A DNA stretch of 64,000 nucleotides from an uncultured Candidatus Saccharibacteria bacterium. Lineage in GTDB: Bacteria > Patescibacteriota > Minisyncoccia > UBA6257 > 1-14-0-10-44-23. A program made the position numbers and the translations under genes. Below, piece by piece: positions 1 to 64,000 of this stretch (within the stretch, counting starts at the first letter, position 1; each line of letters starts with the position of its first letter). The stretch spans positions 170,428 to 234,427 of the forward strand of contig CAYMXN010000001.1 of assembly GCA_964394435.1 (NCBI GenBank), in the 5' to 3' direction. Under the pieces are notes generated by a model. The model did not search any database. It saw nothing but the letters and a program-made list of their open reading frames with translations, and had not been told where the DNA came from.

Positions 1-948
1 ATGCTCAAGACATTTCTTGGCCCGGCAGAAGATGGAGCGAGTACGGTGTATTTCCGTCCGGAAACTGCGCAAGCGATGTTTGTTGATTTTAAAAATGTGT
101 TAGACACGTCCCGTAAACGTTTACCATTTGGTATCGCGCAGCAGGGTAAGGCGTTTCGTAATGAGATTACGCCGGGCAACTTTATTTTCCGTACGCGTGA
201 GTTTGAACAGATGGAGATTGAGTATTTTGTAAATCCAAAAGAGTGGAAGGAACACTTTGAGTATTGGCTTACCCAGATGAAGGCGTGGATTAAGGATCTG
301 GGTGTGCGTGATGAGCACGTGCACTATGTTGAGATTCCCGATGGAGACCGCGCGCACTATTCGCAACGTACCGTTGATGTTGAGTACGATTATCCGTTTG
401 GTCAGAAGGAGCTATATGGTATCGCGTATCGTGGAGATTATGATTTGAGTAATCATATGAAGTTGTCGGGCGAAGATTTGCAGTACACTGACCCAGTTTC
501 TAACGAGAAGTTTTTGCCGCATGTTATCGAGCCGACGTGGGGAGTAGATCGTAGTGTACTTGTGGCGATGCTTGAGGCGTATACGGAAGATACTGCGAAT
601 GAGCGCGTGTATATGAAGTTTCCAAAGTGGATGGCGCCGTATAAGGTTGCGGTATTCCCGTTATTAGCGAACAAGCCGCAGCTCGTTGAAAAAGCGAAGC
701 AGGTATTTGATATGCTTGCGCCAAACTTTACGACCGCGTGGGATGATCGAGGAAATGTTGGTAAGCGTTATTACGCACAAGATGAGATTGGTACGCCGTA
801 CTGCGTGACTGTTGATTTTGACACATTAGGAGAGAAGGGGCCGGAGCTCGCTGACACCGTTACGATTCGTGACCGAGATACGATGCAGCAAACACGTCTT
901 AAAATAAACGAGCTAGTTGCTTATTTGCAGAAAAATTTGAAGGCGTAG
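1..948 (+). CDS. glyQS: Glycyl-tRNA synthetase (class II, dimeric GlyQS type), C-terminal portion; 5' end lies outside the window
   Basis: The translation carries class II GlyRS motifs (GIAQQGKAFRNEITPGNFIFRTREFEQMEIEYF). The ORF is open at the window start. An intrinsic terminator follows. Confidence 0.85.
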   Translation: MLKTFLGPAEDGASTVYFRPETAQAMFVDFKNVLDTSRKRLPFGIAQQGKAFRNEITPGNFIFRTREFEQMEIEYFVNPKEWKEHFEYWLTQMKAWIKDLGVRDEHVHYVEIPDGDRAHYSQRTVDVEYDYPFGQKELYGIAYRGDYDLSNHMKLSGEDLQYTDPVSNEKFLPHVIEPTWGVDRSVLVAMLEAYTEDTANERVYMKFPKWMAPYKVAVFPLLANKPQLVEKAKQVFDMLAPNFTTAWDDRGNVGKRYYAQDEIGTPYCVTVDFDTLGEKGPELADTVTIRDRDTMQQTRLKINELVAYLQKNLKA

Positions 949-953
949 TAGTC

Positions 954-984
954 AAAAAAAACCGCGTTATGCGGTTTTTTGTTT
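954..984 (+). terminator. Intrinsic terminator after glyQS (A-run, aaccgc-gttat-gcggtt hairpin, T-run); could act in both directions
   Basis: A hairpin with a 6-bp GC-rich stem is flanked by an A-run and a T-run, as seen in the sequence. Confidence 0.55.
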
Positions 985-1036
985 GACATAGTTCGTATCC
1001 ATTTGGTTTACTGCTGATAGTTCTTGGAGGTGAGTC

Positions 1037-1333
1037 ATGAGTGATCTCAACGAGAGGCGGCGGTTACGCGAAGGTCGGCAACTTGCTTTGAGTGCGGAGT
1101 TGCTTGCTGGGCGAGCAGAGATTGACGCGCTGCTTGTGCAGAGGGCGTCACTTCCTATGGGTGAAATTGATCGACTCATTCGGCTTGTGCGAACGCAGAT
1201 TGACCAAATGAGCGCTTGCTACGGCGTGCGACTAACCCCTGCACGAGCGGCGGAGTCCAACGAGAGCGAGCTTGATTTCCTCATGAGCGAGCTGGGTGCT
1301 CTCGAGGAGATGATTCTGTCTCTTCCGTCTTGA
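1037..1333 (+). CDS. Hypothetical protein in a GC-rich island
   Basis: A strong SD (ggaggtgagtc) precedes the ATG. Local GC is well above the flanking housekeeping genes. No recognisable domain. Confidence 0.45.
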   Translation: MSDLNERRRLREGRQLALSAELLAGRAEIDALLVQRASLPMGEIDRLIRLVRTQIDQMSACYGVRLTPARAAESNESELDFLMSELGALEEMILSLPS

Positions 1334-1441
1334 GTCTTTCCCGCACTGGCGATAGCTGGTGCGGGGATTTTTTATGTATGCGTGATTTGAAATCTAGCGC
1401 TTACTTCCTTATCATTAGTTTAGTTCCTTAGGAGAAGAGTC

Positions 1442-1663
1442 ATGGATGAGTCAATTCGCAGTCAGTTTGCTCGACGAGGCGAGCTGTCTCCTGTCGAGCT
1501 CGCAGATCTCGAGGCTCGGATCAGGGAAGCGCTTCGTGCAAGGCGAGGGCGTTTTGGTGGGATTTCGGGAAATGGCGGAGGTGCCATCACAGTTCTTGAG
1601 CGCCTCTATTACGATCTCCTTTCTACTGAGACGGTTAAGAGGAATGCTGGGCGATTTTTTTAG
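1442..1663 (+). CDS. Hypothetical small protein in a GC-rich island
   Basis: An SD (ggagaagagtc) precedes the ATG. The overlapping frame 1446..1730 is less convincing. No domain recognised. Confidence 0.35.
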   Translation: MDESIRSQFARRGELSPVELADLEARIREALRARRGRFGGISGNGGGAITVLERLYYDLLSTETVKRNAGRFF

Positions 1664-1704
1664 TGCACGCGCTTTTCTCAATAATCATCTTCTGGAGGTA
1701 AGCG

Positions 1705-2118
1705 ATGCGGCCGAAAATTCCGGTGGTTGATGGATTGAGCTGTGCGATTTCGAGGCTCGTTTATCTCGTCGCAGGCCTTCTTGAAGAACATTTCAAGAAG
1801 CTCAAGCTGGTTTCTCCTTATGACTATGCCGGGTTCGACTTGGAGGTGGTTGATCGCGAGGAGGCGTATGTAGCTCTGAAGATACGCCCGCGAGGATGGG
1901 GAGAGGTTGCTGAAATCTATGCGACCTTTCATCGTCAGAATCGGCATGGGAAATACTGGAGCTGGTCTTTCGGTGGGGGGAGGGTTCTCGCTCCCGGAGC
2001 TTGTGGATGGCTCTCCTTTGAGCCGATGCGAGATGCTGCTACCGGAAAGATAATTCTCGGGAAGGTTGTTTCGCCGGCGCAGAAGGTTCCGCTTACAACT
2101 GCGGATATCCCGGTTTAG
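1705..2118 (+). CDS. Hypothetical protein in a GC-rich island
   Basis: An SD (ggaggtaagcg) precedes the ATG. 137 aa. No domain recognised. Confidence 0.45.
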   Translation: MRPKIPVVDGLSCAISRLVYLVAGLLEEHFKKLKLVSPYDYAGFDLEVVDREEAYVALKIRPRGWGEVAEIYATFHRQNRHGKYWSWSFGGGRVLAPGACGWLSFEPMRDAATGKIILGKVVSPAQKVPLTTADIPV

Positions 2119-2213
2119 CGTGTGTCTTGAAAATTGATTGTTTTGCCCCGAGGGTCTGACTCTCGGGGCGCTATCTTTTTAAAAATGCAATTTACGTTTA
2201 TACTCACATCTAT

Positions 2214-3485
2214 ATGAAACCATTTTCGAAAATGACACTGCCGAACGGCCTGAAGATTATTACGGTTCCGCAGGCTGGTGCGGTAGCGATGACTGTGCTG
2301 ACACTAGTTGAGTGTGGGAGTAAGTATGAGGAGAAGCGGATTAATGGTATCTCGCACTTTTTAGAGCACCTATGTTTTAAGGGTACGACGAATCGTCCTA
2401 AGCCGAGTATGATTGCGGGTGAGCTAGATGGCCTTGGTGCGCAGTCAAACGCATTTACGAGTCATGAGTATACCGGTTATTACGCCAAGGTGAGTGCGGA
2501 TAAGGGAGAAAAGGCTTTGGAGATTATTGCGGATTTATATATGAATCCGATTTTTGATGCTGATGAGATTGAGCGTGAAAAGGGTGTGATTATTGAAGAG
2601 ATTAATATGTACGAGGATATGCCTCAACGGAAGATTGGTGATTACTTTATGTCGCTTTTATATGGAGACCAGCCGGCCGGTTGGGATATTGCCGGTGAGC
2701 GCGAGCTTATCAAGAAGATGATGCGTGAGGATATTGTGAAATATCGGAGTCAGCACTATTTACCGGCTGCCACTACGTTGGTTATTGCTGGCGGTTTTGA
2801 TGAGCAAAAGATTATTGCGCGGGCTCAAGAGTTATTTGGGACGATGGCCGGAGGCGTTAAGGCGGGTAAGGTGGCGGTTAAGGAAAGCCAGAGTGAGCCG
2901 GCGGTATTTTTGAAATACAAGAAATCTGATCAGGCACATATTGTACTTGGTGTTCGGGCGTTTGATTTGAGCGATGATCGTCGTTATGTGATTGAGGTCT
3001 TGGGCGATATTTTAGGAGGCGGTATGAGCTCGAGGTTGTTCCAGTTGCTCCGAGAAAAGTACGGCGCAGCGTATTACGTCCGCGCGGGAGCTGATTTGTA
3101 TACGGACCATGGTTATTTTGCCGCATCAGCTGGACTTGAGCTTTCCAAGGCCCAGATGGTAATTAGTGAGATCTTGAAAGAGTTCAAGCGTCTGACGACT
3201 GAACTTGTTTCTCCGGAAGAGCTGGCGCGCGCAAAGAGCCATATGATTGGCAACTTACTTTTAGGCTTGGAGGGTTCGGACGACTTGGCGGTATTTTATG
3301 GAACACAGGAAGTGCTTCGTCATACTGTTATGACGACTGATGATTTGATTGCGGCGGTTAACAAGGTGACCGCGGAAGAGATTCGTGATTTGGCGAAATT
3401 CTTATTTGTGAAAGAAAAATTAAACTTGGCGATTATCGGCCCGTACGAGCAGGTGGATGAGTTTAAGAAGTTGCTCGTGCTCTAG
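2214..3485 (+). CDS. M16 family zinc metallopeptidase (insulinase/pitrilysin-like)
   Basis: Carries the inverted zinc motif HFLEH near the N-terminus. 423 aa, typical of M16 peptidases. Confidence 0.85.
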   Translation: MKPFSKMTLPNGLKIITVPQAGAVAMTVLTLVECGSKYEEKRINGISHFLEHLCFKGTTNRPKPSMIAGELDGLGAQSNAFTSHEYTGYYAKVSADKGEKALEIIADLYMNPIFDADEIEREKGVIIEEINMYEDMPQRKIGDYFMSLLYGDQPAGWDIAGERELIKKMMREDIVKYRSQHYLPAATTLVIAGGFDEQKIIARAQELFGTMAGGVKAGKVAVKESQSEPAVFLKYKKSDQAHIVLGVRAFDLSDDRRYVIEVLGDILGGGMSSRLFQLLREKYGAAYYVRAGADLYTDHGYFAASAGLELSKAQMVISEILKEFKRLTTELVSPEELARAKSHMIGNLLLGLEGSDDLAVFYGTQEVLRHTVMTTDDLIAAVNKVTAEEIRDLAKFLFVKEKLNLAIIGPYEQVDEFKKLLVL

Positions 3486-3546
3486 GAGATTGTAAGAACA
3501 TTTTTCGCGTGGTATTTTTTCATTGGCACATTGAGTTGCTAGTAAT

Positions 3547-3867
3547 TTGGCTAGCACGAAAGGAGTGATTATGAGTATTTGTGGTTGGGTGGCGAATGAT
3601 CCCGATCCTGACTCCGATATTGAGCCCAGCCTTGAAGCAGTTGAGCTTGCGACCGTGCAGTATCGGGTTGCGTATGAACCACACCGGGCGCGGCAGCTTT
3701 GCTCTCTAATTAGTAGCCGCATACAGGCTTTTGCGAGGCGTTATCCCCAAATTGCGATGCCTGGCGGTAAGGGCCTCGAGAATCCTTTTTTGGCGATCTC
3801 CTTGCTTGCGCAGCTCGAGCAGAAGATTCGTGATATGCACGATTGGGGCTGGCTTTTGGCGGGGTAG
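3547..3867 (+). CDS. Hypothetical protein (GC-rich ORFan)
   Basis: A strong SD (aaaggagtgatt) precedes the ATG. GC-rich. No domain recognised. Confidence 0.4.
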   Translation: MASTKGVIMSICGWVANDPDPDSDIEPSLEAVELATVQYRVAYEPHRARQLCSLISSRIQAFARRYPQIAMPGGKGLENPFLAISLLAQLEQKIRDMHDWGWLLAG

Positions 3868-3960
3868 TCCAACGGGTGGCGTCATATATTTGACTGTCAC
3901 CCGTTTTCTTTTTCGTATTGTGTAAGGTACAATACAAATAGTTTATTAATACGTAGTGCA

Positions 3961-4992
3961 ATGGAGGCAAAAGAATTTTCAATAAGTTGGGGTTCACTGT
4001 GGCGCATCGTCGCTATGGTGAGCTTGGTTGGTATCTTGTATGCATCAAGCTCTATCTTGGTGGCACTTTTTGTTGCGATTATTGTTTCTGCGGCGCTTGA
4101 TCCGTTTGTAAGTTGGTTGGAGAAAAAACGCATCCCGCGTATCTTGGGTACTTTGGCGATTTATATCATCGCTATTTTCGGCATCGCCTTAGTGATTTAT
4201 ATCGTTGTTCCGATTTTTCTCGTCCAGCTTAATAGTTTATTGAGTAATTCGGGTGACGTCGTAGGTAGTTTCTTTGGTTCGTTTAATGCGAGCTCTTCGC
4301 AGATTTTGGCGCAGATTAACGGATATGTAGATGAGCTGACGGCGACACTTTTGAGTGGAAAAATTACGCTGCTTAATATTGTGGCGAAGTTTCTTGGTGG
4401 ATTTATTCTCACCGTAGTTGTCTTTGTCCTTTCATTTTATCTGACGGTTGGGCGCGATGGGGTTGAGAAGTTTTTGATTGCCGTGTTGCCGTATAATACG
4501 CAACCGCGCGTGCTCGATATTTACGAGCGAGTCCGAGTAAAGATTAGTCGATGGTTTATTGGACAGATGTTTTTAAGTTTGATTGTTGGTATCGCCGTAT
4601 TTATCGGACTTTCGATTCTTGGCGTAAAATACAGTCTTTTACTTGGTGTAGTCGCCGGATTGTTTGAGATTATTCCATATGTCGGGCCGATTTTTTCCGG
4701 TGGCTTGGCGATTTTATTTGCGCTCACTACGTCGCCGACGCTTGGATTGTATACGCTCCTTTTGTTCGTTGCGATTCAGCAGCTTGAGAGTCATTTGCTG
4801 ATTCCTCAAGTTATTGGGTATACGACTAACCTAAGTCCGGTGGTTGTACTTGTGGCACTTCTGATTGGTGGGCAGGTATTGGGAATTGTCGGTGTACTTA
4901 TCTCGGTGCCTTCGGCGGTGTTGTTCCAAGAGATTCTGCGTGCGTGGTCTGGGTCGCATGCGCATACGCGCCCACTTGATAGCGCGGTCTAG
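3961..4992 (+). CDS. AI-2E family transporter (UPF0118/PerM-like membrane protein)
   Basis: Multi-pass membrane protein with a conserved AI-2E core (GQMFLSLIVG...LFEIIPYVGPIFSGGLAILFAL). Confidence 0.8.
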   Translation: MEAKEFSISWGSLWRIVAMVSLVGILYASSSILVALFVAIIVSAALDPFVSWLEKKRIPRILGTLAIYIIAIFGIALVIYIVVPIFLVQLNSLLSNSGDVVGSFFGSFNASSSQILAQINGYVDELTATLLSGKITLLNIVAKFLGGFILTVVVFVLSFYLTVGRDGVEKFLIAVLPYNTQPRVLDIYERVRVKISRWFIGQMFLSLIVGIAVFIGLSILGVKYSLLLGVVAGLFEIIPYVGPIFSGGLAILFALTTSPTLGLYTLLLFVAIQQLESHLLIPQVIGYTTNLSPVVVLVALLIGGQVLGIVGVLISVPSAVLFQEILRAWSGSHAHTRPLDSAV

Positions 4993-5027
4993 GCGGTTTA
5001 TAGTTGTCTGCGAAACTATCTAATTCT

Positions 5028-6476
5028 ATGAAATTTTATCTGACTGCAGCGATTCCATATGTAAATGCGAAGCCGCACATCGGGCATGCGCAGGAGCTTG
5101 TTCAGGGTGATGTTATTGCCCGTTTTCGCAAATCGCTTGGCGATGATGTTTCATACATTACCGGTTCTGATGAAAACTCGCTTAAAATTGTTCAGGCGGC
5201 GGAAAAAGAAGGATTGTCTGCTGATCAACTTGCTGTTAAATACGGAAAATCGTTTCAGGATTTAATTGCGGCGCTTCATATCAGCATTGATGTGTTTCAG
5301 CGCTCGAGTGCGGCTAATAACGCTGCGTCTGCTCAAGAGTTGTGGAAGCGCTGCGAGGCGAATGGTGATATTTATAAGAAAACATATAAAGGGTTGTACT
5401 GTGTTGGTTGTGAAGCGTTTTATACCCTTGATGAGCTTAATGAAAAGGGTGAGTGTTTTGAACATCCAGGTAAAAAGCTCGATGAGGTTGAAGAGGAAAA
5501 CTATTTCTTTAAACTTTCCCGCTATCAAGCAATGCTTGAGGATTTAATCACTTCTGGGACGTATGCTATTTCTCCGGCGTTTCGTAAAAATGAGGCGCTT
5601 GGATTTATCAAGCAGGGCCTTCAGGATTTTTCAATTTCACGTAGTAAAGAGCGAGCAAAGGGTTGGGGTGTCCCGGTGCCGGGCGATGAGAGTCAGATTA
5701 TGTATGTTTGGTTTGATGCGCTCAATGTCTATCGTTCGGCGATGCCTGATAAGTGGCCAGCTGATTTGCATATTATCGGTAAGGGCATTTTCCGTTTCCA
5801 TGCTATTTATTGGCCGGCTATTTTATTGTCTGCGCGACTTCCGCTTCCTAAGAAGTTATTTGTGCATGGATATTTTACGGTGAATGGACAGAAGATGAGC
5901 AAGACGCTTGGCAATGTGGTTGATCCGATGGAACTTATCGTGAAGTATGGTTCTGATGCGGTTCGCTATTTCTTGCTTCGCGAGATTCCGTCTGATGGTG
6001 ATGGAGATTTTAGCGAAGAGAAGTTTAAGATTCGTTATAATGCTGATCTTGCAAATGGTATTGGTAATTTTGCGGCGCGTGTTCTAACGCTCGCTCAAAC
6101 GTTTGGTGCGCTATCGTTTGATTTTGAGCAAAAAATCGAAATTGAAACGCTTAAGGCGATCGAGGCTGCGAATGCCGAGGTGCCAAAGTGTATTGGTGAG
6201 CTAGATTTCTATAACGCTTTGTTGGCGATTTGGAAGCTGATTGGATATGGCGATGGATACGTAAATGCTAAGAAGCCATGGGAGTTGCCAGCGGGATCTC
6301 CTGAACAGGGGGCGGCGCTCGTCAGTTTACTCTATATTTTATACACTGCTTCGAGTTTGTTGATGCCGTTTTTGCCAGAGACTGCTGTAAAAATTCAGGC
6401 GTGTATTGCTATCGATAAAGAAAAGAAAGAGTATCGTTGTTCAAAGCCAAGCGCGTCTCTTTTCCCGCGATTGTAA
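5028..6476 (+). CDS. metG: Methionyl-tRNA synthetase (short form, no C-terminal tRNA-binding domain)
   Basis: HIGH-type motif (PHIGHA) and KMSKT motif are present. The likely start is the ATG at 5028 (MKFYLTAAIPYVN) rather than the ORF-track TTG at 5004. Confidence 0.9.
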   Translation: MKFYLTAAIPYVNAKPHIGHAQELVQGDVIARFRKSLGDDVSYITGSDENSLKIVQAAEKEGLSADQLAVKYGKSFQDLIAALHISIDVFQRSSAANNAASAQELWKRCEANGDIYKKTYKGLYCVGCEAFYTLDELNEKGECFEHPGKKLDEVEEENYFFKLSRYQAMLEDLITSGTYAISPAFRKNEALGFIKQGLQDFSISRSKERAKGWGVPVPGDESQIMYVWFDALNVYRSAMPDKWPADLHIIGKGIFRFHAIYWPAILLSARLPLPKKLFVHGYFTVNGQKMSKTLGNVVDPMELIVKYGSDAVRYFLLREIPSDGDGDFSEEKFKIRYNADLANGIGNFAARVLTLAQTFGALSFDFEQKIEIETLKAIEAANAEVPKCIGELDFYNALLAIWKLIGYGDGYVNAKKPWELPAGSPEQGAALVSLLYILYTASSLLMPFLPETAVKIQACIAIDKEKKEYRCSKPSASLFPRL

Positions 6477-6512
6477 ACAAAAATGAGTCCAACATGGATT
6501 CATTTTTGTTTT
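6477..6512 (+). terminator. Intrinsic terminator after metG
   Basis: aaaaaatgagtcca-aca-tggattcattttt hairpin followed by gttttag. Confidence 0.55.
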
Positions 6513-6656
6513 AGAAATTAAAAGGGGGTCGACAACTCGCGTTGACGACCCCAGGCTTTCAGGGGAACTCCGGTTGGGAGGGTTGGCAGGAGGAACGTCG
6601 GGGGACGTTTCCGAAGCTCGACCCTGATTGGCCATATATCTATCATACCATTCTTT

Positions 6657-6905
6657 CCTAAAAAAACAACCGCGTCACATTGAAGTGAAGCGCGGTCATT
6701 GGGCTGTCCCGAGGGTGTGGGAGGGAGGAGGTTGCGGCTGCGTGCGTAGTCGTCGATGCACATGGGGTGCTGACGGGGTTGCGCGCCACTAACCTTAGTA
6801 CACTGGAGGAGCTTCGTGTCTGCTCCTAAGATTGGTCAGTCTGGGAAGAAGTCGCCCGGACTGGATCTTTGTTTTTCCCTACCCACACCTGGGAGGTAAT
6901 GTATA
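6657..6905 (-). ncRNA. Candidate structured small RNA (about 250 nt) with a long 5'/3' closing helix; class unknown, 6S-like architecture is possible
   Basis: No credible ORF. GC-rich. Strong minus-strand intrinsic terminator (accgcg..tcac/gtga..cgcggt hairpin plus U-run at 6657-6700). The 5' segment cccaggtgtgggtaggg can pair with the 3' segment ccctcccacaccctcggg. A weak promoter-like TTGACG..AACAAT lies upstream. Confidence 0.25.
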
Positions 6906-6972
6906 TTGTTCTCTTTTTGAGTCTTTTCGTCAAGGGCTTGTGGATAACTCTAAAATTGCTAGTATTTAAGCT

Positions 6973-7815
6973 ATGTTTGATGCGCATACGCACGTTCACT
7001 TTCCCGCTTTTGATGCTGACAGGCCAGAAGTGATGAAACGTGCTCAAAAAGAAGGAATTAAAATGATTACGGTTGGTACTCAGCTCTCCACTTCTCGTGG
7101 GGCGATTGAGTTTGCGCGAAAATATCCGGGCGAGGTTTGGGCGACGGTCGGATTTCATCCCGGACACGTTGGTAGTGCTGAAACGTGGCATCATGATGCC
7201 AAGGAGCAGAAAGAGTCTGTCAAAGAGTCGTTTGATGCCGATGCGTTTGCAGAGCTTGCTGACGACGAGCGAGTGGTTGCGATTGGCGAGTGTGGTCTCG
7301 ACTACTATCGTTTTGACGGATTGACCGAACGACAAGTGATGCTTTTAAAAGAAGAGCAGAAAAATGTGTTTATCGCCCAGGCGCAAATTGCCTTAAGTGT
7401 TGGGAAGGCGCTGATGATTCACTGTCGACCCTCGAAAGGAACGGATGACGCGTATGAAGACTTACTTTCTATATTATCGGCTCCGATTTATGCGCCGCTG
7501 AAAAAAGTGCTGCATTTTTATGTTGGTTCATCGGCGATGACGAAGAAATTTGTTGATGCTGGTTTTTATTTTACCTTTGGTGGCGTTATCACCTTTAGTA
7601 GAGATTATGATGCAACAATTGCGGTGATTCCGATGGATAGGATATTAATGGAGACTGATGCGCCATATGTGGCGCCAATGCCGTACCGAGGCAAGCGAAA
7701 CGAACCATCTTTTGTTGTTGAGTCAGCTAAAAAAATGGCGGAGCTCAAGGGGGTTAGCTATAATGAGATGGAGCGAATTACTGAAGAGAACACTAAACAT
7801 GTTTTTAGCATTTAA
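6973..7815 (+). CDS. tatD: TatD family metal-dependent hydrolase (deoxyribonuclease)
   Basis: N-terminal MFDAHTHVHF histidine cluster and overall TatD length and pattern. Confidence 0.85.
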   Translation: MFDAHTHVHFPAFDADRPEVMKRAQKEGIKMITVGTQLSTSRGAIEFARKYPGEVWATVGFHPGHVGSAETWHHDAKEQKESVKESFDADAFAELADDERVVAIGECGLDYYRFDGLTERQVMLLKEEQKNVFIAQAQIALSVGKALMIHCRPSKGTDDAYEDLLSILSAPIYAPLKKVLHFYVGSSAMTKKFVDAGFYFTFGGVITFSRDYDATIAVIPMDRILMETDAPYVAPMPYRGKRNEPSFVVESAKKMAELKGVSYNEMERITEENTKHVFSI

Positions 7816-7817
7816 CT

Positions 7818-10286
7818 ATGAAGTATGATTTTTCCGAAATAGAAAAGCGCTGGCAGGCCGAGTGGGAAACGTTGGGTATTTATAATGCGAAAGGGAATCC
7901 TTCGGCTGGCTCAGAACAAGCGGGTAAAAAATGGTACTCGTTATTTGAGTTTCCTTATCCATCTGGCGATGGTCTGCATGTCGGACATTTGCGGCCATAT
8001 ATTGGTATGGATGTTATTTCGCGTAAGAAGCGCATGGAGGGTTATGACGTGTTGTTTCCAATTGGTTGGGACGCGTTTGGTTTACCGACCGAGAACTATG
8101 CGATTAAAAATGGTATTTCTCCGGAGGTAGCTACAAAAAAGAATACTGATAACTTCCGTAGACAGTTTAAATCGTTTGGCCCATCGCTTGATTGGAGTCG
8201 GGAGATAGATACGACCGATCCGAACTACTATAAATGGACGCAGTGGATGTTTTTAAAGTTTTTTGAAAAGGGAATGGCGTATAAGGCGAAGACGTATATT
8301 AACTGGTGTCCAAAAGACAAGATTGGTTTAGCGAATGAAGAAGCAGCTGGCGGTGTGTGCGACCGCTGTGGTGGCCCGGTTGAGAAGCGCGAAAAAGAGC
8401 AGTGGATGATTTCGATTACGAAGTATGCGGATAAACTTCTCGATGGTTTGAAGGACGTTGATTATATTTCGCAGGCGAAAATTCAGCAGGAAAACTGGAT
8501 TGGGCGCTCTGAAGGTGCGGAGATTGAGTTTAAGTTAAAAGGTATTGTAAAAAGTTCTGACGGAAAGCCACTTACTATTGGCGTTTTTACAACGCGACCA
8601 GATACGATATTCGGTGCGACATATCTCGTGTTGGCGCCCGAGCATGACTTTATAGCAGGCCTTATTAAAGGTCTCTTCCCATTGCTTAACCGAGAAGAAG
8701 TTATTACGTATGTAGAAGCGGCGCGAAAGAAGTCTGAAGACGAACGTAATTCGGCTGACAAAGAAAAGACTGGCGTCGAGCTTAAAGGTATTAAGGCGAT
8801 TAACCCGGCGACCAATGAAGAGATTCCGGTGTATGTTGCTGACTATGTGCTGACTGGATATGGAACCGGAGCGATTATGGCGGTGCCGCAGCATGATGAG
8901 CGTGATCAGGCTTTTGCTAAAAAGTTTAATTTACCGATTGTTGATAAGCCCCTTGTTTCGGTAGATGAGGTGATGCAGATTACTGGTGGTAAAAAAACAG
9001 TGAAGTATAAACTTCGCGACTGGGTGTTTTCTCGTCAGCGCTATTGGGGTGAACCGATTCCGCTTGTGTATTGCGAGCAGTGCGCATCGATGCATAATCA
9101 TCGGACTATTGCCAACGAAGGTGAGCGCCTGAACCCAGGATGGTTTGCTGTTGTTGATGCAGCGTTGCCAGTTGTGTTGCCGAAAGTAGAAAAGTACCAG
9201 CCGACTGATACGGGTGAGTCGCCACTGGCAAATATGACCGAGTGGGTGAACACGACGTGTCCAAACTGCAAGGGACCTGCCAAGCGCGAGACTGATACGA
9301 TGCCAAACTGGGCGGGAAGTTCCTGGTACTTTTTGCGTTATACCGACCCGGCTAATATGAAAGAGTTTGCGAGTACGGAAGCACTTAAAAATTGGATGCC
9401 GGTTGATTGGTATAACGGAGGAATGGAGCACACGGTGTTGCACCTTTTGTATTCGCGATTTTGGAATATGTTTTTGTACGATTGCGGACTTGTTCCAACG
9501 AGTGAGCCGTATAAAAAGCGAACTTCACACGGTCTTATTTTGGCCGAGGGTGGGGTGAAGATGAGTAAGTCAAAGGGCAACGTGATTAGTCCGGATGATA
9601 TTATCGCTGAATATGGTGCGGACGCTTTACGTACCTATGAGATGTTTATGGGTCCGTTCGAGCAGGCGATCGCGTGGGATAAACGGGGTATTTTAGGTAC
9701 AGTCCGTTTCCTTGAGAAGGTTTGGAATATTGCGACGCATACGGTTGACGGTGAAAGTAAGGCGGGAAACTCTTCGGTTGCTACCTCGGAGCGATTGTCC
9801 TCGCCGAACAATCGGACGACTGATAAAGAACTTACTGCGCTACTTCATAAGACGATTAAGAAGGTTTCGGCGGATATCGAGGCGATGGCGTTTAACACCG
9901 CGATCAGTACTTTGATGATTTTTATCAACAAGTGCGATGAGTATCGTTCGATTGATTCGAAGACTATTTGGGCGCCATTTTTACAGTTGCTCGCACCATT
10001 TGCCCCGCATATGGCGGAAGAGTTATGGATGAAGCTTGGTAATACAACTTCTATTCATATTTCGAATTGGCCGGTTGCTGACGAGAAGCTCCTTGTTGAA
10101 GATACGTTTGAATTGATTATTCAGGTTAATGGAAAGATGCGCGATAAGGTGAGTGCTCCGATTGGTATTTCACAAGCTGATGCCGAGGTGTTGGCGCTTG
10201 GTCGCGATGAGGTGAAAAAATGGATTAGCGGAACTCCAAAGAAAGTTATTTTCGTCGAGAATCGCTTGATTAATTTTATTGTGTAA
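7818..10286 (+). CDS. leuS: Leucyl-tRNA synthetase
   Basis: HIGH motif (GLHVGHL), KMSKS motif (KMSKSKGN), editing and Zn insertion regions; 822 aa. Confidence 0.92.
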   Translation: MKYDFSEIEKRWQAEWETLGIYNAKGNPSAGSEQAGKKWYSLFEFPYPSGDGLHVGHLRPYIGMDVISRKKRMEGYDVLFPIGWDAFGLPTENYAIKNGISPEVATKKNTDNFRRQFKSFGPSLDWSREIDTTDPNYYKWTQWMFLKFFEKGMAYKAKTYINWCPKDKIGLANEEAAGGVCDRCGGPVEKREKEQWMISITKYADKLLDGLKDVDYISQAKIQQENWIGRSEGAEIEFKLKGIVKSSDGKPLTIGVFTTRPDTIFGATYLVLAPEHDFIAGLIKGLFPLLNREEVITYVEAARKKSEDERNSADKEKTGVELKGIKAINPATNEEIPVYVADYVLTGYGTGAIMAVPQHDERDQAFAKKFNLPIVDKPLVSVDEVMQITGGKKTVKYKLRDWVFSRQRYWGEPIPLVYCEQCASMHNHRTIANEGERLNPGWFAVVDAALPVVLPKVEKYQPTDTGESPLANMTEWVNTTCPNCKGPAKRETDTMPNWAGSSWYFLRYTDPANMKEFASTEALKNWMPVDWYNGGMEHTVLHLLYSRFWNMFLYDCGLVPTSEPYKKRTSHGLILAEGGVKMSKSKGNVISPDDIIAEYGADALRTYEMFMGPFEQAIAWDKRGILGTVRFLEKVWNIATHTVDGESKAGNSSVATSERLSSPNNRTTDKELTALLHKTIKKVSADIEAMAFNTAISTLMIFINKCDEYRSIDSKTIWAPFLQLLAPFAPHMAEELWMKLGNTTSIHISNWPVADEKLLVEDTFELIIQVNGKMRDKVSAPIGISQADAEVLALGRDEVKKWISGTPKKVIFVENRLINFIV

Positions 10287-10291
10287 ATTGC

Positions 10292-10328
10292 TTTTAAAAC
10301 ATTCCTACATTCTGCAGAATGTAGGAAT
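10292..10328. terminator. Perfect 17-bp palindrome (aacattcctacattctg / cagaatgtaggaatgtt) between convergent leuS and 10392..10823; probably a bidirectional terminator
   Basis: Perfect inverted repeat. A T-run follows on the minus-strand reading. Confidence 0.5.
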
Positions 10329-10391
10329 GTTTACGATGGGCGTAAATAAAAAGCACGCAGAGGTCGGATGACCAACTGCGTGTGAAAGGAG

Positions 10392-10823
10392 CTACTTCTT
10401 TTTCGGAATCGGGGGAGGGATGCGTTTGTTTTTTATTCTCGTGATTATTTCGAAGAGCTGTTTGAGCTGATCGGAAAACCCGAGAGTCTTCGCGGCATCA
10501 TAGAACGTTTCGATCGGAGTGATTCCGGTGTCGCAGGCGTGTATGAATTGCGCGAGACTTTCGGCAAACTTTCCCCCAATGAGCTCGGCTGCCTGCCAAA
10601 GCGCCGCAATCTTCTCTTCCGTTTTCTTGAGGCGGTAGACGAGGAGGTGGCGGGTTTCGCGTGTGCCGCTCGTGTCCATCGAGCTATCACTTCTGCGCTT
10701 TACCGAGAGGAGTAGTCGATTCTGTATGGAGCCGACCCGAGGTGTCCGGTAATCATCGAAACTGACGATTTCGATTTTTCCTTCGGGGGTGCGTCCGAGG
10801 TAGTACGTGACCGCGTGATGCAT
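10392..10823 (-). CDS. Hypothetical protein
   Basis: RBS aaagga lies 9 nt upstream of the ATG on the minus strand. 143 aa with a Pro/Lys-rich C-terminus. Confidence 0.45.
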   Translation of the reverse strand: MHHAVTYYLGRTPEGKIEIVSFDDYRTPRVGSIQNRLLLSVKRRSDSSMDTSGTRETRHLLVYRLKKTEEKIAALWQAAELIGGKFAESLAQFIHACDTGITPIETFYDAAKTLGFSDQLKQLFEIITRIKNKRIPPPIPKKK

Positions 10824-11305
10824 AGCTTGATTCCTTTTATAGGTGCTTTTCTTACCCTATGCTTTTTAAAAATATTTGTCGAGATTATAAATAAAAAAGC
10901 CGCAGGTCTCTTGTGGAGTTGCGGCAGAGTCTGATCTCGCACCTTGCGAGACAGAGGGCTCGGCGAGTGGTGAGCCTCGCCTGGTTGTTGACGGAGAGCA
11001 GCTTCATCAGGGAAGGGATCGGAAACCTAGTTTGCTGCTCGCGCGATACTTTTACCAAATGTTTCTCTTTCAAGGATCGCTCCTTGTATCCGCTTGAGGC
11101 GAACTAACCCGCGGGCTAGTTTGCGGTCCAGCACGTGGTCCTGGCTTGCTGGAGTTTAATCTGATATCGGTTGTCGCGAATCAGCGATCTTTGCGTTTTT
11201 GATTACGCTTAGATCCCGTTGCTGATAATCTTAATCATATTGAGTTATTTTTTTGCGTCAAATAAAAAACTCTGAATATGTGGGTGTATATTCAGAGTTG
11301 GTATC

Positions 11306-11602
11306 TTACGATGCGCTCGCTAGGATCAGCTTGCGTCCCGATGAGTTGCCGAGCGCGAGGGAGACAATCGCTTGCTCGCCGCTGGCGTGGAGCCGGACTT
11401 TGTACTTTGGGTCGACGAGCGTAGCGACGGGACACTTGATTCGCTGTTGACCTCGAAGATCAATCTCATACAGAGACTTTCCGCGAATCCTTTCGAGGAT
11501 GCGGGTGATTACCGGAGAGCTTGGTTCGCCATAGAGAACTAGTCTGCCTGCGGGCATATATCTCCTTTTTTGTAGGCAGAAGGGCTTCTTATAGAGTGCC
11601 AT
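11306..11602 (-). CDS. Hypothetical protein with a degenerate P-loop-like segment (LVLYGEPSSPVIT)
   Basis: A minus-strand terminator (aactctgaatat hairpin at 11262-11300) directly follows the stop. Could be a remnant of an AAA-type ATPase. Confidence 0.3.
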   Translation of the reverse strand: MALYKKPFCLQKRRYMPAGRLVLYGEPSSPVITRILERIRGKSLYEIDLRGQQRIKCPVATLVDPKYKVRLHASGEQAIVSLALGNSSGRKLILASAS

Positions 11603-11631
11603 TTTTCTCTATATTTATCCACATCCACCTA

Positions 11632-11665
11632 TCTATTGACGCTTTTTCTGCCTTTTGATACACTA
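11632..11665 (+). promoter_or_regulatory. Candidate promoter upstream of 23S rRNA (TTGACG-N17-TACACT)
   Basis: Sequence pattern about 500 nt upstream of the mature 23S 5' end. Confidence 0.3.
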
Positions 11666-12172
11666 CTGGGCATTGGTCATTAACCCACCTAATGCGAAAT
11701 AACTTATACATTGCGGCAACAAACCATTCAACCTTTTCCTAACCGGGAAAGTTTTGTATTGCGTTTGACTCGCCGCTCTGAATGAGCGGTTTTTCTTTAG
11801 ATGATTTAGTTGACTAACGAACTTTTAAAAATCCAGTTTTGCATCATCGCTCCGCAAGTTGCATCGAGAGGTGCGCGGTTCGCACATAGTGCGTTTCATA
11901 ATGCGTGTGTGATTTTGCAGAATATATAGTTTCGCGTTTTTTCTAGGGGAAAAACCGCGAGACAGTTTTGTATCACCTCATGACATCGATGGTGGTGCAA
12001 AGCAAACACGTTTTACGAGTAGCAGACACTGTTATCCGTTTGTGAAAGGTAAAACAAAAATGTTCTGGTTTACACACGCGTCGCATTGCGTGGTAAATGC
12101 AGTTCGCATTCATATATGAAGAGTATTTGAATGATCAGTTTAGACTTTTGTCGCAAGACAAAAGAAATATGT

Positions 12173-15205
<3,033 letters not shown>

Positions 15206-15371
15206 TACATATTTTTTCTGGTCTTATATGAGCACACACTTAAGAGTGTTCATATGAGATACGGAATTCTAAACTGATCATTCAAGTACTTCATCAAACA
15301 AGTACTTGTACCAATACCCCTAGAGCGCTTCAAACGCTCGTCTGAAAAACCCGTAATTGTCTTTAAGGGTT

Positions 15372-15489
15372 TCTCGGTGATTTAGTTCTGTGTGTCCCAC
15401 CTCTTCCCATTCCGAACAGAGAAGTGAAAGCACAGTTCGCTGATGATACTTACTGCAAACCGCGGTTGGGAAAGTAGGCTTCGCCGGGA
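15372..15489 (+). rRNA. rrf: 5S ribosomal RNA
   Basis: Carries ccgaacagagaagtgaaag and gggaaagtagg blocks. Terminal helix tctcggtg/cgccggga. A terminator-like hairpin plus T-run follows. Confidence 0.85.
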
Positions 15490-15594
15490 TTCCTTTGTAG
15501 AGAATTGCGGGTTTTTTGTTTGACGAAATCTTTTAGATACGATACGTTGAAGAAAGTGGGTAGCGTCTCCTTTCAATTACAAGGGGGTCTACGT

Positions 15595-15735
15595 ATGAAA
15601 AAGGTGCTGTCTGCAGTCATCGTGGTACTCATTGGTGCTGCTATCCTGTATGTTTTGGAAAATTGGTGTCGACTCTTTGGCACTGGCTCAGCTCGCTATG
15701 TCGATCCTGATGACTTCGAAGAACGTCTTCGATAA
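15595..15735 (+). CDS. Small hydrophobic protein (46 aa; MKKVLSAVIVVLIGAAILYVLENW...)
   Basis: RBS aagggggt precedes the ATG. A strong terminator follows at 15762-15810. Confidence 0.4.
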   Translation: MKKVLSAVIVVLIGAAILYVLENWCRLFGTGSARYVDPDDFEERLR

Positions 15736-15761
15736 CTGTTCACTTGCTTGGGTTGCTTGCC

Positions 15762-15810
15762 CGATACCTACTTTCTTCGGAAAGAAAGGGTCGGGCGGTT
15801 TTTTTATTGA
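15762..15810 (+). terminator. Intrinsic terminator (gcccgataccta...ggtcgggcgg then 7 T)
   Basis: GC-rich hairpin plus T-run. Confidence 0.6.
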
Positions 15811-15965
15811 AAATAAAATGCCCCGGACTCGTGTGAGTGCGCGGGGCGGAGAGACGAGCGGGTTACTCGTTGGTGATCGGGTTGGTGAACCCGGAGGCGC
15901 TTTTCCGTCTCGGTTCCTCGGTCGCCTGCGGGTAGAGCCCGGATCTGCGCCATGGCGATCGACTC

Positions 15966-16250
15966 CTAGGCCTTGCTGGTGGCCGGCTGGTGTGCTCGTT
16001 CACGGATGACCACGATGTACGCCTTGGTGCCTTTCGGCCGGGGCATTTCGGGGTCTTGGTGAATCTTGCGACACATGTCGCAGACGTGGTCGCTCGCCGG
16101 GTCAATGGACTTCGGCGCGTGCTCCACCTTCTTGGCGACTTCGCCACAGTTGGTCTGGAGTCTGGCTCCTGCCGCCGGTCGCTTGGTCGCTTCGATGATG
16201 TGATGCTGATGCTTCACGAAACCCTCCCAGGTTGAGGAAACACTGCCCAT
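15966..16250 (-). CDS. Hypothetical protein (GC-rich ORFan; contains HVCDMC)
   Basis: 94-aa ORF in a GC-rich island. A minus-strand hairpin plus T-run lies near 15815-15850. Weak RBS. Confidence 0.25.
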   Translation of the reverse strand: MGSVSSTWEGFVKHQHHIIEATKRPAAGARLQTNCGEVAKKVEHAPKSIDPASDHVCDMCRKIHQDPEMPRPKGTKAYIVVIRERAHQPATSKA

Positions 16251-16347
16251 TTAATGTATGAGATTTTTGTCCTTTGGTCAATTTCCGCCAAAGTCCGTGC
16301 CAAAGGCAGGCGGGCGGACAAGTTGACGCGTGATATAATAAATAGTA

Positions 16348-17838
16348 ATGATCTTGATTAAGAATAGTTTGGTTGTTGATGGAACGGGGAGTAAGCCGCA
16401 GCAACTTGATGTGCTTATTAAAGACAATCGTATTTCGGCGATTGGTAATTTTTCGACTCATCCTGCCGAGATGGTTATTGATGGACAGGGTGCGTATCTT
16501 ACTCCGGGATTTATTGATATTAATACTGACTCTGATCATTATTTGAGCCTTTTTTCTGATCCGATTCAGCAGGATTTTCTCCTACAAGGCGTTACTACGA
16601 TTATTGGTGGGCACTGTGGAAGTAGTTTAGCGCCTCTTTTATATGGCAGCCTGGAGAGTATTCGCAAATGGGGCGATGAGAATCAGGTAAACCTTGATTG
16701 GCACAGCGTCGCTGAATTATTTGCTTTACTTGAAAAACGTAAATTAGGCGTGAATTTTGGCACACTTGTTGGGCACTCGACTATTCGTCGTGCGCTTATC
16801 GGTGATGTGCCACGCGATTTAACTGATGCCGAACTTGAGGTGTTTAAAAAAGTGCTCGAGGCTGCGCTACGAGAGGGTGCGCTCGGACTTTCAACGGGGC
16901 TGGGGTATAACCATGGGCGGAGTGCTGGTTTTCTTGAAATCAAGATGTTGACCGATATTGTGGCGCGTTTTGGCGGTGTGTACGCGACGCATCTACGTGA
17001 TGAGGGGAAAGATGTCGGCAAGGCGGTTGATGAGACGATTCAAATCGCACAGTCGAGCAAGGTTAAGACGCTTATTAGTCATTTCCGGCCGATTGTTGGT
17101 AATGAGGCTCTTTATGAAGAAGCTTTGAGTGAGGTGGAGCGCGTAGGAAGTCGTTTTGACGTTGCGTTTGATCTCTATCCATTTGATTACAGTATCGTGC
17201 CGATTTATACGCTTTTGCCAATTTGGGCTCAAGATGGAAGTCTTGAAGATATGTATGAGCAGATGACGCAAAAGCACACTCAAGAAGAGGTGCTTAAGGG
17301 TATCGCGAGTATTACTGGCGATGATTTAGTGATCGCGCGTGCACCGGGATTTGATTATTTAGTTGGTAAGACATTGGCACAGTTTGCGGCTTCGCGGGAG
17401 ATGAAACTAAAGCCAGCGCTGTTTGAGTTGATGAAGATTTCTAAACTTAAAGCGGTACTTTTTTATCGCAATATTAATATGAGTGTTTCCGAGCGTGCGC
17501 TACTTTCTGATTCTTCATTTGTTGCGTCAAACAGTCCGAGTCTGATTGAGACGAAAAATATTTTAGAGAACCAGCGCGCTAAAGAAACATTTACTCGTTT
17601 TATGAGTATAGCGGCGCGTGTCGGTAAGCCGATTGAGTGGGTTATTCAAAAGTTCACACAAAAACCTGCCCAGTTTTTAGGGCTGAAAGGAAGGGGTGCG
17701 ATTACCGAAGGTGCGTTTGCTGATGTGGTACTTTTGCGTGATGGACGGGCGACTGATGTTTGGGTCAATGGCGTTCGAGTGGTTAATAATGGCTCTATTG
17801 CTAGTGTTTTAGCCGGTTCAATTTTGAAGCGAACCTAG
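16348..17838 (+). CDS. Amidohydrolase family protein (N-acyl-D-amino-acid deacylase-like)
   Basis: Family-typical N-terminal DG...GFIDI region, but the usual HxH metal motif reads NTDSDH. 496 aa. Confidence 0.75.
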   Translation: MILIKNSLVVDGTGSKPQQLDVLIKDNRISAIGNFSTHPAEMVIDGQGAYLTPGFIDINTDSDHYLSLFSDPIQQDFLLQGVTTIIGGHCGSSLAPLLYGSLESIRKWGDENQVNLDWHSVAELFALLEKRKLGVNFGTLVGHSTIRRALIGDVPRDLTDAELEVFKKVLEAALREGALGLSTGLGYNHGRSAGFLEIKMLTDIVARFGGVYATHLRDEGKDVGKAVDETIQIAQSSKVKTLISHFRPIVGNEALYEEALSEVERVGSRFDVAFDLYPFDYSIVPIYTLLPIWAQDGSLEDMYEQMTQKHTQEEVLKGIASITGDDLVIARAPGFDYLVGKTLAQFAASREMKLKPALFELMKISKLKAVLFYRNINMSVSERALLSDSSFVASNSPSLIETKNILENQRAKETFTRFMSIAARVGKPIEWVIQKFTQKPAQFLGLKGRGAITEGAFADVVLLRDGRATDVWVNGVRVVNNGSIASVLAGSILKRT

Positions 17839-17839
17839 T

Positions 17840-18964
17840 ATGAATCGAGGATTTGAAGCGCCGCGCTTAATCAAACAAGGACATAAGCCTGATTACCTGA
17901 TTTTATTTTGCCTAGGTTTTTTGCTTATTTTTGGGTTGATTATGCTTAGTAGTGCTTCGTCAAACCTCGCGACGGCGGCGTTTGGTGATCCGTATTACTA
18001 TGTAAAGCATCAATTCCTTTCTGGTGTTTTGCCTGGTATTGTCGGATTTTTAATCGCTTCGAAGATTTATTATGGCAGGTATCGCTCGCCAAAGTTGAGC
18101 ATTCCATTTTTGGTACTTACGATTATTTTGCTTGGCTTAGTTTTTACCCCGTTTGGGTTTACCGCAAAGGGTGCGACGCGCTGGATAGCGCTTGGCCCAA
18201 TTACGTTTCAGCCCGCCGAACTTTTAAAGATATCGCTTGTATTGTATTTAGCTGGCTGGTTAGTGCGTGGCGGTGGTAGGCAGAAGAGTTTTAAACAGGG
18301 ACTGCTCCCATTTTTAGTTATTTTGGGATTTATCTCATCATTTCTTATTCTTCAGAATAGTACGAGTCCAGTGGCGATTTTAGTTATAGTTTCGTTGGCT
18401 ATGTATTTTGCGAGTGGCGCGCGCTGGCGCTATATTTTTGGTATTTTTATGATCGCGCTTGTCGCACTCGCTTTGATCATTAAGATTACGCCGTATCGTG
18501 CGCAGCGGTTTTTATCATTTTTAAATCCTGAAGCTGACCCGCAAACAACGGGATATCATATTATTCAGGCAAAGAGTGCGATTGGCGCCGGTGGATTGAC
18601 TGGAGTTGGGTATGGGCAGTCGACGGTGAAGTTTCGTTTACCGGAGCCATTTGGTGACTCAATTTTCGCGGTTATCGCCGAAGAGTTTGGGTTTGTTGGC
18701 TCAACGATACTTATTGGGGTGATTATGCTTCTTGTGCTGCGTATGATGCTTATCGCCCAGCAGTGTCGGGATAAGTTTGGCCAGCTTTTACTTGTCGGAT
18801 TTGGTTCGATTATCGCGGTTCAGTCGATTGTAAACATCGGTGCGATGAGCGGTGCTTTGCCGCTTACGGGTACGCCATTGCCATTTATTAGTTACGGAGG
18901 TACGGCGCTAGCGATTATGCTGACGATGATGGGTATTGTGGTAAACGTGACCAAGTACGATTAA
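17840..18964 (+). CDS. ftsW: SEDS family peptidoglycan glycosyltransferase (FtsW/RodA)
   Basis: 10-TM protein with the GYGQS..FAVIAEEFGFVGS block. Adjacent to murG. Confidence 0.85.
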   Translation: MNRGFEAPRLIKQGHKPDYLILFCLGFLLIFGLIMLSSASSNLATAAFGDPYYYVKHQFLSGVLPGIVGFLIASKIYYGRYRSPKLSIPFLVLTIILLGLVFTPFGFTAKGATRWIALGPITFQPAELLKISLVLYLAGWLVRGGGRQKSFKQGLLPFLVILGFISSFLILQNSTSPVAILVIVSLAMYFASGARWRYIFGIFMIALVALALIIKITPYRAQRFLSFLNPEADPQTTGYHIIQAKSAIGAGGLTGVGYGQSTVKFRLPEPFGDSIFAVIAEEFGFVGSTILIGVIMLLVLRMMLIAQQCRDKFGQLLLVGFGSIIAVQSIVNIGAMSGALPLTGTPLPFISYGGTALAIMLTMMGIVVNVTKYD

Positions 18965-19008
18965 TAGAAATTAAAATGGCGAAGCACCTGTGTGCTTCGC
19001 CATAGATC

Positions 19009-19416
19009 TCATCTCTCGAACCTGTCGCCCCGGTATTGAGCCTCGGAGCTCGGCATGGAGGGGGTTGGTCTCCCGCATCCCGAAGTGGGGGCGGGATTCG
19101 CGCATCGTTCGCAGGAGTTCTGTCCGACGAACAGAAGCGTCCACATGAACTCCTTGCAGCCTTTGCACTGAACTCTCGCGTACGCCTTGCCGCGGGTCAT
19201 TTTGATGCCCTTTTTCCCCGTCGTCGGACAGACCGAGAAGAGGGTATCGACGCGCGCTTCCAGAGGCCTTTCGTATCTCTCAAACGCTTCGCGATCCTTT
19301 TTCGACATGCCAGACGTATCGAAGAGGGCGTGTGCCTGTCTCCGAGCCTCATCCGCGTCGATCTTGTCGTCATGGAAGAGCTGCGCGATCGCCTCGAGCT
19401 TCCGATGGAAGTCCAT
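19009..19416 (-). CDS. Hypothetical Cys-rich protein (CKGCKE...CERC), GC-rich ORFan inserted between ftsW and murG
   Basis: Strong RBS aggagaagg on the minus strand. Opposite orientation to the flanking dcw genes. Confidence 0.5.
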   Translation of the reverse strand: MDFHRKLEAIAQLFHDDKIDADEARRQAHALFDTSGMSKKDREAFERYERPLEARVDTLFSVCPTTGKKGIKMTRGKAYARVQCKGCKEFMWTLLFVGQNSCERCANPAPTSGCGRPTPSMPSSEAQYRGDRFER

Positions 19417-19577
19417 TGTAGCCTTCTCCTGGATTCGAATTGGACAAAATATATATTAGCAGTATTTTGTATATTTGTCAATTATCGATAGGGTGGGAAT
19501 TGTATCAATTATTCCTCGTTTCATTTCGACTACTTATACGTTAAAATATATAGGAGGCGGTAAAGCCTTTTTTATCG

Positions 19578-20744
19578 ATGGCTAAATCATTTAAATTTCG
19601 CGTTCTTTTATTAGGAGGCGGTACGGGCGGGCACATCTTTCCGCTTGTTGCGGTTGGAAAAACGCTCAAAGATTACTGTTTAAAAAATCAGATTGATTTA
19701 GATCTGCGGTATTTTGGTCAACCTGGACCGTATGAGTTTTATCTTGAGACGCACGGGATAGCGATCAGTAAAGTGGCGGTGAGTAAGTTGCGTCGTTATT
19801 TTTCGATATTAAACTTTTTTGATTTCTTTAAGTTTTTCTTTGGATATTTTCAAGCGATGTGGAAGTTGTTTTGGTTTATGCCGGACGTAGTGTTCAGCAA
19901 AGGCGGTCCGGGGGTGTTGCCGATTATTTTCGCCGCACGATTTTATAACATTCCAATCGTAATACACGAGTCTGATGCTGTTCCGGGGCTTACGACGCGT
20001 ACTTCGGCTAAGCGCGCAGAAATTATCGATGTGGCGTTTGAACAAGCTAAAAAGTACTTTCCAACGCATCCAAATGTGCGCGTTACCGGTGTTCCGGTGC
20101 GCGATAGTCTTTCGACTGGCGATAGTCGGGCGGAGTCGCGCTTAAGTCTTGGGCTGCTTGATGCGAAGCCGACCATTTTGATTTTAGGAGGTTCACAGGG
20201 AGCGCAAAATCTGAACTATTTCTTTTTAGAGAACTGTCAGCTGATTTTGTCTAAGTACGAGGTGATACACCAGATTGGTCGGGAGAACTTTGTTGGGTTT
20301 CAGCAGGAGTATGAGTTTATGACAAAGAACTTTCCGATTGATTTAAAGAAAAACTATTTACCATTTGCGTTTTTGGATGATGAAAAGTTGGCGATGGCGA
20401 TTAACGCTGCAGATGTGATTGTCTCGCGGGCCGGTGCTGGTTCGATCAGTGAGCTTTCCGCATTTGGTAAGCCAGCGATTCTTGTTCCACTGCCTGATTC
20501 AGCTAATGACCATCAGCGTGAAAACGCGTATACGTATGCACAAGCCGGTGGAGCGATTGTTATTGAGGAAAACAACTTATTGCCAAATGTATTTGTGACT
20601 CAGGTTGATAAGTTGCTTCAAAATATGGCGATTTATGATCGTATGAGCGAGTCAGCACGTCGGTTTTATAAGTCAGACGCGGCTCAACTCATCACCCAGG
20701 ACATTATTGAGGCTTCGCATATTTTAAGGTATTATTCCGCGTAA
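19578..20744 (+). CDS. murG: UDP-GlcNAc:lipid I GlcNAc transferase
   Basis: N-terminal GGGTGGHIFP motif and GT28 architecture. Confidence 0.85.
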   Translation: MAKSFKFRVLLLGGGTGGHIFPLVAVGKTLKDYCLKNQIDLDLRYFGQPGPYEFYLETHGIAISKVAVSKLRRYFSILNFFDFFKFFFGYFQAMWKLFWFMPDVVFSKGGPGVLPIIFAARFYNIPIVIHESDAVPGLTTRTSAKRAEIIDVAFEQAKKYFPTHPNVRVTGVPVRDSLSTGDSRAESRLSLGLLDAKPTILILGGSQGAQNLNYFFLENCQLILSKYEVIHQIGRENFVGFQQEYEFMTKNFPIDLKKNYLPFAFLDDEKLAMAINAADVIVSRAGAGSISELSAFGKPAILVPLPDSANDHQRENAYTYAQAGGAIVIEENNLLPNVFVTQVDKLLQNMAIYDRMSESARRFYKSDAAQLITQDIIEASHILRYYSA

Positions 20745-20748
20745 ACCC

Positions 20749-22179
20749 ATGAGTACTAACGATCAATCTGGTAAGCCAATTCGTGTCCGTATGGCGCCAT
20801 CGCCAACGGGTAGTTTGCATATCGGTGGAGTGCGTACGGCGCTTTATAATATGCTGTTTGCTCGTAAACTTGGTGGTACGTTTATTTTACGTATCGAAGA
20901 TACTGATGCGGAGCGTTCGACTAAGGCGTTTGAACAGGAGATTTTGGATAGTTTCGCCTGGTCGGGGATTGTGTTTGATGAGGGCGTGATGCCGGATGGT
21001 TCTGAAAAAGGTGCGTATGGTCCGTATCGCCAAACCGAGTGCTTAGACTCATACGAAAAGCATTTAGCTCGTATTCTTGAAGAAGGTAAGGCGTATTATT
21101 GTTTTTGCTCAAAGGAAGAGCTCGAGGCGCAGGCGGCTGATGGTCCAGCTGAAGGCGTTGCTCCAAAGTATAGCGGAAAGTGTAGCTCGACTAGTTTGGC
21201 GGATGCGCAGGCGCGCATTGCTGGTGGTGAGGCTCCAGTTATCCGCTTAAAGGTGCCGGCGGAGAAAGTTGTTTTTACAGACTTGATTCGCGGTGAAGTT
21301 GTTTTTGATAACGCGCTGATTGGCGATATCGTAATTGCGAAAGGACTTCGTCAGCCACTTTATAATTTCGCGGTAGTTATTGATGACGCGACGATGCAGA
21401 TTAGTCATGTGATTCGTGGTGAGGAACATCTCGCAAACACGCCAAAGCAAATCGCTATTGCGCAGGCGCTTGGACTTTCGTCGCCACAGTTTGCCCATTT
21501 ACCGATTATTTTGAGTGCGACCGGAAAGGGGAAGATGAGTAAGCGTGATGGTGGTACTACGGTGCGCGAGTATAAAGAGGCCGGCTACTTACCCGAAGCG
21601 TTGTTAAACTTTTTGGTTTTACTTGGGTGGCACCCAAGTGGCGACGAAGAAGTGATGACGCTTGAACAAATGGTTGCGCAGTTTTCACTCGAGCGTGTAC
21701 AGAAATCTGGTGCGAAATTTGATAAGGAAAAATTGAATTGGTTTAACAATCACTATTTGCGATTATTGAGTGATGAAACACTTGCGCAGCTTTCTGGTGC
21801 GCCGGCGAAGTTTGTGCCGCTTTTTAAAGAGCGTGCGAATACATTGATTGAGCTTGGCGTGATGGCGAAGGAGCTTATGACTGTGCCGGAGTATCCAGCG
21901 AGTTTATTAGTCTGGCGTAAGTCGGATGCGGCTGGGGCGAAGGTGTGTTTGACCGCAGCTCGAGCGGTTGTGGCTGGGCTTACCGATGGCATCGATGCCA
22001 GGGCCGTAGAAGGGGCGTTTAGTGGCCTTTTAGCTGAAAAGGGCAAGGGTGATGTACTTTGGCCACTCCGAGTGGCTTTATCGGGTAAAGAGGCCTCTCC
22101 GGGGCCATTTGACCTGATTGTGGCCCTTGGAAAGGCCGAGGCGCTGACCCGGATTGATGCTGGTTTAGCCAAGTTGTAG
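20749..22179 (+). CDS. gltX: Glutamyl-tRNA synthetase (probably non-discriminating, since gatCA is present)
   Basis: HIGH motif (SLHIGGVRTA) and KMSKR motif. Confidence 0.92.
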   Translation: MSTNDQSGKPIRVRMAPSPTGSLHIGGVRTALYNMLFARKLGGTFILRIEDTDAERSTKAFEQEILDSFAWSGIVFDEGVMPDGSEKGAYGPYRQTECLDSYEKHLARILEEGKAYYCFCSKEELEAQAADGPAEGVAPKYSGKCSSTSLADAQARIAGGEAPVIRLKVPAEKVVFTDLIRGEVVFDNALIGDIVIAKGLRQPLYNFAVVIDDATMQISHVIRGEEHLANTPKQIAIAQALGLSSPQFAHLPIILSATGKGKMSKRDGGTTVREYKEAGYLPEALLNFLVLLGWHPSGDEEVMTLEQMVAQFSLERVQKSGAKFDKEKLNWFNNHYLRLLSDETLAQLSGAPAKFVPLFKERANTLIELGVMAKELMTVPEYPASLLVWRKSDAAGAKVCLTAARAVVAGLTDGIDARAVEGAFSGLLAEKGKGDVLWPLRVALSGKEASPGPFDLIVALGKAEALTRIDAGLAKL

Positions 22180-22200
22180 CTCATTTTAAACCTATTACCA

Positions 22201-23475
22201 ATGAAGAAGTTTTCTCATCTTTCGACTGGACTTCTCACGGTGCTCTTGGGCGCCCAACTTATCGTTGGTAATTTTGCGTATGCGGCGGATGTTGATCAAC
22301 TCAAGAGTGCGATTGATCAAAAGGCCAGAGAACTTGAGGCGGTTAATAAGCAACTCGAGGCGACTCAAGATGTACTTGAAGATGTACAGGTGCGCGGAAA
22401 AACACTCAATCAAGAGATTAAACGAATTGATACGAGCTTGAGCCAGGTTGATTTAAGTATTAAGGCTTCGGAAATTAAGATTAGCAAGACCGCGCTCGAG
22501 ATTCAGTCTTTAAATAATTCGATCACTGAAAAAGAGTCGGCGATCGCACTGCGGCGTGATGCGGTTGGACGCTTGCTTCAGCAATTTCAAGAGCGCGATG
22601 GCGAAAGTCTCTTGAGCTTGTTTTTAAAAAATATGAGCTTGTCGCAGAACTTAGCGGAAACTGAAACGATTGATACGCTTAACGATACGCTGCTTGATGA
22701 TGTTTCGACTATTCGACAGCTTAAAGACGATTTGAATCAGCGACTTCAGGATGTGAGTGATAAGAAGAAGTCGATTGAGGCGGAAAATCAAAACTTGAAG
22801 GTAAAGAAGTCGATCGCGGTTGAGCAAAAAGCAGACAAGCAGTCGCTGCTTTCGCAAACCAAAAATCAGGAAAAAGCGTATCAGCAGGTTGTGAGCGAGC
22901 TTGAGAAAAAACAGGCGGAGATTAGTTCGGAAATTGATACGATTGAGCAGCAGCTGCGTGCGAATTTTGACTCAAGCATATTGCCGCTTAAGCGTTCGGG
23001 GGTGTTTGGCAGTCCGGTTGTTAAGGGAGTGATTACCCAGCTCTATGGTTCGACTGCGTTCGCGCAAAAAGCGTATCGCTCAAAGTTTCATAACGGTATC
23101 GACTTTGGTGTAGGCGTTGGTACCCCGATTTATGCTGCCGAAGATGGCAGGATTTTGTCTGCCGGAAATAACGGCAAGGTACAGTATGGAAAGTATATTT
23201 TAGTTAAACATAACAACAATTTGGCGACGCTATACGCCCATCTTTCACGCCAAATGGTCAGCACAGGGGATATCGTGACGAGGGGACAGCTTATTGGGTA
23301 TTCGGGCAATACCGGCTACTCGTTTGGTGCGCACTTACACTTTACCGCGTATTACGAGCCGCCATCGTGTGAGATCGCTCGTACAAATCGTAAGGATTGT
23401 ATTCAACTTCAATCGATTCCAGGGGCTGGGCTTGTCCCAGTTGGTATTACCATCGACCCTGGACAATATCTTTAA
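22201..23475 (+). CDS. Secreted M23 family peptidase with an N-terminal coiled coil (EnvC-like)
   Basis: Signal peptide, long coiled-coil region and C-terminal LytM motifs (HNGIDFG...GNTGYSFGAHLHF). Confidence 0.85.
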   Translation: MKKFSHLSTGLLTVLLGAQLIVGNFAYAADVDQLKSAIDQKARELEAVNKQLEATQDVLEDVQVRGKTLNQEIKRIDTSLSQVDLSIKASEIKISKTALEIQSLNNSITEKESAIALRRDAVGRLLQQFQERDGESLLSLFLKNMSLSQNLAETETIDTLNDTLLDDVSTIRQLKDDLNQRLQDVSDKKKSIEAENQNLKVKKSIAVEQKADKQSLLSQTKNQEKAYQQVVSELEKKQAEISSEIDTIEQQLRANFDSSILPLKRSGVFGSPVVKGVITQLYGSTAFAQKAYRSKFHNGIDFGVGVGTPIYAAEDGRILSAGNNGKVQYGKYILVKHNNNLATLYAHLSRQMVSTGDIVTRGQLIGYSGNTGYSFGAHLHFTAYYEPPSCEIARTNRKDCIQLQSIPGAGLVPVGITIDPGQYL

Positions 23476-23481
23476 AACATT

Positions 23482-23802
23482 ATGAAACAATTTTTGATTG
23501 TCGGGCTGGTTTTGGTGAGTTTCTTGAGCACGCAAGTAAGTTTTGCGGCGTTTGACGTTTCTGGTTCGCAGTCGCTCGATACGATTAAAAATGCGTTTGA
23601 GTTTGCCAAGCAAAATAGTTCGACGATTGATACCGCACTTTCAGTTGCCAGCACTGCTACGGATGTGGCGAGTAAAACCGACTCGTGGTTTGACACCCAC
23701 GGAATCGATATCAAGGCTATCTTAAAAGCGATTGGGACGGCGTTTGTCTGGGTGGCGAAACTAGTTATCCACGTCGTTGAGTATCTTGTATCGAAATTGT
23801 AG
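23482..23802 (+). CDS. Small secreted or membrane-anchored hypothetical protein
   Basis: Signal peptide (MKQFLIVGLVLVSFLSTQVSFA) and a hydrophobic C-terminus. Confidence 0.5.
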   Translation: MKQFLIVGLVLVSFLSTQVSFAAFDVSGSQSLDTIKNAFEFAKQNSSTIDTALSVASTATDVASKTDSWFDTHGIDIKAILKAIGTAFVWVAKLVIHVVEYLVSKL

Positions 23803-23819
23803 TGGATTTATACTCTTAG

Positions 23820-24175
23820 TAGGTCTACAGAGTCTTGCGCGTCTATCCTGGGCTGGTCACCCCCGGGGCTTCCGAAACCTTTACTCCGGTATTTGTCGGG
23901 AGGCGCCTATGCGACACATATCACTTCTCCAGACTCCGACTTCGGCGTTGTAGCCGAACCGGAAGGAGGTGATCTGATATCGGTCGAGAACTCAATGGCT
24001 GCCGTGAGGCACCCGGAGAGCCTCGATGCTTGTGGTCGTCGCAGAGTTAGAGTTTGCTGACCAACCAAAAACTGTCCGGGAAAGGATAGCGCGCAGATTC
24101 TTAAAAGTCAGAGGGAGGAGATTTGGGCGGAGTGCGATGACAAACCGTTGTTGCGACCGCCCATTTTAATTTAGA
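23820..24175 (+). ncRNA. Candidate GC-rich noncoding transcript (about 350 nt)
   Basis: Promoter-like TTGTAT-N17-TATACT at 23778-23813. No ORF. Weak terminator-like hairpin gggcgg...ccgccc plus attttaattt near 24126-24175. Confidence 0.2.
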
Positions 24176-24202
24176 GGTTGAGGGAGGGTTCTAGTTGTTC
24201 CT

Positions 24203-24229
24203 ATTATATATGTCGTAAAGCATCATTTG
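24203..24229 (+). repeat. Copy 1 of a 27-bp direct repeat or regulatory motif, CTATTATATATGTCGTAAA(gc)ATCATT
   Basis: Exact 19-mer plus ATCATT shared with 25928-25952. Lies about 60 bp upstream of the small ORF and PIN gene. Confidence 0.6.
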
Positions 24230-24287
24230 GGCGTTTTTATCAAGGGCGGAGAGGAAACTCCTTAATCATGTGATATACTTATTTCAA

Positions 24288-24443
24288 ATGGGGATTACTA
24301 AGAGTGATGAGAAAAAACCTTCGCATCCTTCAAATGAAAGACCTGCTTTTTATTGGGATGCAGAGTTAAAGAAGGCCGCTGAAGGTCTTAAGGAAATTTT
24401 TGAAAAGGAACGTAACGACCGTGCTGAAGGATCTAAAAAATAA
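24288..24443 (+). CDS. Small charged ORF (51 aa) overlapping the PIN gene start; possible antitoxin-like partner
   Basis: ATG-initiated and K/E-rich. Its 3' end overlaps the start of the PIN ORF by 44 nt. Below the length cut-off of the ORF track. Confidence 0.25.
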   Translation: MGITKSDEKKPSHPSNERPAFYWDAELKKAAEGLKEIFEKERNDRAEGSKK

Positions 24444-24984
24444 GTATCTTATTTTAGATACAAACATCATTATCAATGGTGTTGAGCATAAGGATAGACT
24501 ATTTCCTTTTTTTGATGAGTTGAGGGAACATAATATCGCTCCAGTAATTAGTGATGTGATTCTTTATGAGTTTCTTTGTGGGTCCAAGGAACCAGATCAT
24601 TTAAAAAAGAAGATCAATTTTATTGAGTTACTTCTCGGCGGTAAGAATCATAAGAATAGGATTAGCCTCCCGATAGATCATAAAATCTTTGAAACTGCAC
24701 GCAAAATTCAAAATGTTTATGGCTCACGAGGCGTCTCCTCTAAGCAGATTGGAATAGTTGATTCTATTATTGCAGCCCAGATGCAAAGATTTAGTAAGGG
24801 AGAAAGTGAGATTATTTTTTTAGCAACTTGTGATAATAATGATTTTCCTTTGATTTTTGATCGCATAGGTATTAAAACCTATGACCTAGGTAAAGAGATT
24901 CTTAATATTGGCATTTATTCTTTTAACCAAAAAAAGTATACTACTTTAGTTGAAGGTTTTGAGTCTGAGCCGTTTACTAGTTAA
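24400..24984 (+). CDS. PIN-domain nuclease (TTG start as annotated; 194 aa with a C-terminal extension)
   Basis: PIN acidic quartet context: LILDTN, VILYEF, GIVDSII, ATCDNNDF. Confidence 0.7.
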   Translation: MKRNVTTVLKDLKNKYLILDTNIIINGVEHKDRLFPFFDELREHNIAPVISDVILYEFLCGSKEPDHLKKKINFIELLLGGKNHKNRISLPIDHKIFETARKIQNVYGSRGVSSKQIGIVDSIIAAQMQRFSKGESEIIFLATCDNNDFPLIFDRIGIKTYDLGKEILNIGIYSFNQKKYTTLVEGFESEPFTS

Positions 24985-25016
24985 GGACTGCATCTGGCAA
25001 AAAGGATTAGAGAGAG

Positions 25017-25373
25017 GTGCTTGAGGTAGGAAAGGGCTTTACAAGCAAATTTTCGAGGTCTATCATGAGGCCAATGATGATTATTACTGCACCTTGCTGG
25101 CAGTGCGACAAGGATATGCTTGTTGCTCTTGTCGGAGATGATAATGGGAATATGGGCTATGGACCCGAAGATTTTAACCAGGAGGAAATAGCGCTTGCTA
25201 AAAAGAATGGAGTTCTCTTAAAGAAAATTGATAGTAAAACCGCGGAGGAAACTTATTTGGCTAATATATGTCCTGCGTGCGGAGCTTTTGTTGGCAAATG
25301 GTTTTACTTCGCTAACTACTATACGGAGGCTTTATATGATCGATTGAAATATCGTAGAATCGAGGACGTATAG
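25017..25373 (+). CDS. Zinc-ribbon protein (CWQC...CPAC), hypothetical
   Basis: GTG start with aaagga RBS; an alternative ATG lies at 25065. Two CxxC pairs. Confidence 0.5.
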   Translation: MLEVGKGFTSKFSRSIMRPMMIITAPCWQCDKDMLVALVGDDNGNMGYGPEDFNQEEIALAKKNGVLLKKIDSKTAEETYLANICPACGAFVGKWFYFANYYTEALYDRLKYRRIEDV

Positions 25374-25829
25374 TTTGACTTGGGTCATGGTGGTTTTCGT
25401 ATAGGACAAAGGGGAGAGTCGTTTATCGCGAGAAGAAGGGGCTATAAACCCTTTATTTAAGCCTTTTTAGGGCGTTTTCAATATCTATAGATTTTTTCGC
25501 AAATTTGTGCTACCCTGTGATTGCCGTTTAGTTTTTAGGTAGAACTTCTGAAGCAGTTCATGCTAGCTAGCTGCTTCAGGGGCCTTTACTATTAACCATT
25601 ATGGCTTCCTGGATAAGATTCGTCGCCTTATTGATGGAAAGTTAAATATTGAATTAATGAAGAGCATTAATTCCGACGGTGAGTGGGTATATACTCGCTG
25701 CATAGTTCTTCGAAATGGCAGGAGGATTTGTAAGCCAATCGGCAAAGTCTTTCGATTTCGAAGATATGCTAAGGTCGTTATTAAAACACAAAACTCCTCA
25801 GATAAGGAGTTTGTGAGATAGCGATCTGA

Positions 25830-25880
25830 AAAAGAGGAGCCGCTTCCAGAGTTAAAAACGGGAGCGGTTTTTCTTTTCAT
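25830..25880 (+). terminator. Terminator-like hairpin (agccgcttcc...gggagcggtt) plus tttttctttt
   Basis: Seen in the sequence. Closes the PIN/zinc-ribbon unit, possibly with an intervening small ORF or RNA. Confidence 0.4.
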
Positions 25881-25927
25881 CGTTTATTATACTTTTTCGC
25901 GGACACTTGTCCAGTCTTGGCTATAGC

Positions 25928-25952
25928 TATTATATATGTCGTAAAATCATTG
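25928..25952 (+). repeat. Copy 2 of the 27-bp motif CTATTATATATGTCGTAAAATCATT
   Basis: Identical 19-mer plus ATCATT. Lies about 330 bp upstream of the PD-(D/E)xK nuclease gene. Confidence 0.6.
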
Positions 25953-26278
25953 TTGTGCGACAGATAGTATATCGGGAAAAGCCATCTCCCCTAGGGTTTT
26001 GAAATGGATAAAAAAGTTTTCTCATTGGCGCATTTTGAAATTATTTTTCTTTCCTGGTACGCTTATCTGGTCGACTGAATCTGTTCTGACTTCAAGTTGG
26101 GTTTCTGCTCGTCCGCGCGAGCTCTGGCCATAGCCCGGCTTTGTAGTCGCCCTGGCACCCCCCCCTGCTGGGTCAACGTCTTCCAAAAGCCTTGGATGAC
26201 CAGTCGACACTTTCAATCTCCGCGCACGTCAGTTTACTGATGGGCGCGGTTTTCATTTCTTTGCTACAATGGAGCGAT

Positions 26279-27070
26279 ATGTCGTTTTTTGATGAGTTTA
26301 AAGATGAGCGGGATTTTATGGCCCAAAACGGGTATGAAATTGATGGTAAGTGGTATCCGCGTGTCACTAAAATTGTAGAGATGAAAGCGAAGCCTTCCTT
26401 ATATGTGTTTTATGGTCAGGTTGGCTATTTCCAAGGTAAAGAGATTAGTCGTAAGTCTGCGGAGCACGGTACTGCGGTACACGAAGCGATTGAGAAGATT
26501 ATGGTTGGCCAGCGACCTGGTGATATGCCCGCTTCAATCGTTCCTTCGGTCCGCGCTTTTTTGGAATTTATTAAAACAAACAAAATTGAGGTTGATCCAA
26601 CGCATGTCGAGCGGCGCATTATGAATCCCGAACATCGTTACGCAGGTACGATTGATACCCTCGCTCGAATCAACGGAAAGTTTGGCGTACTTGATATTAA
26701 GACTTCAGAATCAGTGTATCGTGATTATAATATTCAGACTTCGGCGTATATGGACGCACTTACGCGTGAGTTTAGTGATTTAACGGCCCGTTGGATACTG
26801 CGAATCGATCAAACGCAGACCTGTAAGCGCTGTGGTTCTGTTTTACGAACTAAAGGTGGGAGAGATAAGGTCAAGAAGAGTGGAATTAAATCCCCCGCTG
26901 GCAACGTGCAGGCGTGTCCGGAGTATGCGCATGATTGGGATATTATGAAGGGCGTGATTGAACTTAAAGAGATCGAGACTCCGTGGCAAGAAGATTTTCA
27001 GGCGTTTTTGGGAGCGAAAAAACTTTGGGAGTGGGAACACGCTGATTGGCTGAAAAAGATTGGGTACTAG
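26279..27070 (+). CDS. PD-(D/E)xK nuclease of RecB/Cas4-like type with a C-terminal Cys cluster
   Basis: Motifs GTIDTL...VLDIKTS (D...D-x-K) then YNIQTSAY (QxxxY). C-terminal CKRCGS...C. SD ggag precedes the ATG at 26279; the ORF track extends to 26192. Confidence 0.6.
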   Translation: MSFFDEFKDERDFMAQNGYEIDGKWYPRVTKIVEMKAKPSLYVFYGQVGYFQGKEISRKSAEHGTAVHEAIEKIMVGQRPGDMPASIVPSVRAFLEFIKTNKIEVDPTHVERRIMNPEHRYAGTIDTLARINGKFGVLDIKTSESVYRDYNIQTSAYMDALTREFSDLTARWILRIDQTQTCKRCGSVLRTKGGRDKVKKSGIKSPAGNVQACPEYAHDWDIMKGVIELKEIETPWQEDFQAFLGAKKLWEWEHADWLKKIGY

Positions 27071-27187
27071 TGGTGTATTTGTAGGTCAGTTACCCTAGTT
27101 TGCGGATTGACTTTATTATATAAATTCAGTACTATAATTAGCTGTCCTGAAGCGCTCTTTAACACATGAAAGGAGCTGATTTTCATT

Positions 27188-28045
27188 ATGGAATCAGCTA
27201 ACCAATTCGATCAATTGAACCCGAACTGCTCTGCTTCTCGGCGAGCCCGCGCAGCTTTGCGCAAGATCGACAAGGAGCGTGGAGATGATACCGAGCGACG
27301 AGTGTTCGCAGCGTTTGCAAGCGACGATGATTGGTTTGTGCCGCGATGGTATAGCGCCATTGCTCGTGCAACCCCGAGCGAAGATAGTCAGGGTATTGAT
27401 TTCATCATTTACCGCACGATTGAGCCTTCTGAACTTTTCGTGCAAGTGAAGAGCTCTGATCGTGGGCGCGAAGAGTTTCAAGCTCGTAGAGAGCTGATTC
27501 CCACTCAACAGCGCCTTCCGATTGGCGTGACGGTTATCCGGAGGAGTGACTCTTCGGACGTAATTAGGCGCAAGGTGCTTGCTGCTGCCGGGGAGTCGTT
27601 GCGGCTCAAGCTTGCGTTCGCTGATTCGGCTACGCCCGAACCGGTTGTGCTGTCTGGGTCAAATCGCCTCATCCGGCAACGGTTGAATATCAACGAGTCT
27701 TTGATTTCGCACGCCGAACTCTTGCAATTTGTATTACGTGTCATTGCTGCAATTCGGTCACGTAATTGCCAAGAGTTTCGCGTGCTTGATCGGCCGACGG
27801 ATTTTTCAGTTTCCCTGGGTATCGGTCTAATCTTCGTTACCCAGCGTAACGGAAGGTTTCTTGTTCGACAGATATTAGGCGAAGATGAACTATCCGCGCT
27901 TCGAAGCCCTGCTGCTGGGCGCCTCGTTCAAATCCTTGCCGATCGCTTCATCGGTGAGGCGCAAATCAGGCATCAGCGCAGGCTTAGTAAGGATTTGCGC
28001 AGGTTCCAGAGTTACCTTAGGCGTACCGCGCCCAAGGCCGATTAG
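27188..28045 (+). CDS. Hypothetical protein (GC-rich ORFan, 285 aa)
   Basis: Strong RBS aaaggagctg. About 55% GC. No domain recognised. Confidence 0.5.
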   Translation: MESANQFDQLNPNCSASRRARAALRKIDKERGDDTERRVFAAFASDDDWFVPRWYSAIARATPSEDSQGIDFIIYRTIEPSELFVQVKSSDRGREEFQARRELIPTQQRLPIGVTVIRRSDSSDVIRRKVLAAAGESLRLKLAFADSATPEPVVLSGSNRLIRQRLNINESLISHAELLQFVLRVIAAIRSRNCQEFRVLDRPTDFSVSLGIGLIFVTQRNGRFLVRQILGEDELSALRSPAAGRLVQILADRFIGEAQIRHQRRLSKDLRRFQSYLRRTAPKAD

Positions 28046-28106
28046 TTTGTTAGGGGGGTGATGTTGTTTGCGAGTAATCGCAGCGATGTCGCCCCTTTTT
28101 TATTTT

Positions 28107-28763
28107 CTATTCAACGAGCTCACTAAAGATTACGAGGCGCTCATTGTAGCGCTTAACTGTCGAGTTCCACGTACCATTGCACGTGATTAAATTCAGTTTT
28201 CGTTTATCGGTTTTTCCAAAAATCTCATTGAGATTAGTCGAGTGTTCGTCGTAAATTTTTTTATCAGTTACGCGGAAATGTAGCGTTTTTCCATTTTCAT
28301 TTACATAAATATCATCGCCGACTGCGAGTTGGTGTAGGTTGCGAAATACGCCTGGTGTCCACCAGTACGTATCTAAATGGCCGGCCATAACCGCGTTGCC
28401 TACCTCGCCAGGCTTGGTCCCACGATTAAACCAGCCAACATCGGTATAGTTGTCTGGAATGCCCATATTTCCCTTCGAGGTTAGTCCTACGCTTTGGATA
28501 TTCGTGTTGATCGCGAGCTTTGGAATAACTAATGTGCTCCCCTCCCCAATCGGCTTATTGGCTGGCGCGATGACTGGTTGAGTTTGTGTATTTGTAATTG
28601 GAAGCGGGACCGTTGCGGTGCCGGTTGCTTGGGTTGTTTGCTGAAGTGCTGGCTGTTGAATTTCGATCTCATCCGGCGTTCCGCCCGTGGTGTACCAAAA
28701 GAGTGCGACTACCAGGTAGGCAATCACAAAACCTAGGACGAGTTTTTCGCCACGGGTATACAT
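28107..28763 (-). CDS. Sortase (transpeptidase) with N-terminal membrane anchor
   Basis: Catalytic TLxTC-type motif NLITCNG. The His-containing region AGHLD is present. Confidence 0.8.
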   Translation of the reverse strand: MYTRGEKLVLGFVIAYLVVALFWYTTGGTPDEIEIQQPALQQTTQATGTATVPLPITNTQTQPVIAPANKPIGEGSTLVIPKLAINTNIQSVGLTSKGNMGIPDNYTDVGWFNRGTKPGEVGNAVMAGHLDTYWWTPGVFRNLHQLAVGDDIYVNENGKTLHFRVTDKKIYDEHSTNLNEIFGKTDKRKLNLITCNGTWNSTVKRYNERLVIFSELVE

Positions 28764-28839
28764 AGAGGAGGCCGAATTATGAGTTATGAATTATGAGGCG
28801 AGAGTAATGGCAATGAGAAAACTCGATGCCAGAGAAAGA

Positions 28840-29841
28840 CTAGTTGCGGGACGGGGCGGTCGGCAAGGTGCTGACGGCGTAGTAAGCGAAGAGTCCTCCG
28901 ATAAGCACCCAGAGCGTGTATGCGGCGTACTCACCTGCGCTGCCGGTGTTTGGAAGTCCCGGAATGCCAGTGTTAGTACCAAGAACTTGACCACCGATTA
29001 CGTTAACGGTGCAGGTCGCAGTCTGTCCGGCGCTAGCGACGGTTACGGTTTGTGTTCCTTGTGTTGCGAAGTTAGCGGTAAAACCAGCTCCATTTGGATT
29101 AAGGATCGTTAAAACCGGGGAAGCCCACGTGTAGTTGCCATTGCCACCCATTGCGGTGAAGCTGACTGGCATACCGGCGTTGACCGTCTGGAAGTTTGGA
29201 GCACAGCTAAGCGCAGTTACCGAACCACCGTTGGCGTTGCCACCAAACTGACTGCAGGATGGGCAGTTTACGGTACCCGTTGCTGCGTTTACTATGCCGT
29301 TTAACGAGTACGCGCGGCCAATCAATGTTGCACCCTGCTTAAGGGTAATATTACCAGTCGCGAGGATTGATCCTTTGATGGTCGTTCCGCTGTTAATGGT
29401 TACGTCGCCGTTTACAACCCAGAAAATGTTTTGTGGGTTGATGTTGCTCAAAAGCGAGGTCGTGAAGAAGGTGTTGAACTCGATTGAGTTGCTGACCTTA
29501 AAAATGAATACGGCGTTGTTGTCCTGGTATGAGCTCAATTGGAGATCGCCACTAAGAAGAATTGGGCCACTGAAGCAGTACACGCCTCCGGAAGTGATCT
29601 GGCTCTGGAGACTGTTGCTGGTAAGGGCCTGGTCACAGGTTTGGCCGTTCGCAGCACTAAAAGCGGTCGCGAGATCGGTGCGGGCCTGGCTGGCTCCGGC
29701 GGTCGTTGCGTCGAGGGTCGCAAAGGTACCCGCAAGCCCTAAATTAGGGGCAAAGGCGGCATTTGCCGTGATTCCAAGGTTAGTAAGTGTTCCGACTGCC
29801 AAGACTGCTAAAAAGGCCAATTTTACGCTGTTTTTGAGCAT
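28840..29841 (-). CDS. LPXTG-anchored surface protein with a beta-helix, ice-binding-like (DUF3494-like) repeat core
   Basis: Signal peptide. Repetitive T/N/G-rich beta-solenoid-like core. C-terminal LPNTG, then a hydrophobic segment and a basic tail. Adjacent to the sortase. Confidence 0.7.
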   Translation of the reverse strand: MLKNSVKLAFLAVLAVGTLTNLGITANAAFAPNLGLAGTFATLDATTAGASQARTDLATAFSAANGQTCDQALTSNSLQSQITSGGVYCFSGPILLSGDLQLSSYQDNNAVFIFKVSNSIEFNTFFTTSLLSNINPQNIFWVVNGDVTINSGTTIKGSILATGNITLKQGATLIGRAYSLNGIVNAATGTVNCPSCSQFGGNANGGSVTALSCAPNFQTVNAGMPVSFTAMGGNGNYTWASPVLTILNPNGAGFTANFATQGTQTVTVASAGQTATCTVNVIGGQVLGTNTGIPGLPNTGSAGEYAAYTLWVLIGGLFAYYAVSTLPTAPSRN

Positions 29842-29961
29842 ATTTTTTGATGTTTTTATAATGATTTTACGTGCTTAGACGGAGGCACGTCTTATGTGTC
29901 CCTACCCTACGCTTTTTTTGAATTTTTGGCAAGGGATTAGCCTCTCGATGAAAATGGGTGC

Positions 29962-30297
29962 TTAGCCATACAATATTGCTCCTATAGTAACGGCTATGTT
30001 TATAACAAGCCAGATATATTGAGTAATAATGATTGGTTTTTCGTGATGAACATATCCGTAGATAAGCCAGATGAACGTGAGCACGCAGTACCCCGTCCAA
30101 GTGAAGATAGAGATCCCTCCTGCGTTTTTATAAATCCAAATATCAATAAGCTGAGGAATACTGACGAGCGGTCCGATAACTCCAGCGATATAAATTAAAC
30201 TGTCAATAAAACGCACTAAGTGATTCGGTGAAGGATACGGCTCGTTGTTTTTAATGATTCTTTTACGAAGATGTTGATGATGGGTTACGCCGAACAT
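29962..30297 (-). CDS. SemiSWEET/PQ-loop family small sugar transporter
   Basis: Three-TM protein with PQ motif (SIPQLIDIW) and a WLIYG block. Confidence 0.6.
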   Translation of the reverse strand: MFGVTHHQHLRKRIIKNNEPYPSPNHLVRFIDSLIYIAGVIGPLVSIPQLIDIWIYKNAGGISIFTWTGYCVLTFIWLIYGYVHHEKPIIITQYIWLVINIAVTIGAILYG

Positions 30298-30314
30298 TGG
30301 AATGAGTATGTGAA

Positions 30315-31325
30315 TTATATTCGTTTTATTTTTGCTCCCGGAGTTGCGTGCGTTGGAATGTGGAACATCGTAGCGATCTCTGAAGCGTTTAAAATCATCT
30401 GTTGGTCTGCATCAAATCGGCGGGAGAGTATGTGCTGACTCGCTTTCGCGCTTGAGCGTGGACGCATCATTTTAAACTCGTTATAACAAACACCTCCGGA
30501 AGCACTTACGTATTTATGCTCCAGTCGCTCGAGCATTTCTTGTGCATTTTTGGGAGTGAGTGAGCTTACTAACACGCGAGCATTAACTGCGAATAGCGGC
30601 TCGGCGATTTTCTTTTCTAAAATGTGCATCGTGTCGCACGCAAGCAAAAACTTTGGATCGATAAGCGGCGAAGAAACGTACGTGCCGCCGGCAAGCGTGT
30701 TAAGGAGGTGTGATATGTCTTGCTGGAGTTGTTTTGGAGCTGGTTTGATGACCCACTGTAGGACGGCTGCCTCTCCGATCGCGTTTATTTTTCCGAGTTC
30801 GTTTATGATTGCGTGAAATGCGCTCGTATTTGGATCGGTCGGGAGCGCAAATGGAATCGCATATGGTTTGAGTGATTTGAGGTATCCTACCTCGAGCTCA
30901 CCTTCGTTTAGGATGCCAGCGGCATTAGTTGTCGATCCATCAAGCCAAAGATCGTAATCATCAGCAGTGGTTATGTGTGATCCAGGAAGTTCTTTTTCAA
31001 TAATTTGCGTAAGTTTAGCGGCATGTATGCGTGGAATGAGCGCGTAGAAATGTATCTCTTCGCCGATAGCGTGAATAGCCGCCTCAAAGACAACTGTTGT
31101 ATTGAGCTGCGCTACCTGATGCAGTATGCGTCGCATTGGTTCGATCTCCCCTTCGTTTCCATCGCGCGTATATGGATCGCTTGATTTTTTCGGTACTTGA
31201 ATAAGGAGCATCGTTAGACGATGCATCTTTGTTGTGAAATGGCGAAATAATTGCCCGGCGATATAGAGTGTCGCTCCGAGAAAAAGAAGCCCTAATAAAA
31301 GATACGCGCTCCCCAGGATCGTCAT
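30315..31325 (-). CDS. Hypothetical membrane-anchored protein (336 aa)
   Basis: N-terminal TM helix. No recognisable domain. Confidence 0.5.
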   Translation of the reverse strand: MTILGSAYLLLGLLFLGATLYIAGQLFRHFTTKMHRLTMLLIQVPKKSSDPYTRDGNEGEIEPMRRILHQVAQLNTTVVFEAAIHAIGEEIHFYALIPRIHAAKLTQIIEKELPGSHITTADDYDLWLDGSTTNAAGILNEGELEVGYLKSLKPYAIPFALPTDPNTSAFHAIINELGKINAIGEAAVLQWVIKPAPKQLQQDISHLLNTLAGGTYVSSPLIDPKFLLACDTMHILEKKIAEPLFAVNARVLVSSLTPKNAQEMLERLEHKYVSASGGVCYNEFKMMRPRSSAKASQHILSRRFDADQQMILNASEIATMFHIPTHATPGAKIKRI

Positions 31326-31377
31326 ATAGAAATTATATCATAGGAGTTGCGCGCATATTTAAGGGATTTCTTGTGAT

Positions 31378-31406
31378 TTGACAAAACCTTTTCTATGAGT
31401 TATTAT
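31378..31406 (+). promoter_or_regulatory. Near-consensus sigma70 promoter TTGACA-N17-TATTAT
   Basis: Seen in the sequence, 40 nt upstream of the 43-aa basic ORF. Confidence 0.5.
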
Positions 31407-31446
31407 GAAATCTCTCGTCAGCAACCCCAAATGGAGGCGTTTCGGC

Positions 31447-31578
31447 ATGGTCCCTCGGAAGCGAAGGAGTCGGTTGCCCGGGCGGAACCGAAGTAAGCAT
31501 GCACACGCGGTGCGGGCGGCGGAGGCCGAGAAGAAGCGCGAAGCCGAGCTCAAGAAGGACGAGCGGTCGGCGAAGTAG
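31447..31578 (+). CDS. Small highly basic protein (43 aa; MVPRKRRSRLPGRNRSKHAHAV...); possibly ribosomal protein bL32-like
   Basis: RBS ggagg. Strong promoter and strong terminator. The N-terminal RS..G..RS.H.A motif loosely resembles bL32. Confidence 0.35.
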   Translation: MVPRKRRSRLPGRNRSKHAHAVRAAEAEKKREAELKKDERSAK

Positions 31579-31592
31579 TCTGACTTTTCGGC

Positions 31593-31640
31593 GTCGGAGC
31601 GGCGGAATACCTATTCCTGTCCGCTCCTTTTTTATTTCAG
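31593..31640 (+). terminator. Intrinsic terminator (ggagcgg...ccgctcc plus tttttta)
   Basis: Hairpin plus T-run. Confidence 0.55.
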
Positions 31641-31710
31641 CTATATTTGACAGGGTATTTTTGAATCGGTACGTTAATATAAGTTCCTTCTCTTTCCGGA
31701 GGTTTGTCGA

Positions 31711-31965
31711 ATGAGCTCTCTTCGCTATTCTCGGAGTGCTCGCAGCGTACCTGCTCGGACGAGCGCGACCAAGCGTTACGCGCTTAAGCGAGACGGTAAG
31801 TTTCAGGTACGTGCGGCCGATGGAAAGCCTCGCGATTGCCGTGACAAGGAAAAGCCAACCCCTTTTAGTGACTATGATTTGGCGATGAAGACGGCACGTT
31901 ATCTCAATGGCCAGCTCGCCGCTGATGACGCGATGTTTGAGGTCGTCGACTATCCGACTGATTGA
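31711..31965 (+). CDS. Hypothetical protein (84 aa, GC-rich)
   Basis: RBS ggagg. A terminator follows. Confidence 0.45.
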   Translation: MSSLRYSRSARSVPARTSATKRYALKRDGKFQVRAADGKPRDCRDKEKPTPFSDYDLAMKTARYLNGQLAADDAMFEVVDYPTD

Positions 31966-31968
31966 TAA

Positions 31969-32005
31969 ATAGGCGCAACTCTATGAGTTGCGCCGTTTTA
32001 TTTTC
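31969..32005. terminator. Intrinsic terminator (ggcgcaactc-tatg-agttgcgcc plus gttttatttt)
   Basis: Perfect 10-bp stem between convergent genes. Confidence 0.55.
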
Positions 32006-33000
32006 TAGCTGTGTCTGATCTCCATTATGTCTCCGTCTTTGACGGTGTACTCTTTTCCTTCTACGCGGAGTACTCCCTTTTGGCGAGCGGCTGCCCAACT
32101 TCCATATTTTACGAAATCTTCATATCCAACTACTTCAGCTCGAATAAACTTTTTTTCAAAATCAGTGTGAATGGTTCCGGCGGCTTGTGGAGCGAGCCAA
32201 CCTTTTTGAATCGTCCAAGCGCGTGTCTCATCTTCGCCGGTGGTAAAGAAGCTAATGAGCCCAAGAATCTGATACGCCTTGGTAATAATTTCTGGAATAT
32301 TTTCAGCAGTCGCCAAGTCGGCGATGACGTACTCGTTGCCTTCAGCGGCGATTTTGGCTTTTAACTCTGGAGAGACTTCCGATTCGGAACCATTGAGGAG
32401 ATAGAATTTCGGCTTGGTAGTGAGTAAGAACAACTGTTTGATAAACGGGTCAGTGGCGAATTCGCGGATTGATTTTCCTGCCTTAAGTGCGTCGCGCACT
32501 TTTTTAAGTGCTTCAACTTCCTTAATCGCATCCTTTTTGCCGCCTTTAACCTCAACCTCTGCTTTTGGTAAACGCTTTTCTACGCTTTCGAGATCTTTGA
32601 GCGCGAGTTCGGTATTAATAATCTCCATATCACGAATTGGGTCGACGGAGTTTTCGACGTGGACGATCTCGGTCCCACCGAACACGCGTAGTACCTGTAC
32701 GACCGCGCTGACATCGCGAATATGAGTTAAAAATTGATTTCCAAGTCCTTCTCCGGAAGCCGCTCCCTTAACTAGCCCAGCAATATCATAAAACTCAACT
32801 ACGGCCGGTACTTTTTTCTTCGACTTAGACATCTCGGTAAGTTTTTCTACGCGAGCGTCTGGCACAGCTACTACGCCAACGTTTGGGTCAATGGTTGCGA
32901 ACGGGTAGTTGGCGATTAGAATGTCGTTTTTTGAGATGATTTTAAAAAGCGTGCTTTTGCCGACATTAGGAAGTCCTACGATGCCGATTGAAAGTTTCAT
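32005..33000 (-). CDS. ychF: Ribosome-binding ATPase YchF (Obg-family GTPase with TGS domain)
   Basis: MKLSIGIVGLPNVGKSTLF G1 motif and overall YchF architecture. Confidence 0.9.
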   Translation of the reverse strand: MKLSIGIVGLPNVGKSTLFKIISKNDILIANYPFATIDPNVGVVAVPDARVEKLTEMSKSKKKVPAVVEFYDIAGLVKGAASGEGLGNQFLTHIRDVSAVVQVLRVFGGTEIVHVENSVDPIRDMEIINTELALKDLESVEKRLPKAEVEVKGGKKDAIKEVEALKKVRDALKAGKSIREFATDPFIKQLFLLTTKPKFYLLNGSESEVSPELKAKIAAEGNEYVIADLATAENIPEIITKAYQILGLISFFTTGEDETRAWTIQKGWLAPQAAGTIHTDFEKKFIRAEVVGYEDFVKYGSWAAARQKGVLRVEGKEYTVKDGDIMEIRHS

Positions 33001-33218
33001 AGTTTATTTAAAAGTGGCCGCTGCGAACTCTCGCGAGTTCCAGTGGTCGGGATGGTTCTTGACCTGATTTTAGAGTCTACACCCCGAGGTATGCGAGTTC
33101 CGAGTTCGCGTTGCCAATCAGCCAAGCTTACTGCTAACCCCTCTGGAGCCACGCGCAACGCTACCCACAAGCGACCAGCTTCAAAATAGTACCCTAGTTT
33201 ATTTGTAAAATCAATTTA

Positions 33219-33258
33219 AAAAAATAACCGCCGCCAGCGAGGTAGTGCTGGAGGCGGA
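33219..33258 (-). terminator. Strong minus-strand intrinsic terminator (ccgcctccagc-actacctc-gctggcggcgg plus U-run)
   Basis: 11-bp stem followed by ttattttttt on the minus strand. Ends a transcript coming from the 33.3-33.6 kb region. Confidence 0.6.
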
Positions 33259-33576
33259 GCGTGACTCGAGTCTCTTATTTTTCGATCTCCCGCCAAGCGA
33301 CGCTTGACTGAAAGGAGAAACTTTAGCAGCGCGACTACCTTCCGCCCCCGGAACTTGTAATCATATGTGGCGCGTTTAAAGTTGAAGGGGTCTTTTACCA
33401 CCCAGTACCCTTCTTCTTGGACCAAAATCGGCGGAAAAACATTCGCACGGGCCCGCCTCGGGTGGTCCACAAACGAGAAATACCGGCAGGAGGTTGCCCT
33501 GCTTGTCGATCGCTAATCGACTTCCGGCAAGCACTCGAATGTCATTTTGTGCCAAAAACAGAATAACCTGATTTTC

Positions 33577-34011
33577 TTAGTTAGTCAACACTCCTTCGGC
33601 TATCAACTCTTCGAGTACTCCTTCAGGGATTAGTGGTCGCTCACCTGCTTTGGTGCGACCCGGATAGCGCCACGCGCTAATCATCGTAAGACGTGATGGA
33701 ACGATTTTTAGCCCAGGTTTTACGGCCGAAGTCCCCATCTCTTTACGCGACATCCTTTTATTCGCCTTATACATTATCCAGATTTCGGTTTCTGGTTGTT
33801 TGCGTTGCCCGGAGGTCGAGGCGGTTTTATTGATGTTATGCTTAACTATTTTCATCGCTGCGATTGTTCCCGGCGCGATACCTTCTTCCGTTCTATCTGG
33901 CGAACGTAGTACGCGAAACAGTGCCGAGGCGGGCAAATTATAAAAAACCATCTTATTTTTGATATGCCTCGTCCAACTTGCTCGGGTTGTATTTTCTGGA
34001 AACTTAAACAT
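33577..34011 (-). CDS. Hypothetical protein (144 aa)
   Basis: Translationally coupled (ATGA overlap) to the upstream FtsQ-like gene. No domain recognised. Confidence 0.45.
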   Translation of the reverse strand: MFKFPENTTRASWTRHIKNKMVFYNLPASALFRVLRSPDRTEEGIAPGTIAAMKIVKHNINKTASTSGQRKQPETEIWIMYKANKRMSRKEMGTSAVKPGLKIVPSRLTMISAWRYPGRTKAGERPLIPEGVLEELIAEGVLTN

Positions 34012-34826
34012 TAGCGAGGCTTTACGAGTGCACGATTTTCAACGGTAAGATCAACATACTCAAATCCGGATAAGCCGGGACTAATGCGAAGCTTTTTAAG
34101 TGCGGGGAGTGCGCTAATTGTTGGGTCGAATCGGAGACTGAAGTAGATGTTCGTACCGTTTGCTGCTTCAATTTCGACGCGAAAATCTTTGCGCACAATA
34201 CGAATTTCTTTTACTGCTAACTGCATTTGCTTAACTGTATCAAGAATCTTTTTCGCATTTGTAAACGCGTAGGCGTCTAGTACATTATCTCCAATTACAA
34301 ATTGGCTGCTGGTCGCATATTCGGTTATTTTGGTGATAATTTGCCCATCGGGAATAGCGGATGGTTCAAATGCGATTCCCTGCGTGTCTATCCAGTAGCA
34401 TTGTTCGAGAAATGCTGGTTCTTCGCCGGTGATTGCTGGTGCGATGCACCAAACGGCATATTGTGTTCGTGGAACAACTTGGATACTTATCGTTCGACTT
34501 AAAAAATCTTTTACGATGCTTGTTGAAGCGTATTCAATGTTTGAGTATTGGATAGTTGGGTCCCAGGAGAGGTAGTTTTCGGTGCCGAACAACCTGCCCC
34601 AAAATGTTGTTGCGATTTGCGGCTTTAGTTTCTCGATGAGCGCTGTTGGTTCGATATCGTCTGCCCCGATAACACTGATGCGTTGTATTTTAAAAAGGCC
34701 GGTAAAGCCGATACTGTAGGCGATTATGATGACGACGAGCAAGGAAACGCCAAGCCACGCATATACTTTAATGCGCTTAACTTGCTTCTTCTTTTTGTAG
34801 CGTGTGTTTCCGTAGAGCTGGTTCAT
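34011..34826 (-). CDS. ftsQ: FtsQ/DivIB-like cell division protein (N-terminal basic tail, one TM, POTRA-like region)
   Basis: Architecture and operon context (alr, GIY-YIG, this gene). Confidence 0.55.
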   Translation of the reverse strand: MNQLYGNTRYKKKKQVKRIKVYAWLGVSLLVVIIIAYSIGFTGLFKIQRISVIGADDIEPTALIEKLKPQIATTFWGRLFGTENYLSWDPTIQYSNIEYASTSIVKDFLSRTISIQVVPRTQYAVWCIAPAITGEEPAFLEQCYWIDTQGIAFEPSAIPDGQIITKITEYATSSQFVIGDNVLDAYAFTNAKKILDTVKQMQLAVKEIRIVRKDFRVEIEAANGTNIYFSLRFDPTISALPALKKLRISPGLSGFEYVDLTVENRALVKPR

Positions 34827-35086
34827 CCCGTTAGAGATAGGAAGCGCCCCATCCTATTTTTCAGATAGCGCTTACCCATACCAGTTTTTAAATACACTTC
34901 TCTCGACCGGGCGTCGTCGCGATCCAAACACATCTTACAGTATATGAGTGCGAATGGTCCACGATTTTTTGTCCACTGCGATTGGTTCATGTTGTGTTGA
35001 GTGAGGCGCTTCCGTATGTCATTCGTAAATCCAGTATACCAGCGTTTATCTTTTTTGCTTTGCAGGACATAGACGTAGTAAAACAT
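34823..35086 (-). CDS. Stand-alone GIY-YIG nuclease-domain protein (UPF0213-like)
   Basis: FYYVYVLQS...RWYTGFTNDIRKRLTQHN GIY-YIG signature. Confidence 0.75.
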   Translation of the reverse strand: MFYYVYVLQSKKDKRWYTGFTNDIRKRLTQHNMNQSQWTKNRGPFALIYCKMCLDRDDARSREVYLKTGMGKRYLKNRMGRFLSLTG

Positions 35087-35131
35087 TTTTTATCTCTAAC
35101 GGGATTCATTCAGTTTGGATTAGTTAGGCAG

Positions 35132-36274
35132 TTAGTCGGTGATGATATGTTCGATAAGCGGATTGATGCGTGTGATGATTTCGTACGGACTAGTCCCAAT
35201 TTTCAGAGCTACTTCGCGAGCGGTAATTTCTTCTTTCTTATCTTTACCGATAATAGTAGCGATTGATCCAACTTTTGCTCCGACACCTGTTACGTCGATC
35301 GCGATCATATCCATTGAAACGCGGCCAAGCACTTTGGCGCGCTGTCCATTTATCAGCACTACTCCACTTGATGAGAGTGCCCAAGGGTAGCCGTGCCAGT
35401 AGCCGATAGGTACGATAGCGATTTCGGTTTTCCGGGTAAGACGTTCGGTGAGATCGTATCCGATATACTCCCCTTTATTGCCGGTTTTAACCTCGCTAAT
35501 GACCGCTCGCCAGCTTAGCGCGGGAGTTAGGCCGAGTGAGGGCATCTGAATTTCGAGCTCTTTCGAGGGGTATATGCCATACAGACCGATACCAACACGT
35601 ACAACATCAAGATGGTATTTTTGATCAAGGAGTGTTCCTCCGGTAGCGGCGATGTGGCGTTTGATATTAGTAAATCCGGCAGCTTCAAATTGTGCGATCG
35701 CCTCCTGAAATCGCTTGAACTGCTGCTCGGTAAAGGTCGGGTATGCGATATCTTTGGCGCTCGCAAAGTGTGAAAAAATACCTTTAAGCTTAAGATTTTC
35801 TTTCTTTACTTTTGTAATTACTTTTTTTACGTCCTGCACAAAAAAACCCTGTCGTAACATCCCGGTGTCAATTTTGATATGTATCTCGGGACGGTCGATT
35901 GGCGACTCGATTTGTTCAACGAGCGCTTCGAGGCCTTCAAATGTTGAAATTGAGAGCGTAATTTTATATTGTGCGGCTTTTTGGTAAAGCGTTGGCAGTG
36001 TTGAGCCGAGAACTAAGATTGGGCGTTGAATTCCCTGTTCGCGCAGTTTAATTCCTTCGATAACGCTGTCGACACAAAATCCACTAATGCCGAGCTCATT
36101 GATTACTTTCGTAAATGAAAAAATGCCGTGGCCGTACGCATTTGATTTTACGACTGACCAAACTTCTGTTTGTTCAGCTGTGAGTGATTTAATTACTTCT
36201 AAGTTATGAGCGACCGCACTCCGCGATATTTCAATCCACGTTTTCCATTGCGGAGTAGTTTTTTGTTGCGCCAT
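35132..36274 (-). CDS. alr: Alanine racemase
   Basis: PLP-lysine motif VVKSNAYGHG. 380 aa. Confidence 0.88.
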   Translation of the reverse strand: MAQQKTTPQWKTWIEISRSAVAHNLEVIKSLTAEQTEVWSVVKSNAYGHGIFSFTKVINELGISGFCVDSVIEGIKLREQGIQRPILVLGSTLPTLYQKAAQYKITLSISTFEGLEALVEQIESPIDRPEIHIKIDTGMLRQGFFVQDVKKVITKVKKENLKLKGIFSHFASAKDIAYPTFTEQQFKRFQEAIAQFEAAGFTNIKRHIAATGGTLLDQKYHLDVVRVGIGLYGIYPSKELEIQMPSLGLTPALSWRAVISEVKTGNKGEYIGYDLTERLTRKTEIAIVPIGYWHGYPWALSSSGVVLINGQRAKVLGRVSMDMIAIDVTGVGAKVGSIATIIGKDKKEEITAREVALKIGTSPYEIITRINPLIEHIITD

Positions 36275-36342
36275 ATCTTATTAGTATATCAAAGAATAAA
36301 TAAGGCCCCCAGGTACGACAGCGTACCTAGGGGCTAGTTCTC

Positions 36343-36639
36343 TTAGCGTCTCATTTGGCGACGCACTTCGGGGTCTTGCAGAAGCATGTCCATGAACTGC
36401 TTCTGCTCCTTGCCGACGGTGCCGGGCGGCTGCAGGAGAAGGATTCCAAAGGCGCGCTGGACGCTCTGCGCGGCTCTGCGCGTATACCCCTGCAAAACGT
36501 CGCGATGCGGCGGTGAATGCATCGCAGTCTTTACGACATGATCGACCGCACCGCGGTCGATCGCCGAGCTTTCGGGGCGAAAGACGTCGTGCAACCCGTC
36601 CTCCGTGTACTTAATTCTCGGCCGAGACGAAACTGACAT
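36343..36639 (-). CDS. Hypothetical protein (GC-rich ORFan)
   Basis: RBS ggaggg. A terminator hairpin (cccccaggtacg...cgtacctagggg) lies downstream. Confidence 0.45.
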   Translation of the reverse strand: MSVSSRPRIKYTEDGLHDVFRPESSAIDRGAVDHVVKTAMHSPPHRDVLQGYTRRAAQSVQRAFGILLLQPPGTVGKEQKQFMDMLLQDPEVRRQMRR

Positions 36640-36766
36640 ACTAACCCTCCAAACTACAGCTAGCCTCGATGCTTCTCGTGTCGAGTCCCATTTCTCGCTG
36701 CGGAAGCATCAATAACTAACTTTTCGAGTATAATACAAAAATCCCGCCTGTAAAGCGGGACTTTGT

Positions 36767-38050
36767 TTATTTGATTTCTTTGACTCCGGAGTATTTTTGC
36801 AGAACTTTTGGAATTTTAATCGTACCTTTTTCAGTTTGATTGTTTTCCATAATCGCAATGAGGATACGGCCGATGGCAAATGCAGTAGCGTCGTTGGTGT
36901 GTGCGTATACCGTTGTTCCGTCTGCTTTGCGAATCTTGGTCGCGAGGCGTCGGGTTTGATAATCGGTCATTAAGTCAGAGGTGTGTGTCTCACGATACCT
37001 ATCCTGACCAGGCATCCACGTCTCCATATCTACCTGGCGAGCGTCCGGCTTACCCATATCACCCGTACAGATTTGTACAACTTGGTATGGAAGCTCTAAT
37101 TGCTGTAGGAGATACTCCTGAATCGCAATAAACAAGCGCTGCTCCTTTTCGGAGTCTTCTGGAAGTGTAAATGATTCCATTTCGAGCTTGTCGAATTGAT
37201 GCATACGCAAGATGCCTTTTGTATCTTTGCCATAACTACCGGCTTCACGGCGGAAGCTAGTCGAGTACCCAATGTACCGAATTGGCATATCTTCAGCCTT
37301 AAGGATCTCGTCCATATACATCGAACCAAGGGTGTGTTCAGCACTACCAATCAAGTAGAGGTCGTCTTGATCGAAGTGATAGCGCTCATCTTTATCGGCC
37401 GGGCTTAAGCGCGCCATACGAACATACGGCTCTGGTTTAATCATTACTGGCGGGATTACCGGTACGAATAACTTCGGGTTAAATCCTTTTTCGACGCTAT
37501 TCGCTAATTTCTTCATCACCTTTTCGTCGGTAAGCGTATCAAAGACAAACTGAATAATACCCATTTGAAGCTTGGCGAGCGCTCCTTTGAGATACACAAA
37601 GCGAGCACCAGAAACTTTAACGGCGCGCTCGCTGTCGAGCAGTCCGAGTTTTTCGCCGAGCGCTACGTGATCGAGTGGCTTAAAGGAAAACTTGGTCGGC
37701 TCACCCCACTTTCGAATTACTTTGTTTTCTGACTCATCTTTACCAGCTGGTACGTCCGGATGGAGTAGGTTTGGAATCTGGTATACGAGCTCGATGCGCT
37801 TTGCTTCGAGCGACTCAACTTGCTTTTCCTTTTCGCTAATTTCGGTTTTCAGCTTTTTCGCCTCTTCGATTTTTCGCTCCGCTCCATATTTTTTCTGTAG
37901 GGCGCGAGCTTGCTCAACTTCATTTAAGAGTGAGCGCCACTGCTTATCGACGGTTAAGAACTCATCGACAATCGCGCTATTCATATTGCGCAACTTCATC
38001 GAGTCTTTGTATGGCTGTGGATTTTCGCGAAGGTGTTCGATGTCGATCAT
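36767..38050 (-). CDS. serS: Seryl-tRNA synthetase
   Basis: N-terminal coiled coil and class II motifs (FRREAGSYGKDTKGILRMHQFDKLE). Confidence 0.92.
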   Translation of the reverse strand: MIDIEHLRENPQPYKDSMKLRNMNSAIVDEFLTVDKQWRSLLNEVEQARALQKKYGAERKIEEAKKLKTEISEKEKQVESLEAKRIELVYQIPNLLHPDVPAGKDESENKVIRKWGEPTKFSFKPLDHVALGEKLGLLDSERAVKVSGARFVYLKGALAKLQMGIIQFVFDTLTDEKVMKKLANSVEKGFNPKLFVPVIPPVMIKPEPYVRMARLSPADKDERYHFDQDDLYLIGSAEHTLGSMYMDEILKAEDMPIRYIGYSTSFRREAGSYGKDTKGILRMHQFDKLEMESFTLPEDSEKEQRLFIAIQEYLLQQLELPYQVVQICTGDMGKPDARQVDMETWMPGQDRYRETHTSDLMTDYQTRRLATKIRKADGTTVYAHTNDATAFAIGRILIAIMENNQTEKGTIKIPKVLQKYSGVKEIK

Positions 38051-38059
38051 AGAAGTATG

Positions 38060-39511
38060 TTAGTTATCTTTTTTAGGACGAAGGATTGGGAAGAAGACGG
38101 TTTCACGGACTGGTTTATCAACGAGAATTGAGAAGAGTCGTTCGGAAATGCCAAAGCCGTGGTTTGGTGGCATACCGTACTCCATTGCTTCGAGGTAGTC
38201 CTCATCGAGACGCTGCGCCTCTGGGTCGCCAGCCTCACGGAGCTTTTGCTGCTCCTCAAATCGAGCACGCTGATCTTGTGGGTCGTTTAATTCGGAAAAT
38301 CCTTTGCCGAGCTCGGTACCGGCGGCTACTACCTGGAAACGAGCAACCTTATTACTGCCCGGCGAAAGACGCTTAGCAAGTGGCTCGATATCAACTGGTG
38401 GGTTGATTAAGAAGCATGGCTGAACTAACTTGTGGCGAATCTTTTTAAAGATTGCGTCAGTGATACGTCCACGGCCAATATGTTTTGTCGTATCGATTCC
38501 CTGCTTTTTCGCATGCTCATAGAGCTGCTCGTCGGTCGCCGTATTGAGGTCGATACCCGTTTCTTTCTTAAAGATATCGAAGTAGTCGACACGCCCCCAT
38601 TTCTTTCCCCAATCGATTGTGATATCGCCACGCTTAGTTTTTAGCGTGCCCATCGTTTGCTTAATAACGTATTTATAGAGTTTTTCGATAAACTTCATAC
38701 CACCTTCGTAGTCCTGGTACGCCCAGTAGTATTCGAGCTGGGTGTAGTCCTGGAGATGTTCGGCGTCAATGCCTTCGTTGCGGAAAATGCGCCCGATTTC
38801 AAATACTTTTTCAAAACCACCGACAAGCAAACGCTTGAGCGGAAGCTCGAGTGAGATACGTAGTGAAAGGTCTATGTCGAGTGCGTTCATATGAGTCATA
38901 AACGGTTCGGCATCAGCACCACCGGGGGTTTGTTCGAGTACCGGCGTCTCCACCTCTAAGAATCCGTTTTTAATTAAAAACGTGCGGAATGCGGCCCAGA
39001 ATTTTGTTTTCCTTTTGAATGTTTCGCGAAGCTCCGGGTGAAGCATTAAGTCGAGGTAGCGCTTGCGCAAGCGAGTCTCGACGTCGGCGATACCGTACCA
39101 CTCGGAAGGAATTGGGCGAATTGATTTAGTGATTGTGCGGAACGAGGTCGCCTGTAAGCTCTTCTCTCCTTTTTTCGTTACAAACGCGGTGCCGGTCGCC
39201 TCGACAAAGTCGCCGATATCAGTGTTATTGCGCACGAGCTCGAAGTTTTTAGTCGCGTCTTTAGAGAGAACAAGTTGAATCGCTCCGTTTTCATCTTTGA
39301 GGTCGAGAAATGAGATACCGCCCTGTCCACGCAACGCAAAAATACGCCCAACTAGGGTTATTTTTTTCTTTTTGTTGTTATAGCTCTTCCAATCAGCGAG
39401 GAGTTCGCTGATGGTGTGCGTGCGCTTAACTGACGCGGGATACGAGTCATATCCTGCTTCAGTTAAATTATCTTTTTTCTTGAGTCGCTCTTTGATGATA
39501 TCTTCGAGCAT
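38060..39511 (-). CDS. lysS: Lysyl-tRNA synthetase (class II)
   Basis: OB-fold N-domain, then FEIGRIFRNEGID and class II motifs. Confidence 0.92.
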   Translation of the reverse strand: MLEDIIKERLKKKDNLTEAGYDSYPASVKRTHTISELLADWKSYNNKKKKITLVGRIFALRGQGGISFLDLKDENGAIQLVLSKDATKNFELVRNNTDIGDFVEATGTAFVTKKGEKSLQATSFRTITKSIRPIPSEWYGIADVETRLRKRYLDLMLHPELRETFKRKTKFWAAFRTFLIKNGFLEVETPVLEQTPGGADAEPFMTHMNALDIDLSLRISLELPLKRLLVGGFEKVFEIGRIFRNEGIDAEHLQDYTQLEYYWAYQDYEGGMKFIEKLYKYVIKQTMGTLKTKRGDITIDWGKKWGRVDYFDIFKKETGIDLNTATDEQLYEHAKKQGIDTTKHIGRGRITDAIFKKIRHKLVQPCFLINPPVDIEPLAKRLSPGSNKVARFQVVAAGTELGKGFSELNDPQDQRARFEEQQKLREAGDPEAQRLDEDYLEAMEYGMPPNHGFGISERLFSILVDKPVRETVFFPILRPKKDN

Positions 39512-39562
39512 ACGTATAGTAGTTATTAGTTGCGGCTTATAGCTAAAAAACTACAAACCGGG

Positions 39563-40018
39563 TTATTCAATTTTGAGAATCTTGTAAGTTGCTTCACCGG
39601 CTGGAATCTTTATCTTCACCTCATCGCCAGCTTTTTTGCCAATAAAGGCTTTGCCAAGTGGTGATTCGTTGGAAATCATACCAGCTTCCGGACGAGCTTC
39701 GTTTGCGCCAACGATAGTGTACTTAAACTTTTTACCTTTTACCTCAACGTCGATAGTCGCACCAATCTGTACCGTTCCTTTGCCGTGCGTCATCGTAATG
39801 ACTACCGCATTTTTGATAATATCTTCAATTTCAGAAATACGGGTTTCTACCCACTGCTGCTCTTCACGAGCTTCAAAGTATTCGGAGTTTTCCGAGAGAT
39901 CGCCAAGTTCTTTGGCGCGCTTAAGACGATCAGCCACATCCATGCGCTTCGTGGTTTTCAGTACCTCTAGCTCCGCCTTTAACTCTTCTAACTTTTCGGC
40001 TGTTACGTGGTGCTCCAT
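39563..40018 (-). CDS. greA: Transcription elongation factor GreA
   Basis: N-terminal coiled coil with DLSENSEY and a C-terminal FKBP-like domain. Confidence 0.9.
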   Translation of the reverse strand: MEHHVTAEKLEELKAELEVLKTTKRMDVADRLKRAKELGDLSENSEYFEAREEQQWVETRISEIEDIIKNAVVITMTHGKGTVQIGATIDVEVKGKKFKYTIVGANEARPEAGMISNESPLGKAFIGKKAGDEVKIKIPAGEATYKILKIE

Positions 40019-40094
40019 ATATATAGTACTAATGATAAGTTGTTGCTTAGCCTATCATATCCGCCCCTCTTCGCATAGTGCCGATATGCACAGA

Positions 40095-40856
40095 CTAGTT
40101 TTTGCTATTTCCGAGAATTCTCCTAAACCAGATACTGATCGCCTCGCCCATAAAACTCATTGAGCGAGCAAACGTGTTTCGCTTTTGGTTATTACACGCC
40201 CAAAAGATCGGAATTTCTTTAATTTTTAGCTTTTTCTTCTTCGCGAGGATCAGCGCCTCAAGGTCAAACGCCCACCCATTTGCCTGAACAAGCGGAAAGA
40301 TGGCGTCCGCGGATGAGGCCGAGAAGCACTTAAATCCACATTGCGTATCTGATATCCCGCGAATGAAAAATAGTTTTGAGAAGAAGCGCCAAATGCGGGC
40401 GCGAAGTTGCTGTGCACTACTTGGTTTTGGGCTCATACTGCTGCCGGAAAGATAACGCGAACCGATTACGATATCGTAAGCGTTGTCTCGCTCGGTCGCA
40501 CTCGCATCACCGCTTGGCGCAAGATATGGGCGCATTTTCAGAAACTCAACAACGGTTGCCGAGTTGTCCGCGTCTATCGCAAGCTTCCAACTTCCTTTTG
40601 CCGCGCTCATTCCTGTGCGTAGTGCGTACCCCCTCCCTCGGTTATCTGGAAGTGCGATTACCTTCAGATTCGTAATCATAGTCGCGAGGCGTTCGACGAT
40701 TTGCGCGGTTTGATCTTCTCCCTTGCTGATAACCGCTATGATTTCATATGAAAAATCTTGCTGTGAGAGATGTCGATCAACATCAATGAGTGTCAGCGGG
40801 AGACGCTTTGCTTCGTTATACGCGGGGATAACAACTGATAAAAATGGACGAGCCAT
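40095..40856 (-). CDS. Family 2 glycosyltransferase (polyprenyl-phosphate glycosyltransferase-like)
   Basis: SVVIPAYNE and DADNS (DxD) motifs. Confidence 0.8.
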   Translation of the reverse strand: MARPFLSVVIPAYNEAKRLPLTLIDVDRHLSQQDFSYEIIAVISKGEDQTAQIVERLATMITNLKVIALPDNRGRGYALRTGMSAAKGSWKLAIDADNSATVVEFLKMRPYLAPSGDASATERDNAYDIVIGSRYLSGSSMSPKPSSAQQLRARIWRFFSKLFFIRGISDTQCGFKCFSASSADAIFPLVQANGWAFDLEALILAKKKKLKIKEIPIFWACNNQKRNTFARSMSFMGEAISIWFRRILGNSKN

Positions 40857-40966
40857 TGGGGTAGAGATATGAATTACGAGTTATGAAGTGCGAACTAAGA
40901 GGCGAGAATAATTATATTGAAAGTATATCACGGGTTGGGCTGATTTTGATGCTTAACCGTACCCTA

Positions 40967-40994
40967 TTGACAAATATTTATAGTGTGCTATAAT
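40967..40994 (+). promoter_or_regulatory. Consensus sigma70 promoter TTGACA-N16-(TGc)TATAAT with extended -10
   Basis: Exact consensus hexamers, seen in the sequence. No ORF lies downstream. Confidence 0.6.
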
Positions 40995-41000
40995 ACTTTT

Positions 41001-41590
41001 ACCGACGTGGATGGGCCCTGAGCCCCTCTCCACGGGCGCGTGTTTTTTGCGATGCGTGTTTTTGAGGTAGGTTGTTCGAGTGATTAGCCCCCGGTGGCCG
41101 TACACTTGAATCCCCTCCTCTGTCCGGGTCGACAACGACTCGGAGGTTCGCGGATACTCGACTTGGTAGGTCGAGTCGGGACGTGGTCTTATCGGACCAA
41201 CCCGCGCAGGTCCTAGAGATAGGGCCGAATTCCTCCTCTGTCCGCTGAGGGGGTACGGTCATCGCCGGGATAGTAGTGGGGTGCGAAAGTAACTCCACGA
41301 CAAAGAGCTATCTCGACCGATGGTTGAATGAGCTTTAGGTAAGCTCTGGGTGAATCGTCAGCACCCTAAATTGAGATGGATTGGCCTGCAACTCCGGGGG
41401 TCAATGTCAACTCAAAGCTAGTCGTGCGAGTCATCGGCGTGTACCAAATGCTACGATGACAGCGACGAACAGGTTTCGTACTCTGCCTGCAGTGTGCGTC
41501 GCAAGTTAACGGGTTAAATTCCCGTCGATGTGCACAAAGAGTGCTCTTCCCCTGGTTGCCGTAAAGCGTAGCCAGGGGATCTTTTTATTC
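41001..41590 (+). ncRNA. Candidate large structured ncRNA (about 590 nt, about 58% GC), class unknown
   Basis: Bracketed by the consensus promoter above and an intrinsic terminator (cccctggtt...agccagggg plus ctttttatt at 41549-41590). No ORF of 60 aa or more on the plus strand. Many internal hairpins and a repeated cctcctctgtccg motif. Confidence 0.35.
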
Positions 41591-42343
41591 GGTTAAGATT
41601 TTATTGCCTTTTTCCGTGATGACGATCGTGTGTTCAAAGTGCGCGGAGTTTTTGCGGTTAGCAGAACCATAGCTTTCGTCCGCAAGCTGGACAACTTCGC
41701 CAGTGCCGATAATAACCATTGGCTCGAGTGCGAGCACCATTCCTGGGACAAGCTTCATCCCCTTACCTGGACGCCCTTCGTTAAATACTGATGGGTCTTC
41801 GTGAAGCTTGGTTCCAATTCCGTGGCCGGTTAATCCCTGCGCAACACAAAAACCTTTTTTCTCAACAAAATCCCCAATCGCAAATCCAATATCACCAAGT
41901 GTGTTGCCTGGTTTAGCTGCTTTAATACCACGTACAAGCGCCTGTTCGGTAACCTCAATAAGCTTTTTATCTTGTTTGGAAATATTACCAATTGGAATCG
42001 TAATTGCGGCATCGGCATAGTATCCTTCGTAAATAACTCCGCAGTCGATACTGATTAGATCACCGTCTTTAATGACACGCTTGCTCGGTACGCCGTGGAC
42101 AACTACGTCGTTTGGTGAAACGCAGAGTGTTGCCGGGTATGGGCGAGTTGCTCCTTCTGGACGATAGTTTAAAAATGCTGGCTTACCTCCCGCGTCTTCA
42201 ATTAGTGAGCGAGCCAGCTCGTCGAGTGCGCTAATAATTACACCCTCTTTCGCGACCGCCTTAATTCGCTTAAGTGTCATTGCTAAAATCGCACCAGCCT
42301 TGGCGATTTTTTCTATTTCAGCTTGAGATTTAATTAACGCCAT
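41585..42343 (-). CDS. map: Methionine aminopeptidase type I
   Basis: M24 pita-bread fold motifs. 252 aa. Confidence 0.92.
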   Translation of the reverse strand: MALIKSQAEIEKIAKAGAILAMTLKRIKAVAKEGVIISALDELARSLIEDAGGKPAFLNYRPEGATRPYPATLCVSPNDVVVHGVPSKRVIKDGDLISIDCGVIYEGYYADAAITIPIGNISKQDKKLIEVTEQALVRGIKAAKPGNTLGDIGFAIGDFVEKKGFCVAQGLTGHGIGTKLHEDPSVFNEGRPGKGMKLVPGMVLALEPMVIIGTGEVVQLADESYGSANRKNSAHFEHTIVITEKGNKILTE

Positions 42344-42346
42344 ATC

Positions 42347-43045
42347 TTACGGAAGATGTTTTTCGATTTGCTTAAAGACAAACTCCGGGAGCGGCTCGGC
42401 ATTTATTTTAAATACCTGATACTTACGCTTCTCGAGCTCGGCTAAAATCGGCATCGTACGCTTATCATACTCAACTAGGCGATCACGGATCACTTTTGGA
42501 TTATCGAGACTGCGTTTACGCAAAAGCCCATAGCAGATTGGGCAGTGTTTGCTGCGTGTCGTCGGGTTAAACACGGTCGCACATACCGAACACACTCGGC
42601 GGACCGAGTTGCGCTTAATTGATGTTTCTGGGTTTACCTTTAAAAAGAAGAAGTACATATTTTTCTTTCCATAGTACTCTTCTATTGTTTTAACTAAGCC
42701 TTGGCGCTTCTCATCGCCAAACGCCTCATACATCGTACGTGGTGAGCCGCTAAAAATGATGCTAACGCCCGACTTACCGACGGTAATCGCCTGTTTAGTG
42801 GTCATGCCGAGCACCCAGGATGGGGTCATAAGGATTCCGGCATCAAAGAGGCGCTTCTCGCGTTGAATCATCTTATTATTGCGGTTGGCCGGGTCGCGAA
42901 TGACTGATTCCAGATAGCGGCCGGAATCAAAATGAAAATAATCCCGTTTCCAGGATATAAGGTTGGCTTGGGTTCCTTTTCCCGAGCCTGGAGGCCCGTA
43001 AATGATGATTGCTACTTTGCGCATTTGTCTTTGGTAGTTTACCAT
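42347..43045 (-). CDS. adk: Adenylate kinase (with zinc-binding lid Cys motifs)
   Basis: YGPPGSGKGTQA P-loop and CSVC...CPIC lid. Confidence 0.85.
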   Translation of the reverse strand: MVNYQRQMRKVAIIIYGPPGSGKGTQANLISWKRDYFHFDSGRYLESVIRDPANRNNKMIQREKRLFDAGILMTPSWVLGMTTKQAITVGKSGVSIIFSGSPRTMYEAFGDEKRQGLVKTIEEYYGKKNMYFFFLKVNPETSIKRNSVRRVCSVCATVFNPTTRSKHCPICYGLLRKRSLDNPKVIRDRLVEYDKRTMPILAELEKRKYQVFKINAEPLPEFVFKQIEKHLP

Positions 43046-43059
43046 AAAGAAATCAACCT

Positions 43060-44352
43060 ATGGAAGCACGTAAATCAATTATCGTATTAGGAGCTGGATT
43101 TGGTGGGCTGCGGGCCGCTTTGCGTCTCGGACGTTATCTAAAAGCATACAAGCTGGCGGATAAGTATGAAGTCGTTCTTATTGATAAAAATGAGTATCAC
43201 ACGTATACCCCTACGCTCTACGAAATTGCCACTACCTCGAAAGAGACTGCTAACTTTTTCCATTTAAAAGAGATTGTAACTTTTAACGTTGCGAGCTTGG
43301 TCGCTTGGCTCCCTATTCGCTTCATTAAGGCGGAAGTTACCAATATTGATGTTGCTCATGGCGATGTCCACCTCTCGACTGGCGAGCGCCTAGTGTTTTG
43401 TAATCTTTTGCTCGCCCTTGGTGCGCAGACAAATTATTTTGACATTCCCGGACTTAAGGAGAATTCGTTTGCCCTCAAGACCTTCCACGATGCGGTGATG
43501 CTACGCGAAGTGATGACTACGAAAGTTATGGAGCGTGAAAATGCTCCTCTGCGAATTGTAATTGGCGGAGGTGGCTCGACTGGCGTCGAACTTGCCGGCG
43601 AGATTAAGCTTTGGCTCTGCGGCCCAACTGCGGAGATTAAAAATACCTGCTCAACTTCGATTGAGATCATTGATGGTGCTTCGACCGTACTAAGCGTTTT
43701 TGATCCGCGGCTTATTACTCGTGCACAACAGCGACTAGCTAAACTTGGTATTGCGACGCGAACCAATGAGCGCATCGCTTCGGTTTCAAAAAACTCACTC
43801 ACGCTTCAGAGTGGAGCGACCGTTCCATTTGATGTTTTAGTCTGGACTGGAGGCGTTAAGGCAAATCAACTTGCGTATGCCGCGAGTATGAAGCGCGATA
43901 AAGGTGGAAAGGTTTTGACCAACCACGATATGCGCTGCATTCCGGAAACTGATGATTTACGTTTCCATGGTTCGATTTATGGAATCGGTGATTCGATTTG
44001 TTTTATTAATCCAAAAACAAATACGCCAGTTCCGGGTACTGCTCGAGCTGCGATGACGCAGGCGACAATAGCTGCGCACAATATTATGCAGGAGATTTTA
44101 GCGGCAGAAAAAATAATTTCTAGCGCGCAACTGAAATCGTATATTCCGCAAAACTATCCATACGTGATTCCAATCGGAGGAAAATTTGCGATTGCAAAAT
44201 TAGGATCGGTTATCATTTCTGGATTTTGGGGTTGGGTACTTAAAGGACTCGTTGAGCTAAACTACCTATTCTCAATTATGCCGCTACGCCGCGCGATTCC
44301 GATTTGGTTCAAAGGACTTTCGATATTTATCAAAAACGATCGTCTTGGATAA
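43060..44352 (+). CDS. FAD/NAD(P)-binding oxidoreductase, type II NADH dehydrogenase (NDH-2)-like
   Basis: Two Rossmann GxGxxG motifs (VLGAGFGGL, IGGGGSTGVELAGE). Confidence 0.8.
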   Translation: MEARKSIIVLGAGFGGLRAALRLGRYLKAYKLADKYEVVLIDKNEYHTYTPTLYEIATTSKETANFFHLKEIVTFNVASLVAWLPIRFIKAEVTNIDVAHGDVHLSTGERLVFCNLLLALGAQTNYFDIPGLKENSFALKTFHDAVMLREVMTTKVMERENAPLRIVIGGGGSTGVELAGEIKLWLCGPTAEIKNTCSTSIEIIDGASTVLSVFDPRLITRAQQRLAKLGIATRTNERIASVSKNSLTLQSGATVPFDVLVWTGGVKANQLAYAASMKRDKGGKVLTNHDMRCIPETDDLRFHGSIYGIGDSICFINPKTNTPVPGTARAAMTQATIAAHNIMQEILAAEKIISSAQLKSYIPQNYPYVIPIGGKFAIAKLGSVIISGFWGWVLKGLVELNYLFSIMPLRRAIPIWFKGLSIFIKNDRLG

Positions 44353-44371
44353 TTAATACTTTGTTTGAAAA

Positions 44372-44410
44372 TGAAAAGGGGGACCTCCGTGTGGTGTCCC
44401 CTTTTTTGCG
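44372..44410 (+). terminator. Intrinsic terminator (gggggac...gtccccc plus tttttt)
   Basis: Hairpin plus T-run. Confidence 0.6.
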
Positions 44411-44794
44411 AGAAGTTTTCTAAGATGAATGTTGATCGGTGTGGTGCCGTCAGAGGGATATCGGGATTAGGGTTGGTGTTTCTGCCGGATTAGTATCGGC
44501 AGTTGTGGCAGTTCGCTTTCTTTCAATTACTTGCGCTACACACAGCTCTAGTTGTCCGCCTCATATGCCAGCTTCGCAGCGGCAGGCTCGATCAGTCACT
44601 TGTCTTAGACACTTTTTTGTTCGTCGGTTTGCAGTCGCTTCTTGTTTCAAATTTCTTTAAAGCGAGAAGCGACTGCAACACAACTATGTTCAACGTTCTG
44701 AAATAAGTATAACAGAAACGAGTTGACCTGTGCGTCAACTCGTTGTGGAAAAGTCTATTAGGCCTTATGTTTCAAGGTTTGTCGAGGCCTTCAC

Positions 44795-45934
44795 TTATCG
44801 AACTTCAGCGCCAAATTGCTTTTTCGTTTCTTCGATTACTCTGTTTTGGATCGGCTCAACTTCTTCAGTGAGAAGCGTGCGCTCGTTGCTGCGATAAATT
44901 ATGCGATAGGTGTAGCTCATCTTGTCGGCACCAAATTTTTTATCATTCTCGTACTTATCAAGGAGTGAAACTTCTTCGACGAGCTCGCCACCGATTTCAC
45001 GAATTAAATCGAAGTAGTCATTTGGAACAAATTTCTTACTCACCACAAACGAGATGTCGCGAGTGATTGGCGGATACTTACTTACTTCTTTAAATTTATT
45101 TCCGAGCTTGAGCTGTTTTACTACGCGCGGATCAGTTGACCAGAGCAAGCGAATATCTGGGAGCTCCATGCTGATAATTGCCAAGCGCTCTAGACCAAAT
45201 CCGAACGCCCACCCGTTGTACCCTTCGAGTCCAAAGTTTTTCAGTACTGATTTTTTCGGCATACCTCCACCTAAAATCTCAATCCACCGATCGCCGATTT
45301 TTACCTCAACTTGAAGTGATGGGTCGGTGTACGGAAATGTATCATCAAGAAAACGATACTCAATATTTTTCCCAAAAAGCGTTTCAACAATTTCTGATAA
45401 TACGTTTCGCAGTGAGTCGAGTGGCATCACGCCCATAGAGTCCGGTTGTAAGTACCACGCACCGAACTGATGGAAGACGTTCATGTGACGATTATCAATT
45501 TCATCTTTGCGATAGACTTTTCCATAACACGTAGTTCCTACCGCCTCCCCTTTTGCGATTCGATTTTTAACATCAGCATCGTTGAGGTAGTAATACCACA
45601 TCACCGTGTCGTGTGTACGCAAAATATTTTTATCGTTTACATAGTACGTGTCAGACTTACTACGCGCTGGGTGGTCTGCAGGAAAATCAAATAAGTCGAA
45701 TGTAATACTTGCTGGTACTACCTCTGGAATGACAATGTTATCTAAATTTTTGAGCGCGTTAGTAGCTCGAGCTCGCGCGACAATTTCATACAATGGACTT
45801 TCCGGAGTACGAGAAAGATCGGGCATCGCTAGATAGCGCTTTTCACGAAGCGCTTCTGCGTCGGTTCGCTTTTCTAAATCCTTAAGTGCGGTCGCTTGAT
45901 CTTGTGTATCAATAATGATTTCTTTGTGTGACAT
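44795..45934 (-). CDS. pheS: Phenylalanyl-tRNA synthetase alpha-type catalytic subunit fused to a C-terminal FDX-ACB-like anticodon-binding domain
   Basis: Class II motifs FPYTDPS and GFGLERLAI, followed by about 95 aa (YPPITRDISFVV...SYTYRIIYRS...TLTEEEV) that resemble the FDX-ACB domain of PheT and mitochondrial PheRS. Confidence 0.85.
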   Translation of the reverse strand: MSHKEIIIDTQDQATALKDLEKRTDAEALREKRYLAMPDLSRTPESPLYEIVARARATNALKNLDNIVIPEVVPASITFDLFDFPADHPARSKSDTYYVNDKNILRTHDTVMWYYYLNDADVKNRIAKGEAVGTTCYGKVYRKDEIDNRHMNVFHQFGAWYLQPDSMGVMPLDSLRNVLSEIVETLFGKNIEYRFLDDTFPYTDPSLQVEVKIGDRWIEILGGGMPKKSVLKNFGLEGYNGWAFGFGLERLAIISMELPDIRLLWSTDPRVVKQLKLGNKFKEVSKYPPITRDISFVVSKKFVPNDYFDLIREIGGELVEEVSLLDKYENDKKFGADKMSYTYRIIYRSNERTLLTEEVEPIQNRVIEETKKQFGAEVR

Positions 45935-45953
45935 ATGCGTTATTTTTGATTAC

Positions 45954-46028
45954 TGGTGGCTGGGGAGAGGATCGAACTCTCGACCTTGGCCTTATGAAAG
46001 CCCTGCTCTACCACTGAGCTACCCAGCC
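45954..46028 (-). tRNA. tRNA-Met (anticodon CAT), elongator-type G1-C72; could also be tRNA-Ile2 (lysidine)
   Basis: Manual fold gives acceptor GGCTGGG/CCCAGCC, D arm GCTC-AGTGGTA-GAGC, anticodon loop TTCATAA, T arm GAGAG-TTCGATC-CTCTC. CCA is encoded. Confidence 0.8.
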
Positions 46029-46120
46029 AGTACGTATACGATAATAGCGATTTCTCCTTCCTTTGTAAATAAAAGCCCCGGGCCGAAGCGCAAGGCTTGA
46101 GTCGGGGCTTGTAAATCTAC

Positions 46121-46555
46121 TTAGTGCTGCGGAATTCCAGAAATGAACGAGATGAGCCAGACGCCCCAGGCGACGAGCGAAAAGCGGTTGAAGAGTTCGG
46201 CGCAACGGCCGTGTGTTCGTAATGTCGCATCGAGTGCCCAGCCGAAGTGCAGACCCATAATGAGTACCGAGGCGAGCCCGGTGGTCGTGTGGAGATCCCA
46301 CGTCCACCCCTTGGAGTTTAGGCTACAGACAAAGATGGTCGCGCTCACGTCGAGTGTGAGTGCGATACCAAACACCCACAGCATCCAGCGACGCAGCTCT
46401 AACACCTTCTTCCGCTGAATGAAGTGAGTCCAGATGACCGTCGAGTACAGGAGAAGCGCCACGACAAACAGCAGCTCGAGACGGGGCATAGTGGATTCCT
46501 TTCGATGAACTAAGTGCAGGTTAGCGCAAGGTGGACTTTTGGGCAATCTTTTCAA
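46121..46555 (-). CDS. Hypothetical membrane protein (GC-rich); likely start at the internal Met MPRLELLF
   Basis: Several TM helices. A minus-strand terminator (agccccg...cggggct plus U-run) follows at about 46045-46110. Confidence 0.45.
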   Translation of the reverse strand: MKRLPKSPPCANLHLVHRKESTMPRLELLFVVALLLYSTVIWTHFIQRKKVLELRRWMLWVFGIALTLDVSATIFVCSLNSKGWTWDLHTTTGLASVLIMGLHFGWALDATLRTHGRCAELFNRFSLVAWGVWLISFISGIPQH

Positions 46556-46692
46556 GAATGACGCTTATTCGATGAGTTCAGAACAAGCCGGACTTGTTCC
46601 CGTTTTGTCTGCGAGAATTTGAGCAGACACAAAACGCAATGCCGCCTTAAAGCGGTAACCGGGAACCGGTGAAAGTCTGCGTCTGACACACA

Positions 46693-46722
46693 AAACCCAC
46701 CTTTCTGTGAGGTGGGTTTTGA
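46693..46722. terminator. Bidirectional terminator hairpin (aaaacccacct-ttctgtg-aggtgggtttt) downstream of tRNA-Asp
   Basis: Perfect 11-bp stem with flanking A-run and T-run. Confidence 0.55.
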
Positions 46723-46726
46723 TATG

Positions 46727-46800
46727 CGCGGGCGGCCGGACTTGAACCGGTGACCTTCCCCGTGACAGGGGGACGCTCTAACCAGCTGAGCTACGCCCGC
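46727..46800 (-). tRNA. tRNA-Asp (anticodon GTC)
   Basis: Manual fold gives acceptor GCGGGCG/CGCCCGC, D arm GCTC-AGCTGGTTA-GAGC, anticodon loop CTGTCAC, T arm ACCGG-TTCAAGT-CCGGC. CCA is not encoded. Confidence 0.85.
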
Positions 46801-47032
46801 AGTTCCTTTGCCTTATTGCTTTGTTGTTTCGGGTTCGCCGTATGCTATCGCTGATATACGGCTTCACCCTTACGCCTCGCACTAAGCCAAAGACTTCAGA
46901 TATATACTTCCCTGCTTCTCGCAGGTACACAATATACTACTAAAACCTTAGCATTTTTTCAACTAACTTGCCAAGGGTTATAAATCGTTTTATTATATCT
47001 TCGGCATTAATCCTGGACTAAAGGAGGTTGCG

Positions 47033-47812
47033 ATGACTAAGCTCCGAGGTGTTCTTGTCGGGAAACCGGGCGATTTTCGTCCGAATCACTACCCGAGTCG
47101 CGAGAAACTCATCTCTTTTGTTGCCCAGCTACTTCCTCCTGGTGTTCGAAAGGTGTACTTCACTCGCATCGAGGGTACAAGTACTAAGCTTGCGAGTCAG
47201 GACAGCTTCGTGGCGACGACGCCGGCGAATTGGTTTCTTGAAAGTAGAGATACCGTTGACGGTGCCGTCATTCACGGGCGAAATTCGGCGATATTTGTCG
47301 CAAATGCCGATTGTCCCCTGCTAGCCGTTCATTCTGGCGACAAGCTGATGGTGCTTCATTGCGCGTTTCGTTGCTTGGTTGGCGAAAATGGCGAGAGCAT
47401 TATTCTCGCGTCGCTTATGAAGCACTTCCCTGATCCACGGATGATTGACAACATCTTTTTTGGATTCGGGGCCGGCCCTTGCTGCTTTGGACAGAAAGAG
47501 TCGCTCGAAAACCCCGATATTCGTAAAAACTTGCCCGTCCAGGCTATTCATAGGGCGACGTGTGGTCCCCGCAAGGGTAGCCCCTCGGTCGATCTGTGTC
47601 GCTTGGCAGTGATGCATTTAGAGCAAGTATTTGCGGGGACTGCTGGGCTACGACCGGGAGTCGCGAAAATCGATGCGAGATGTACCGCCTGCGAAGAGCG
47701 GGATAATGGTGGAGCTGGCGCATACTGGTCGCATGTCTGGGACGGCAGACCAGTTCCCGGAAAGTGTGAAACAGTTGCTGGGAGAAACGGCGCCTTCTTC
47801 TGGATCTCCTGA
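47033..47812 (+). CDS. YfiH/PgeF (DUF152, LACC1-like) family protein, tentative
   Basis: VANADCPLLAVH resembles the family motif ADC-P-L. Conserved Cys/His residues. Strong RBS aaggagg. GC-rich. Confidence 0.5.
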   Translation: MTKLRGVLVGKPGDFRPNHYPSREKLISFVAQLLPPGVRKVYFTRIEGTSTKLASQDSFVATTPANWFLESRDTVDGAVIHGRNSAIFVANADCPLLAVHSGDKLMVLHCAFRCLVGENGESIILASLMKHFPDPRMIDNIFFGFGAGPCCFGQKESLENPDIRKNLPVQAIHRATCGPRKGSPSVDLCRLAVMHLEQVFAGTAGLRPGVAKIDARCTACEERDNGGAGAYWSHVWDGRPVPGKCETVAGRNGAFFWIS

Positions 47813-47854
47813 TTCTCGCCGGACATATCCCCTCGTGGAGTGTCCGGCTTTTTA

Positions 47855-49216
47855 TTACTTCAGTTTTTTAACGAGTGAAACAAACTGATTGCCGCGATCC
47901 TCGTAATCTTTAAACATATCAAAGCTTTTTGAGGCTGGAGAAAGAATAACTGCAGCTGATGCTTTTTCTATAGTTGCATGGTATTGAGCGCGTTGATACG
48001 CGAGCGTGACTGCGTCGGCAAGTGTACTTACGATTTCTGGCGTTATATTAGTCACCCGTAGCGCCTCGGCGATTTTGTGTTTATTTTCACCATACAGCAC
48101 CATACTACGAACCGTACTTTCATTAACTGCATCGGCAAGCGGCGCGTAATCGAATTGCGCGTCTTTGCCTCCGGCGATCAGCACAATTGGAATATGAAGA
48201 GCCTTAACTGCTGCGCTTGCTGTTGATGGGTTTGTGCTTAGTGAGTCGTTATAGAAATAGATTGACGCTCCCTTGGTTAGCTTATTTTTGATTGTTTTAA
48301 TAAGTTGTAGGCGATGTGGAAGGCCAACAAATGAAATTGCCACTTTTTTAATCGCCTTATCCGATATGCCAATGAAGCGGGCAACGGTCGCTGCCATAAT
48401 CGCATTACCATACGAGTGCGAACCGATAATTTTTAAGTCTTCCTGACTAAATATGTCAAAACTCTTTCCTTCAACTGCGAACTGTTTTCCTTTTGACTGT
48501 TTGGCGATCTGACTAGTTAGCTCATTTCCGGCTACATAAAAAACCGCCTGATCGCTCGTTTGATTACGTGTAATACCAGCTTTTGCCTGTACGTACTCGT
48601 TCATATCTCTATGAACGTCTTGGTGATCAGGTGAGATTGAAAGTACTACGGCGATGTCGGGTGAGGTTCGAATATCTTGGAGTTGAAAACTAGAGAGCTC
48701 GAGCACTACTGCGTCTGCTTTTTTGGCCTGTCCAATAATCTCAATAGCCGGCTTACCGATATTCCCTGCGATTAATACCTTTTTCTTTCCAGCCTTGAGC
48801 ATCTCATAGATAAGTGTAGAAACGGTGCCTTTGCCTTTCGTTCCCGTAATGCCGATTACGAGGGGGCGTTTTTTAAGTTCTTTGAGCGCGTCAAAAAATA
48901 ACTGCGTCGCACTCGTGATGATAACGCCATGCTCTTTAGCTTTCTGGATTTGTGGAGTGAGATACCAGATACCAGGCGAACGTACGATTTGCGTAAAGCT
49001 TTCTAGGTTATCTAAATACTGCTGGCCAAGCTGATATGAGATGTTCCTACCTTTGATCGGCTTAAGGCTTGGATTTTTATCGCAAATAGTAATCTGCGCA
49101 TCTTTGTATTGAGGTGCTTTTTTGAAGTAGTTGAGCGCCGCCCTACCTTCTTTGCTGAAGCCAAGAATTGCGATGTTATGTATGTTTTTTGATGATTTGA
49201 CCATATCTCTAAACAA
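47855..49216 (-). CDS. murD: UDP-N-acetylmuramoylalanine--D-glutamate ligase
   Basis: N-terminal Rossmann segment ILGFSKEG and Mur ligase P-loop GITGTKGKGT. 453 aa. Confidence 0.88.
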   Translation of the reverse strand: MFRDMVKSSKNIHNIAILGFSKEGRAALNYFKKAPQYKDAQITICDKNPSLKPIKGRNISYQLGQQYLDNLESFTQIVRSPGIWYLTPQIQKAKEHGVIITSATQLFFDALKELKKRPLVIGITGTKGKGTVSTLIYEMLKAGKKKVLIAGNIGKPAIEIIGQAKKADAVVLELSSFQLQDIRTSPDIAVVLSISPDHQDVHRDMNEYVQAKAGITRNQTSDQAVFYVAGNELTSQIAKQSKGKQFAVEGKSFDIFSQEDLKIIGSHSYGNAIMAATVARFIGISDKAIKKVAISFVGLPHRLQLIKTIKNKLTKGASIYFYNDSLSTNPSTASAAVKALHIPIVLIAGGKDAQFDYAPLADAVNESTVRSMVLYGENKHKIAEALRVTNITPEIVSTLADAVTLAYQRAQYHATIEKASAAVILSPASKSFDMFKDYEDRGNQFVSLVKKLK

Positions 49217-49258
49217 TTATATAATGAACCAACGTTTCTTCCAATGGAAGAACTTGAT

Positions 49259-49330
49259 CGCGGGGTAGAGCAGTGGTAGCTCGTCTGGCTCATAACCAGA
49301 AGGTCGGGGGTTCAATTCCCTCCCCCGCAA
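49259..49330 (+). tRNA. tRNA-Met (anticodon CAT), initiator-like (C1 x A72 mismatch)
   Basis: Manual fold gives acceptor CGCGGGG/CCCCGCA with an unpaired 1:72, U8, D arm GAGC-AGTGGTA-GCTC, anticodon loop CTCATAA, T arm GGGGG-TTCAATT-CCCTC. Only two G-C pairs at the base of the anticodon stem. CCA is not encoded. Confidence 0.8.
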
Positions 49331-49418
49331 CTCTTCGTCGCCTTACTCCTCAGAGTCTTCGACTTCGCCTTTAAGGCGACGAAGACACTGAGCGAAGCGA
49401 AGTGATACAATTTAAGAG

Positions 49419-49664
49419 ATGCGTTTCTTTGTCTATATCCTCGAATGTGCCGATGGTTCTTTTTATGTTGGCTACACTAATGATTTAAATAAGCGAATTA
49501 GGCAACACAATGAATCAGATTATGGCTCGTGGTACACCAAACTTCGCCGGCCAGTTTTTTTAAAATATTCTGAAGAATTTTCAACTCTCGTAGTGGCTCG
49601 GCGAAGAGAGCGTGAAATTAAAGGCTGGAGGAGGGAGAAAAAACGAGCCTTATTTGAGAAGTAA
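49419..49664 (+). CDS. Second stand-alone GIY-YIG domain protein (UPF0213-like)
   Basis: FFVYILECADGSFYVGYTNDLNKRIRQHN signature. Paralogue of 34823..35086. Confidence 0.7.
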   Translation: MRFFVYILECADGSFYVGYTNDLNKRIRQHNESDYGSWYTKLRRPVFLKYSEEFSTLVVARRREREIKGWRREKKRALFEK

Positions 49665-49711
49665 CCCACTCCTTCACACCCCCATAATACCGAGTATAAA
49701 TCCGAGAGCTA

Positions 49712-50121
49712 GAAAAAGGGCGTGTCTGCGCTTCGCAACACCCCCCGCAATACAGGGGAAAAAATCACCCTACGCACTCCCCGCCGAGCGAGTTCGTGAG
49801 CTGTCGCTTAATTTATCACTCACTCTTAGATACCTTCCTCGGTGCAGAATGCAAACTTAGCTGTTACATATAATTTAAAAGGGCGCAACCAGATCTCTCC
49901 AGTTACGCCCAATACTCCTTTATCTTTACGCGACCGAAATTGATCGCGCTCCTATTCTTGTCCGAAGAATTTCACTTCGGACTTGCGCTTCGGCCGAGAA
50001 TAGGACTTCCGGCCTGCAAGGTAGGGCGGGATTGCCCAAAGCCAATCCCTCGACTGGACGTTCCCATCCGTCCAATCCCCGTGACCGAGTGGTTCAGGCT
50101 TGAGGCCTTTTACCACTTGTC
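49712..50121 (-). ncRNA. Candidate structured ncRNA (about 410 nt, GC-rich), class unknown
   Basis: Consensus promoter on the minus strand (TTGACA at 50151-50156 plus-coordinates, N17, TATAAT at 50128-50133). No ORF. Terminator-like hairpin gggtgt...acgccc plus U-run near 49712-49745. Confidence 0.3.
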
Positions 50122-50127
50122 TTTTCC

Positions 50128-50156
50128 ATTATAGCATATAGCAATATACTTGTCAA
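50128..50156 (-). promoter_or_regulatory. Consensus sigma70 promoter TTGACA-N17-TATAAT (minus strand)
   Basis: Exact consensus hexamers, seen in the sequence. Confidence 0.55.
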
Positions 50157-50195
50157 TAGTCTGTACTTTTCATGTTTTGTGGCAGTTTTTCGTAG

Positions 50196-50872
50196 AAATA
50201 AAAGGGCCCTCCATCTTTTCCTTGCGGATTGGATGAAGGGCCGGGCGGAGCGGGTGCTGTGACGGTCGTACAGCGCATTGGTGTGTCATGACTTCCACCA
50301 GCGGCTATTTCGGATTGGAGCTTTTTTGTTGGTCGCACTTTTTCGCGTTTGTGCGACTTCCCTTATCGGCGCTTGCGCACCGGTTCGGTACTCTCAGGCC
50401 TGCTAATGATCCACCTCGGCGAGAGGACTTTTTCTGTTTCAGATGCTTGCGCACCTAATTGGAAATCATCCTGTGGGCAAAGATGGGACGCAGACCTAGA
50501 CTCTCCTATTCCGTAGTCGGCTTTGTTCTTGCGAACGGGGCTCTCTAGTGGACAGGTTGCGCGTTTTGTTTTTATCCGGGTGGTATTTAGGTCACCTGGG
50601 CAAAACGCAGAGTCTTAGCTCCTACTAAAGTCACGGAGGGTAGCTTCTGGGGCTAGCGGTGAAGCCAGCTTATCCATTCGCTTTTCGGTATCAGGCGCCA
50701 CGTTAGACGCCTAATTCGCCATTCCTGGGGGGCTTTAGCAATTCCTTTTTACGGGTTTCGCCTTGCCTCGCGGAATGTTTCCGTGCTTCCTACCGACGGA
50801 GTATTCGTTCCAAAGGAGGCTTTGAGGGTCGCCTCTGGATACTCCTGCCACAACAGCATCGCTGCCGTCGTA
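50196..50872 (-). ncRNA. Candidate large structured ncRNA (about 680 nt, GC-rich), class unknown
   Basis: Promoter-like TTGACA-N16-TACTAT (plus coordinates 50879-50906) immediately downstream of the gatA stop. No ORF of 60 aa or more. Minus-strand terminator (ggcccttcatc...gatggagggcc plus cttttattt) at 50196-50242. Confidence 0.25.
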
Positions 50873-50949
50873 GAAGCTATAGTACTCCCCTGCGAAAATA
50901 TGTCAATAGCCCCAACGCGGAGCTGTGGATAACTTAGTTTTATGAAAAG

Positions 50950-52392
50950 CTATGAGTTTTCGTACAAACGCCCGAGTCCTAGTATATCTGCTTCTCTCCA
51001 AGGCTTGCCCATAAGCTGAAATCCGATTGGCAAGCTACCCGCTGGGACACGCGCCGGGATAGAGATCGCCGGAATACCCGCGAGGTTGGCTGGAATAGTA
51101 AAAATATCTGAAAGATACATTGAGAGTGGGTCACTCGCCTTTTCGCCGATCTTAAATGGGACAGTTGGGGTGACTGGAGTAAGAATCGCGTCCACTTCTT
51201 TAAACGCGTTAGTAAAGTCGTCAGTGATATACTCTTTTACTTCGAGCGCTTTCTTGTAGTACGCGTCGTAGTAGCCCGATGAAAGTACAAACGTGCCAAG
51301 CATAATACGTCGTTTAGTTTCCGGACCAAATCCGAGACCCTTCGAGCTCTTATACAGACCGGCGAGATCGTGTTGGCTACGCTCTACACCAGCGACATTG
51401 GCGTACCGAATACCGTCAAAACGCGAGAGGTTGGAGCTCGCTTCGGCTGGTTGAATAATGTAGTAGCAGGAAAGTGCGTACTTGGTGTGCGGGAGGCTGA
51501 TTTGTTTAAACTTCACTCCGAGTTTTTCATAGGTTTTAATAACTTCATCAATCGCTTGGCGCACTGCTGGCTCAATACCGTCGATAAAGTACTCTTTTGG
51601 CAATCCGAGCGTCATCCCCTTTAGTTTTTCAAAGTCGGGTGCGAGCAAGTCTGCGCCATATTGCGTATCAGCCGTCGTATTGTCATATGGGTCCTTACCC
51701 TTAAGTGCATTAAACAAAATAGCAGCGTCTTCTACGGTTTTAGTAAATGGGCCTATTTGATCGAGACTCGAAGAGAGTGCGATTAATCCCGAGCGTGAGG
51801 TTGAGCCGTAGGTCGGCTTGAGTCCAACTACGCCACAGAAAGCGGCTGGCTGACGGATTGAGCCTCCGGTATCTGAACCAAGACTCGCAGTCGCCATATC
51901 AGCGGCAACCGCAGCAGCACTTCCTCCCGAGCTTCCGCCAGGAACGCGTGAAAGGTCGTGTGGGTTTTTAGTCGGCCCGAAAGCGGAGTTTTCAGTCGAA
52001 CTACCCATCGCAAACTCATCGAGATTAGTTTTACCGATAAATACAGCGTTTTCCTCTTTAAGTCGTTTAATCACAAACGCGTCATAAACCGCGGTGTAAT
52101 TTTCGAGCATTTTTGATGACGCGGTTGCTTTTTCACCGGTAATTAAAATATTGTCCTTGATAGCAATCGGAACGCCAGCAAGTGGCGAAATAGTAGTGCC
52201 GCTTGCGATGAGCTCGTCTACTTTTTTGGCTTGCTCAAGTGCAGCCTGATCATTATGCGCAAGATATGCGTGAATATCCCCGTCTTTTGCGTTGATTTGA
52301 GCTATATATGCCTGCGCAACTTCAGTTGCTGTAAACTCTTTTTTTACCAGCCCATCATGAGTTGCTTTGATTGAAAGATGTGTAAGATCCAT
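50950..52392 (-). CDS. gatA: Glutamyl-tRNA(Gln) amidotransferase subunit A
   Basis: Amidase signature region (GGSSGGSAAAVAA). 480 aa. Follows gatC. Confidence 0.92.
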   Translation of the reverse strand: MDLTHLSIKATHDGLVKKEFTATEVAQAYIAQINAKDGDIHAYLAHNDQAALEQAKKVDELIASGTTISPLAGVPIAIKDNILITGEKATASSKMLENYTAVYDAFVIKRLKEENAVFIGKTNLDEFAMGSSTENSAFGPTKNPHDLSRVPGGSSGGSAAAVAADMATASLGSDTGGSIRQPAAFCGVVGLKPTYGSTSRSGLIALSSSLDQIGPFTKTVEDAAILFNALKGKDPYDNTTADTQYGADLLAPDFEKLKGMTLGLPKEYFIDGIEPAVRQAIDEVIKTYEKLGVKFKQISLPHTKYALSCYYIIQPAEASSNLSRFDGIRYANVAGVERSQHDLAGLYKSSKGLGFGPETKRRIMLGTFVLSSGYYDAYYKKALEVKEYITDDFTNAFKEVDAILTPVTPTVPFKIGEKASDPLSMYLSDIFTIPANLAGIPAISIPARVPAGSLPIGFQLMGKPWREADILGLGRLYENS

Positions 52393-52393
52393 A

Positions 52394-52687
52394 TTATTCC
52401 TTAAAGATTGGAGGAATTTTTAAAAGCCGGCCCTCTTTTTCGGGGAACTCCTTGATAATCGCTTCTTGATTTACAAAATGATTCGGCTGCGTATCAGCAT
52501 CCTCGCGCAAAAGAACACGTCGAGGACGAGCAGTATTAATTGGCCGAGCTGGCAGCTCAGAGAGCTCATTGAAGTGGTCGAGAATTTTTGAAAAGTCCTT
52601 AATAAACTTTTCTTCTTCATTTGGATTGAGCTCAAGTCGGGCGAGATTTGCTAAACGCTCGAGTTCATTTTTATCAATTGATGCCAT
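52394..52687 (-). CDS. gatC: Glutamyl-tRNA(Gln) amidotransferase subunit C
   Basis: 97 aa, immediately upstream of gatA. Typical GatC length and charge pattern. Confidence 0.8.
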   Translation of the reverse strand: MASIDKNELERLANLARLELNPNEEEKFIKDFSKILDHFNELSELPARPINTARPRRVLLREDADTQPNHFVNQEAIIKEFPEKEGRLLKIPPIFKE

Positions 52688-52764
52688 ATTGCTCTAGTAT
52701 ACCTATCTTTCGTTAATTTTCTATATCGATTGACAAATTGTTATTATGTGATACTATCTTGGTT

Positions 52765-52862
52765 AAGCCCTCCCACTCCTGGGCACCCTTAGATGGGATA
52801 AGAGTGGTTGCGGGGCGCTGAAGGCTGGATCATCCAGCTCGAGGCGCCCTCTTTTATTTCAT
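52765..52862 (+). ncRNA. Candidate small RNA (about 95 nt) in the ligA-gatC spacer, on the strand opposite to both genes
   Basis: Promoter-like TTGACA-N16-TACTAT at 52723-52750. Nested perfect hairpin (ggggcgc..gctgga-tca-tccagc..gcgcccc) plus TCTTTTATTT at 52812-52860. Confidence 0.25.
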
Positions 52863-54890
52863 GAAATCTAGAAATTCTTGTTCGTTGAGTATTTTTACAC
52901 CAAGCTGCTCCGCCTTGTCTTTCTTAGAGCCAGCTTCAGCCCCTGCTACAACATAGCTTGTTTTTTTAGAAACAGATTCAGAGATGTCTCCGCCTAAGTC
53001 GCGGATTTTTTGTTTCGCCTCGTCTCTACTCATCGAGGAAAGTGTTCCTGTAAGTACAAACGAAAGACTCTTAAGCTTGGAGCCTTTAGGTTTACTTTGT
53101 GGACTTTCGATGGTAATACCGGCGCGTGAGAGCTTTTCTAGTAATCCAAGATTGCGTTTTTCCTCAAACCAATCATAAATACTTTGCGATACCTTGGGAC
53201 CGATATCCGAAATCTCCTGGAGTTGCTCGAGGGTAATCTGCTTACCCTTTTGAATAAGTTCGTCAATTGAGTGCGCTTGAAAAGCTTGGGCGAGTAAAAT
53301 AGCCGTCTCTTCGCCGACATGCATAATACCGAGACTATACATAAACTTAGCTAGAGGGATCGTTTTTTTGCCGGCAATCTCCTGGACCAGATTTTGTGCG
53401 GACTTTGCGCCAAATCGCTCCAGAACTTCGATTTCTTTCGCCTCAAGGTCGAAAATATCAGCCGCATCATCAATCAAGCCTTCATCTAACAGACGGTCAA
53501 TAATCTTCGGGCCAAGCCCCTCAATATTAAACGCACCCCTACCCACAAAATGATAGAGTTGCTCGCGGTGCCTAGCTCCACACTGCGGATTTGGACAGCG
53601 ATAGATAACGCCATCGCGGACTACCTTGGAACCGTCATATGGACAAATCTCTGGCATCGCAAATGTACGCGCATTTTTTGGGCGTAACTCCGGAAAGACT
53701 TTAATGATTTTCGGAATTACATCTCCGGCACGACTTACCACGACCGTATCACCGATTTTAAGACCAAGCCGCTCAATCTCATCCGCATTGTGCAGTGTTG
53801 AGTGCTTGACAATAACCCCACCAACCTCAACTGGAGTGAGTACGGCGACCGGTGTGAGCGCACCCGTTCGTCCGACTTGTACCACAATATCTTCGACGGT
53901 GGTTGTTTTTTCTTCAGCTGGAAACTTGTAGGCGATTGCGGCACGCGGCGTCTTGCCGATTACTCCTGCCGCTTCAGCGATTACATTGTCATTAATACTT
54001 ACGACAATTCCATCAATTTGATACGGAATTTTGGAACGCTTTTTATTGATTTGCGTGTGAAATGCGAAAACCTCTTCGAGTGAGCTGACGGTTTTACCCT
54101 CGGCGGCGGTTTTAAATCCTAGTTGACGGAGCGCCTGATACTCACCTGCTTTGGTCTTGTACTGCATATCGCTCGTACGCAAAAAATATGCGTGAAAGTC
54201 GAGTTTGCGACTTGCGGCAACTCGTGGATCGAGCTGGCGAATTGATCCGGCGACGAGATTGCGCGGATTAGCATATGGTTTTTCGCCTTTTTTCTCTTGC
54301 TCATTATTAATACGCTCAAACTCTTTTGTGGCAAGAAATGCTTCACCGCGAATAATTGTTTTTTTGGAAATTGGCGCGGCGTTCGATTGAAGATTGAGAG
54401 GAATTGAGTCGATGGTTTTGAGATTTTGCGTAATGTCTTCGCCAAACTCGCCATCGCCACGAGTTGAGCCTTGAATAAGCACTCCATTTTCATATACGAG
54501 CTCAACCGCGAGACCATCCATTTTGAGATCGCAGAAAAAATCCAAGCTTGTGGTTTGCGGCTGATAGTTGATGGATTCTAAATAGTTTAGAAGGCGCTCA
54601 TACCAGTCGCGCATATCCTGTTCGCTAAATGCGTCATTAAGCGAGATCATCCTCGTCTCGTGCCTTACCTTCACAAACTCTTTTAGGGGCTGCCCGCCGA
54701 CGCGCTGCGTTGGGCTATCAGGAGTAATAAGCTCGGGAAATTGCTGCTCTAAGTCAAACAACTCCTTTTTGAGGGAGTCAAGCGCCGCATCAGATATCTC
54801 TTGCTTGTCCAGCACGTGATACTGATAGCGGTGATAATTAATAAGCTCTTTGAGCTTGGTTATGCGCTCCTGGGCAGCTTCTTTATCCAT
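52854..54890 (-). CDS. ligA: NAD-dependent DNA ligase
   Basis: Adenylation domain, OB fold, Zn finger (CPYDGSKVVRDGVIYRCPNPQC), HhH and BRCT-like C-terminus. 678 aa. Confidence 0.92.
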   Translation of the reverse strand: MDKEAAQERITKLKELINYHRYQYHVLDKQEISDAALDSLKKELFDLEQQFPELITPDSPTQRVGGQPLKEFVKVRHETRMISLNDAFSEQDMRDWYERLLNYLESINYQPQTTSLDFFCDLKMDGLAVELVYENGVLIQGSTRGDGEFGEDITQNLKTIDSIPLNLQSNAAPISKKTIIRGEAFLATKEFERINNEQEKKGEKPYANPRNLVAGSIRQLDPRVAASRKLDFHAYFLRTSDMQYKTKAGEYQALRQLGFKTAAEGKTVSSLEEVFAFHTQINKKRSKIPYQIDGIVVSINDNVIAEAAGVIGKTPRAAIAYKFPAEEKTTTVEDIVVQVGRTGALTPVAVLTPVEVGGVIVKHSTLHNADEIERLGLKIGDTVVVSRAGDVIPKIIKVFPELRPKNARTFAMPEICPYDGSKVVRDGVIYRCPNPQCGARHREQLYHFVGRGAFNIEGLGPKIIDRLLDEGLIDDAADIFDLEAKEIEVLERFGAKSAQNLVQEIAGKKTIPLAKFMYSLGIMHVGEETAILLAQAFQAHSIDELIQKGKQITLEQLQEISDIGPKVSQSIYDWFEEKRNLGLLEKLSRAGITIESPQSKPKGSKLKSLSFVLTGTLSSMSRDEAKQKIRDLGGDISESVSKKTSYVVAGAEAGSKKDKAEQLGVKILNEQEFLDFMK

Positions 54891-55003
54891 ACAGCCTATT
54901 TTACCCTACTTCTCACCTCTTTTCGAGTAAAATATTGACAATGATTATTACATATTGTATTTTAATTTAGTTCGAATCAACCTCTTTCAAGGACGCTCTT
55001 TCT

Positions 55004-55330
55004 ATGACATCTCCCGCTCCGTCTCTTCGTTTGGAGCAGAATCTCATCGTCCAGGGTGACCTGACGATGGTTGTCGGAGGTATCCCGGTCATGAGTTTCG
55101 ACGGTGGCCGCGAAGCGGAGACCGTTGTCAACTTTCTGCGCTGCGGCTGTCTGGCAGTTCAGCTGACTGATGATCATTCGGAGGAAGTGCTCGCCCGCGG
55201 CACTGCGAGATTAAAGAAGTATCTTGATGCGTTGGCGATGAGTGGAGAGGAGTTCATCGTTGCGCAACATTCGAATGCTGCGGAGGACAACTATCACGTC
55301 CTCATCGTCACGCGAGTAGCGCAGTCGTAG
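55004..55330 (+). CDS. Hypothetical protein (GC-rich ORFan)
   Basis: 108 aa. Weak RBS. Followed by terminator cccgcaa...ttgcggg plus atttttatt at 55355-55390. Confidence 0.4.
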   Translation: MTSPAPSLRLEQNLIVQGDLTMVVGGIPVMSFDGGREAETVVNFLRCGCLAVQLTDDHSEEVLARGTARLKKYLDALAMSGEEFIVAQHSNAAEDNYHVLIVTRVAQS

Positions 55331-55378
55331 GACCGAGACCTCTCGCCCCGCCCGCAATCCTAACCGGTTGCGGGATTT

Positions 55379-55768
55379 TTATTGCTGACACGGAATCGTG
55401 TCGGTATATGCGCCGATATTTAAGATAAATGAGCGAAATGTCTTACCGGCTGTGCCGTTACTGTTAATCACTACGTCTTTTGGATCAGCTGGATTGGTTG
55501 CGGTTTCGAGTGAGATTGCGGACTCGGACTGGGTCGCATCGACAAATTCAGGTGCGGGGTGATTACAGTCGTTTTGAAGTAATTGATAGAGACGGTAGTT
55601 AATACCGGTGTCGGCTGCGTAAATCGCTTTGGCAGATTGCGCGGCGTTTCCGGCCTGGCGAATTTGATACAACATCAATACTCCAGCAACGGTAATTGAT
55701 GCTAAAACGACACCCGAGAGTACGAGCGTAGTTATAAGCATTACTTGTCCACGTTGTGAGTTTTTCAT
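55379..55768 (-). CDS. Type IV pilus minor pilin or assembly protein, PilX/ComGG-like
   Basis: N-terminal hydrophobic helix (RGQVMLITTLVLSGVVLA) without the classic G-F-T-L-x-E motif. Last gene of the pilin operon. Confidence 0.5.
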   Translation of the reverse strand: MKNSQRGQVMLITTLVLSGVVLASITVAGVLMLYQIRQAGNAAQSAKAIYAADTGINYRLYQLLQNDCNHPAPEFVDATQSESAISLETATNPADPKDVVINSNGTAGKTFRSFILNIGAYTDTIPCQQ

Positions 55769-55770
55769 AG

Positions 55771-56280
55771 CTATTGATTAAGCACGAGCGGCGCGACGGT
55801 AGTTTGTAGATTAGTAAATACTTGATCGACATCGCGGGCTTTTGAGCCGACGCGCATTACAATAGTGATCCGCGGAATTTCAAGCGTACTCCCCTCGTCC
55901 TGCTTTACCACGCGAAATCCGAGACGATCTACATATACATTAGTCGCGGTAATTGGCAAAAAGAGACCGTTGTCTTCACGTCGCTCGATTTTCCCATCAT
56001 TGAGCTGATAGCTGATCGCCTGTCCTCGGGCACTTATAAACTCTAATGACTCTGAATCAACCGACTGAAAATCAGTTCCCGTGCGAATCTCACGCGCCAT
56101 TTGTTCGAGCGTTAAGCTCGCGTTATCGTTGATGGCGATGAGTGAGACGATGGCGCGCTGACTCCGGAGCGCACGCACGAAACTCGTACTCGCAATGGCG
56201 ATAATAACCGAAAATACCGTTATTGAAACGAGTAACTCGACAACCGTGAATCCTTTGTTGGTGCGAAGATTGATTTTCAT
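55771..56280 (-). CDS. Type IV minor pilin (prepilin-type N-terminal cleavage and methylation domain)
   Basis: KGFTVVELLVSI class III signal motif. Confidence 0.7.
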   Translation of the reverse strand: MKINLRTNKGFTVVELLVSITVFSVIIAIASTSFVRALRSQRAIVSLIAINDNASLTLEQMAREIRTGTDFQSVDSESLEFISARGQAISYQLNDGKIERREDNGLFLPITATNVYVDRLGFRVVKQDEGSTLEIPRITIVMRVGSKARDVDQVFTNLQTTVAPLVLNQ

Positions 56281-56285
56281 ACTTC

Positions 56286-56819
56286 TTAGTTACTGCACGC
56301 GGCTGGTGCCGGTCGCCAGTTGTATAAGTGATCTTCGACGTCGATTTGTGTATCTGAACCACTGCGTCCCTTCCAGCGGACCGAAGAGACTACTTGAATT
56401 TCCTGATTTTGATCGCCTAAAGTCGAGATAGCAACGGTTCGATAGTACGGCGTTGCCTCTCCGGATTGGTAGCTATACACGCCGGTATTTACATCAAACT
56501 TCAATGGATCACCCGAAACGCCACCAAGCGAAGCGCTATCGTACTGTACCTCGTGCGCACCATCGGCAATATCTTGATTCCATGCCTCACACTGCTGGAT
56601 GTTTTGGTCAATTAGATTTTTAACTACCTCAATACCCTCGCTCGCAAGATAGGTTGCCGTATATTGCTCGGAAACAACACGATTAAGACTAATTGCGCGG
56701 GCGATTAAATTAAAAATGCTAAAGATAGCCACAATCAAAATCGTAATGGCGATCATCGCCTCGATAAGCATTTGCCCGTGGGTAGCTTTTAATTTAAGGG
56801 TTTGAGCGGAGAACTTCAT
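56286..56819 (-). CDS. Type IV minor pilin (PilV-like)
   Basis: HGQMLIEAMIAITIL prepilin-like N-terminus. Confidence 0.65.
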   Translation of the reverse strand: MKFSAQTLKLKATHGQMLIEAMIAITILIVAIFSIFNLIARAISLNRVVSEQYTATYLASEGIEVVKNLIDQNIQQCEAWNQDIADGAHEVQYDSASLGGVSGDPLKFDVNTGVYSYQSGEATPYYRTVAISTLGDQNQEIQVVSSVRWKGRSGSDTQIDVEDHLYNWRPAPAACSN

Positions 56820-56840
56820 TATGTATAAGTATAGCGCGAA

Positions 56841-57374
56841 TTACTGCGTAGTTACCTGTCCGGCCGAGTTGATGATAATTGATACTCGATTATCAGTCGT
56901 TGCCCCGAGCTCAAATATCGCATCGCTAGTCGCGCGCTGACCATCGGTATACACACGTGGATCTGGTGGCGTAAATAAAACGTCAGTCGCCCCTCTGCTC
57001 GTAAACTCAACACCCGGCGAAAGCTCAAACTCTTCTAGCTTTTCATCTTCCGAGGTGTACTTCCGATCCGTTGATGCGTCTGAACACTTCGTACCACTAC
57101 TTATCGCGTCTTTATAGAGGAAGTAATGTCGTTCGTCAGTAAATGAGATGCCGTAGCCACAAATCTGCTCATCTTCAGCTTGTATACGTTGGAGCGTCAT
57201 ACTGCGGGCGCGCAGCACGTCGCCAACAAATTTTGCCTGATCTTTATATAGTGCGATTTGCTTATTGCCCGTCTGTGTATAGACCAACAAAAGCGAACTT
57301 AATAACGCGACGATTGCGACCGTAACGAGCATCTCGGTTAGCGTAAAGCCACTTTGTCGATTATTTTTTTTCAT
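56841..57374 (-). CDS. Type IV pseudopilin or minor pilin
   Basis: SGFTLTEMLVTVAIVA prepilin N-terminus. Confidence 0.75.
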   Translation of the reverse strand: MKKNNRQSGFTLTEMLVTVAIVALLSSLLLVYTQTGNKQIALYKDQAKFVGDVLRARSMTLQRIQAEDEQICGYGISFTDERHYFLYKDAISSGTKCSDASTDRKYTSEDEKLEEFELSPGVEFTSRGATDVLFTPPDPRVYTDGQRATSDAIFELGATTDNRVSIIINSAGQVTTQ

Positions 57375-57378
57375 TTTA

Positions 57379-58263
57379 TTAAATTAAACTAAAGTACCAG
57401 CGTAAAAATGACTCACCATAAAACAGAGCTAGATACATACCTACAGCTAAAAATGGTCCAAATGGAACACCATCTTTCATTTTTTTAAGGCCAAAAAAGA
57501 GTAAACTTATCGCGAAAAGCGAGCCGACAATAAAAGCAAAACCTAGGCTTAATAGTACATCTGGATAACCAACTAATAAGCCGATAGGGATCGCGATTTT
57601 TAGGTCGCCCATACCCATACCTCGCCCTTTGGTTGCGGTAATTATGAGCGCGAACAGACCAAATCCGATTATCACCGCTACGAGTGAGCTGGTTAACGGA
57701 TTAGCAAAATGACTAAGTGCGGTGCTATATGGACCAGCAAACGAGCCTCCATATCCGAAGATAGTTGGGAACGAGGCTTTGAGTATTACGGTAAGTGCGG
57801 CAAAACTCGCCATAAAAATTGTTATTTGATCCGGCAAAATTGTATATCGAATATCGATAATTGAGGTGACGATAAACGCGTAAGTAATGAGCAGCCAGGC
57901 GCCTACAAATACGTAAAACGGCCAGATTGGACTTCCGACAACCATAAGCTGCTGGATGCTGTAGTAGTTGTAGAAGAAGATACTAACCGCTGCGGTTAAA
58001 AAGCCTGTCAAAAACTCAATTACCGGATACTGCCATGAGATTGAGTGGCGGCAGTGTCGACACTTAGCTCCCTGAACAATAAAGCTAAAAAGTGGCACTA
58101 ACTCGTACCATCGCAATCCTTTTTTGCAGGTCATACACATTGACCGGCCACCGATTTGTCGCACATCTAACAGCGCCTGCTCTGGCTTATAGCGTAATGC
58201 CAATACATTCAAAAAGCTGCCTATAATCAAGCCGGCTACAAAGAGGACGACAAACATATACAT
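57379..58263 (-). CDS. pilD: Prepilin peptidase (A24 family) with a CxxC...CxxC zinc-binding domain
   Basis: N-terminal TM helices, CMTCKK...CRHCRH motif and C-terminal peptidase TM core. Confidence 0.88.
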   Translation of the reverse strand: MYMFVVLFVAGLIIGSFLNVLALRYKPEQALLDVRQIGGRSMCMTCKKGLRWYELVPLFSFIVQGAKCRHCRHSISWQYPVIEFLTGFLTAAVSIFFYNYYSIQQLMVVGSPIWPFYVFVGAWLLITYAFIVTSIIDIRYTILPDQITIFMASFAALTVILKASFPTIFGYGGSFAGPYSTALSHFANPLTSSLVAVIIGFGLFALIITATKGRGMGMGDLKIAIPIGLLVGYPDVLLSLGFAFIVGSLFAISLLFFGLKKMKDGVPFGPFLAVGMYLALFYGESFLRWYFSLI

Positions 58264-58293
58264 ATGTTCAGAAATTAGGCGGCTACCGAAACG

Positions 58294-58782
58294 CTAGAAC
58301 TTAATACAATAGGTAAGTCGTGCGGTGCAATCAATTGATGCTCCGTTGTAGTCTGACTCGCCTCCACCGGCGTACGAATCTTTAAGAAGCGGGCTGTTTT
58401 CGTCTTCAAGAGTTGCTGCGAGAATATAGCTCTGCCCTGACTGACTAACGGCATATCGATAGTTGCGCGATGAGTCGTCGGCATAGAGTGGGTCTGAACT
58501 CAAGCTCGTAACGCCAATACCCGAGTCGGCGAGCGCATCTTTTAAGCCCGCCCAGTCACTTGGATCTCCTGCACCACAATCAGCCGCGCCTGGATAGCGT
58601 TGGCAACGTGCATAATACAATTCAAGCCCCTGCTGTACCTGACGTAAATCAGCCGCGCGGCGCGCATCACGACCACGACCGCGAACTGAACCAAGACCGG
58701 AAAGAACCACCGAGGCTAACAGACCGATGATGCCGACGACGATTAAGATTTCGATAAGAGTAAATCCTCCTTTTTTATTCAT
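58294..58782 (-). CDS. pilA: Type IV major pilin
   Basis: GGFTLIEILIVVGIIGLLA class III signal. 162 aa. C-terminal Cys pair. Confidence 0.8.
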   Translation of the reverse strand: MNKKGGFTLIEILIVVGIIGLLASVVLSGLGSVRGRGRDARRAADLRQVQQGLELYYARCQRYPGAADCGAGDPSDWAGLKDALADSGIGVTSLSSDPLYADDSSRNYRYAVSQSGQSYILAATLEDENSPLLKDSYAGGGESDYNGASIDCTARLTYCIKF

Positions 58783-58834
58783 ATTCGCTTATTGGATTAA
58801 TGATCTTTCCTATTGTTTTATTATATCACGACGA

Positions 58835-60043
58835 TTAAAACGCTTGGGCGAGGTTGTAAATCGGGATAAGAATTGAGGCGAACAGCAGGCCGACGAGCGC
58901 GCCCATTACTACCATCAAAATTGGCTGGATTAACTCTACGAGGTTATTTACTACGCTATCAATCTCGCGGGAGTACATTCGAGCGATACGATCAAACATC
59001 TCTTCGAGCTTACCGGTTTTCTCACCAACTGAAACCATTTGCCCAACCATTGGCGGGAAGTACGATAAATCACGCGACAGAGCTACTGAAAGCAGCTCGC
59101 CAGCGCGAATTTGGTCGGCAGACGCACGTAGCGCTTCGGCGTACACCGGACTACCAACCGCACCACCACTAATCTCGATAGCTTCAGCAATTGGAATACC
59201 TCCTTTAATAAGGACACTAATTGACTCTGAAAATCGGGCGATGAATACCTTTTTAAGTAAATTTCCGATAATTGGAATCTTAAATCCAATTTGATTAAAT
59301 ACCGCCTTACCCTCCTCGCTCTTAAAGTAATCGATGAGCAAAATGGTTACGGCGATGAGTGCGACGACAATTACTACCCACCAGGAAGCGACGAACTTAC
59401 CTGCGGCGAGCAATATCTTCGTAATAATCGGCAGTGGTACGTTTGATTCTTCAAAAATTGGAGCGAGCTGCGGGAACACAAAACCGACAAGCACGCCGGC
59501 GACGATGATAAATAGTCCGATTACAAAAACTGGATAGATGAGCGCGTTACGAACACGGCCAATAAGACTTAACTCTTTTTCTAAGAAGTCTGCTAAGAAG
59601 CCCATCACCTCTTCCACGCGTCCGGTAACCTCGGCTGAGCGAATTAAGTTCACATAGAACTCGGAAAAAATATTTGTGTGGCGCTCAAGTGCTTGGGAAA
59701 GTGAAAGACCACCACCAATATCCTGCGAGACTTCGTAAATTACTTCTTTCAAATAAATATTCTTTGTTTGCGCGTACAAATTTTTAAGCGAATCCGTCAT
59801 TGGAATCTTCGCCTCAAGCAGGGTCGCAAACTGACGTGTAAATACCATCAAGTCCTGTCGTTTTACGCGATTGAAAAAGCTTGTAACCGCGCTAAATAAC
59901 TTAGGCGAGTTTACCTCTTCAATACTTAAGATATATAAGTCGTGGCTATTCAGAATATTAAAGGCGGCATTTCGATTGACCGCTTCAACATATCCAACTT
60001 GGAGCTCTCCGGCTTTTGTACGTGCGCTGTAATGGTACTTCAT
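58835..60043 (-). CDS. pilC: Type IV pilus platform protein (GspF/PilC family)
   Basis: Two GspF-type repeats. 402 aa. Confidence 0.88.
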   Translation of the reverse strand: MKYHYSARTKAGELQVGYVEAVNRNAAFNILNSHDLYILSIEEVNSPKLFSAVTSFFNRVKRQDLMVFTRQFATLLEAKIPMTDSLKNLYAQTKNIYLKEVIYEVSQDIGGGLSLSQALERHTNIFSEFYVNLIRSAEVTGRVEEVMGFLADFLEKELSLIGRVRNALIYPVFVIGLFIIVAGVLVGFVFPQLAPIFEESNVPLPIITKILLAAGKFVASWWVVIVVALIAVTILLIDYFKSEEGKAVFNQIGFKIPIIGNLLKKVFIARFSESISVLIKGGIPIAEAIEISGGAVGSPVYAEALRASADQIRAGELLSVALSRDLSYFPPMVGQMVSVGEKTGKLEEMFDRIARMYSREIDSVVNNLVELIQPILMVVMGALVGLLFASILIPIYNLAQAF

Positions 60044-60051
60044 TGGCGTGA

Positions 60052-61125
60052 TTAGATTCTCTCGAGCAGGATGCGAAGTTCGGAAGGATTAATTGAGTAC
60101 AGTTCGGCGTTTTCAAGGCTGATCTGCTTTTGCTTAACCAGTGTGGCGAGACGGCGGTTAAGCGTCATCATACCCTCTTGTAGGTTTGTTTCGATAACCA
60201 GGTCGATCTGATACGCTTTGCGCTCACGGATCAAGTTACGGATAGCCGAGTTTACGATCATTATTTCGCAAACCGGAATACGTCCACCGCTAATTTTTGG
60301 CACTAGGCGTTGCGAAACAATTGCCACAAGCGTGGCGGCAAGCTGGCTCGTCACCTGTCCTTGCTGCCCCTCCGGAAAACTGTCGATAATACGATCGATA
60401 GTTTGACTGGCAGAGTTTGTGTGAAGCGTCGAAAAGACTAAGTGACCAGTTTCCGCCGCAGTCATTGCGGTTGAAATGGACTCTGGGTCGCGCATTTCAC
60501 CAACCATGATGACGTCTGGGTCTTGGCGCAATACGGATTTAAGTGCCTGATTGAAGTTTGAAGTATCTCCTCCCACTTCACGCTGCGAAATAATCGAACG
60601 ATCCTGACTAAATAGGTACTCAATCGGATCTTCGATCGTGATAATGTGCTCGGTACGGGTGTGGTTGATCTCGTCTAAAACTGCGGCAAGCGTAGTAGAC
60701 TTTCCCTGACCGGCCGGACCGACACACAAAATAAATCCCTGTGAGATTTTTGCAAAATCATGAAGAACTGGCGGCAACCCAAGCTCTTCGATTGTTTTAA
60801 TTTGCGCAGGAATTAAACGAAGCGCTGCAGCCATATATCCGCGCTGAAAAAATGCGTTAGCGCGGAAACGGGCATCGTCGCCGTGGGAAAACGAAAAATC
60901 AATCTCGCGATTGTGTAAAAAAGTTTCTTTTTGCTGTGGAGTAAGAAGAGCTGAAACTAACCCCTCGGCGACCTCTGGGGTGATGATCTCCTCTTGTTGT
61001 AATGGCACAAGAATACCGTCGAGACGAAGTGTCGGCCGACGGCCAACGGCGATGTGTAAGTCAGAAGCACCTTGTCGGGCGGTTGTAATCAGTAAGTCGC
61101 TTAACTTTTGTTTGTAGTTTTCCAT
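60052..61125 (-). CDS. pilT: Type IV pilus retraction ATPase
   Basis: Walker A GPAGQGKST. PilT-size (357 aa) secretion ATPase. Confidence 0.88.
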   Translation of the reverse strand: MENYKQKLSDLLITTARQGASDLHIAVGRRPTLRLDGILVPLQQEEIITPEVAEGLVSALLTPQQKETFLHNREIDFSFSHGDDARFRANAFFQRGYMAAALRLIPAQIKTIEELGLPPVLHDFAKISQGFILCVGPAGQGKSTTLAAVLDEINHTRTEHIITIEDPIEYLFSQDRSIISQREVGGDTSNFNQALKSVLRQDPDVIMVGEMRDPESISTAMTAAETGHLVFSTLHTNSASQTIDRIIDSFPEGQQGQVTSQLAATLVAIVSQRLVPKISGGRIPVCEIMIVNSAIRNLIRERKAYQIDLVIETNLQEGMMTLNRRLATLVKQKQISLENAELYSINPSELRILLERI

Positions 61126-61150
61126 AGCTTATTTTTAAGTATATCACTGA

Positions 61151-62887
61151 TTAAAACTCCTCGGTTTCGCGAATAACATCTTCGATGGTTAAAATACCAT
61201 CAAGCGCTTTCATAATACCGTCTTGGCGAAGCGTAATCATACCCTGCCGGCGAGCCTCTTCGGCGATTTTTACATCATTGATGCCGCCGCTGATAATCGC
61301 AGCTAACTGCGGAGTCATTTGTAGCATTTCGAAAATCGCGATACGTCCGACGATGCCTTTTTGCTTACAAACCTCACAACCTGGCGCGTGATATATCGTA
61401 TATGGCTTTTTATATTTAGCGCGCAACGCCTCTGGGAGTTTTGCTAGCTCTTTATCGATTACCGCCGCTATCGTAGCCGGAGCCTCTGTTCCCTTTTTGC
61501 ACTTTTGGCAGATTTTTGAGACTAGTCGCTGCGCCGCCATTACGTTTACTGCTGACGGAAGCAAAAATGGCTCAACTTTCATATCAGCTAAGCGGGAGAT
61601 AACTGAAAGTGCGTTGTTCGTGTGGAGCGTTGAAAGAACGATGTGTCCGGTGAGTGCGGCGTGAACGGCGAGTCCGGCGGTTTCGCTATCACGAATCTCA
61701 CCAACCATAATAACATCTGGGTCTTGGCGCAAAATCTGGCGAAGTCCTGATGCAAAATCATATCCAATTTCAGGACGAACCTGTGATTGGTTTACCCCAT
61801 CAATCGTGTACTCAACCGGATCCTCGAGGCTGACTACGTTTGTACCAACGCCATTTAAAATCTGCATTATCGCGTACAACGTTGTTGTCTTACCAGAACC
61901 AGTCGGACCGGTAATCAGCACCATACCATATGGCTTTTTTACATTTTCCATAATGATATCGAGATTGCGTCCCACTAAGCCAAGTTGATCGAGACTCTTA
62001 AGTCCCGTGTTTGGATCAAGTACGCGTAGCGCAACCTTTTCTCCTGATGGTGTTGGAAAAGTTGAAACACGAAAGTCGATCTCGCGACCAAAAATATTCG
62101 TACGGAATCGTCCGTCTTGTGGTACACGATTTTCATCAATTTTTAACTCCGACATAATTTTTACGCGGGAGAGAATTGGCTGATGGAGCTCGATCGGCAT
62201 ACTGGAGATTTCTTGGAGTACTCCATCGATACGAAAACGCACTCGAACTCGTTTCCCTTCAGGCTCGATGTGAATATCAGACGCACCCACATTGATCGCC
62301 TCTTTAAGCAAAGATGCGACGATTTTAATAACCGGGGCTTCTTCGGCGCTACCCATTGTTCGTTCTTCAAGACCAATCACGCGCTGCTTTTGTGCGCCCG
62401 CTTTATCCGGCTTAGCCATTACGGTACGCAGTGCCTCCTGAAACGTACTTTGAAATGGCGAGTAGCGGCGAAGTACGAGATTTAGATCTGATGGCGTGAT
62501 GATATACGCACCAAGATTAATACGCCCCTGCTTGGCGATAAACCGGAGCACCTCCTGCGTTTTTTGGTCATCAGGATGCACCATACCGACCGTCAATAAA
62601 TCACCTTCTTTTGCCAACGGAACAACTTGGTAGGTCTTTGCGGTCTCTTCTGGAATAATCTTTAATACGTCGTCAGAAATTTCTGACAAACTTACCTGCA
62701 TAAATGGAATCCCTAAAATCTTACCCTTCGCCTCTGCGATGCTCTTTTCGTCAGCAAGATTTCTTCCATACAAAACATCTTCGGCTGGTTTGCCGAAGCT
62801 AATGCTGTCGCGGAGTACATTTTCTCCATCCTGCGGAGACAGAAAACCGCCGTCTATCAGTTCTTTTACAAGACGCTGGTCATCCAT
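61151..62887 (-). CDS. pilB: Type IV pilus assembly ATPase (GspE family)
   Basis: Walker A GPTGSGKTT, tetra-Cys motif (CQKCKK...CEVCK) and N-terminal GSPII domain. Confidence 0.9.
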   Translation of the reverse strand: MDDQRLVKELIDGGFLSPQDGENVLRDSISFGKPAEDVLYGRNLADEKSIAEAKGKILGIPFMQVSLSEISDDVLKIIPEETAKTYQVVPLAKEGDLLTVGMVHPDDQKTQEVLRFIAKQGRINLGAYIITPSDLNLVLRRYSPFQSTFQEALRTVMAKPDKAGAQKQRVIGLEERTMGSAEEAPVIKIVASLLKEAINVGASDIHIEPEGKRVRVRFRIDGVLQEISSMPIELHQPILSRVKIMSELKIDENRVPQDGRFRTNIFGREIDFRVSTFPTPSGEKVALRVLDPNTGLKSLDQLGLVGRNLDIIMENVKKPYGMVLITGPTGSGKTTTLYAIMQILNGVGTNVVSLEDPVEYTIDGVNQSQVRPEIGYDFASGLRQILRQDPDVIMVGEIRDSETAGLAVHAALTGHIVLSTLHTNNALSVISRLADMKVEPFLLPSAVNVMAAQRLVSKICQKCKKGTEAPATIAAVIDKELAKLPEALRAKYKKPYTIYHAPGCEVCKQKGIVGRIAIFEMLQMTPQLAAIISGGINDVKIAEEARRQGMITLRQDGIMKALDGILTIEDVIRETEEF

Positions 62888-62901
62888 AGCGGTTTTGTAT
62901 T

Positions 62902-63192
62902 TTACGGAGCTAAAAATGGATTTCCTCGACCAAAGGAGCCACCAGTTGGGACATTTACTACTTTACGCAGCGCCTTAAACTCATTACCATCAAATACCGT
63001 GCCCGGATCGAGTGTGAATTTGGCGATCTTCGAAGTTTGTTCAAGTGGCTTTGGCAAGATGACGTCTACTTTTGGTGATGGTGAGAAGAATAAGAAGTAC
63101 GCACCGCCAAAAACGATACCAATAATAATCAGGATGATTAACAGATTAAGAAATCCTATTCCGTTTTTTCGTTCTTCAATGACGATTGCCAT
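62902..63192 (-). CDS. Small membrane protein (96 aa), pilus-cluster associated
   Basis: One TM helix. Position between pilO-like and pilB. Confidence 0.4.
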   Translation of the reverse strand: MAIVIEERKNGIGFLNLLIILIIIGIVFGGAYFLFFSPSPKVDVILPKPLEQTSKIAKFTLDPGTVFDGNEFKALRKVVNVPTGGSFGRGNPFLAP

Positions 63193-63194
63193 AG

Positions 63195-63764
63195 TTATGA
63201 TTGATAATACGTATTAATTGAGACGTTGAAGAAGAATAGATCTTGGTTAGATTTTGATACTGGCTGCATTTTGAGGCTTGTGAGATCCATGACGCGCAGG
63301 TTCTGTTCAACTCCCTGCATAAACATCTTGAAATTTGCGTACGATCCGACAACGTAGATATTAATCTGTGCTGTTCCAACACTGCGAATCAATGATTTAT
63401 CTGACGTAGTCGTTTTTGTTGCTTGGGCGTTATTAATACCGAACTGTTGAATGCTTAGATTGCTTTCTTGTGCGAGGGCGTAGAGCTGACCAAACGCCCC
63501 GGCTGTATCTTCACTCGTGGGGAGCGCGAGACTGACTACGTTGCGCAGGTCTGGAATACTGCGATACTTCGTGAGTAGTGTTTTAACCTGATTTACAATT
63601 TGACGCTGATTGTCGAGTGCTGAAACCTTACTCTGATACTCGCCTCGGAGCTCGTTTACTACATCATACTGCGGCACTACCATATCGGAATACGCAATAA
63701 TAGCACCCAATAAGAGTGAGGCGCTTAGCAAGATGCTGATGATTCGTTTCGTTGATCCTTTCAT
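63195..63764 (-). CDS. pilO: PilO-like pilus assembly protein (TM, coiled coil, C-terminal domain)
   Basis: Architecture and position in the pilM/N/O region. LRVMDLTSLKMQP...FNVSINTYY C-terminus. Confidence 0.5.
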   Translation of the reverse strand: MKGSTKRIISILLSASLLLGAIIAYSDMVVPQYDVVNELRGEYQSKVSALDNQRQIVNQVKTLLTKYRSIPDLRNVVSLALPTSEDTAGAFGQLYALAQESNLSIQQFGINNAQATKTTTSDKSLIRSVGTAQINIYVVGSYANFKMFMQGVEQNLRVMDLTSLKMQPVSKSNQDLFFFNVSINTYYQS

Positions 63765-63768
63765 ATCT

Positions 63769-64000
63769 TTAGAGGGCGAATACGCCTGGATTAATAAAGA
63801 TATTGAGACGGAATCGAACTTTCCCGTCGACAGACTGCGACTCGGTTAACAGATACTTTTGAATTTGAGGAACTTTCGAGAGCCCAGCGAGTTGCGTGGC
63901 AAGTACTTCGTACGAGCTCGCGATACCCTCAAGATTAATACGGCGCTCACCGACCGAAAGATCGAGTGAGGTGAAATATACGCGTGACTCGGTGTTGCGC
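63769..64000 (-). CDS. pilN: PilN-like protein, C-terminal fragment (gene continues beyond the window end)
   Basis: Manual minus-strand translation gives ...GERRINLEGIASSYEVLATQLAGLSKVPQIQKYLLTESQSVDGKVRFRLNIFINPGVFAL, with a stop at 63769-63771. Confidence 0.4.
   Translation of the reverse strand, partial: RNTESRVYFTSLDLSVGERRINLEGIASSYEVLATQLAGLSKVPQIQKYLLTESQSVDGKVRFRLNIFINPGVFAL

What the first reader, a model, noticed from the sequence alone, without database searches (positions are those of the whole stretch)
44795..45934. PheS catalytic domain fused to an FDX-ACB-like C-terminal domain (mitochondrial-type monomeric PheRS architecture?)
After class II motif 3 (GFGLERLAI) the protein continues for about 95 residues (KYPPITRDISFVVSKKF...SYTYRIIYRSNERTLLTEEVEPIQNRVIEE). 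This resembles the ferredoxin-fold anticodon-binding domain normally found at the C-terminus of bacterial PheT or mitochondrial monomeric PheRS, not on bacterial PheS. The gene is transcribed immediately downstream of tRNA-Met(CAT).
Basis: partly seen in the sequence, partly recalled or inferred. Interest (0 to 1): 0.55.

Follow-up and report, generated by a model that had tools for sequence, protein, structure and literature searches.

The report
Bacterial one-chain mitochondrial-type PheRS
This gene encodes a single-chain phenylalanyl-tRNA synthetase built like the human mitochondrial enzyme. It appears to replace the usual two-subunit bacterial enzyme in a large branch of the ultra-small Patescibacteria (CPR), which I found described in no paper.

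Summary
ORF 44795-45934 (-) encodes 379 aa with a class II PheRS core (PF01409, aa 70-274, E 1e-47) fused directly to a full FDX-ACB domain (PF03147, aa 285-379, E 6e-25).

Its best solved relative and best fold match is human mitochondrial PheRS (3CMQ, TM 0.74).

The family is large: more than 6000 clustered proteins and at least 287 GTDB species. It is confined to Parcubacteria-type Patescibacteria, is uniformly 374-379 aa, and is more conserved than neighbouring aaRS genes.

No pheT or second pheS lies in the window or in 1.27 Mb of related loci.

In a public marker table, I read 231 CPR genomes. Of these, 32 have FDX-ACB without the PheT B5 domain, and 31 of those 32 also lack the PheS N-terminal domain (p = 4e-11). 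A Paceibacteria genome with canonical pheST has no fused gene.

Catalytic residues are invariant except for one swap specific to this clade: motif-2 E/D to G158 together with T to D109, in 120 of 120 sequences.

The best reading is a housekeeping monomeric PheRS without an editing domain that displaced PheST.

In a rough tree, the bacterial fused clade is sister to the eukaryotic/giant-virus clade, not nested inside it.

NCBI calls these proteins hypothetical, and I found no paper on them. Absence of pheT in this particular genome was not tested.

The parts
44795..45934 (-). CDS for a 379-aa single-chain PheRS of mitochondrial type (PheS core plus FDX-ACB). The stop codon is 44795-44797.
   Evidence: ORF list; Pfam PF01409 plus PF03147; PDB sequence match to human mtPheRS, E 1.5e-58; fold match to 3CMQ, TM 0.74.
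45743..45934 (-). N-terminal helical region, aa 1-64. It has no Pfam match and is not the PheS coiled-coil domain PF02912.
   Evidence: The model shows helices at aa 11-22, 26-36 and 47-56. Pfam finds nothing N-terminal of aa 70.
45113..45727 (-). Class II PheRS catalytic domain, aa 70-274.
   Evidence: PF01409, E 1.1e-47, profile positions 41-245 of 246. Catalytic residues are invariant in 120/120 relatives.
45455..45526 (-). Motif 2, YGKVYRKDEIDNRHMNVFHQFGAW (aa 137-160). It holds R142 (E. coli R195) and Q156, and G158 (nt 45461-45463) where other PheRS have Glu or Asp.
   Evidence: Alignment and residue census; coordinates.
45602..45619 (-). RTHDTV loop (aa 106-111). D109 (nt 45608-45610) is an Asp specific to this clade and covaries perfectly with G158.
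   Evidence: Clade A has D109 plus G158 in 120/120 sequences. The other 140 fused sequences compared (clade B and the eukaryote/giant-virus type), the sister P0121 and E. coli PheS all have T/M/A at 109 and D/E at 158.
45317..45343 (-). DTFPYTDPS (aa 198-206), the Phe-ring sandwich motif, equivalent to E. coli F248-P-F250-T251.
   Evidence: F200, P201, Y202, T203 and S206 are invariant in clade A.
45176..45214 (-). Motif 3, GWAFGFGLERLAI (aa 241-253). It holds A243 (E. coli A294, which sets the pocket size) and R250 (E. coli R301).
44798..45082 (-). FDX-ACB (ferredoxin-fold anticodon-binding) domain, aa 285-379.
   Evidence: PF03147, E 5.7e-25, profile positions 1-94 of 94. It aligns to the C-terminus of E. 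coli PheT, residues 696-794, and to the PheT model TIGR00472, positions 692-798.
45954..46028 (-). tRNA-Met(CAT), 19 nt upstream on the same strand and probably co-transcribed.
   Evidence: ARAGORN; Rfam tRNA, 65.7 bits; sequence. The linkage is kept in 14/84 related loci.
46041..46069 (-). Promoter-like site TTTACA-17-TATTAT (10 of 12 matches), 12 nt upstream of the tRNA. This is a consensus match only.
   Evidence: The number of sites in the region is not above that of shuffled sequence.
44717..44744 (-). Terminator-like hairpin (11 pairs followed by a T-rich tail), 51 nt after the stop codon. This is a consensus match only.

Best explanation
The gene encodes the cell's housekeeping phenylalanyl-tRNA synthetase, in a single-chain form.

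The class II catalytic core activates Phe with ATP and transfers it to tRNA-Phe. The C-terminal FDX-ACB domain, which in ordinary bacteria sits at the end of the beta subunit PheT, reads the GAA anticodon in cis. This is how human mitochondrial PheRS (FARS2) works.

The protein has no B3/4 editing domain, no B5 domain and no PheS N-terminal coiled coil. The enzyme would therefore work without a beta subunit and without cis editing of Tyr-tRNA-Phe.

In this branch of Patescibacteria (Parcubacteria/Paceibacteria and Doudnabacteria) it has displaced the canonical (alpha-beta)2 PheST enzyme.

In the window's subclade (clade A), the carboxylate that normally follows motif 2 (E. coli E210) has been lost (G158), and an Asp has appeared in the H-x-T loop (D109). 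I read this as a relocation of the group that holds the substrate's alpha-amino group.

Shown: the architecture, the fold, the conservation, the phyletic distribution, the absence of pheT nearby, and the genome-level anticorrelation with PheT and PheS-N markers.

Inferred: Phe specificity, the monomeric state, the sole-PheRS status in this genome, and the role of D109.
For: Architecture and fold:
- The two Pfam domains are contiguous.
- The best PDB sequence hits are six human mtPheRS entries, E about 1e-58, well ahead of bacterial PheS at 1e-27.
- The model has pLDDT 91.2 and pTM 0.80, and 3CMQ is the top fold hit (TM 0.74/0.70, E 6e-36).

Active site:
- The residues equivalent to E. coli H149, R152, R195, H202, Q208, F248, T251, E268, A294 and R301 are unchanged in at least 119 of 120 clade A sequences; F250 is an invariant Tyr there.
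- D109 and G158 covary perfectly against 260 other sequences.

Essential-gene behaviour:
- More than 6000 clustered homologs, at 66-97% identity among the best 120.
- At least 287 GTDB species.
- One copy per locus and a length of 374-379 aa.
- Higher identity than neighbouring SerRS, LysRS-like, MetAP and ADK genes in the same genome pairs, for example 81% against 64/67/62/45% in L006.
- The gene sits in a window rich in translation genes (MetRS, LeuRS, SerRS, a class IIb aaRS, GatA).

No canonical partner:
- tblastn with E. coli PheT and PheS finds no B3/4-B5 region and no second PheS in the window or in 84 loci totalling 1.27 Mb.
- The anvi'o CPR marker table (supplement of PMC8672522) holds 797 genomes, of which I read 231. 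Of these, 32 are FDX-ACB+/B5-, and 31 of those 32 also lack Phe_tRNA-synt_N. Among 112 FDX-ACB+/B5+ genomes, 74 have it (Fisher p = 4e-11).
- Conversely, the annotated Minisyncoccus genome has pheT plus pheS and only one FDX-ACB protein (PMC9600506 supplement).
Against: - Absence of pheS and pheT in the window's own genome, or in any named complete genome that carries this gene, was not tested directly.
- The marker table is anonymous and binary. It cannot link a given genome to clade A, and it cannot exclude co-occurrence in B5+ genomes. In 38 of 112 of those, the PheS N-terminal marker is missing, unexplained.
- The protein scores below the curated cutoffs of both TIGR00469 pheS_mito (225.3 against 258.35) and NF051887 SrmL (228.9 against 300).
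- NCBI curators call a related family a 'mystery ligase', so PheS-like proteins with this architecture and an unknown role do exist.
- The motif-2 acidic residue, conserved in all other PheRS compared, is Gly here.
- No biochemical data exist.
Confidence: 0.8

Rival explanations
1. It is an accessory PheS-like paralog of the kind NCBI calls the 'PheS-related mystery ligase SrmL'. It would coexist with a canonical PheST encoded elsewhere in the genome and would do something other than bulk Phe-tRNA-Phe synthesis, such as charging a special tRNA or making an aminoacyl donor for another pathway.
For: - SrmL (NF051887) is the top NCBIfam hit by E-value (8.9e-68, 228.9 bits), aligned over profile positions 33-345 of 349.
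- Canonical pheST does exist in some Paceibacteria.
- The marker table cannot exclude co-occurrence in B5+ genomes.
- The motif-2 Glu is replaced by Gly.
Against: - The score is 71 bits below the SrmL cutoff. No protein examined here reaches it; the best is 271.
- 31 of 32 FDX-ACB+/B5- CPR genomes also lack the PheS N-terminal domain, so they would have no PheRS at all if this protein were not it.
- The gene is more conserved than neighbouring essential aaRS genes.
- Genomes of about 0.7-0.8 Mb rarely keep redundant synthetases.
- The one fully tabulated genome with canonical pheST has no fused gene.
Confidence: 0.12
2. It is an active aminoacyl-tRNA synthetase whose amino-acid specificity has shifted away from Phe, because the residue that anchors the alpha-amino group changed (E/D158 to G, with D109 new).
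For: The swap is fixed in 120/120 clade A sequences and absent from every other clade compared. This position binds the substrate's amino group in known PheRS structures (my recollection of the T. thermophilus alpha-E220 literature, not tested here).
Against: - All residues that shape the phenyl pocket (F200, Y202, T203, A243) and bind ATP are kept.
- The paired nature of the change looks compensatory.
- The genomes concerned show no other PheRS markers, so Phe-tRNA-Phe must come from this enzyme.
- The sister clade B and P0121 keep the Asp and are otherwise 39-58% identical.
Confidence: 0.05
3. It is foreign or artefactual. It would be either a recent transfer from a eukaryote or giant virus or a contaminating or chimeric contig, rather than a resident bacterial gene.
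For: The closest characterised relatives are eukaryotic. IMG/VR contigs of giant-virus type carry similar fused genes.
Against: - The exact protein occurs on 6 independent contigs from 4 runs with the same neighbours.
- At least 287 species carry it in bacterial housekeeping contexts.
- In the NJ tree the CPR clade has 100% support and groups with other bacterial fused proteins (88%), outside the eukaryote/giant-virus clade (90%).
- Identity to the eukaryote/giant-virus group is only 33-34%.
- The window's GC content is even at 0.44-0.49.
Confidence: 0.03

Closest known systems
Mitochondrial phenylalanyl-tRNA synthetase (human FARS2; PDB 3CMQ and 3TUP; family 'PheRS-M' in AARS Online, PMC11580382; TIGR00469 pheS_mito)
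   Same: The two-domain order is the same: PheS-type class II core, then FDX-ACB, with no beta subunit domains. FARS2 is the best sequence match in the PDB (E 1.5e-58) and the best fold match (TM 0.74 over 386 columns, 33% identity). Motifs 2 and 3 and the FP[FY]T and GWAFG signatures are shared.
   Different: - It is bacterial and cytoplasmic, with no targeting presequence.
- It lacks the insertion of about 30-40 residues between motifs 2 and 3 seen in the long, presumably eukaryotic, forms. It has an insertion of about 10 residues after the RTHDT loop.
- It scores 225.3 bits, below the 258.35 cutoff of TIGR00469.
- The motif-2 Glu is Gly, and there is a new Asp at position 109.
- It falls in a separate bacterial clade in the NJ tree.
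NCBIfam NF051887, 'PheS-related mystery ligase SrmL'
   Same: The alignment covers nearly the full length (profile positions 33-345 of 349, query aa 64-369). SrmL evidently has the same core-plus-C-terminal-domain layout.
   Different: The score is 228.9 bits against a cutoff of 300, so by NCBI's own criterion it is not a member. None of the 31 relatives scanned reaches the cutoff. I could not establish what SrmL proper is or where it occurs; no paper in the library mentions it.
Canonical bacterial PheRS (alpha-beta)2: PheS (TIGR00468) and PheT (TIGR00472), for example E. coli 3PCO and T. thermophilus 1PYS
   Same: The catalytic core is homologous to PheS (30% identity to E. coli PheS residues 131-327). 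The C-terminal domain is homologous to the last domain of PheT (28% identity to E. coli PheT residues 696-794).
   Different: - The two pieces are on one chain.
- There is no PheS N-terminal coiled coil.
- None of the PheT domains B1 to B7 is present, so there is no B3/4 editing site and no B5 domain.
- There is no adjacent pheT.
- Scores are 145 against a cutoff of 237 (PheS) and 82 against a cutoff of 403 (PheT).
Fused PheRS genes on giant-virus-type IMG/VR contigs (L095-L123), and the short 'pheS_mito' proteins without a presequence from metagenomes (P0137, P0140, P0142, P0146 and others)
   Same: They have the same contiguous core plus FDX-ACB and a similar size of about 340-375 aa.
   Different: They pass the TIGR00469 cutoff (260-308 bits), cluster with the long, eukaryote-like forms (90% bootstrap), keep D/E at position 158, and are only about 33% identical to the CPR clade.

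Membership tests
Monomeric mitochondrial-type PheRS (PheRS-M / FARS2) | PheS-type class II catalytic core | tested here: met
   PF01409, E 1.1e-47, 163 bits against a cutoff of 19.8.
Monomeric mitochondrial-type PheRS (PheRS-M / FARS2) | FDX-ACB anticodon-binding domain fused to the C-terminus of the same chain | tested here: met
   PF03147, aa 285-379, full profile coverage, E 5.7e-25.
Monomeric mitochondrial-type PheRS (PheRS-M / FARS2) | Overall fold and domain packing as in the solved structure 3CMQ | tested here: met
   Model pLDDT 91.2. Foldseek top hit is 3CMQ, with TM 0.74/0.70 over 386 columns.
Monomeric mitochondrial-type PheRS (PheRS-M / FARS2) | Score at or above the curated cutoff of TIGR00469 (258.35 bits) | tested here: not met
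   225.3 bits. The sister protein P0121 (264) and several clade B proteins (261-267) do pass.
Monomeric mitochondrial-type PheRS (PheRS-M / FARS2) | Works without a beta subunit: no PheT in the same genome or compartment | tested here: inconclusive
   No pheT in the window or in 1.27 Mb of related loci. In the marker table, 31 of 32 FDX-ACB+/B5- CPR genomes also lack PheS-N. The window's own genome was not examined.
Monomeric mitochondrial-type PheRS (PheRS-M / FARS2) | Full set of PheRS catalytic residues | tested here: inconclusive
   All residues checked are kept except the motif-2 acidic residue (G158), which is paired with a new D109. Whether D109 substitutes for it is an inference.
Monomeric mitochondrial-type PheRS (PheRS-M / FARS2) | Monomeric state and Phe-tRNA-Phe synthesis | not testable with these tools
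   Requires purified protein.
NCBIfam NF051887 SrmL (PheS-related mystery ligase) | Score at or above the curated equivalog cutoff (300 bits) | tested here: not met
   228.9 bits. The best score among the relatives scanned is 271.1.
Canonical bacterial PheS (TIGR00468) | Score at or above 237.45 bits, and the N-terminal coiled-coil domain PF02912 | tested here: not met
   145 bits. There is no PF02912 hit.
Canonical bacterial PheS (TIGR00468) | pheT adjacent or elsewhere in the genome as an obligate partner | tested here: not met
   The downstream neighbour is a convergent Pyr_redox_2 gene. No B3/4-B5 match occurs in the window or in 84 loci. 'Elsewhere in the genome' was not tested directly.
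Bacterial PheT (TIGR00472) | B3/4, B5 and core-like domains in addition to FDX-ACB | tested here: not met
   Only profile positions 692-798 of 798 match, at 82.3 bits against a cutoff of 402.65.

The most novel reading that the evidence does not exclude
The fusion of the alpha core with B8 (FDX-ACB) that defines mitochondrial PheRS may not be a eukaryotic invention.

It would have arisen, or at least long existed, in bacteria, where a whole radiation (Parcubacteria/Doudnabacteria) uses it as the only cytoplasmic PheRS with no editing domain. Eukaryotes, and through them giant viruses, would have obtained FARS2 from such a bacterial lineage.

This would also make these CPR bacteria the first cellular lineage whose main translation system runs on a PheRS with no editing domain and no beta subunit.
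Probability: 0.3. Interest if true: 0.8.

Novelty: new member of a known kind. Interest (0 to 1): 0.62.

Why it matters
**Textbook picture.** From my own knowledge, the standard account is that bacterial and archaeal/eukaryotic cytosolic PheRS are (alpha-beta)2 heterotetramers, and that the monomeric form is an organellar peculiarity.

**If the reading here is right:**
- A very large bacterial radiation has dispensed with PheT, including its editing site against Tyr and m-Tyr. This bears on translational fidelity in ultra-small symbionts.
- The standard marker genes pheT (TIGR00472), B5 and Phe_tRNA-synt_N are systematically absent from these lineages. That biases completeness estimates and marker-based phylogenies.
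- Thousands of copies of an essential synthetase are labelled 'hypothetical protein' in NCBI records.
- The bacterial fused clade gives a concrete outgroup for testing where mitochondrial FARS2 came from.
- The D109/G158 swap is a natural experiment on how class II synthetases hold the substrate's amino group.

Tried and rejected
**Literature.** Ten full-text searches found no paper on a bacterial or CPR monomeric PheRS, or on SrmL. The terms included SrmL, monomeric or mitochondrial-type PheRS, pheT with CPR, FDX-ACB with Patescibacteria, PheRS-M, and the origin of FARS2. Mukai et al. (PMC5370408) note only that many CPR PheT proteins lack the B2 domain. The AARS Online and NAR papers list PheRS-M without any bacterial members.

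**Getting a Paceibacteria PheT sequence.** I wanted one to search for co-occurrence by contig fingerprint or locus tag, but no tool route yielded it. The viral-contig scan returned only ordinary bacterial pheST operons and giant-virus-type fused genes.

**Taxon names for distant representatives.** Cluster look-ups gave almost none.

**Other supplements.** PMC12239599 held nothing relevant. One PMC10936435 table was truncated in storage.

**Structure libraries.** afdb50 was unavailable. BFVD holds no fused PheRS.

**Other ideas considered and dropped.**
- infC-rpmI-rplT synteny as a pointer to pheST: these genes are in neither the window nor the related loci.
- A functional link to tRNA-Met: the adjacency is kept in only 14 of 84 loci.
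- The stand-alone B2-like gene as a general partner: it is restricted to Doudnabacteria-labelled genomes and is absent from the window.
Full report
**1. The observation**

Pfam finds two contiguous domains:
- the PheRS-type class II core, PF01409 (aa 70-274, E 1.1e-47, 163 bits against a cutoff of 19.8);

Motif 3 (GWAFGFGLERLAI) is aa 241-253. tRNA-Met(CAT) lies at 45954-46028 on the same strand, 19 nt upstream of the ATG.

**2. What the protein resembles**

- *Solved structures, by sequence.* The six best matches are all human mitochondrial PheRS (E about 1.5e-58), with both the core and the C-terminal domain aligned. Bacterial PheS chains follow at 1e-27 and cover only the core. PheT chains match only through their last ~100 residues.
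- *Fold.* An AlphaFold model built on 30 homologs is confident (mean pLDDT 91.2, pTM 0.80). Its best fold match in the PDB is 3CMQ, the closed form of human mtPheRS, over 386 columns (TM 0.74/0.70, 33% identity, E 6e-36).
- *NCBIfam.* Two near-equal hits are both below their curated cutoffs: NF051887 'PheS-related mystery ligase SrmL' (228.9 bits, cutoff 300) and TIGR00469 pheS_mito (225.3 bits, cutoff 258.35). Canonical PheS scores 145 (cutoff 237). PheT matches only at profile positions 692-798.

By architecture and fold this is a PheRS-M-type enzyme. By curated thresholds it belongs to no named family.

**3. Who has it**

- A search of 5.8 billion clustered proteins gave more than 6000 hits. 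The best 120 are all 349-415 aa, carry both Pfam domains, and are 66-97% identical. Where they are named they come from Patescibacteria (Kaiser-, Nomura-, Lipton- and Giovannonibacteria, Paceibacterota). NCBI calls them 'hypothetical protein'; JGI calls them 'PheRS alpha chain'.
- The exact protein occurs on six contigs from four sequencing runs, with the same neighbours.
- In one-genome-per-species GTDB contigs, at least 287 species encode a relative. The best 80 include three complete chromosomes: CP174359.1 at 721 kb, OY970354.1 at 829 kb and OZ246418.1 at 808 kb.
- Gene length from the first ATG is 374-379 aa in 54 of 84 loci, and nearly all the rest lie within about 10-20 codons of that.
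- A second clade ('B') of about 380 aa and about 39% identity occurs in Wolfe-, Staskawicz-, Nealson- and Portnoybacteria. There it lies among housekeeping genes such as gyrB, nusG, rplK and gatCAB. Its members score at or just around the pheS_mito cutoff (245-267 bits).
- At 50% clustering, only 204 representatives in 1.84 billion proteins reach E 1e-30, so the fused superfamily is compact.

**4. Is it the cell's PheRS or an extra paralog?**

*Local evidence.*
- tblastn with E. coli PheT and PheS finds no B3/4-B5 region and no second PheS in the 64-kb window.
- The same search finds none in 84 related loci totalling 1.27 Mb. This is a weak test, because only about 1-2 chance hits would be expected if a pheST operon lay at a random place in each genome.

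*Genome-level evidence from two published tables.*

(a) The full annotation table of the cultured Paceibacteria member Minisyncoccus (PMX_810_sub; PMC9600506, supplement file 5) lists adjacent canonical pheT (B3/4, CLM, B5, FDX-ACB) and pheS. It contains PF03147 only once. A genome with canonical PheST therefore has no fused gene.

(b) The anvi'o presence/absence table of single-copy domains covers 797 CPR genomes (PMC8672522, supplement file 1). I read 231 rows.
- 32 genomes have FDX-ACB but no B5. Canonical PheT cannot produce that state, because both domains sit on one protein.
- 31 of those 32 also lack the PheS N-terminal domain.
- Among 112 FDX-ACB+/B5+ genomes, 74 have the PheS N-terminal domain (Fisher p = 4e-11).
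- Among the 99 most complete genomes in the first 178 rows, the figures are 16 of 17 against 41 of 55 (p = 5e-7).
- In that subset, the FDX+/B5- genomes also tend to lack the enolase markers and more often carry PNPase and RBFA than the B5+ genomes. This suggests a related lineage rather than random gaps.

*Conservation.* The protein is more conserved than its housekeeping neighbours in the same genome pairs. In L006 it is 81% identical, against 64% for SerRS, 67% for the LysRS-like gene, 62% for MetAP and 45% for ADK.

Taken together, the fused enzyme most likely replaces PheST. The table is anonymous and binary. I could not examine the window's own genome or the named complete chromosomes, so this step remains an inference.

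**5. Active site**

I aligned 120 clade A sequences, 120 clade B sequences, 20 sequences of the eukaryote/giant-virus type, and E. coli PheS.
- The residues equivalent to E. coli H149, R152, R195 (motif 2), H202, Q208, F248, T251, E268, A294 and R301 (motif 3) are unchanged in at least 119 of 120 clade A sequences. F250 is an invariant Tyr in clade A.
- The one exception is the acidic residue two positions after the motif-2 Gln (E. coli E210). It is D or E in every other sequence but Gly in 120/120 clade A proteins.
- Position 109 in the R-T-H-x-T loop is Asp in 120/120 clade A proteins and T/M/A everywhere else, including the nearest sister P0121 at 58% identity.
- In known PheRS structures both segments line the site that holds the substrate's alpha-amino group. 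This is my recollection of the T. thermophilus alpha-H178/S180/Q218/E220 literature and was not tested here.

I read the paired change as a relocation of the carboxylate, not a loss of function.

**6. Gene neighbourhood**

On the minus strand the order is as follows:
- the stop of an unannotated 144-aa ORF;
- a terminator-like hairpin (46089-46075);
- a promoter-like TTTACA-17-TATTAT (46069-46041);
- tRNA-Met (46028-45954);
- a 19-nt spacer with no obvious Shine-Dalgarno sequence;
- the ATG at 45934 and the stop at 44795;
- a terminator-like hairpin (44744-44717).

These are consensus matches only. The tRNA-Met linkage is found in 14 of 84 loci, so it is a local feature.

The window is otherwise typical CPR housekeeping DNA:
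- 23S and 5S rRNA genes without a 16S gene;
- MetRS, LeuRS, SerRS, a class IIb aaRS and a truncated class IIa aaRS;
- GatA, LigA, MurD, MurG, FtsW and GreA.

**7. Relationship to FARS2**

I built a neighbour-joining tree with 35 sequences, 341 columns, Kimura distances and 200 bootstraps. It is a rough method.
- All fused proteins group together against canonical PheS (100%).
- They split into a bacterial fused clade (CPR clade A, P0121, P0124/P0126 and P0131; 88%) and a clade holding the long, presequence-bearing eukaryote-like forms together with short forms lacking a presequence (90%).
- The short forms are encoded on large IMG/VR contigs, several of them named as giant-virus MAGs. In 27 of 29 such loci the core and FDX-ACB are contiguous.

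The CPR genes are therefore not a recent capture from eukaryotes. The direction of the ancient relationship is open.

**8. Comparison with what is known, and novelty**

- *How it works.* Like FARS2: one chain, cis anticodon reading by FDX-ACB, and no editing domain.
- *Membership.* It meets the architectural and fold criteria of PheRS-M. It fails the curated TIGR00469 and SrmL score cutoffs, and it differs at one catalytic position.
- *Literature.* I found no paper in the searchable library that describes a bacterial monomeric PheRS (ten searches, listed under Tried and rejected). I cannot exclude a report in a journal outside the library. Database curators (Pfam architectures, JGI names, NCBI's SrmL model) have clearly seen related proteins.
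- *Rating.* New member of a known kind, with an unusual biological setting: it appears to be the main cytoplasmic PheRS of a large bacterial radiation.
- *Scores.* Interest 0.62. Confidence in the main explanation 0.8.

Noticed in passing
L026:4631-5035, L042:9580-9990, L049:2691-3089, L051:9566-9976, L072:9496-9906, L077:9541-9900, L083:9519-9935, L085:9537-9968 (not in the window): A stand-alone gene of about 135 aa for a tRNA_bind OB-fold (PF01588) lies immediately upstream of the fused PheRS gene, on the same strand, in 8 of 80 loci. It is 34-41% identical to the B2 domain of E. coli PheT and carries a KHPNADRLRV motif. The family has 668 proteins, almost all labelled Candidatus Doudnabacteria, and JGI names them 'PheRS beta chain'. 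It may be a surviving fragment of PheT acting in trans.
   Followed up: partly
L124-L126:10001-11146; proteins P0287-P0405: There is a second, distinct CPR clade of fused PheRS: about 380 aa, about 39% identical to the window protein, with Asp kept at motif-2 position 158. It occurs in Wolfe-, Staskawicz-, Nealson- and Portnoybacteria, sits in housekeeping contexts, and scores right at the pheS_mito cutoff.
   Followed up: partly
L095-L123 (IMG/VR contigs up to 519 kb, some named GVMAG): Contigs of giant-virus type encode contiguous PheS-core plus FDX-ACB proteins of about 340-375 aa with no presequence. These pass the mitochondrial PheRS model cutoff and cluster with eukaryote-like forms. The BFVD viral structure library contains no such protein.
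   Followed up: partly
window 12194-15490 (+): A 23S rRNA gene (12194-15207) and a 5S rRNA gene (15372-15490) are present, but Rfam finds no 16S rRNA gene anywhere in the window. About 1.9 kb upstream (10287-12193) has no ORF of 150 aa or more.
   Followed up: no
window 1-64000, switch near 28000-32000: All long ORFs up to about 28 kb are on the + strand, and nearly all after that are on the - strand, so the two sets converge. GC skew falls from about +0.2 to about 0 near 32 kb. This could be a replication terminus or a rearrangement boundary.
   Followed up: no
window 47033-47812 (+) and 46121-46555 (-): Two ORFs flanking the tRNA-Met/PheRS unit (259 aa and 144 aa) have no Pfam hit. They also have no tblastn match in the 80 loci from other species, although the 259-aa ORF is called as a gene on an independent contig of the same organism (L001).
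   Followed up: partly
window 1-948, 5004-6476, 7818-10286, 36767-38050, 38060-39511, 50950-52392: The window is unusually rich in aminoacylation genes: a truncated class IIa aaRS, MetRS, LeuRS, SerRS, a class IIb (Lys/Asp/Asn-type) aaRS and GatA, in addition to the PheRS gene.
   Followed up: no
anvi'o CPR marker table (PMC8672522, supplement 1), rows c0001-c0178 and c0745-c0797: 38 of 112 CPR genomes that have both B5 and FDX-ACB lack the PheS N-terminal domain marker. They may have divergent canonical PheS proteins, or they may hold PheT together with a fused PheRS. The binary table cannot distinguish these.
   Followed up: no
record titles of L006-L085; names of P0075, P0124, P0417, P0457: Many MAGs that carry these Parcubacteria-type genes are titled 'uncultured Candidatus Saccharibacteria', and single proteins are labelled Anaplasmataceae, Oligoflexia, Binatia or Verrucomicrobiae. 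Taxon labels on these records look unreliable, probably from mis-binning or default naming.
   Followed up: no

Follow-up and report, generated by a model that had tools for sequence, protein, structure and literature searches.

Background

RNA-only or ribonucleoprotein (RNP) assemblies have recently been seen for the GOLLD, ROOL and OLE RNAs, and in genomes GOLLD and ROOL are often associated with tRNA genes and with prophage or phage genes. Bacteria of the candidate phyla radiation (CPR) have tiny genomes with scant space for non-essential DNA, and as far as our literature searches reached, no large structured noncoding RNAs beyond the universal ones have been described in CPR bacteria or Parcubacteria. 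Here we describe two back-to-back putative RNA genes, U1 and U2, that lie 3' of gatA in a small-genome, Parcubacteria-like bacterium, and we compare them with these systems. All positions refer to the stretch of 64,000 nucleotides that was analysed, hereafter the window.

Two tandem units downstream of gatA

A first-pass annotation of this DNA had proposed two tandem promoter-to-terminator noncoding units on the minus strand after gatA, and our analysis bears this out, as the motifs were found and there is no credible ORF (Table 1). The U1 promoter does follow directly after the gatA stop, beginning 44 nt past it, and both the 11-bp terminator stem of U1 and the perfect promoter of U2 lie where they had been placed. 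No terminator is found between the gatA stop and the U1 promoter, so gatCA transcripts probably run into U1. The second unit had been taken to be about 410 nt long and to end near 49712. There is indeed a hairpin with a U-run at this point, but the strong terminator upstream of it had been overlooked, and U2 is accordingly much shorter than proposed. The remaining tail, which we labelled U3, folds only weakly and ends with the second hairpin (~49746-49718) and UUUUU, 48 nt short of the stop codon of the convergent GIY-YIG gene, while the strong U2 terminator lies ~215 nt away from the GIY-YIG coding sequence. This tail is probably a backstop terminator that shields the GIY-YIG gene from antisense transcription. 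The tRNA-Met gene lies ~540 nt past the end of U2. The GC content of the region had been given as about 58%, which was too high: 49680-50945 measures 50.9%, and U1 and U2 are each at 53.5%, against 46.8% (~7 points lower) for the window.

Table 1. Features of the U1/U2 locus and of the unit at 41 kb (window positions).
Feature	Position	Strand	Description
tRNA-Met	49259-49331	plus	own 11/12 promoter; convergent with U1/U2
GIY-YIG-only protein, 81 aa	49419-49664	plus	convergent with U1/U2
Read-through tail (U3)	49712..49874	minus	~165 nt; weak fold, z -1.3
U2 intrinsic terminator	49872..49910	minus	13-bp stem 49910-49881, GAGA loop, then UUUUAAAUU
U2, predicted noncoding RNA, ~247 nt	50121->49875	minus	promoter, terminator, fold
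U2 promoter, TTGACA-N17-TATAAT with TG extension	50128..50156	minus	perfect 12/12 consensus
U1 intrinsic terminator	50196..50242	minus	GGCCCUUCAUC...GAUGGAGGGCC stem (11 bp, 50242-50232 / 50215-50205), then CUUUUAUUU running to 50196
U1, predicted noncoding RNA, ~677 nt	50872->50196	minus	promoter, terminator, fold, noncoding
U1 promoter, TTGACA-N16-TACTAT	50879..50906	minus	-35 at 50906-50901, -10 at 50884-50879; 10/12 consensus
gatA	50950..52392	minus	Amidase domain, 4e-149
gatC	52394-52687	minus	upstream of gatA; GatC domain
ligA	52854-54890	minus	upstream of gatC; DNA ligase domains
U41	40966..41585 (body 41001-41585, ~585 nt)	plus	12/12 promoter, terminator, noncoding

Fold and promoter signals

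Both units have an exceptional, strand-specific fold signal. For U1 (segment 50190-50875) the minimum free energy (MFE) is -252.5 kcal/mol, with a z-score of -8.7 against dinucleotide shuffles and of -1.4 for the reverse strand; for U2 it is -112 kcal/mol, with z-scores of -6.7 and -3.8, respectively. In a separate control run, in which U1 scored -7.7, 11 coding segments of the same length gave values from -2.5 to +1.8 and the organism's own 23S rRNA values from -0.8 to -4.6, so that both U1 and U2 fold better than the 23S segments. An intergenic-only scan with local windows was also consistently negative on the minus strand.

U1 is predicted to form a multidomain fold with a 5'/3' closing helix (UGUUGUGGC / GUCACAGCA), and it holds five hairpins that are capped by GNRA and have stems of 4 bp or more, where 0.33 are expected and the reverse strand has none. 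Three of these five have a GCAA cap, as does, besides these five, the inner 3-bp stem within the terminator (UCC-GCAA-GGA), and the same GCAA loops occur in the organism's own 23S rRNA. The transcribed strand is A-rich and U-poor (17% U), and GGUGCGCAAGC occurs twice within U1. U2 is predicted to fold into a 5' hairpin, a Y-shaped domain containing two hairpins initiated by GGGAUUGG, a multibranch domain and the terminator; in the multibranch domain, an 18-bp helix (UCCUAUUCUCGGCCGAAG/CUUCGGACAAGAAUAGGA) and two local hairpins are mutually exclusive alternatives. U2 has three GNRA-capped hairpins (p 0.007). A decamer in this region, GATCCACCTC, had been read as resembling the 16S 3' end. It is present in a single copy at 50408 on the plus strand, but the transcribed strand reads GAGGUGGAUC, a 6-nt Shine-Dalgarno-like match at chance level in 680 nt that falls within a predicted U1 helix, and we dropped the likeness.

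Promoters matching the consensus at 12 of 12 positions are rare: only two occur on both strands of the window (128 kb), where an arithmetic estimate gives ~0.02 by chance, and both stand in front of noncoding units, namely U2 and U41. The comparison with the unit at 41 kb that the first-pass annotation had suggested showed a like object, with a terminator and a fold z-score of -6.8 as well, and none of its sequence is similar to U1 or U2. There is no Rfam match for U41. GC-rich islands do not all represent RNAs, as those at 31.4, 36.4 and 55.0 kb hold small ORFs with coding periodicity.

Proposed function of U1 and U2

Each unit combines a promoter and an intrinsic terminator of its own with a body that is noncoding and more structured than chance would give, as expected of a stand-alone noncoding RNA gene. 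We believe, with moderate confidence, that U1 and U2 are orphan, lineage-specific genes for trans-acting structured RNAs, separately transcribed and stable, that belong to no known family. Judging from the motifs, each RNA would start at a consensus or near-consensus sigma-70 promoter of its own and end at its own terminator, with gatCA transcripts probably entering U1 as well and stopping at the U1 terminator. The RNAs are predicted to adopt multi-helix, tetraloop-rich architectures, and the closing helix of U1 would protect it against exonucleases. Our inference is that they work in trans through their folded form, either as a protein-binding scaffold or RNP or as catalytic RNA, rather than as mRNAs or cis leaders. 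A contact between the two is possible through duplicated complementary 8-mers, CCAAUCCG twice in U1 and GGGAUUGG twice in U2; a complementary 7-mer present twice in each occurs in 0.3% of shuffles by a test defined post hoc, and the complementary motifs sit in predicted intramolecular helices.

The slot downstream of gatA in related genomes

The region between gatA and the tRNA gene was compared among relatives, as had also been proposed in the first-pass annotation. Of the eight closest relatives, three have a different RNA in this slot that is equally structured and promoter-driven, three have an ORF of 186 aa, one has a response regulator and one has something else. The analogous units have a promoter directly past the gatA stop, a structured body, a terminator and an adjoining tRNA, and their z-scores are -6.4 (L096), -6.9 (L086), -9.9 (L091) and -3.9 (L019). 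They share no detectable sequence similarity with U1 or U2, and a covariance model of U2 finds no structural match among them, a pattern unlike that of a conserved housekeeping RNA and one that counts against our reading. The structured RNAs that occupy the slot in some related Parcubacteria are either unrelated to U1 and U2 or diverged beyond recognition. In the more distant Patescibacteria L143, L097 and L005, the gaps after gatA consist of plain palindromic or repeat DNA, so the slot also accumulates structured DNA that is not genic.

No homologue of U1, U2, the tail, U41 or the relatives' RNAs was found in any search. Using nhmmer, we covered 178 loci with more than 1.3 Mb, reached through GatA relatives in GTDB genomes, JGI metagenomes and Logan, ENA and NCBI contigs. 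Six degenerate 24-nt patterns, derived from stop-free translations of the RNAs, gave no similarity in IMG/VR and JGI metagenome contigs, nor did blastn against phage and plasmid collections. The covariance model R1, built on the U2 body, found no relative in 49 loci or, with filters off, in the four RNA-bearing relatives, and in pairwise local alignments of all seven RNAs no score rose above shuffles. The closest relative, L177 (94% GatA), is covered only for the 5' part of gatA, where 81% of the nucleotides are identical, and its sequence departs from ours ahead of the RNA region. U1 and the L096 RNA have one motif in common, GUCA(A)CAGCAC, which lies ~20 nt ahead of the terminator and pairs with a 5' UGCU(C)GUUG; we rate it as suggestive at best, since chance alone predicts ~3 occurrences in the sequence searched, against the one observed. 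As no homologue was found, the secondary structures of U1 and U2 given here are single-sequence predictions.

The first-pass annotation had expected gatB at this site, and this expectation does not hold for the group. By tblastn, gatB was detected in 51 other loci and follows gatA directly in all but L034, and the loci with an adjacent gatB are labelled Firmicutes, Deltaproteobacteria and similar. In L034, which belongs to the Patescibacteria, it lies 6.5 kb downstream, and none of the Patescibacteria loci examined has gatB linked to gatA, so nothing is missing where U1 and U2 stand.

The variable content of the slot among the eight closest relatives also brings up another explanation, that U1 and U2, perhaps together with the GIY-YIG gene, are cargo carried by an element, foreign or of fast turnover, that is inserted at a tRNA-adjacent hot spot. 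This would parallel the way GOLLD and ROOL travel with prophages beside tRNA genes. The RNAs would then serve the element, in defence, counter-defence or its own maintenance, and not core physiology. Several features are consistent with this. The gap between gatA and the tRNA is 1.73 kb here and 0.33-0.95 kb in the relatives, the GC content exceeds the genome average, a tRNA and a GIY-YIG gene adjoin the slot both here and in L019, and a partial tRNA duplication lies beside the RNA of L019. In addition, contigs break within U1 or U2 in Logan assemblies of the same organism from three samples, which might reflect strain heterogeneity or else an accessory element. However, a repeat search found no direct repeats or att-like tRNA fragment flanking the region, no integrase, transposase or phage gene was found nearby, and IMG/VR, the phage and plasmid collections and the JGI contigs hold nothing similar. 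The promoters are moreover of the host consensus type. We therefore consider an accessory insertion unlikely, while still giving it some weight.

It is also conceivable that neither unit has a trans function of its own, with U1 serving as a long structured 3' UTR and terminator of gatCA and U2 with its tail as an antisense or insulator transcript by which the convergent GIY-YIG gene is controlled or shielded. The open passage from the gatA stop into U1 would suit such a role, as would the structured units that begin right after gatA in four relatives and the halting of U2 read-through just before the GIY-YIG stop codon. Against this, a UTR has no need of dedicated promoters that match the consensus, in one case perfectly, a GNRA-rich multidomain fold of 680 nt far exceeds what termination needs, and the strong U2 terminator already lies well short of the GIY-YIG coding sequence. 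A cis-regulatory leader was rejected as well, since U1 is followed by its terminator and then the U2 promoter, and beyond U2 and the tail there is only the GIY-YIG gene in antisense. A purely cis-acting or by-product origin thus seems improbable to us.

Known RNA families

At gathering thresholds, Rfam 15 identified only 23S, 5S and three tRNAs in the window. The check with Infernal that the first-pass annotation had called for was extended to a relaxed scan of 49300-51100, and even at E<=10 no family matched U1 or U2: there were only chance matches of 10-22 bits, to unrelated families apart from a single tmRNA row (10.2 bits, 49300-49323, plus strand), which lies on the 3' end of tRNA-Met and outside U1 and U2. 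The GOLLD, ROOL, OLE, raiA, HEARO, T-box and riboswitch models of Rfam 15 gave no match at U1 or U2. Group I and group II introns gave none either, and U1 and U2 lie between genes and each have a promoter and terminator of their own.

Could U1 and U2 be extremely divergent housekeeping RNAs (RNase P RNA, tmRNA, SRP RNA or 6S RNA) that standard models miss in this phylum? None of the four was found in the window, its strongest promoters suggest abundant RNAs, and 6S RNA is poorly conserved in sequence. Even so, the relaxed scan matches none of these families in U1 or U2. A hallmark of RNase P RNA is the P4 helix, in which GGAAAGUCC pairs with ACAGAA..CCGGCUUA; the 3' strand of P4 is absent here, and in the predicted fold the only AAAGUCC of U1 is taken up by local pairing with AGGAU. 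ARAGORN finds no tmRNA, two-piece forms included. SRP RNA and 6S RNA have no covariance-model match, and U2, in its MFE fold, is no 6S-like rod but a multibranched structure with local hairpins at the 5' and 3' sides. Furthermore, three units in 64 kb would be too many if four genes were scattered by chance over a genome of ~1 Mb. We regard this explanation as very improbable.

Coding potential

The longest ATG/GTG/TTG ORF within U1 and U2 (49875-50872) is 64 aa on either strand and 61 aa on the transcribed strand. An 82-aa GTG ORF at 49612-49860 (plus strand) spans only the tail and the 3' end of the GIY-YIG gene, and by exact lookup no public source annotates any of the ORFs tested from the region as a gene. 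The period-3 signal-to-noise ratio is 1.4 for U1 and 0.8 for U2, values that are rRNA-like, against 3.4-6.7 in genes, small ones included. No translation frame of U1 or U2 has a Pfam match, and all six frames gave no match at E<=1 among 5.8 billion predicted proteins, a search that was also meant to catch mis-called ORFs on homologous RNAs. With GatB of Bacillota, tblastn found nothing in the window at E<=1e-5, and an HMM of the 186-aa family found after gatA in many relatives gives negative bits on U1 and U2. The view of the first-pass annotation that a decayed gatB lacks support therefore stands.

One minus-strand frame of U1 has only four stops in 243 codons, a 37-codon ATG ORF begins 15 nt past the predicted U1 start in an organism with many leaderless-type starts, and other GC-rich islands of the window encode small proteins, yet a gene in decay (gatB, the 186-aa gene or some other) or a small-protein gene that escaped recognition is highly unlikely: the scarcity of stops follows from the U-poor composition, the period-3 signal and all protein matches are absent, and a pseudogene would not show such a fold z-score or GNRA enrichment.

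Implications

Seen together with U41, the candidate RNA genes U1 and U2 allow a broader reading, which we put forward only tentatively. The three would be founders of new large, tetraloop-rich "ornate" RNA classes in a sparsely sampled Parcubacteria lineage, driven by the strongest promoters of the region. U1 and U2 would join in a hetero-RNA complex through their 8-mers, and the slot between gatA and tRNA(Asp/Met) would, across Parcubacteria, form a conserved cradle of large noncoding RNAs that evolve very rapidly. If this is true, three such genes in 64 kb would make for an unusually RNA-rich gene complement in a reduced genome. About 1 kb of contiguous sequence, and a further 0.6 kb at 41 kb, are given to consensus-promoted, extremely well-folding noncoding units (predicted transcripts) that have no family. 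If real, U1, U2 and U41 would add new large RNA classes, would be candidates for RNA-only or RNP assemblies of the GOLLD, ROOL and OLE type, and would indicate a syntenic locus with rapid turnover of such RNAs; if they are accessory cargo, U1 and U2 would mark a tRNA-adjacent hot spot in Parcubacteria. Either way, their value lies in concrete, testable coordinates for putative RNA genes.

Comparison with known RNA systems

Small RNAs derived from 3' UTRs resemble U1 in that it starts directly after gatA and has its 3' end in common with the predicted gatCA operon transcript. They are, however, typically base-pairing RNAs of 50-200 nt, whereas U1 is 677 nt long, has a promoter of its own and carries GNRA hairpins at a ribozyme-like density. 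With 6S RNA and fast-evolving regulatory RNAs, U1 and U2 share a strong sigma-70 promoter, an intrinsic terminator and conservation of position rather than of sequence, but 6S RNA forms a rod of ~180 nt that has a bubble at its centre, from which the predicted folds of U1 and U2 differ, and there is no Rfam match.

OLE RNA (~600 nt), from extremophiles of the Bacillota, is similar to U1 in size and has a complex fold, and both are probably abundant and predicted RNP scaffolds. OLE is strongly conserved in sequence and flanked by its partner genes oapA/B/C, whereas U1 has no Rfam match, conserved relatives or nearby partner genes. ROOL and GOLLD, like U1 and U2, are stand-alone, multi-helix, tetraloop-rich RNAs of several hundred nucleotides that lie near tRNA genes and whose neighbouring proteins give no clue to their function. 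tRNAs also flank the analogous RNAs in relatives. Near U1 and U2 there are no phage genes, and IMG/VR and the phage databases showed no similarity to them. U1 and U2 differ from ROOL and GOLLD in having no covariance-model match at E<=10, no phage context and no family of homologues, and in being arranged as a tandem pair with consensus promoters of their own.

Two noncoding units follow gatA

The window was assigned to a Patescibacteria (Parcubacteria-like) metagenome-assembled genome. The minus-strand order is ligA, gatC, gatA and then two putative noncoding RNA units, U1 and U2, past which lie a convergent plus-strand gene for an 81-aa GIY-YIG protein, a tRNA-Met gene and then murD. A 320-kb NCBI contig and several Logan assemblies encode the same GatA (100% identity); its next relatives are one at 94% identity, on a 1.3-kb JGI fragment, and others at 71% or less, those with labels being Harrisonbacteria, Liptonbacteria, Parcubacteria or Patescibacteria MAGs.

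The first-pass annotation had reported two tandem promoter-to-terminator units here, and this observation is real, with corrected boundaries (see table). Both promoters and the U1 terminator were found where it had placed them. Its second unit kept its promoter and the hairpin and U-run near 49712, but not its size of about 410 nt, as a strong terminator overlooked inside it leaves U2 at ~247 nt. The remaining ~165-nt tail folds no better than chance (z -1.3), and we read it as read-through with a backstop terminator ahead of the convergent GIY-YIG gene. GC content had been put at 58%, while the actual value is 50.9% for the stretch (U1 and U2 53.5% each, window 46.8%). Promoter sites matching at 12/12 positions occur only twice on both strands of the whole window, with ~0.02 expected by chance on our own arithmetic, and both front noncoding units, namely U2 and U41, a plus-strand unit at ~41 kb.

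The expectation that gatB should occupy this gap did not survive a survey of the fetched loci of GatA relatives by tblastn with a Bacillota GatB. It was detected in 51 loci, directly after gatA in all but one, and loci with the adjacent arrangement are labelled Firmicutes, Deltaproteobacteria and the like. In the remaining one, L034, the sole Patescibacteria locus with a detectable gatB, the gene lies 6.5 kb from gatA; none was detected in the window.

Features of the window and of related loci (strand in brackets; L numbers denote fetched loci)
Feature	Position	Details
gatA	50950-52392 (-)	
U1 promoter	50906..50879 (-)	TTGACA-N16-TACTAT, 44 nt past gatA stop
U1	50872-50196 (-)	~677 nt
U1 motif region	50231-50318 (-)	CCAAUCCG twice
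U1 terminator	ends 50196 (-)	11-bp stem, inner GCAA-capped stem, CUUUUAUUU
U2 promoter	50156..50128 (-)	perfect TTGACA-N17-TATAAT, TG extension
U2	50121-49875 (-)	~247 nt
U2 motif region	50042-50079 (-)	GGGAUUGG twice, 30 nt apart
U2 domain 3	49950-50005	
U2 terminator	stem 49910-49881 (-)	13-bp stem, then UUUUAAAUU
Tail	49712-49874 (-)	
GTG ORF	49612-49860 (+)	82 aa; spans only tail and GIY-YIG 3' end
U41	40966-41585 (+) with promoter; body 41001-41585	~585 nt; perfect TTGACA-N16-TATAAT; terminator ~41545-41585
Small-protein islands	1037-1333 (+), 3547-3867 (+), 31430-31965 (+), 36343-36639 (-), 55004-55330 (+)	some with strong promoters
23S-5S rRNA pair	12194-15490 (+)	
Second GIY-YIG gene	34823-35086 (-)	
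Post-gatA unit, L096	2000-2660	~620 nt, z -6.4
Post-gatA unit, L086	10966-11275	~275 nt, z -6.9
Post-gatA unit, L091	7447-7665	~170 nt, z -9.9
Post-gatA unit, L019	11440-12145	~670 nt, z -3.9; then tRNA and GIY-YIG gene
Distant post-gatA gaps	L143 5428-6381; L097 5425-5776; L005 11422-11817	
186-aa protein	L089 7451-8011; L094 3094-3654; L093 7391-7960	plus ~10 other loci

Several other features of the window were recorded. The 23S gene matches over 3014 nt against a 2925-position model, and a 16S gene is absent throughout the 64 kb (an unlinked rRNA operon). Many genes window-wide lack a Shine-Dalgarno sequence but show a TATAAT-like -10 box that ends ~5-8 nt ahead of the start codon (for example at 16348, 31325 (-), 36274 (-) and 49216 (-)), a pattern that suggests widespread leaderless mRNAs; GGAGG precedes a minority of starts (1037, 1705, 36639 (-), 47033). 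The other GC-rich islands (55-65% GC), noncoding-looking at a 110-aa ORF cut-off, are genes for small proteins of 49-108 aa, with coding periodicity confirmed in five (1037, 3547, 31711, 36343, 55004). The second small GIY-YIG-only gene is 42% identical to the copy beside U2, and small GIY-YIG genes also adjoin tRNAs in Patescibacteria loci L019 (12373-12510) and L005 (13564-13701).

Predicted structure points to folded RNAs

All structures discussed here are single-sequence predictions. U1 folds at -252.5 kcal/mol vs -202 for dinucleotide shuffles (z -8.7; -7.7 in our own control), compared with -2.5 to +1.8 for 11 coding segments of the same length and -0.8 to -4.6 for four 23S segments from the organism itself. 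U2 reaches z -6.7, and on the opposite strands z is -1.4 (U1) and -3.8 (U2). Independently of energy models, U1 holds five GNRA-capped hairpins (stem of at least 4 bp) vs 0.33 expected and none on its reverse complement; three of the caps are GCAA, as is a further loop within the terminator. In U2 there are three such hairpins (p 0.007), and the organism's 23S carries nine in 3 kb, mostly GCAA. The predicted U1 fold comprises ~30 helices, and a 9-bp helix between its 5' and 3' ends closes it. Fold energy and GNRA set are, as modelled, hallmarks of a folded functional RNA on the minus strand. We consider it probable that U1 and U2 are real genes, each transcribed on its own, whose products are stable structured RNAs that act in trans and belong to new classes restricted to this lineage. 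U1 probably also ends gatCA transcription, because no terminator lies between gatA and U1. The size of the RNAs, the closing helix and the tetraloop density lead us to infer that they serve as a scaffold/RNP or as a catalyst rather than as antisense regulators.

The motif CCAAUCCG, in the context UCCAAUCCG(C/A)AA both times, and its complement GGGAUUGG are each duplicated, in U1 and U2 respectively. Only 0.3% of shuffles gave such a 2x2 complementary 7-mer, in a test chosen post hoc, and the motifs sit inside predicted intramolecular helices; the duplication may stem from pairing between U1 and U2 or from hairpin modules that they share. GGUGCGCAAGC is also repeated twice in U1. Domain 3 of U2 appears switch-like, with two mutually exclusive predicted pairings: an 18-bp helix (16 pairs and two mismatches) of UCCUAUUCUCGGCCGAAG with CUUCGGACAAGAAUAGGA or, in the minimum-free-energy fold, two local hairpins.

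U41 has the same design (fold z -6.8; no ORF, Rfam match at E<=10 or period-3 signal) and carries CCUCCUCUGUCCG twice, with an anti-SD-like CCUCC core. The comparison with this unit held for architecture but yielded no sequence likeness above shuffle level. With U41, the window holds three units of this kind in 64 kb, which for a reduced genome is its most striking feature.

The post-gatA gap in relatives

No homologues of U1 or U2 were found by nhmmer searches of the fetched loci, degenerate scans with six patterns across IMG/VR and JGI contigs, blastn of phage and plasmid collections, translated frames in protein space or a U2 covariance model. The five copies from Logan or NCBI do not differ. 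In Logan assemblies of the same organism (L001, L082, L084, L085), contigs from three samples break within the units (U1 at ~nt 242 and at its terminator, U2 at nt 79); low coverage or differences between strains at this locus might account for these breaks.

Among the eight nearest GatA relatives, identity is 62-70% both pairwise and against the window, save one 82-83% cluster. After gatA, three have a structured unit, three a 186-aa ORF, one a response regulator and one an opposite-strand ORF. The three units share a TTGACA promoter that directly follows the gatA stop codon, a GC-rich body, an intrinsic terminator and an adjoining tRNA(Asp), but not sequence with U1 or U2. A further structured, promoter-driven unit directly follows gatA in L019, a more distant Staskawiczbacteria locus (55% GatA identity). 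None of these four (L096, L086, L091, L019) matches Rfam, and likeness among them, U1, U2 and U41 does not exceed shuffle level. Either one ancestral RNA diverged past recognition with a four-fold length change, or the slot was refilled repeatedly. In more distant Patescibacteria the gap holds long inverted repeats (L143 and L097, fold z reaching -12 to -35 on both strands) or short repeat arrays (L005, repeated GTCATTCCCGC units). These are DNA-level palindromic elements, not RNA genes, and favour a hot-spot view of the pattern, or at least of part of it; that U1 and U2 themselves are accessory or mobile cargo in a tRNA-adjacent hot spot we regard as unlikely. It is less likely still that they act mostly in cis, as 3' UTR or insulator transcripts: each has its own promoter.

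A partial duplicate of the tRNA 5' half in L019 (12195-12365), just past the large RNA unit, with the intact tRNA ~100 nt downstream, may have been left behind by integration or recombination. The ~186-aa post-gatA product, absent from the window, is a predicted membrane protein conserved in many Parcubacteria (motifs YKLAIxEAD and HxxRN; no Pfam family).

Coding potential and known RNA families

ORFs within U1/U2 (49875-50872) reach at most 64 aa when both strands are considered and 61 aa on the transcribed one, where no ORF of at least 40 aa has an ATG start; the Logan annotation of L083 calls no gene in U1/U2. Ten ORF products from U1, U2, the tail and U41 were absent from a 15-billion-protein collection that includes NCBI, Logan, JGI and ENA. 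The six-frame concatenation (1566 aa) had no match among 5.8 billion proteins at E<=1, and stop-free segments gave only two sub-threshold Pfam scores of ~12 bits at that cut-off. An HMM of the 186-aa protein scored negative bits whichever frame of U1/U2, or of the relatives' analogous RNAs, was scanned. One minus-strand frame of U1 has just four stops, because the composition is U-poor (17% U). The Fourier period-3 signal (U1 1.4, U2 0.8) is like that of 23S rRNA (0.4-0.95) and unlike that of window genes (3.4-6.7, including three of ~100 aa). The earlier view that no ORF or decayed gatB is present agrees with the GatB tblastn, Pfam, protein-collection and period-3 tests, all negative, and a decayed or unrecognised protein gene is highly improbable.

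The suggested Rfam/Infernal check gave no match of U1 or U2 to any described family: cmscan of the window with 4227 Rfam 15 families at gathering thresholds returned only 23S, 5S and three tRNAs. A relaxed scan of 49300-51100 (E<=10) gave only chance matches of 10-22 bits, with none for RNase P, SRP, 6S, GOLLD, ROOL, OLE, raiA, HEARO, introns or riboswitches; the sole tmRNA row (10.2 bits) fell on the tRNA-Met 3' end, and ARAGORN found no tmRNA. Divergent housekeeping RNAs are correspondingly a very poor explanation. Both units stand outside every described family and are an instance of the 'large bacterial ncRNA of unknown function'.
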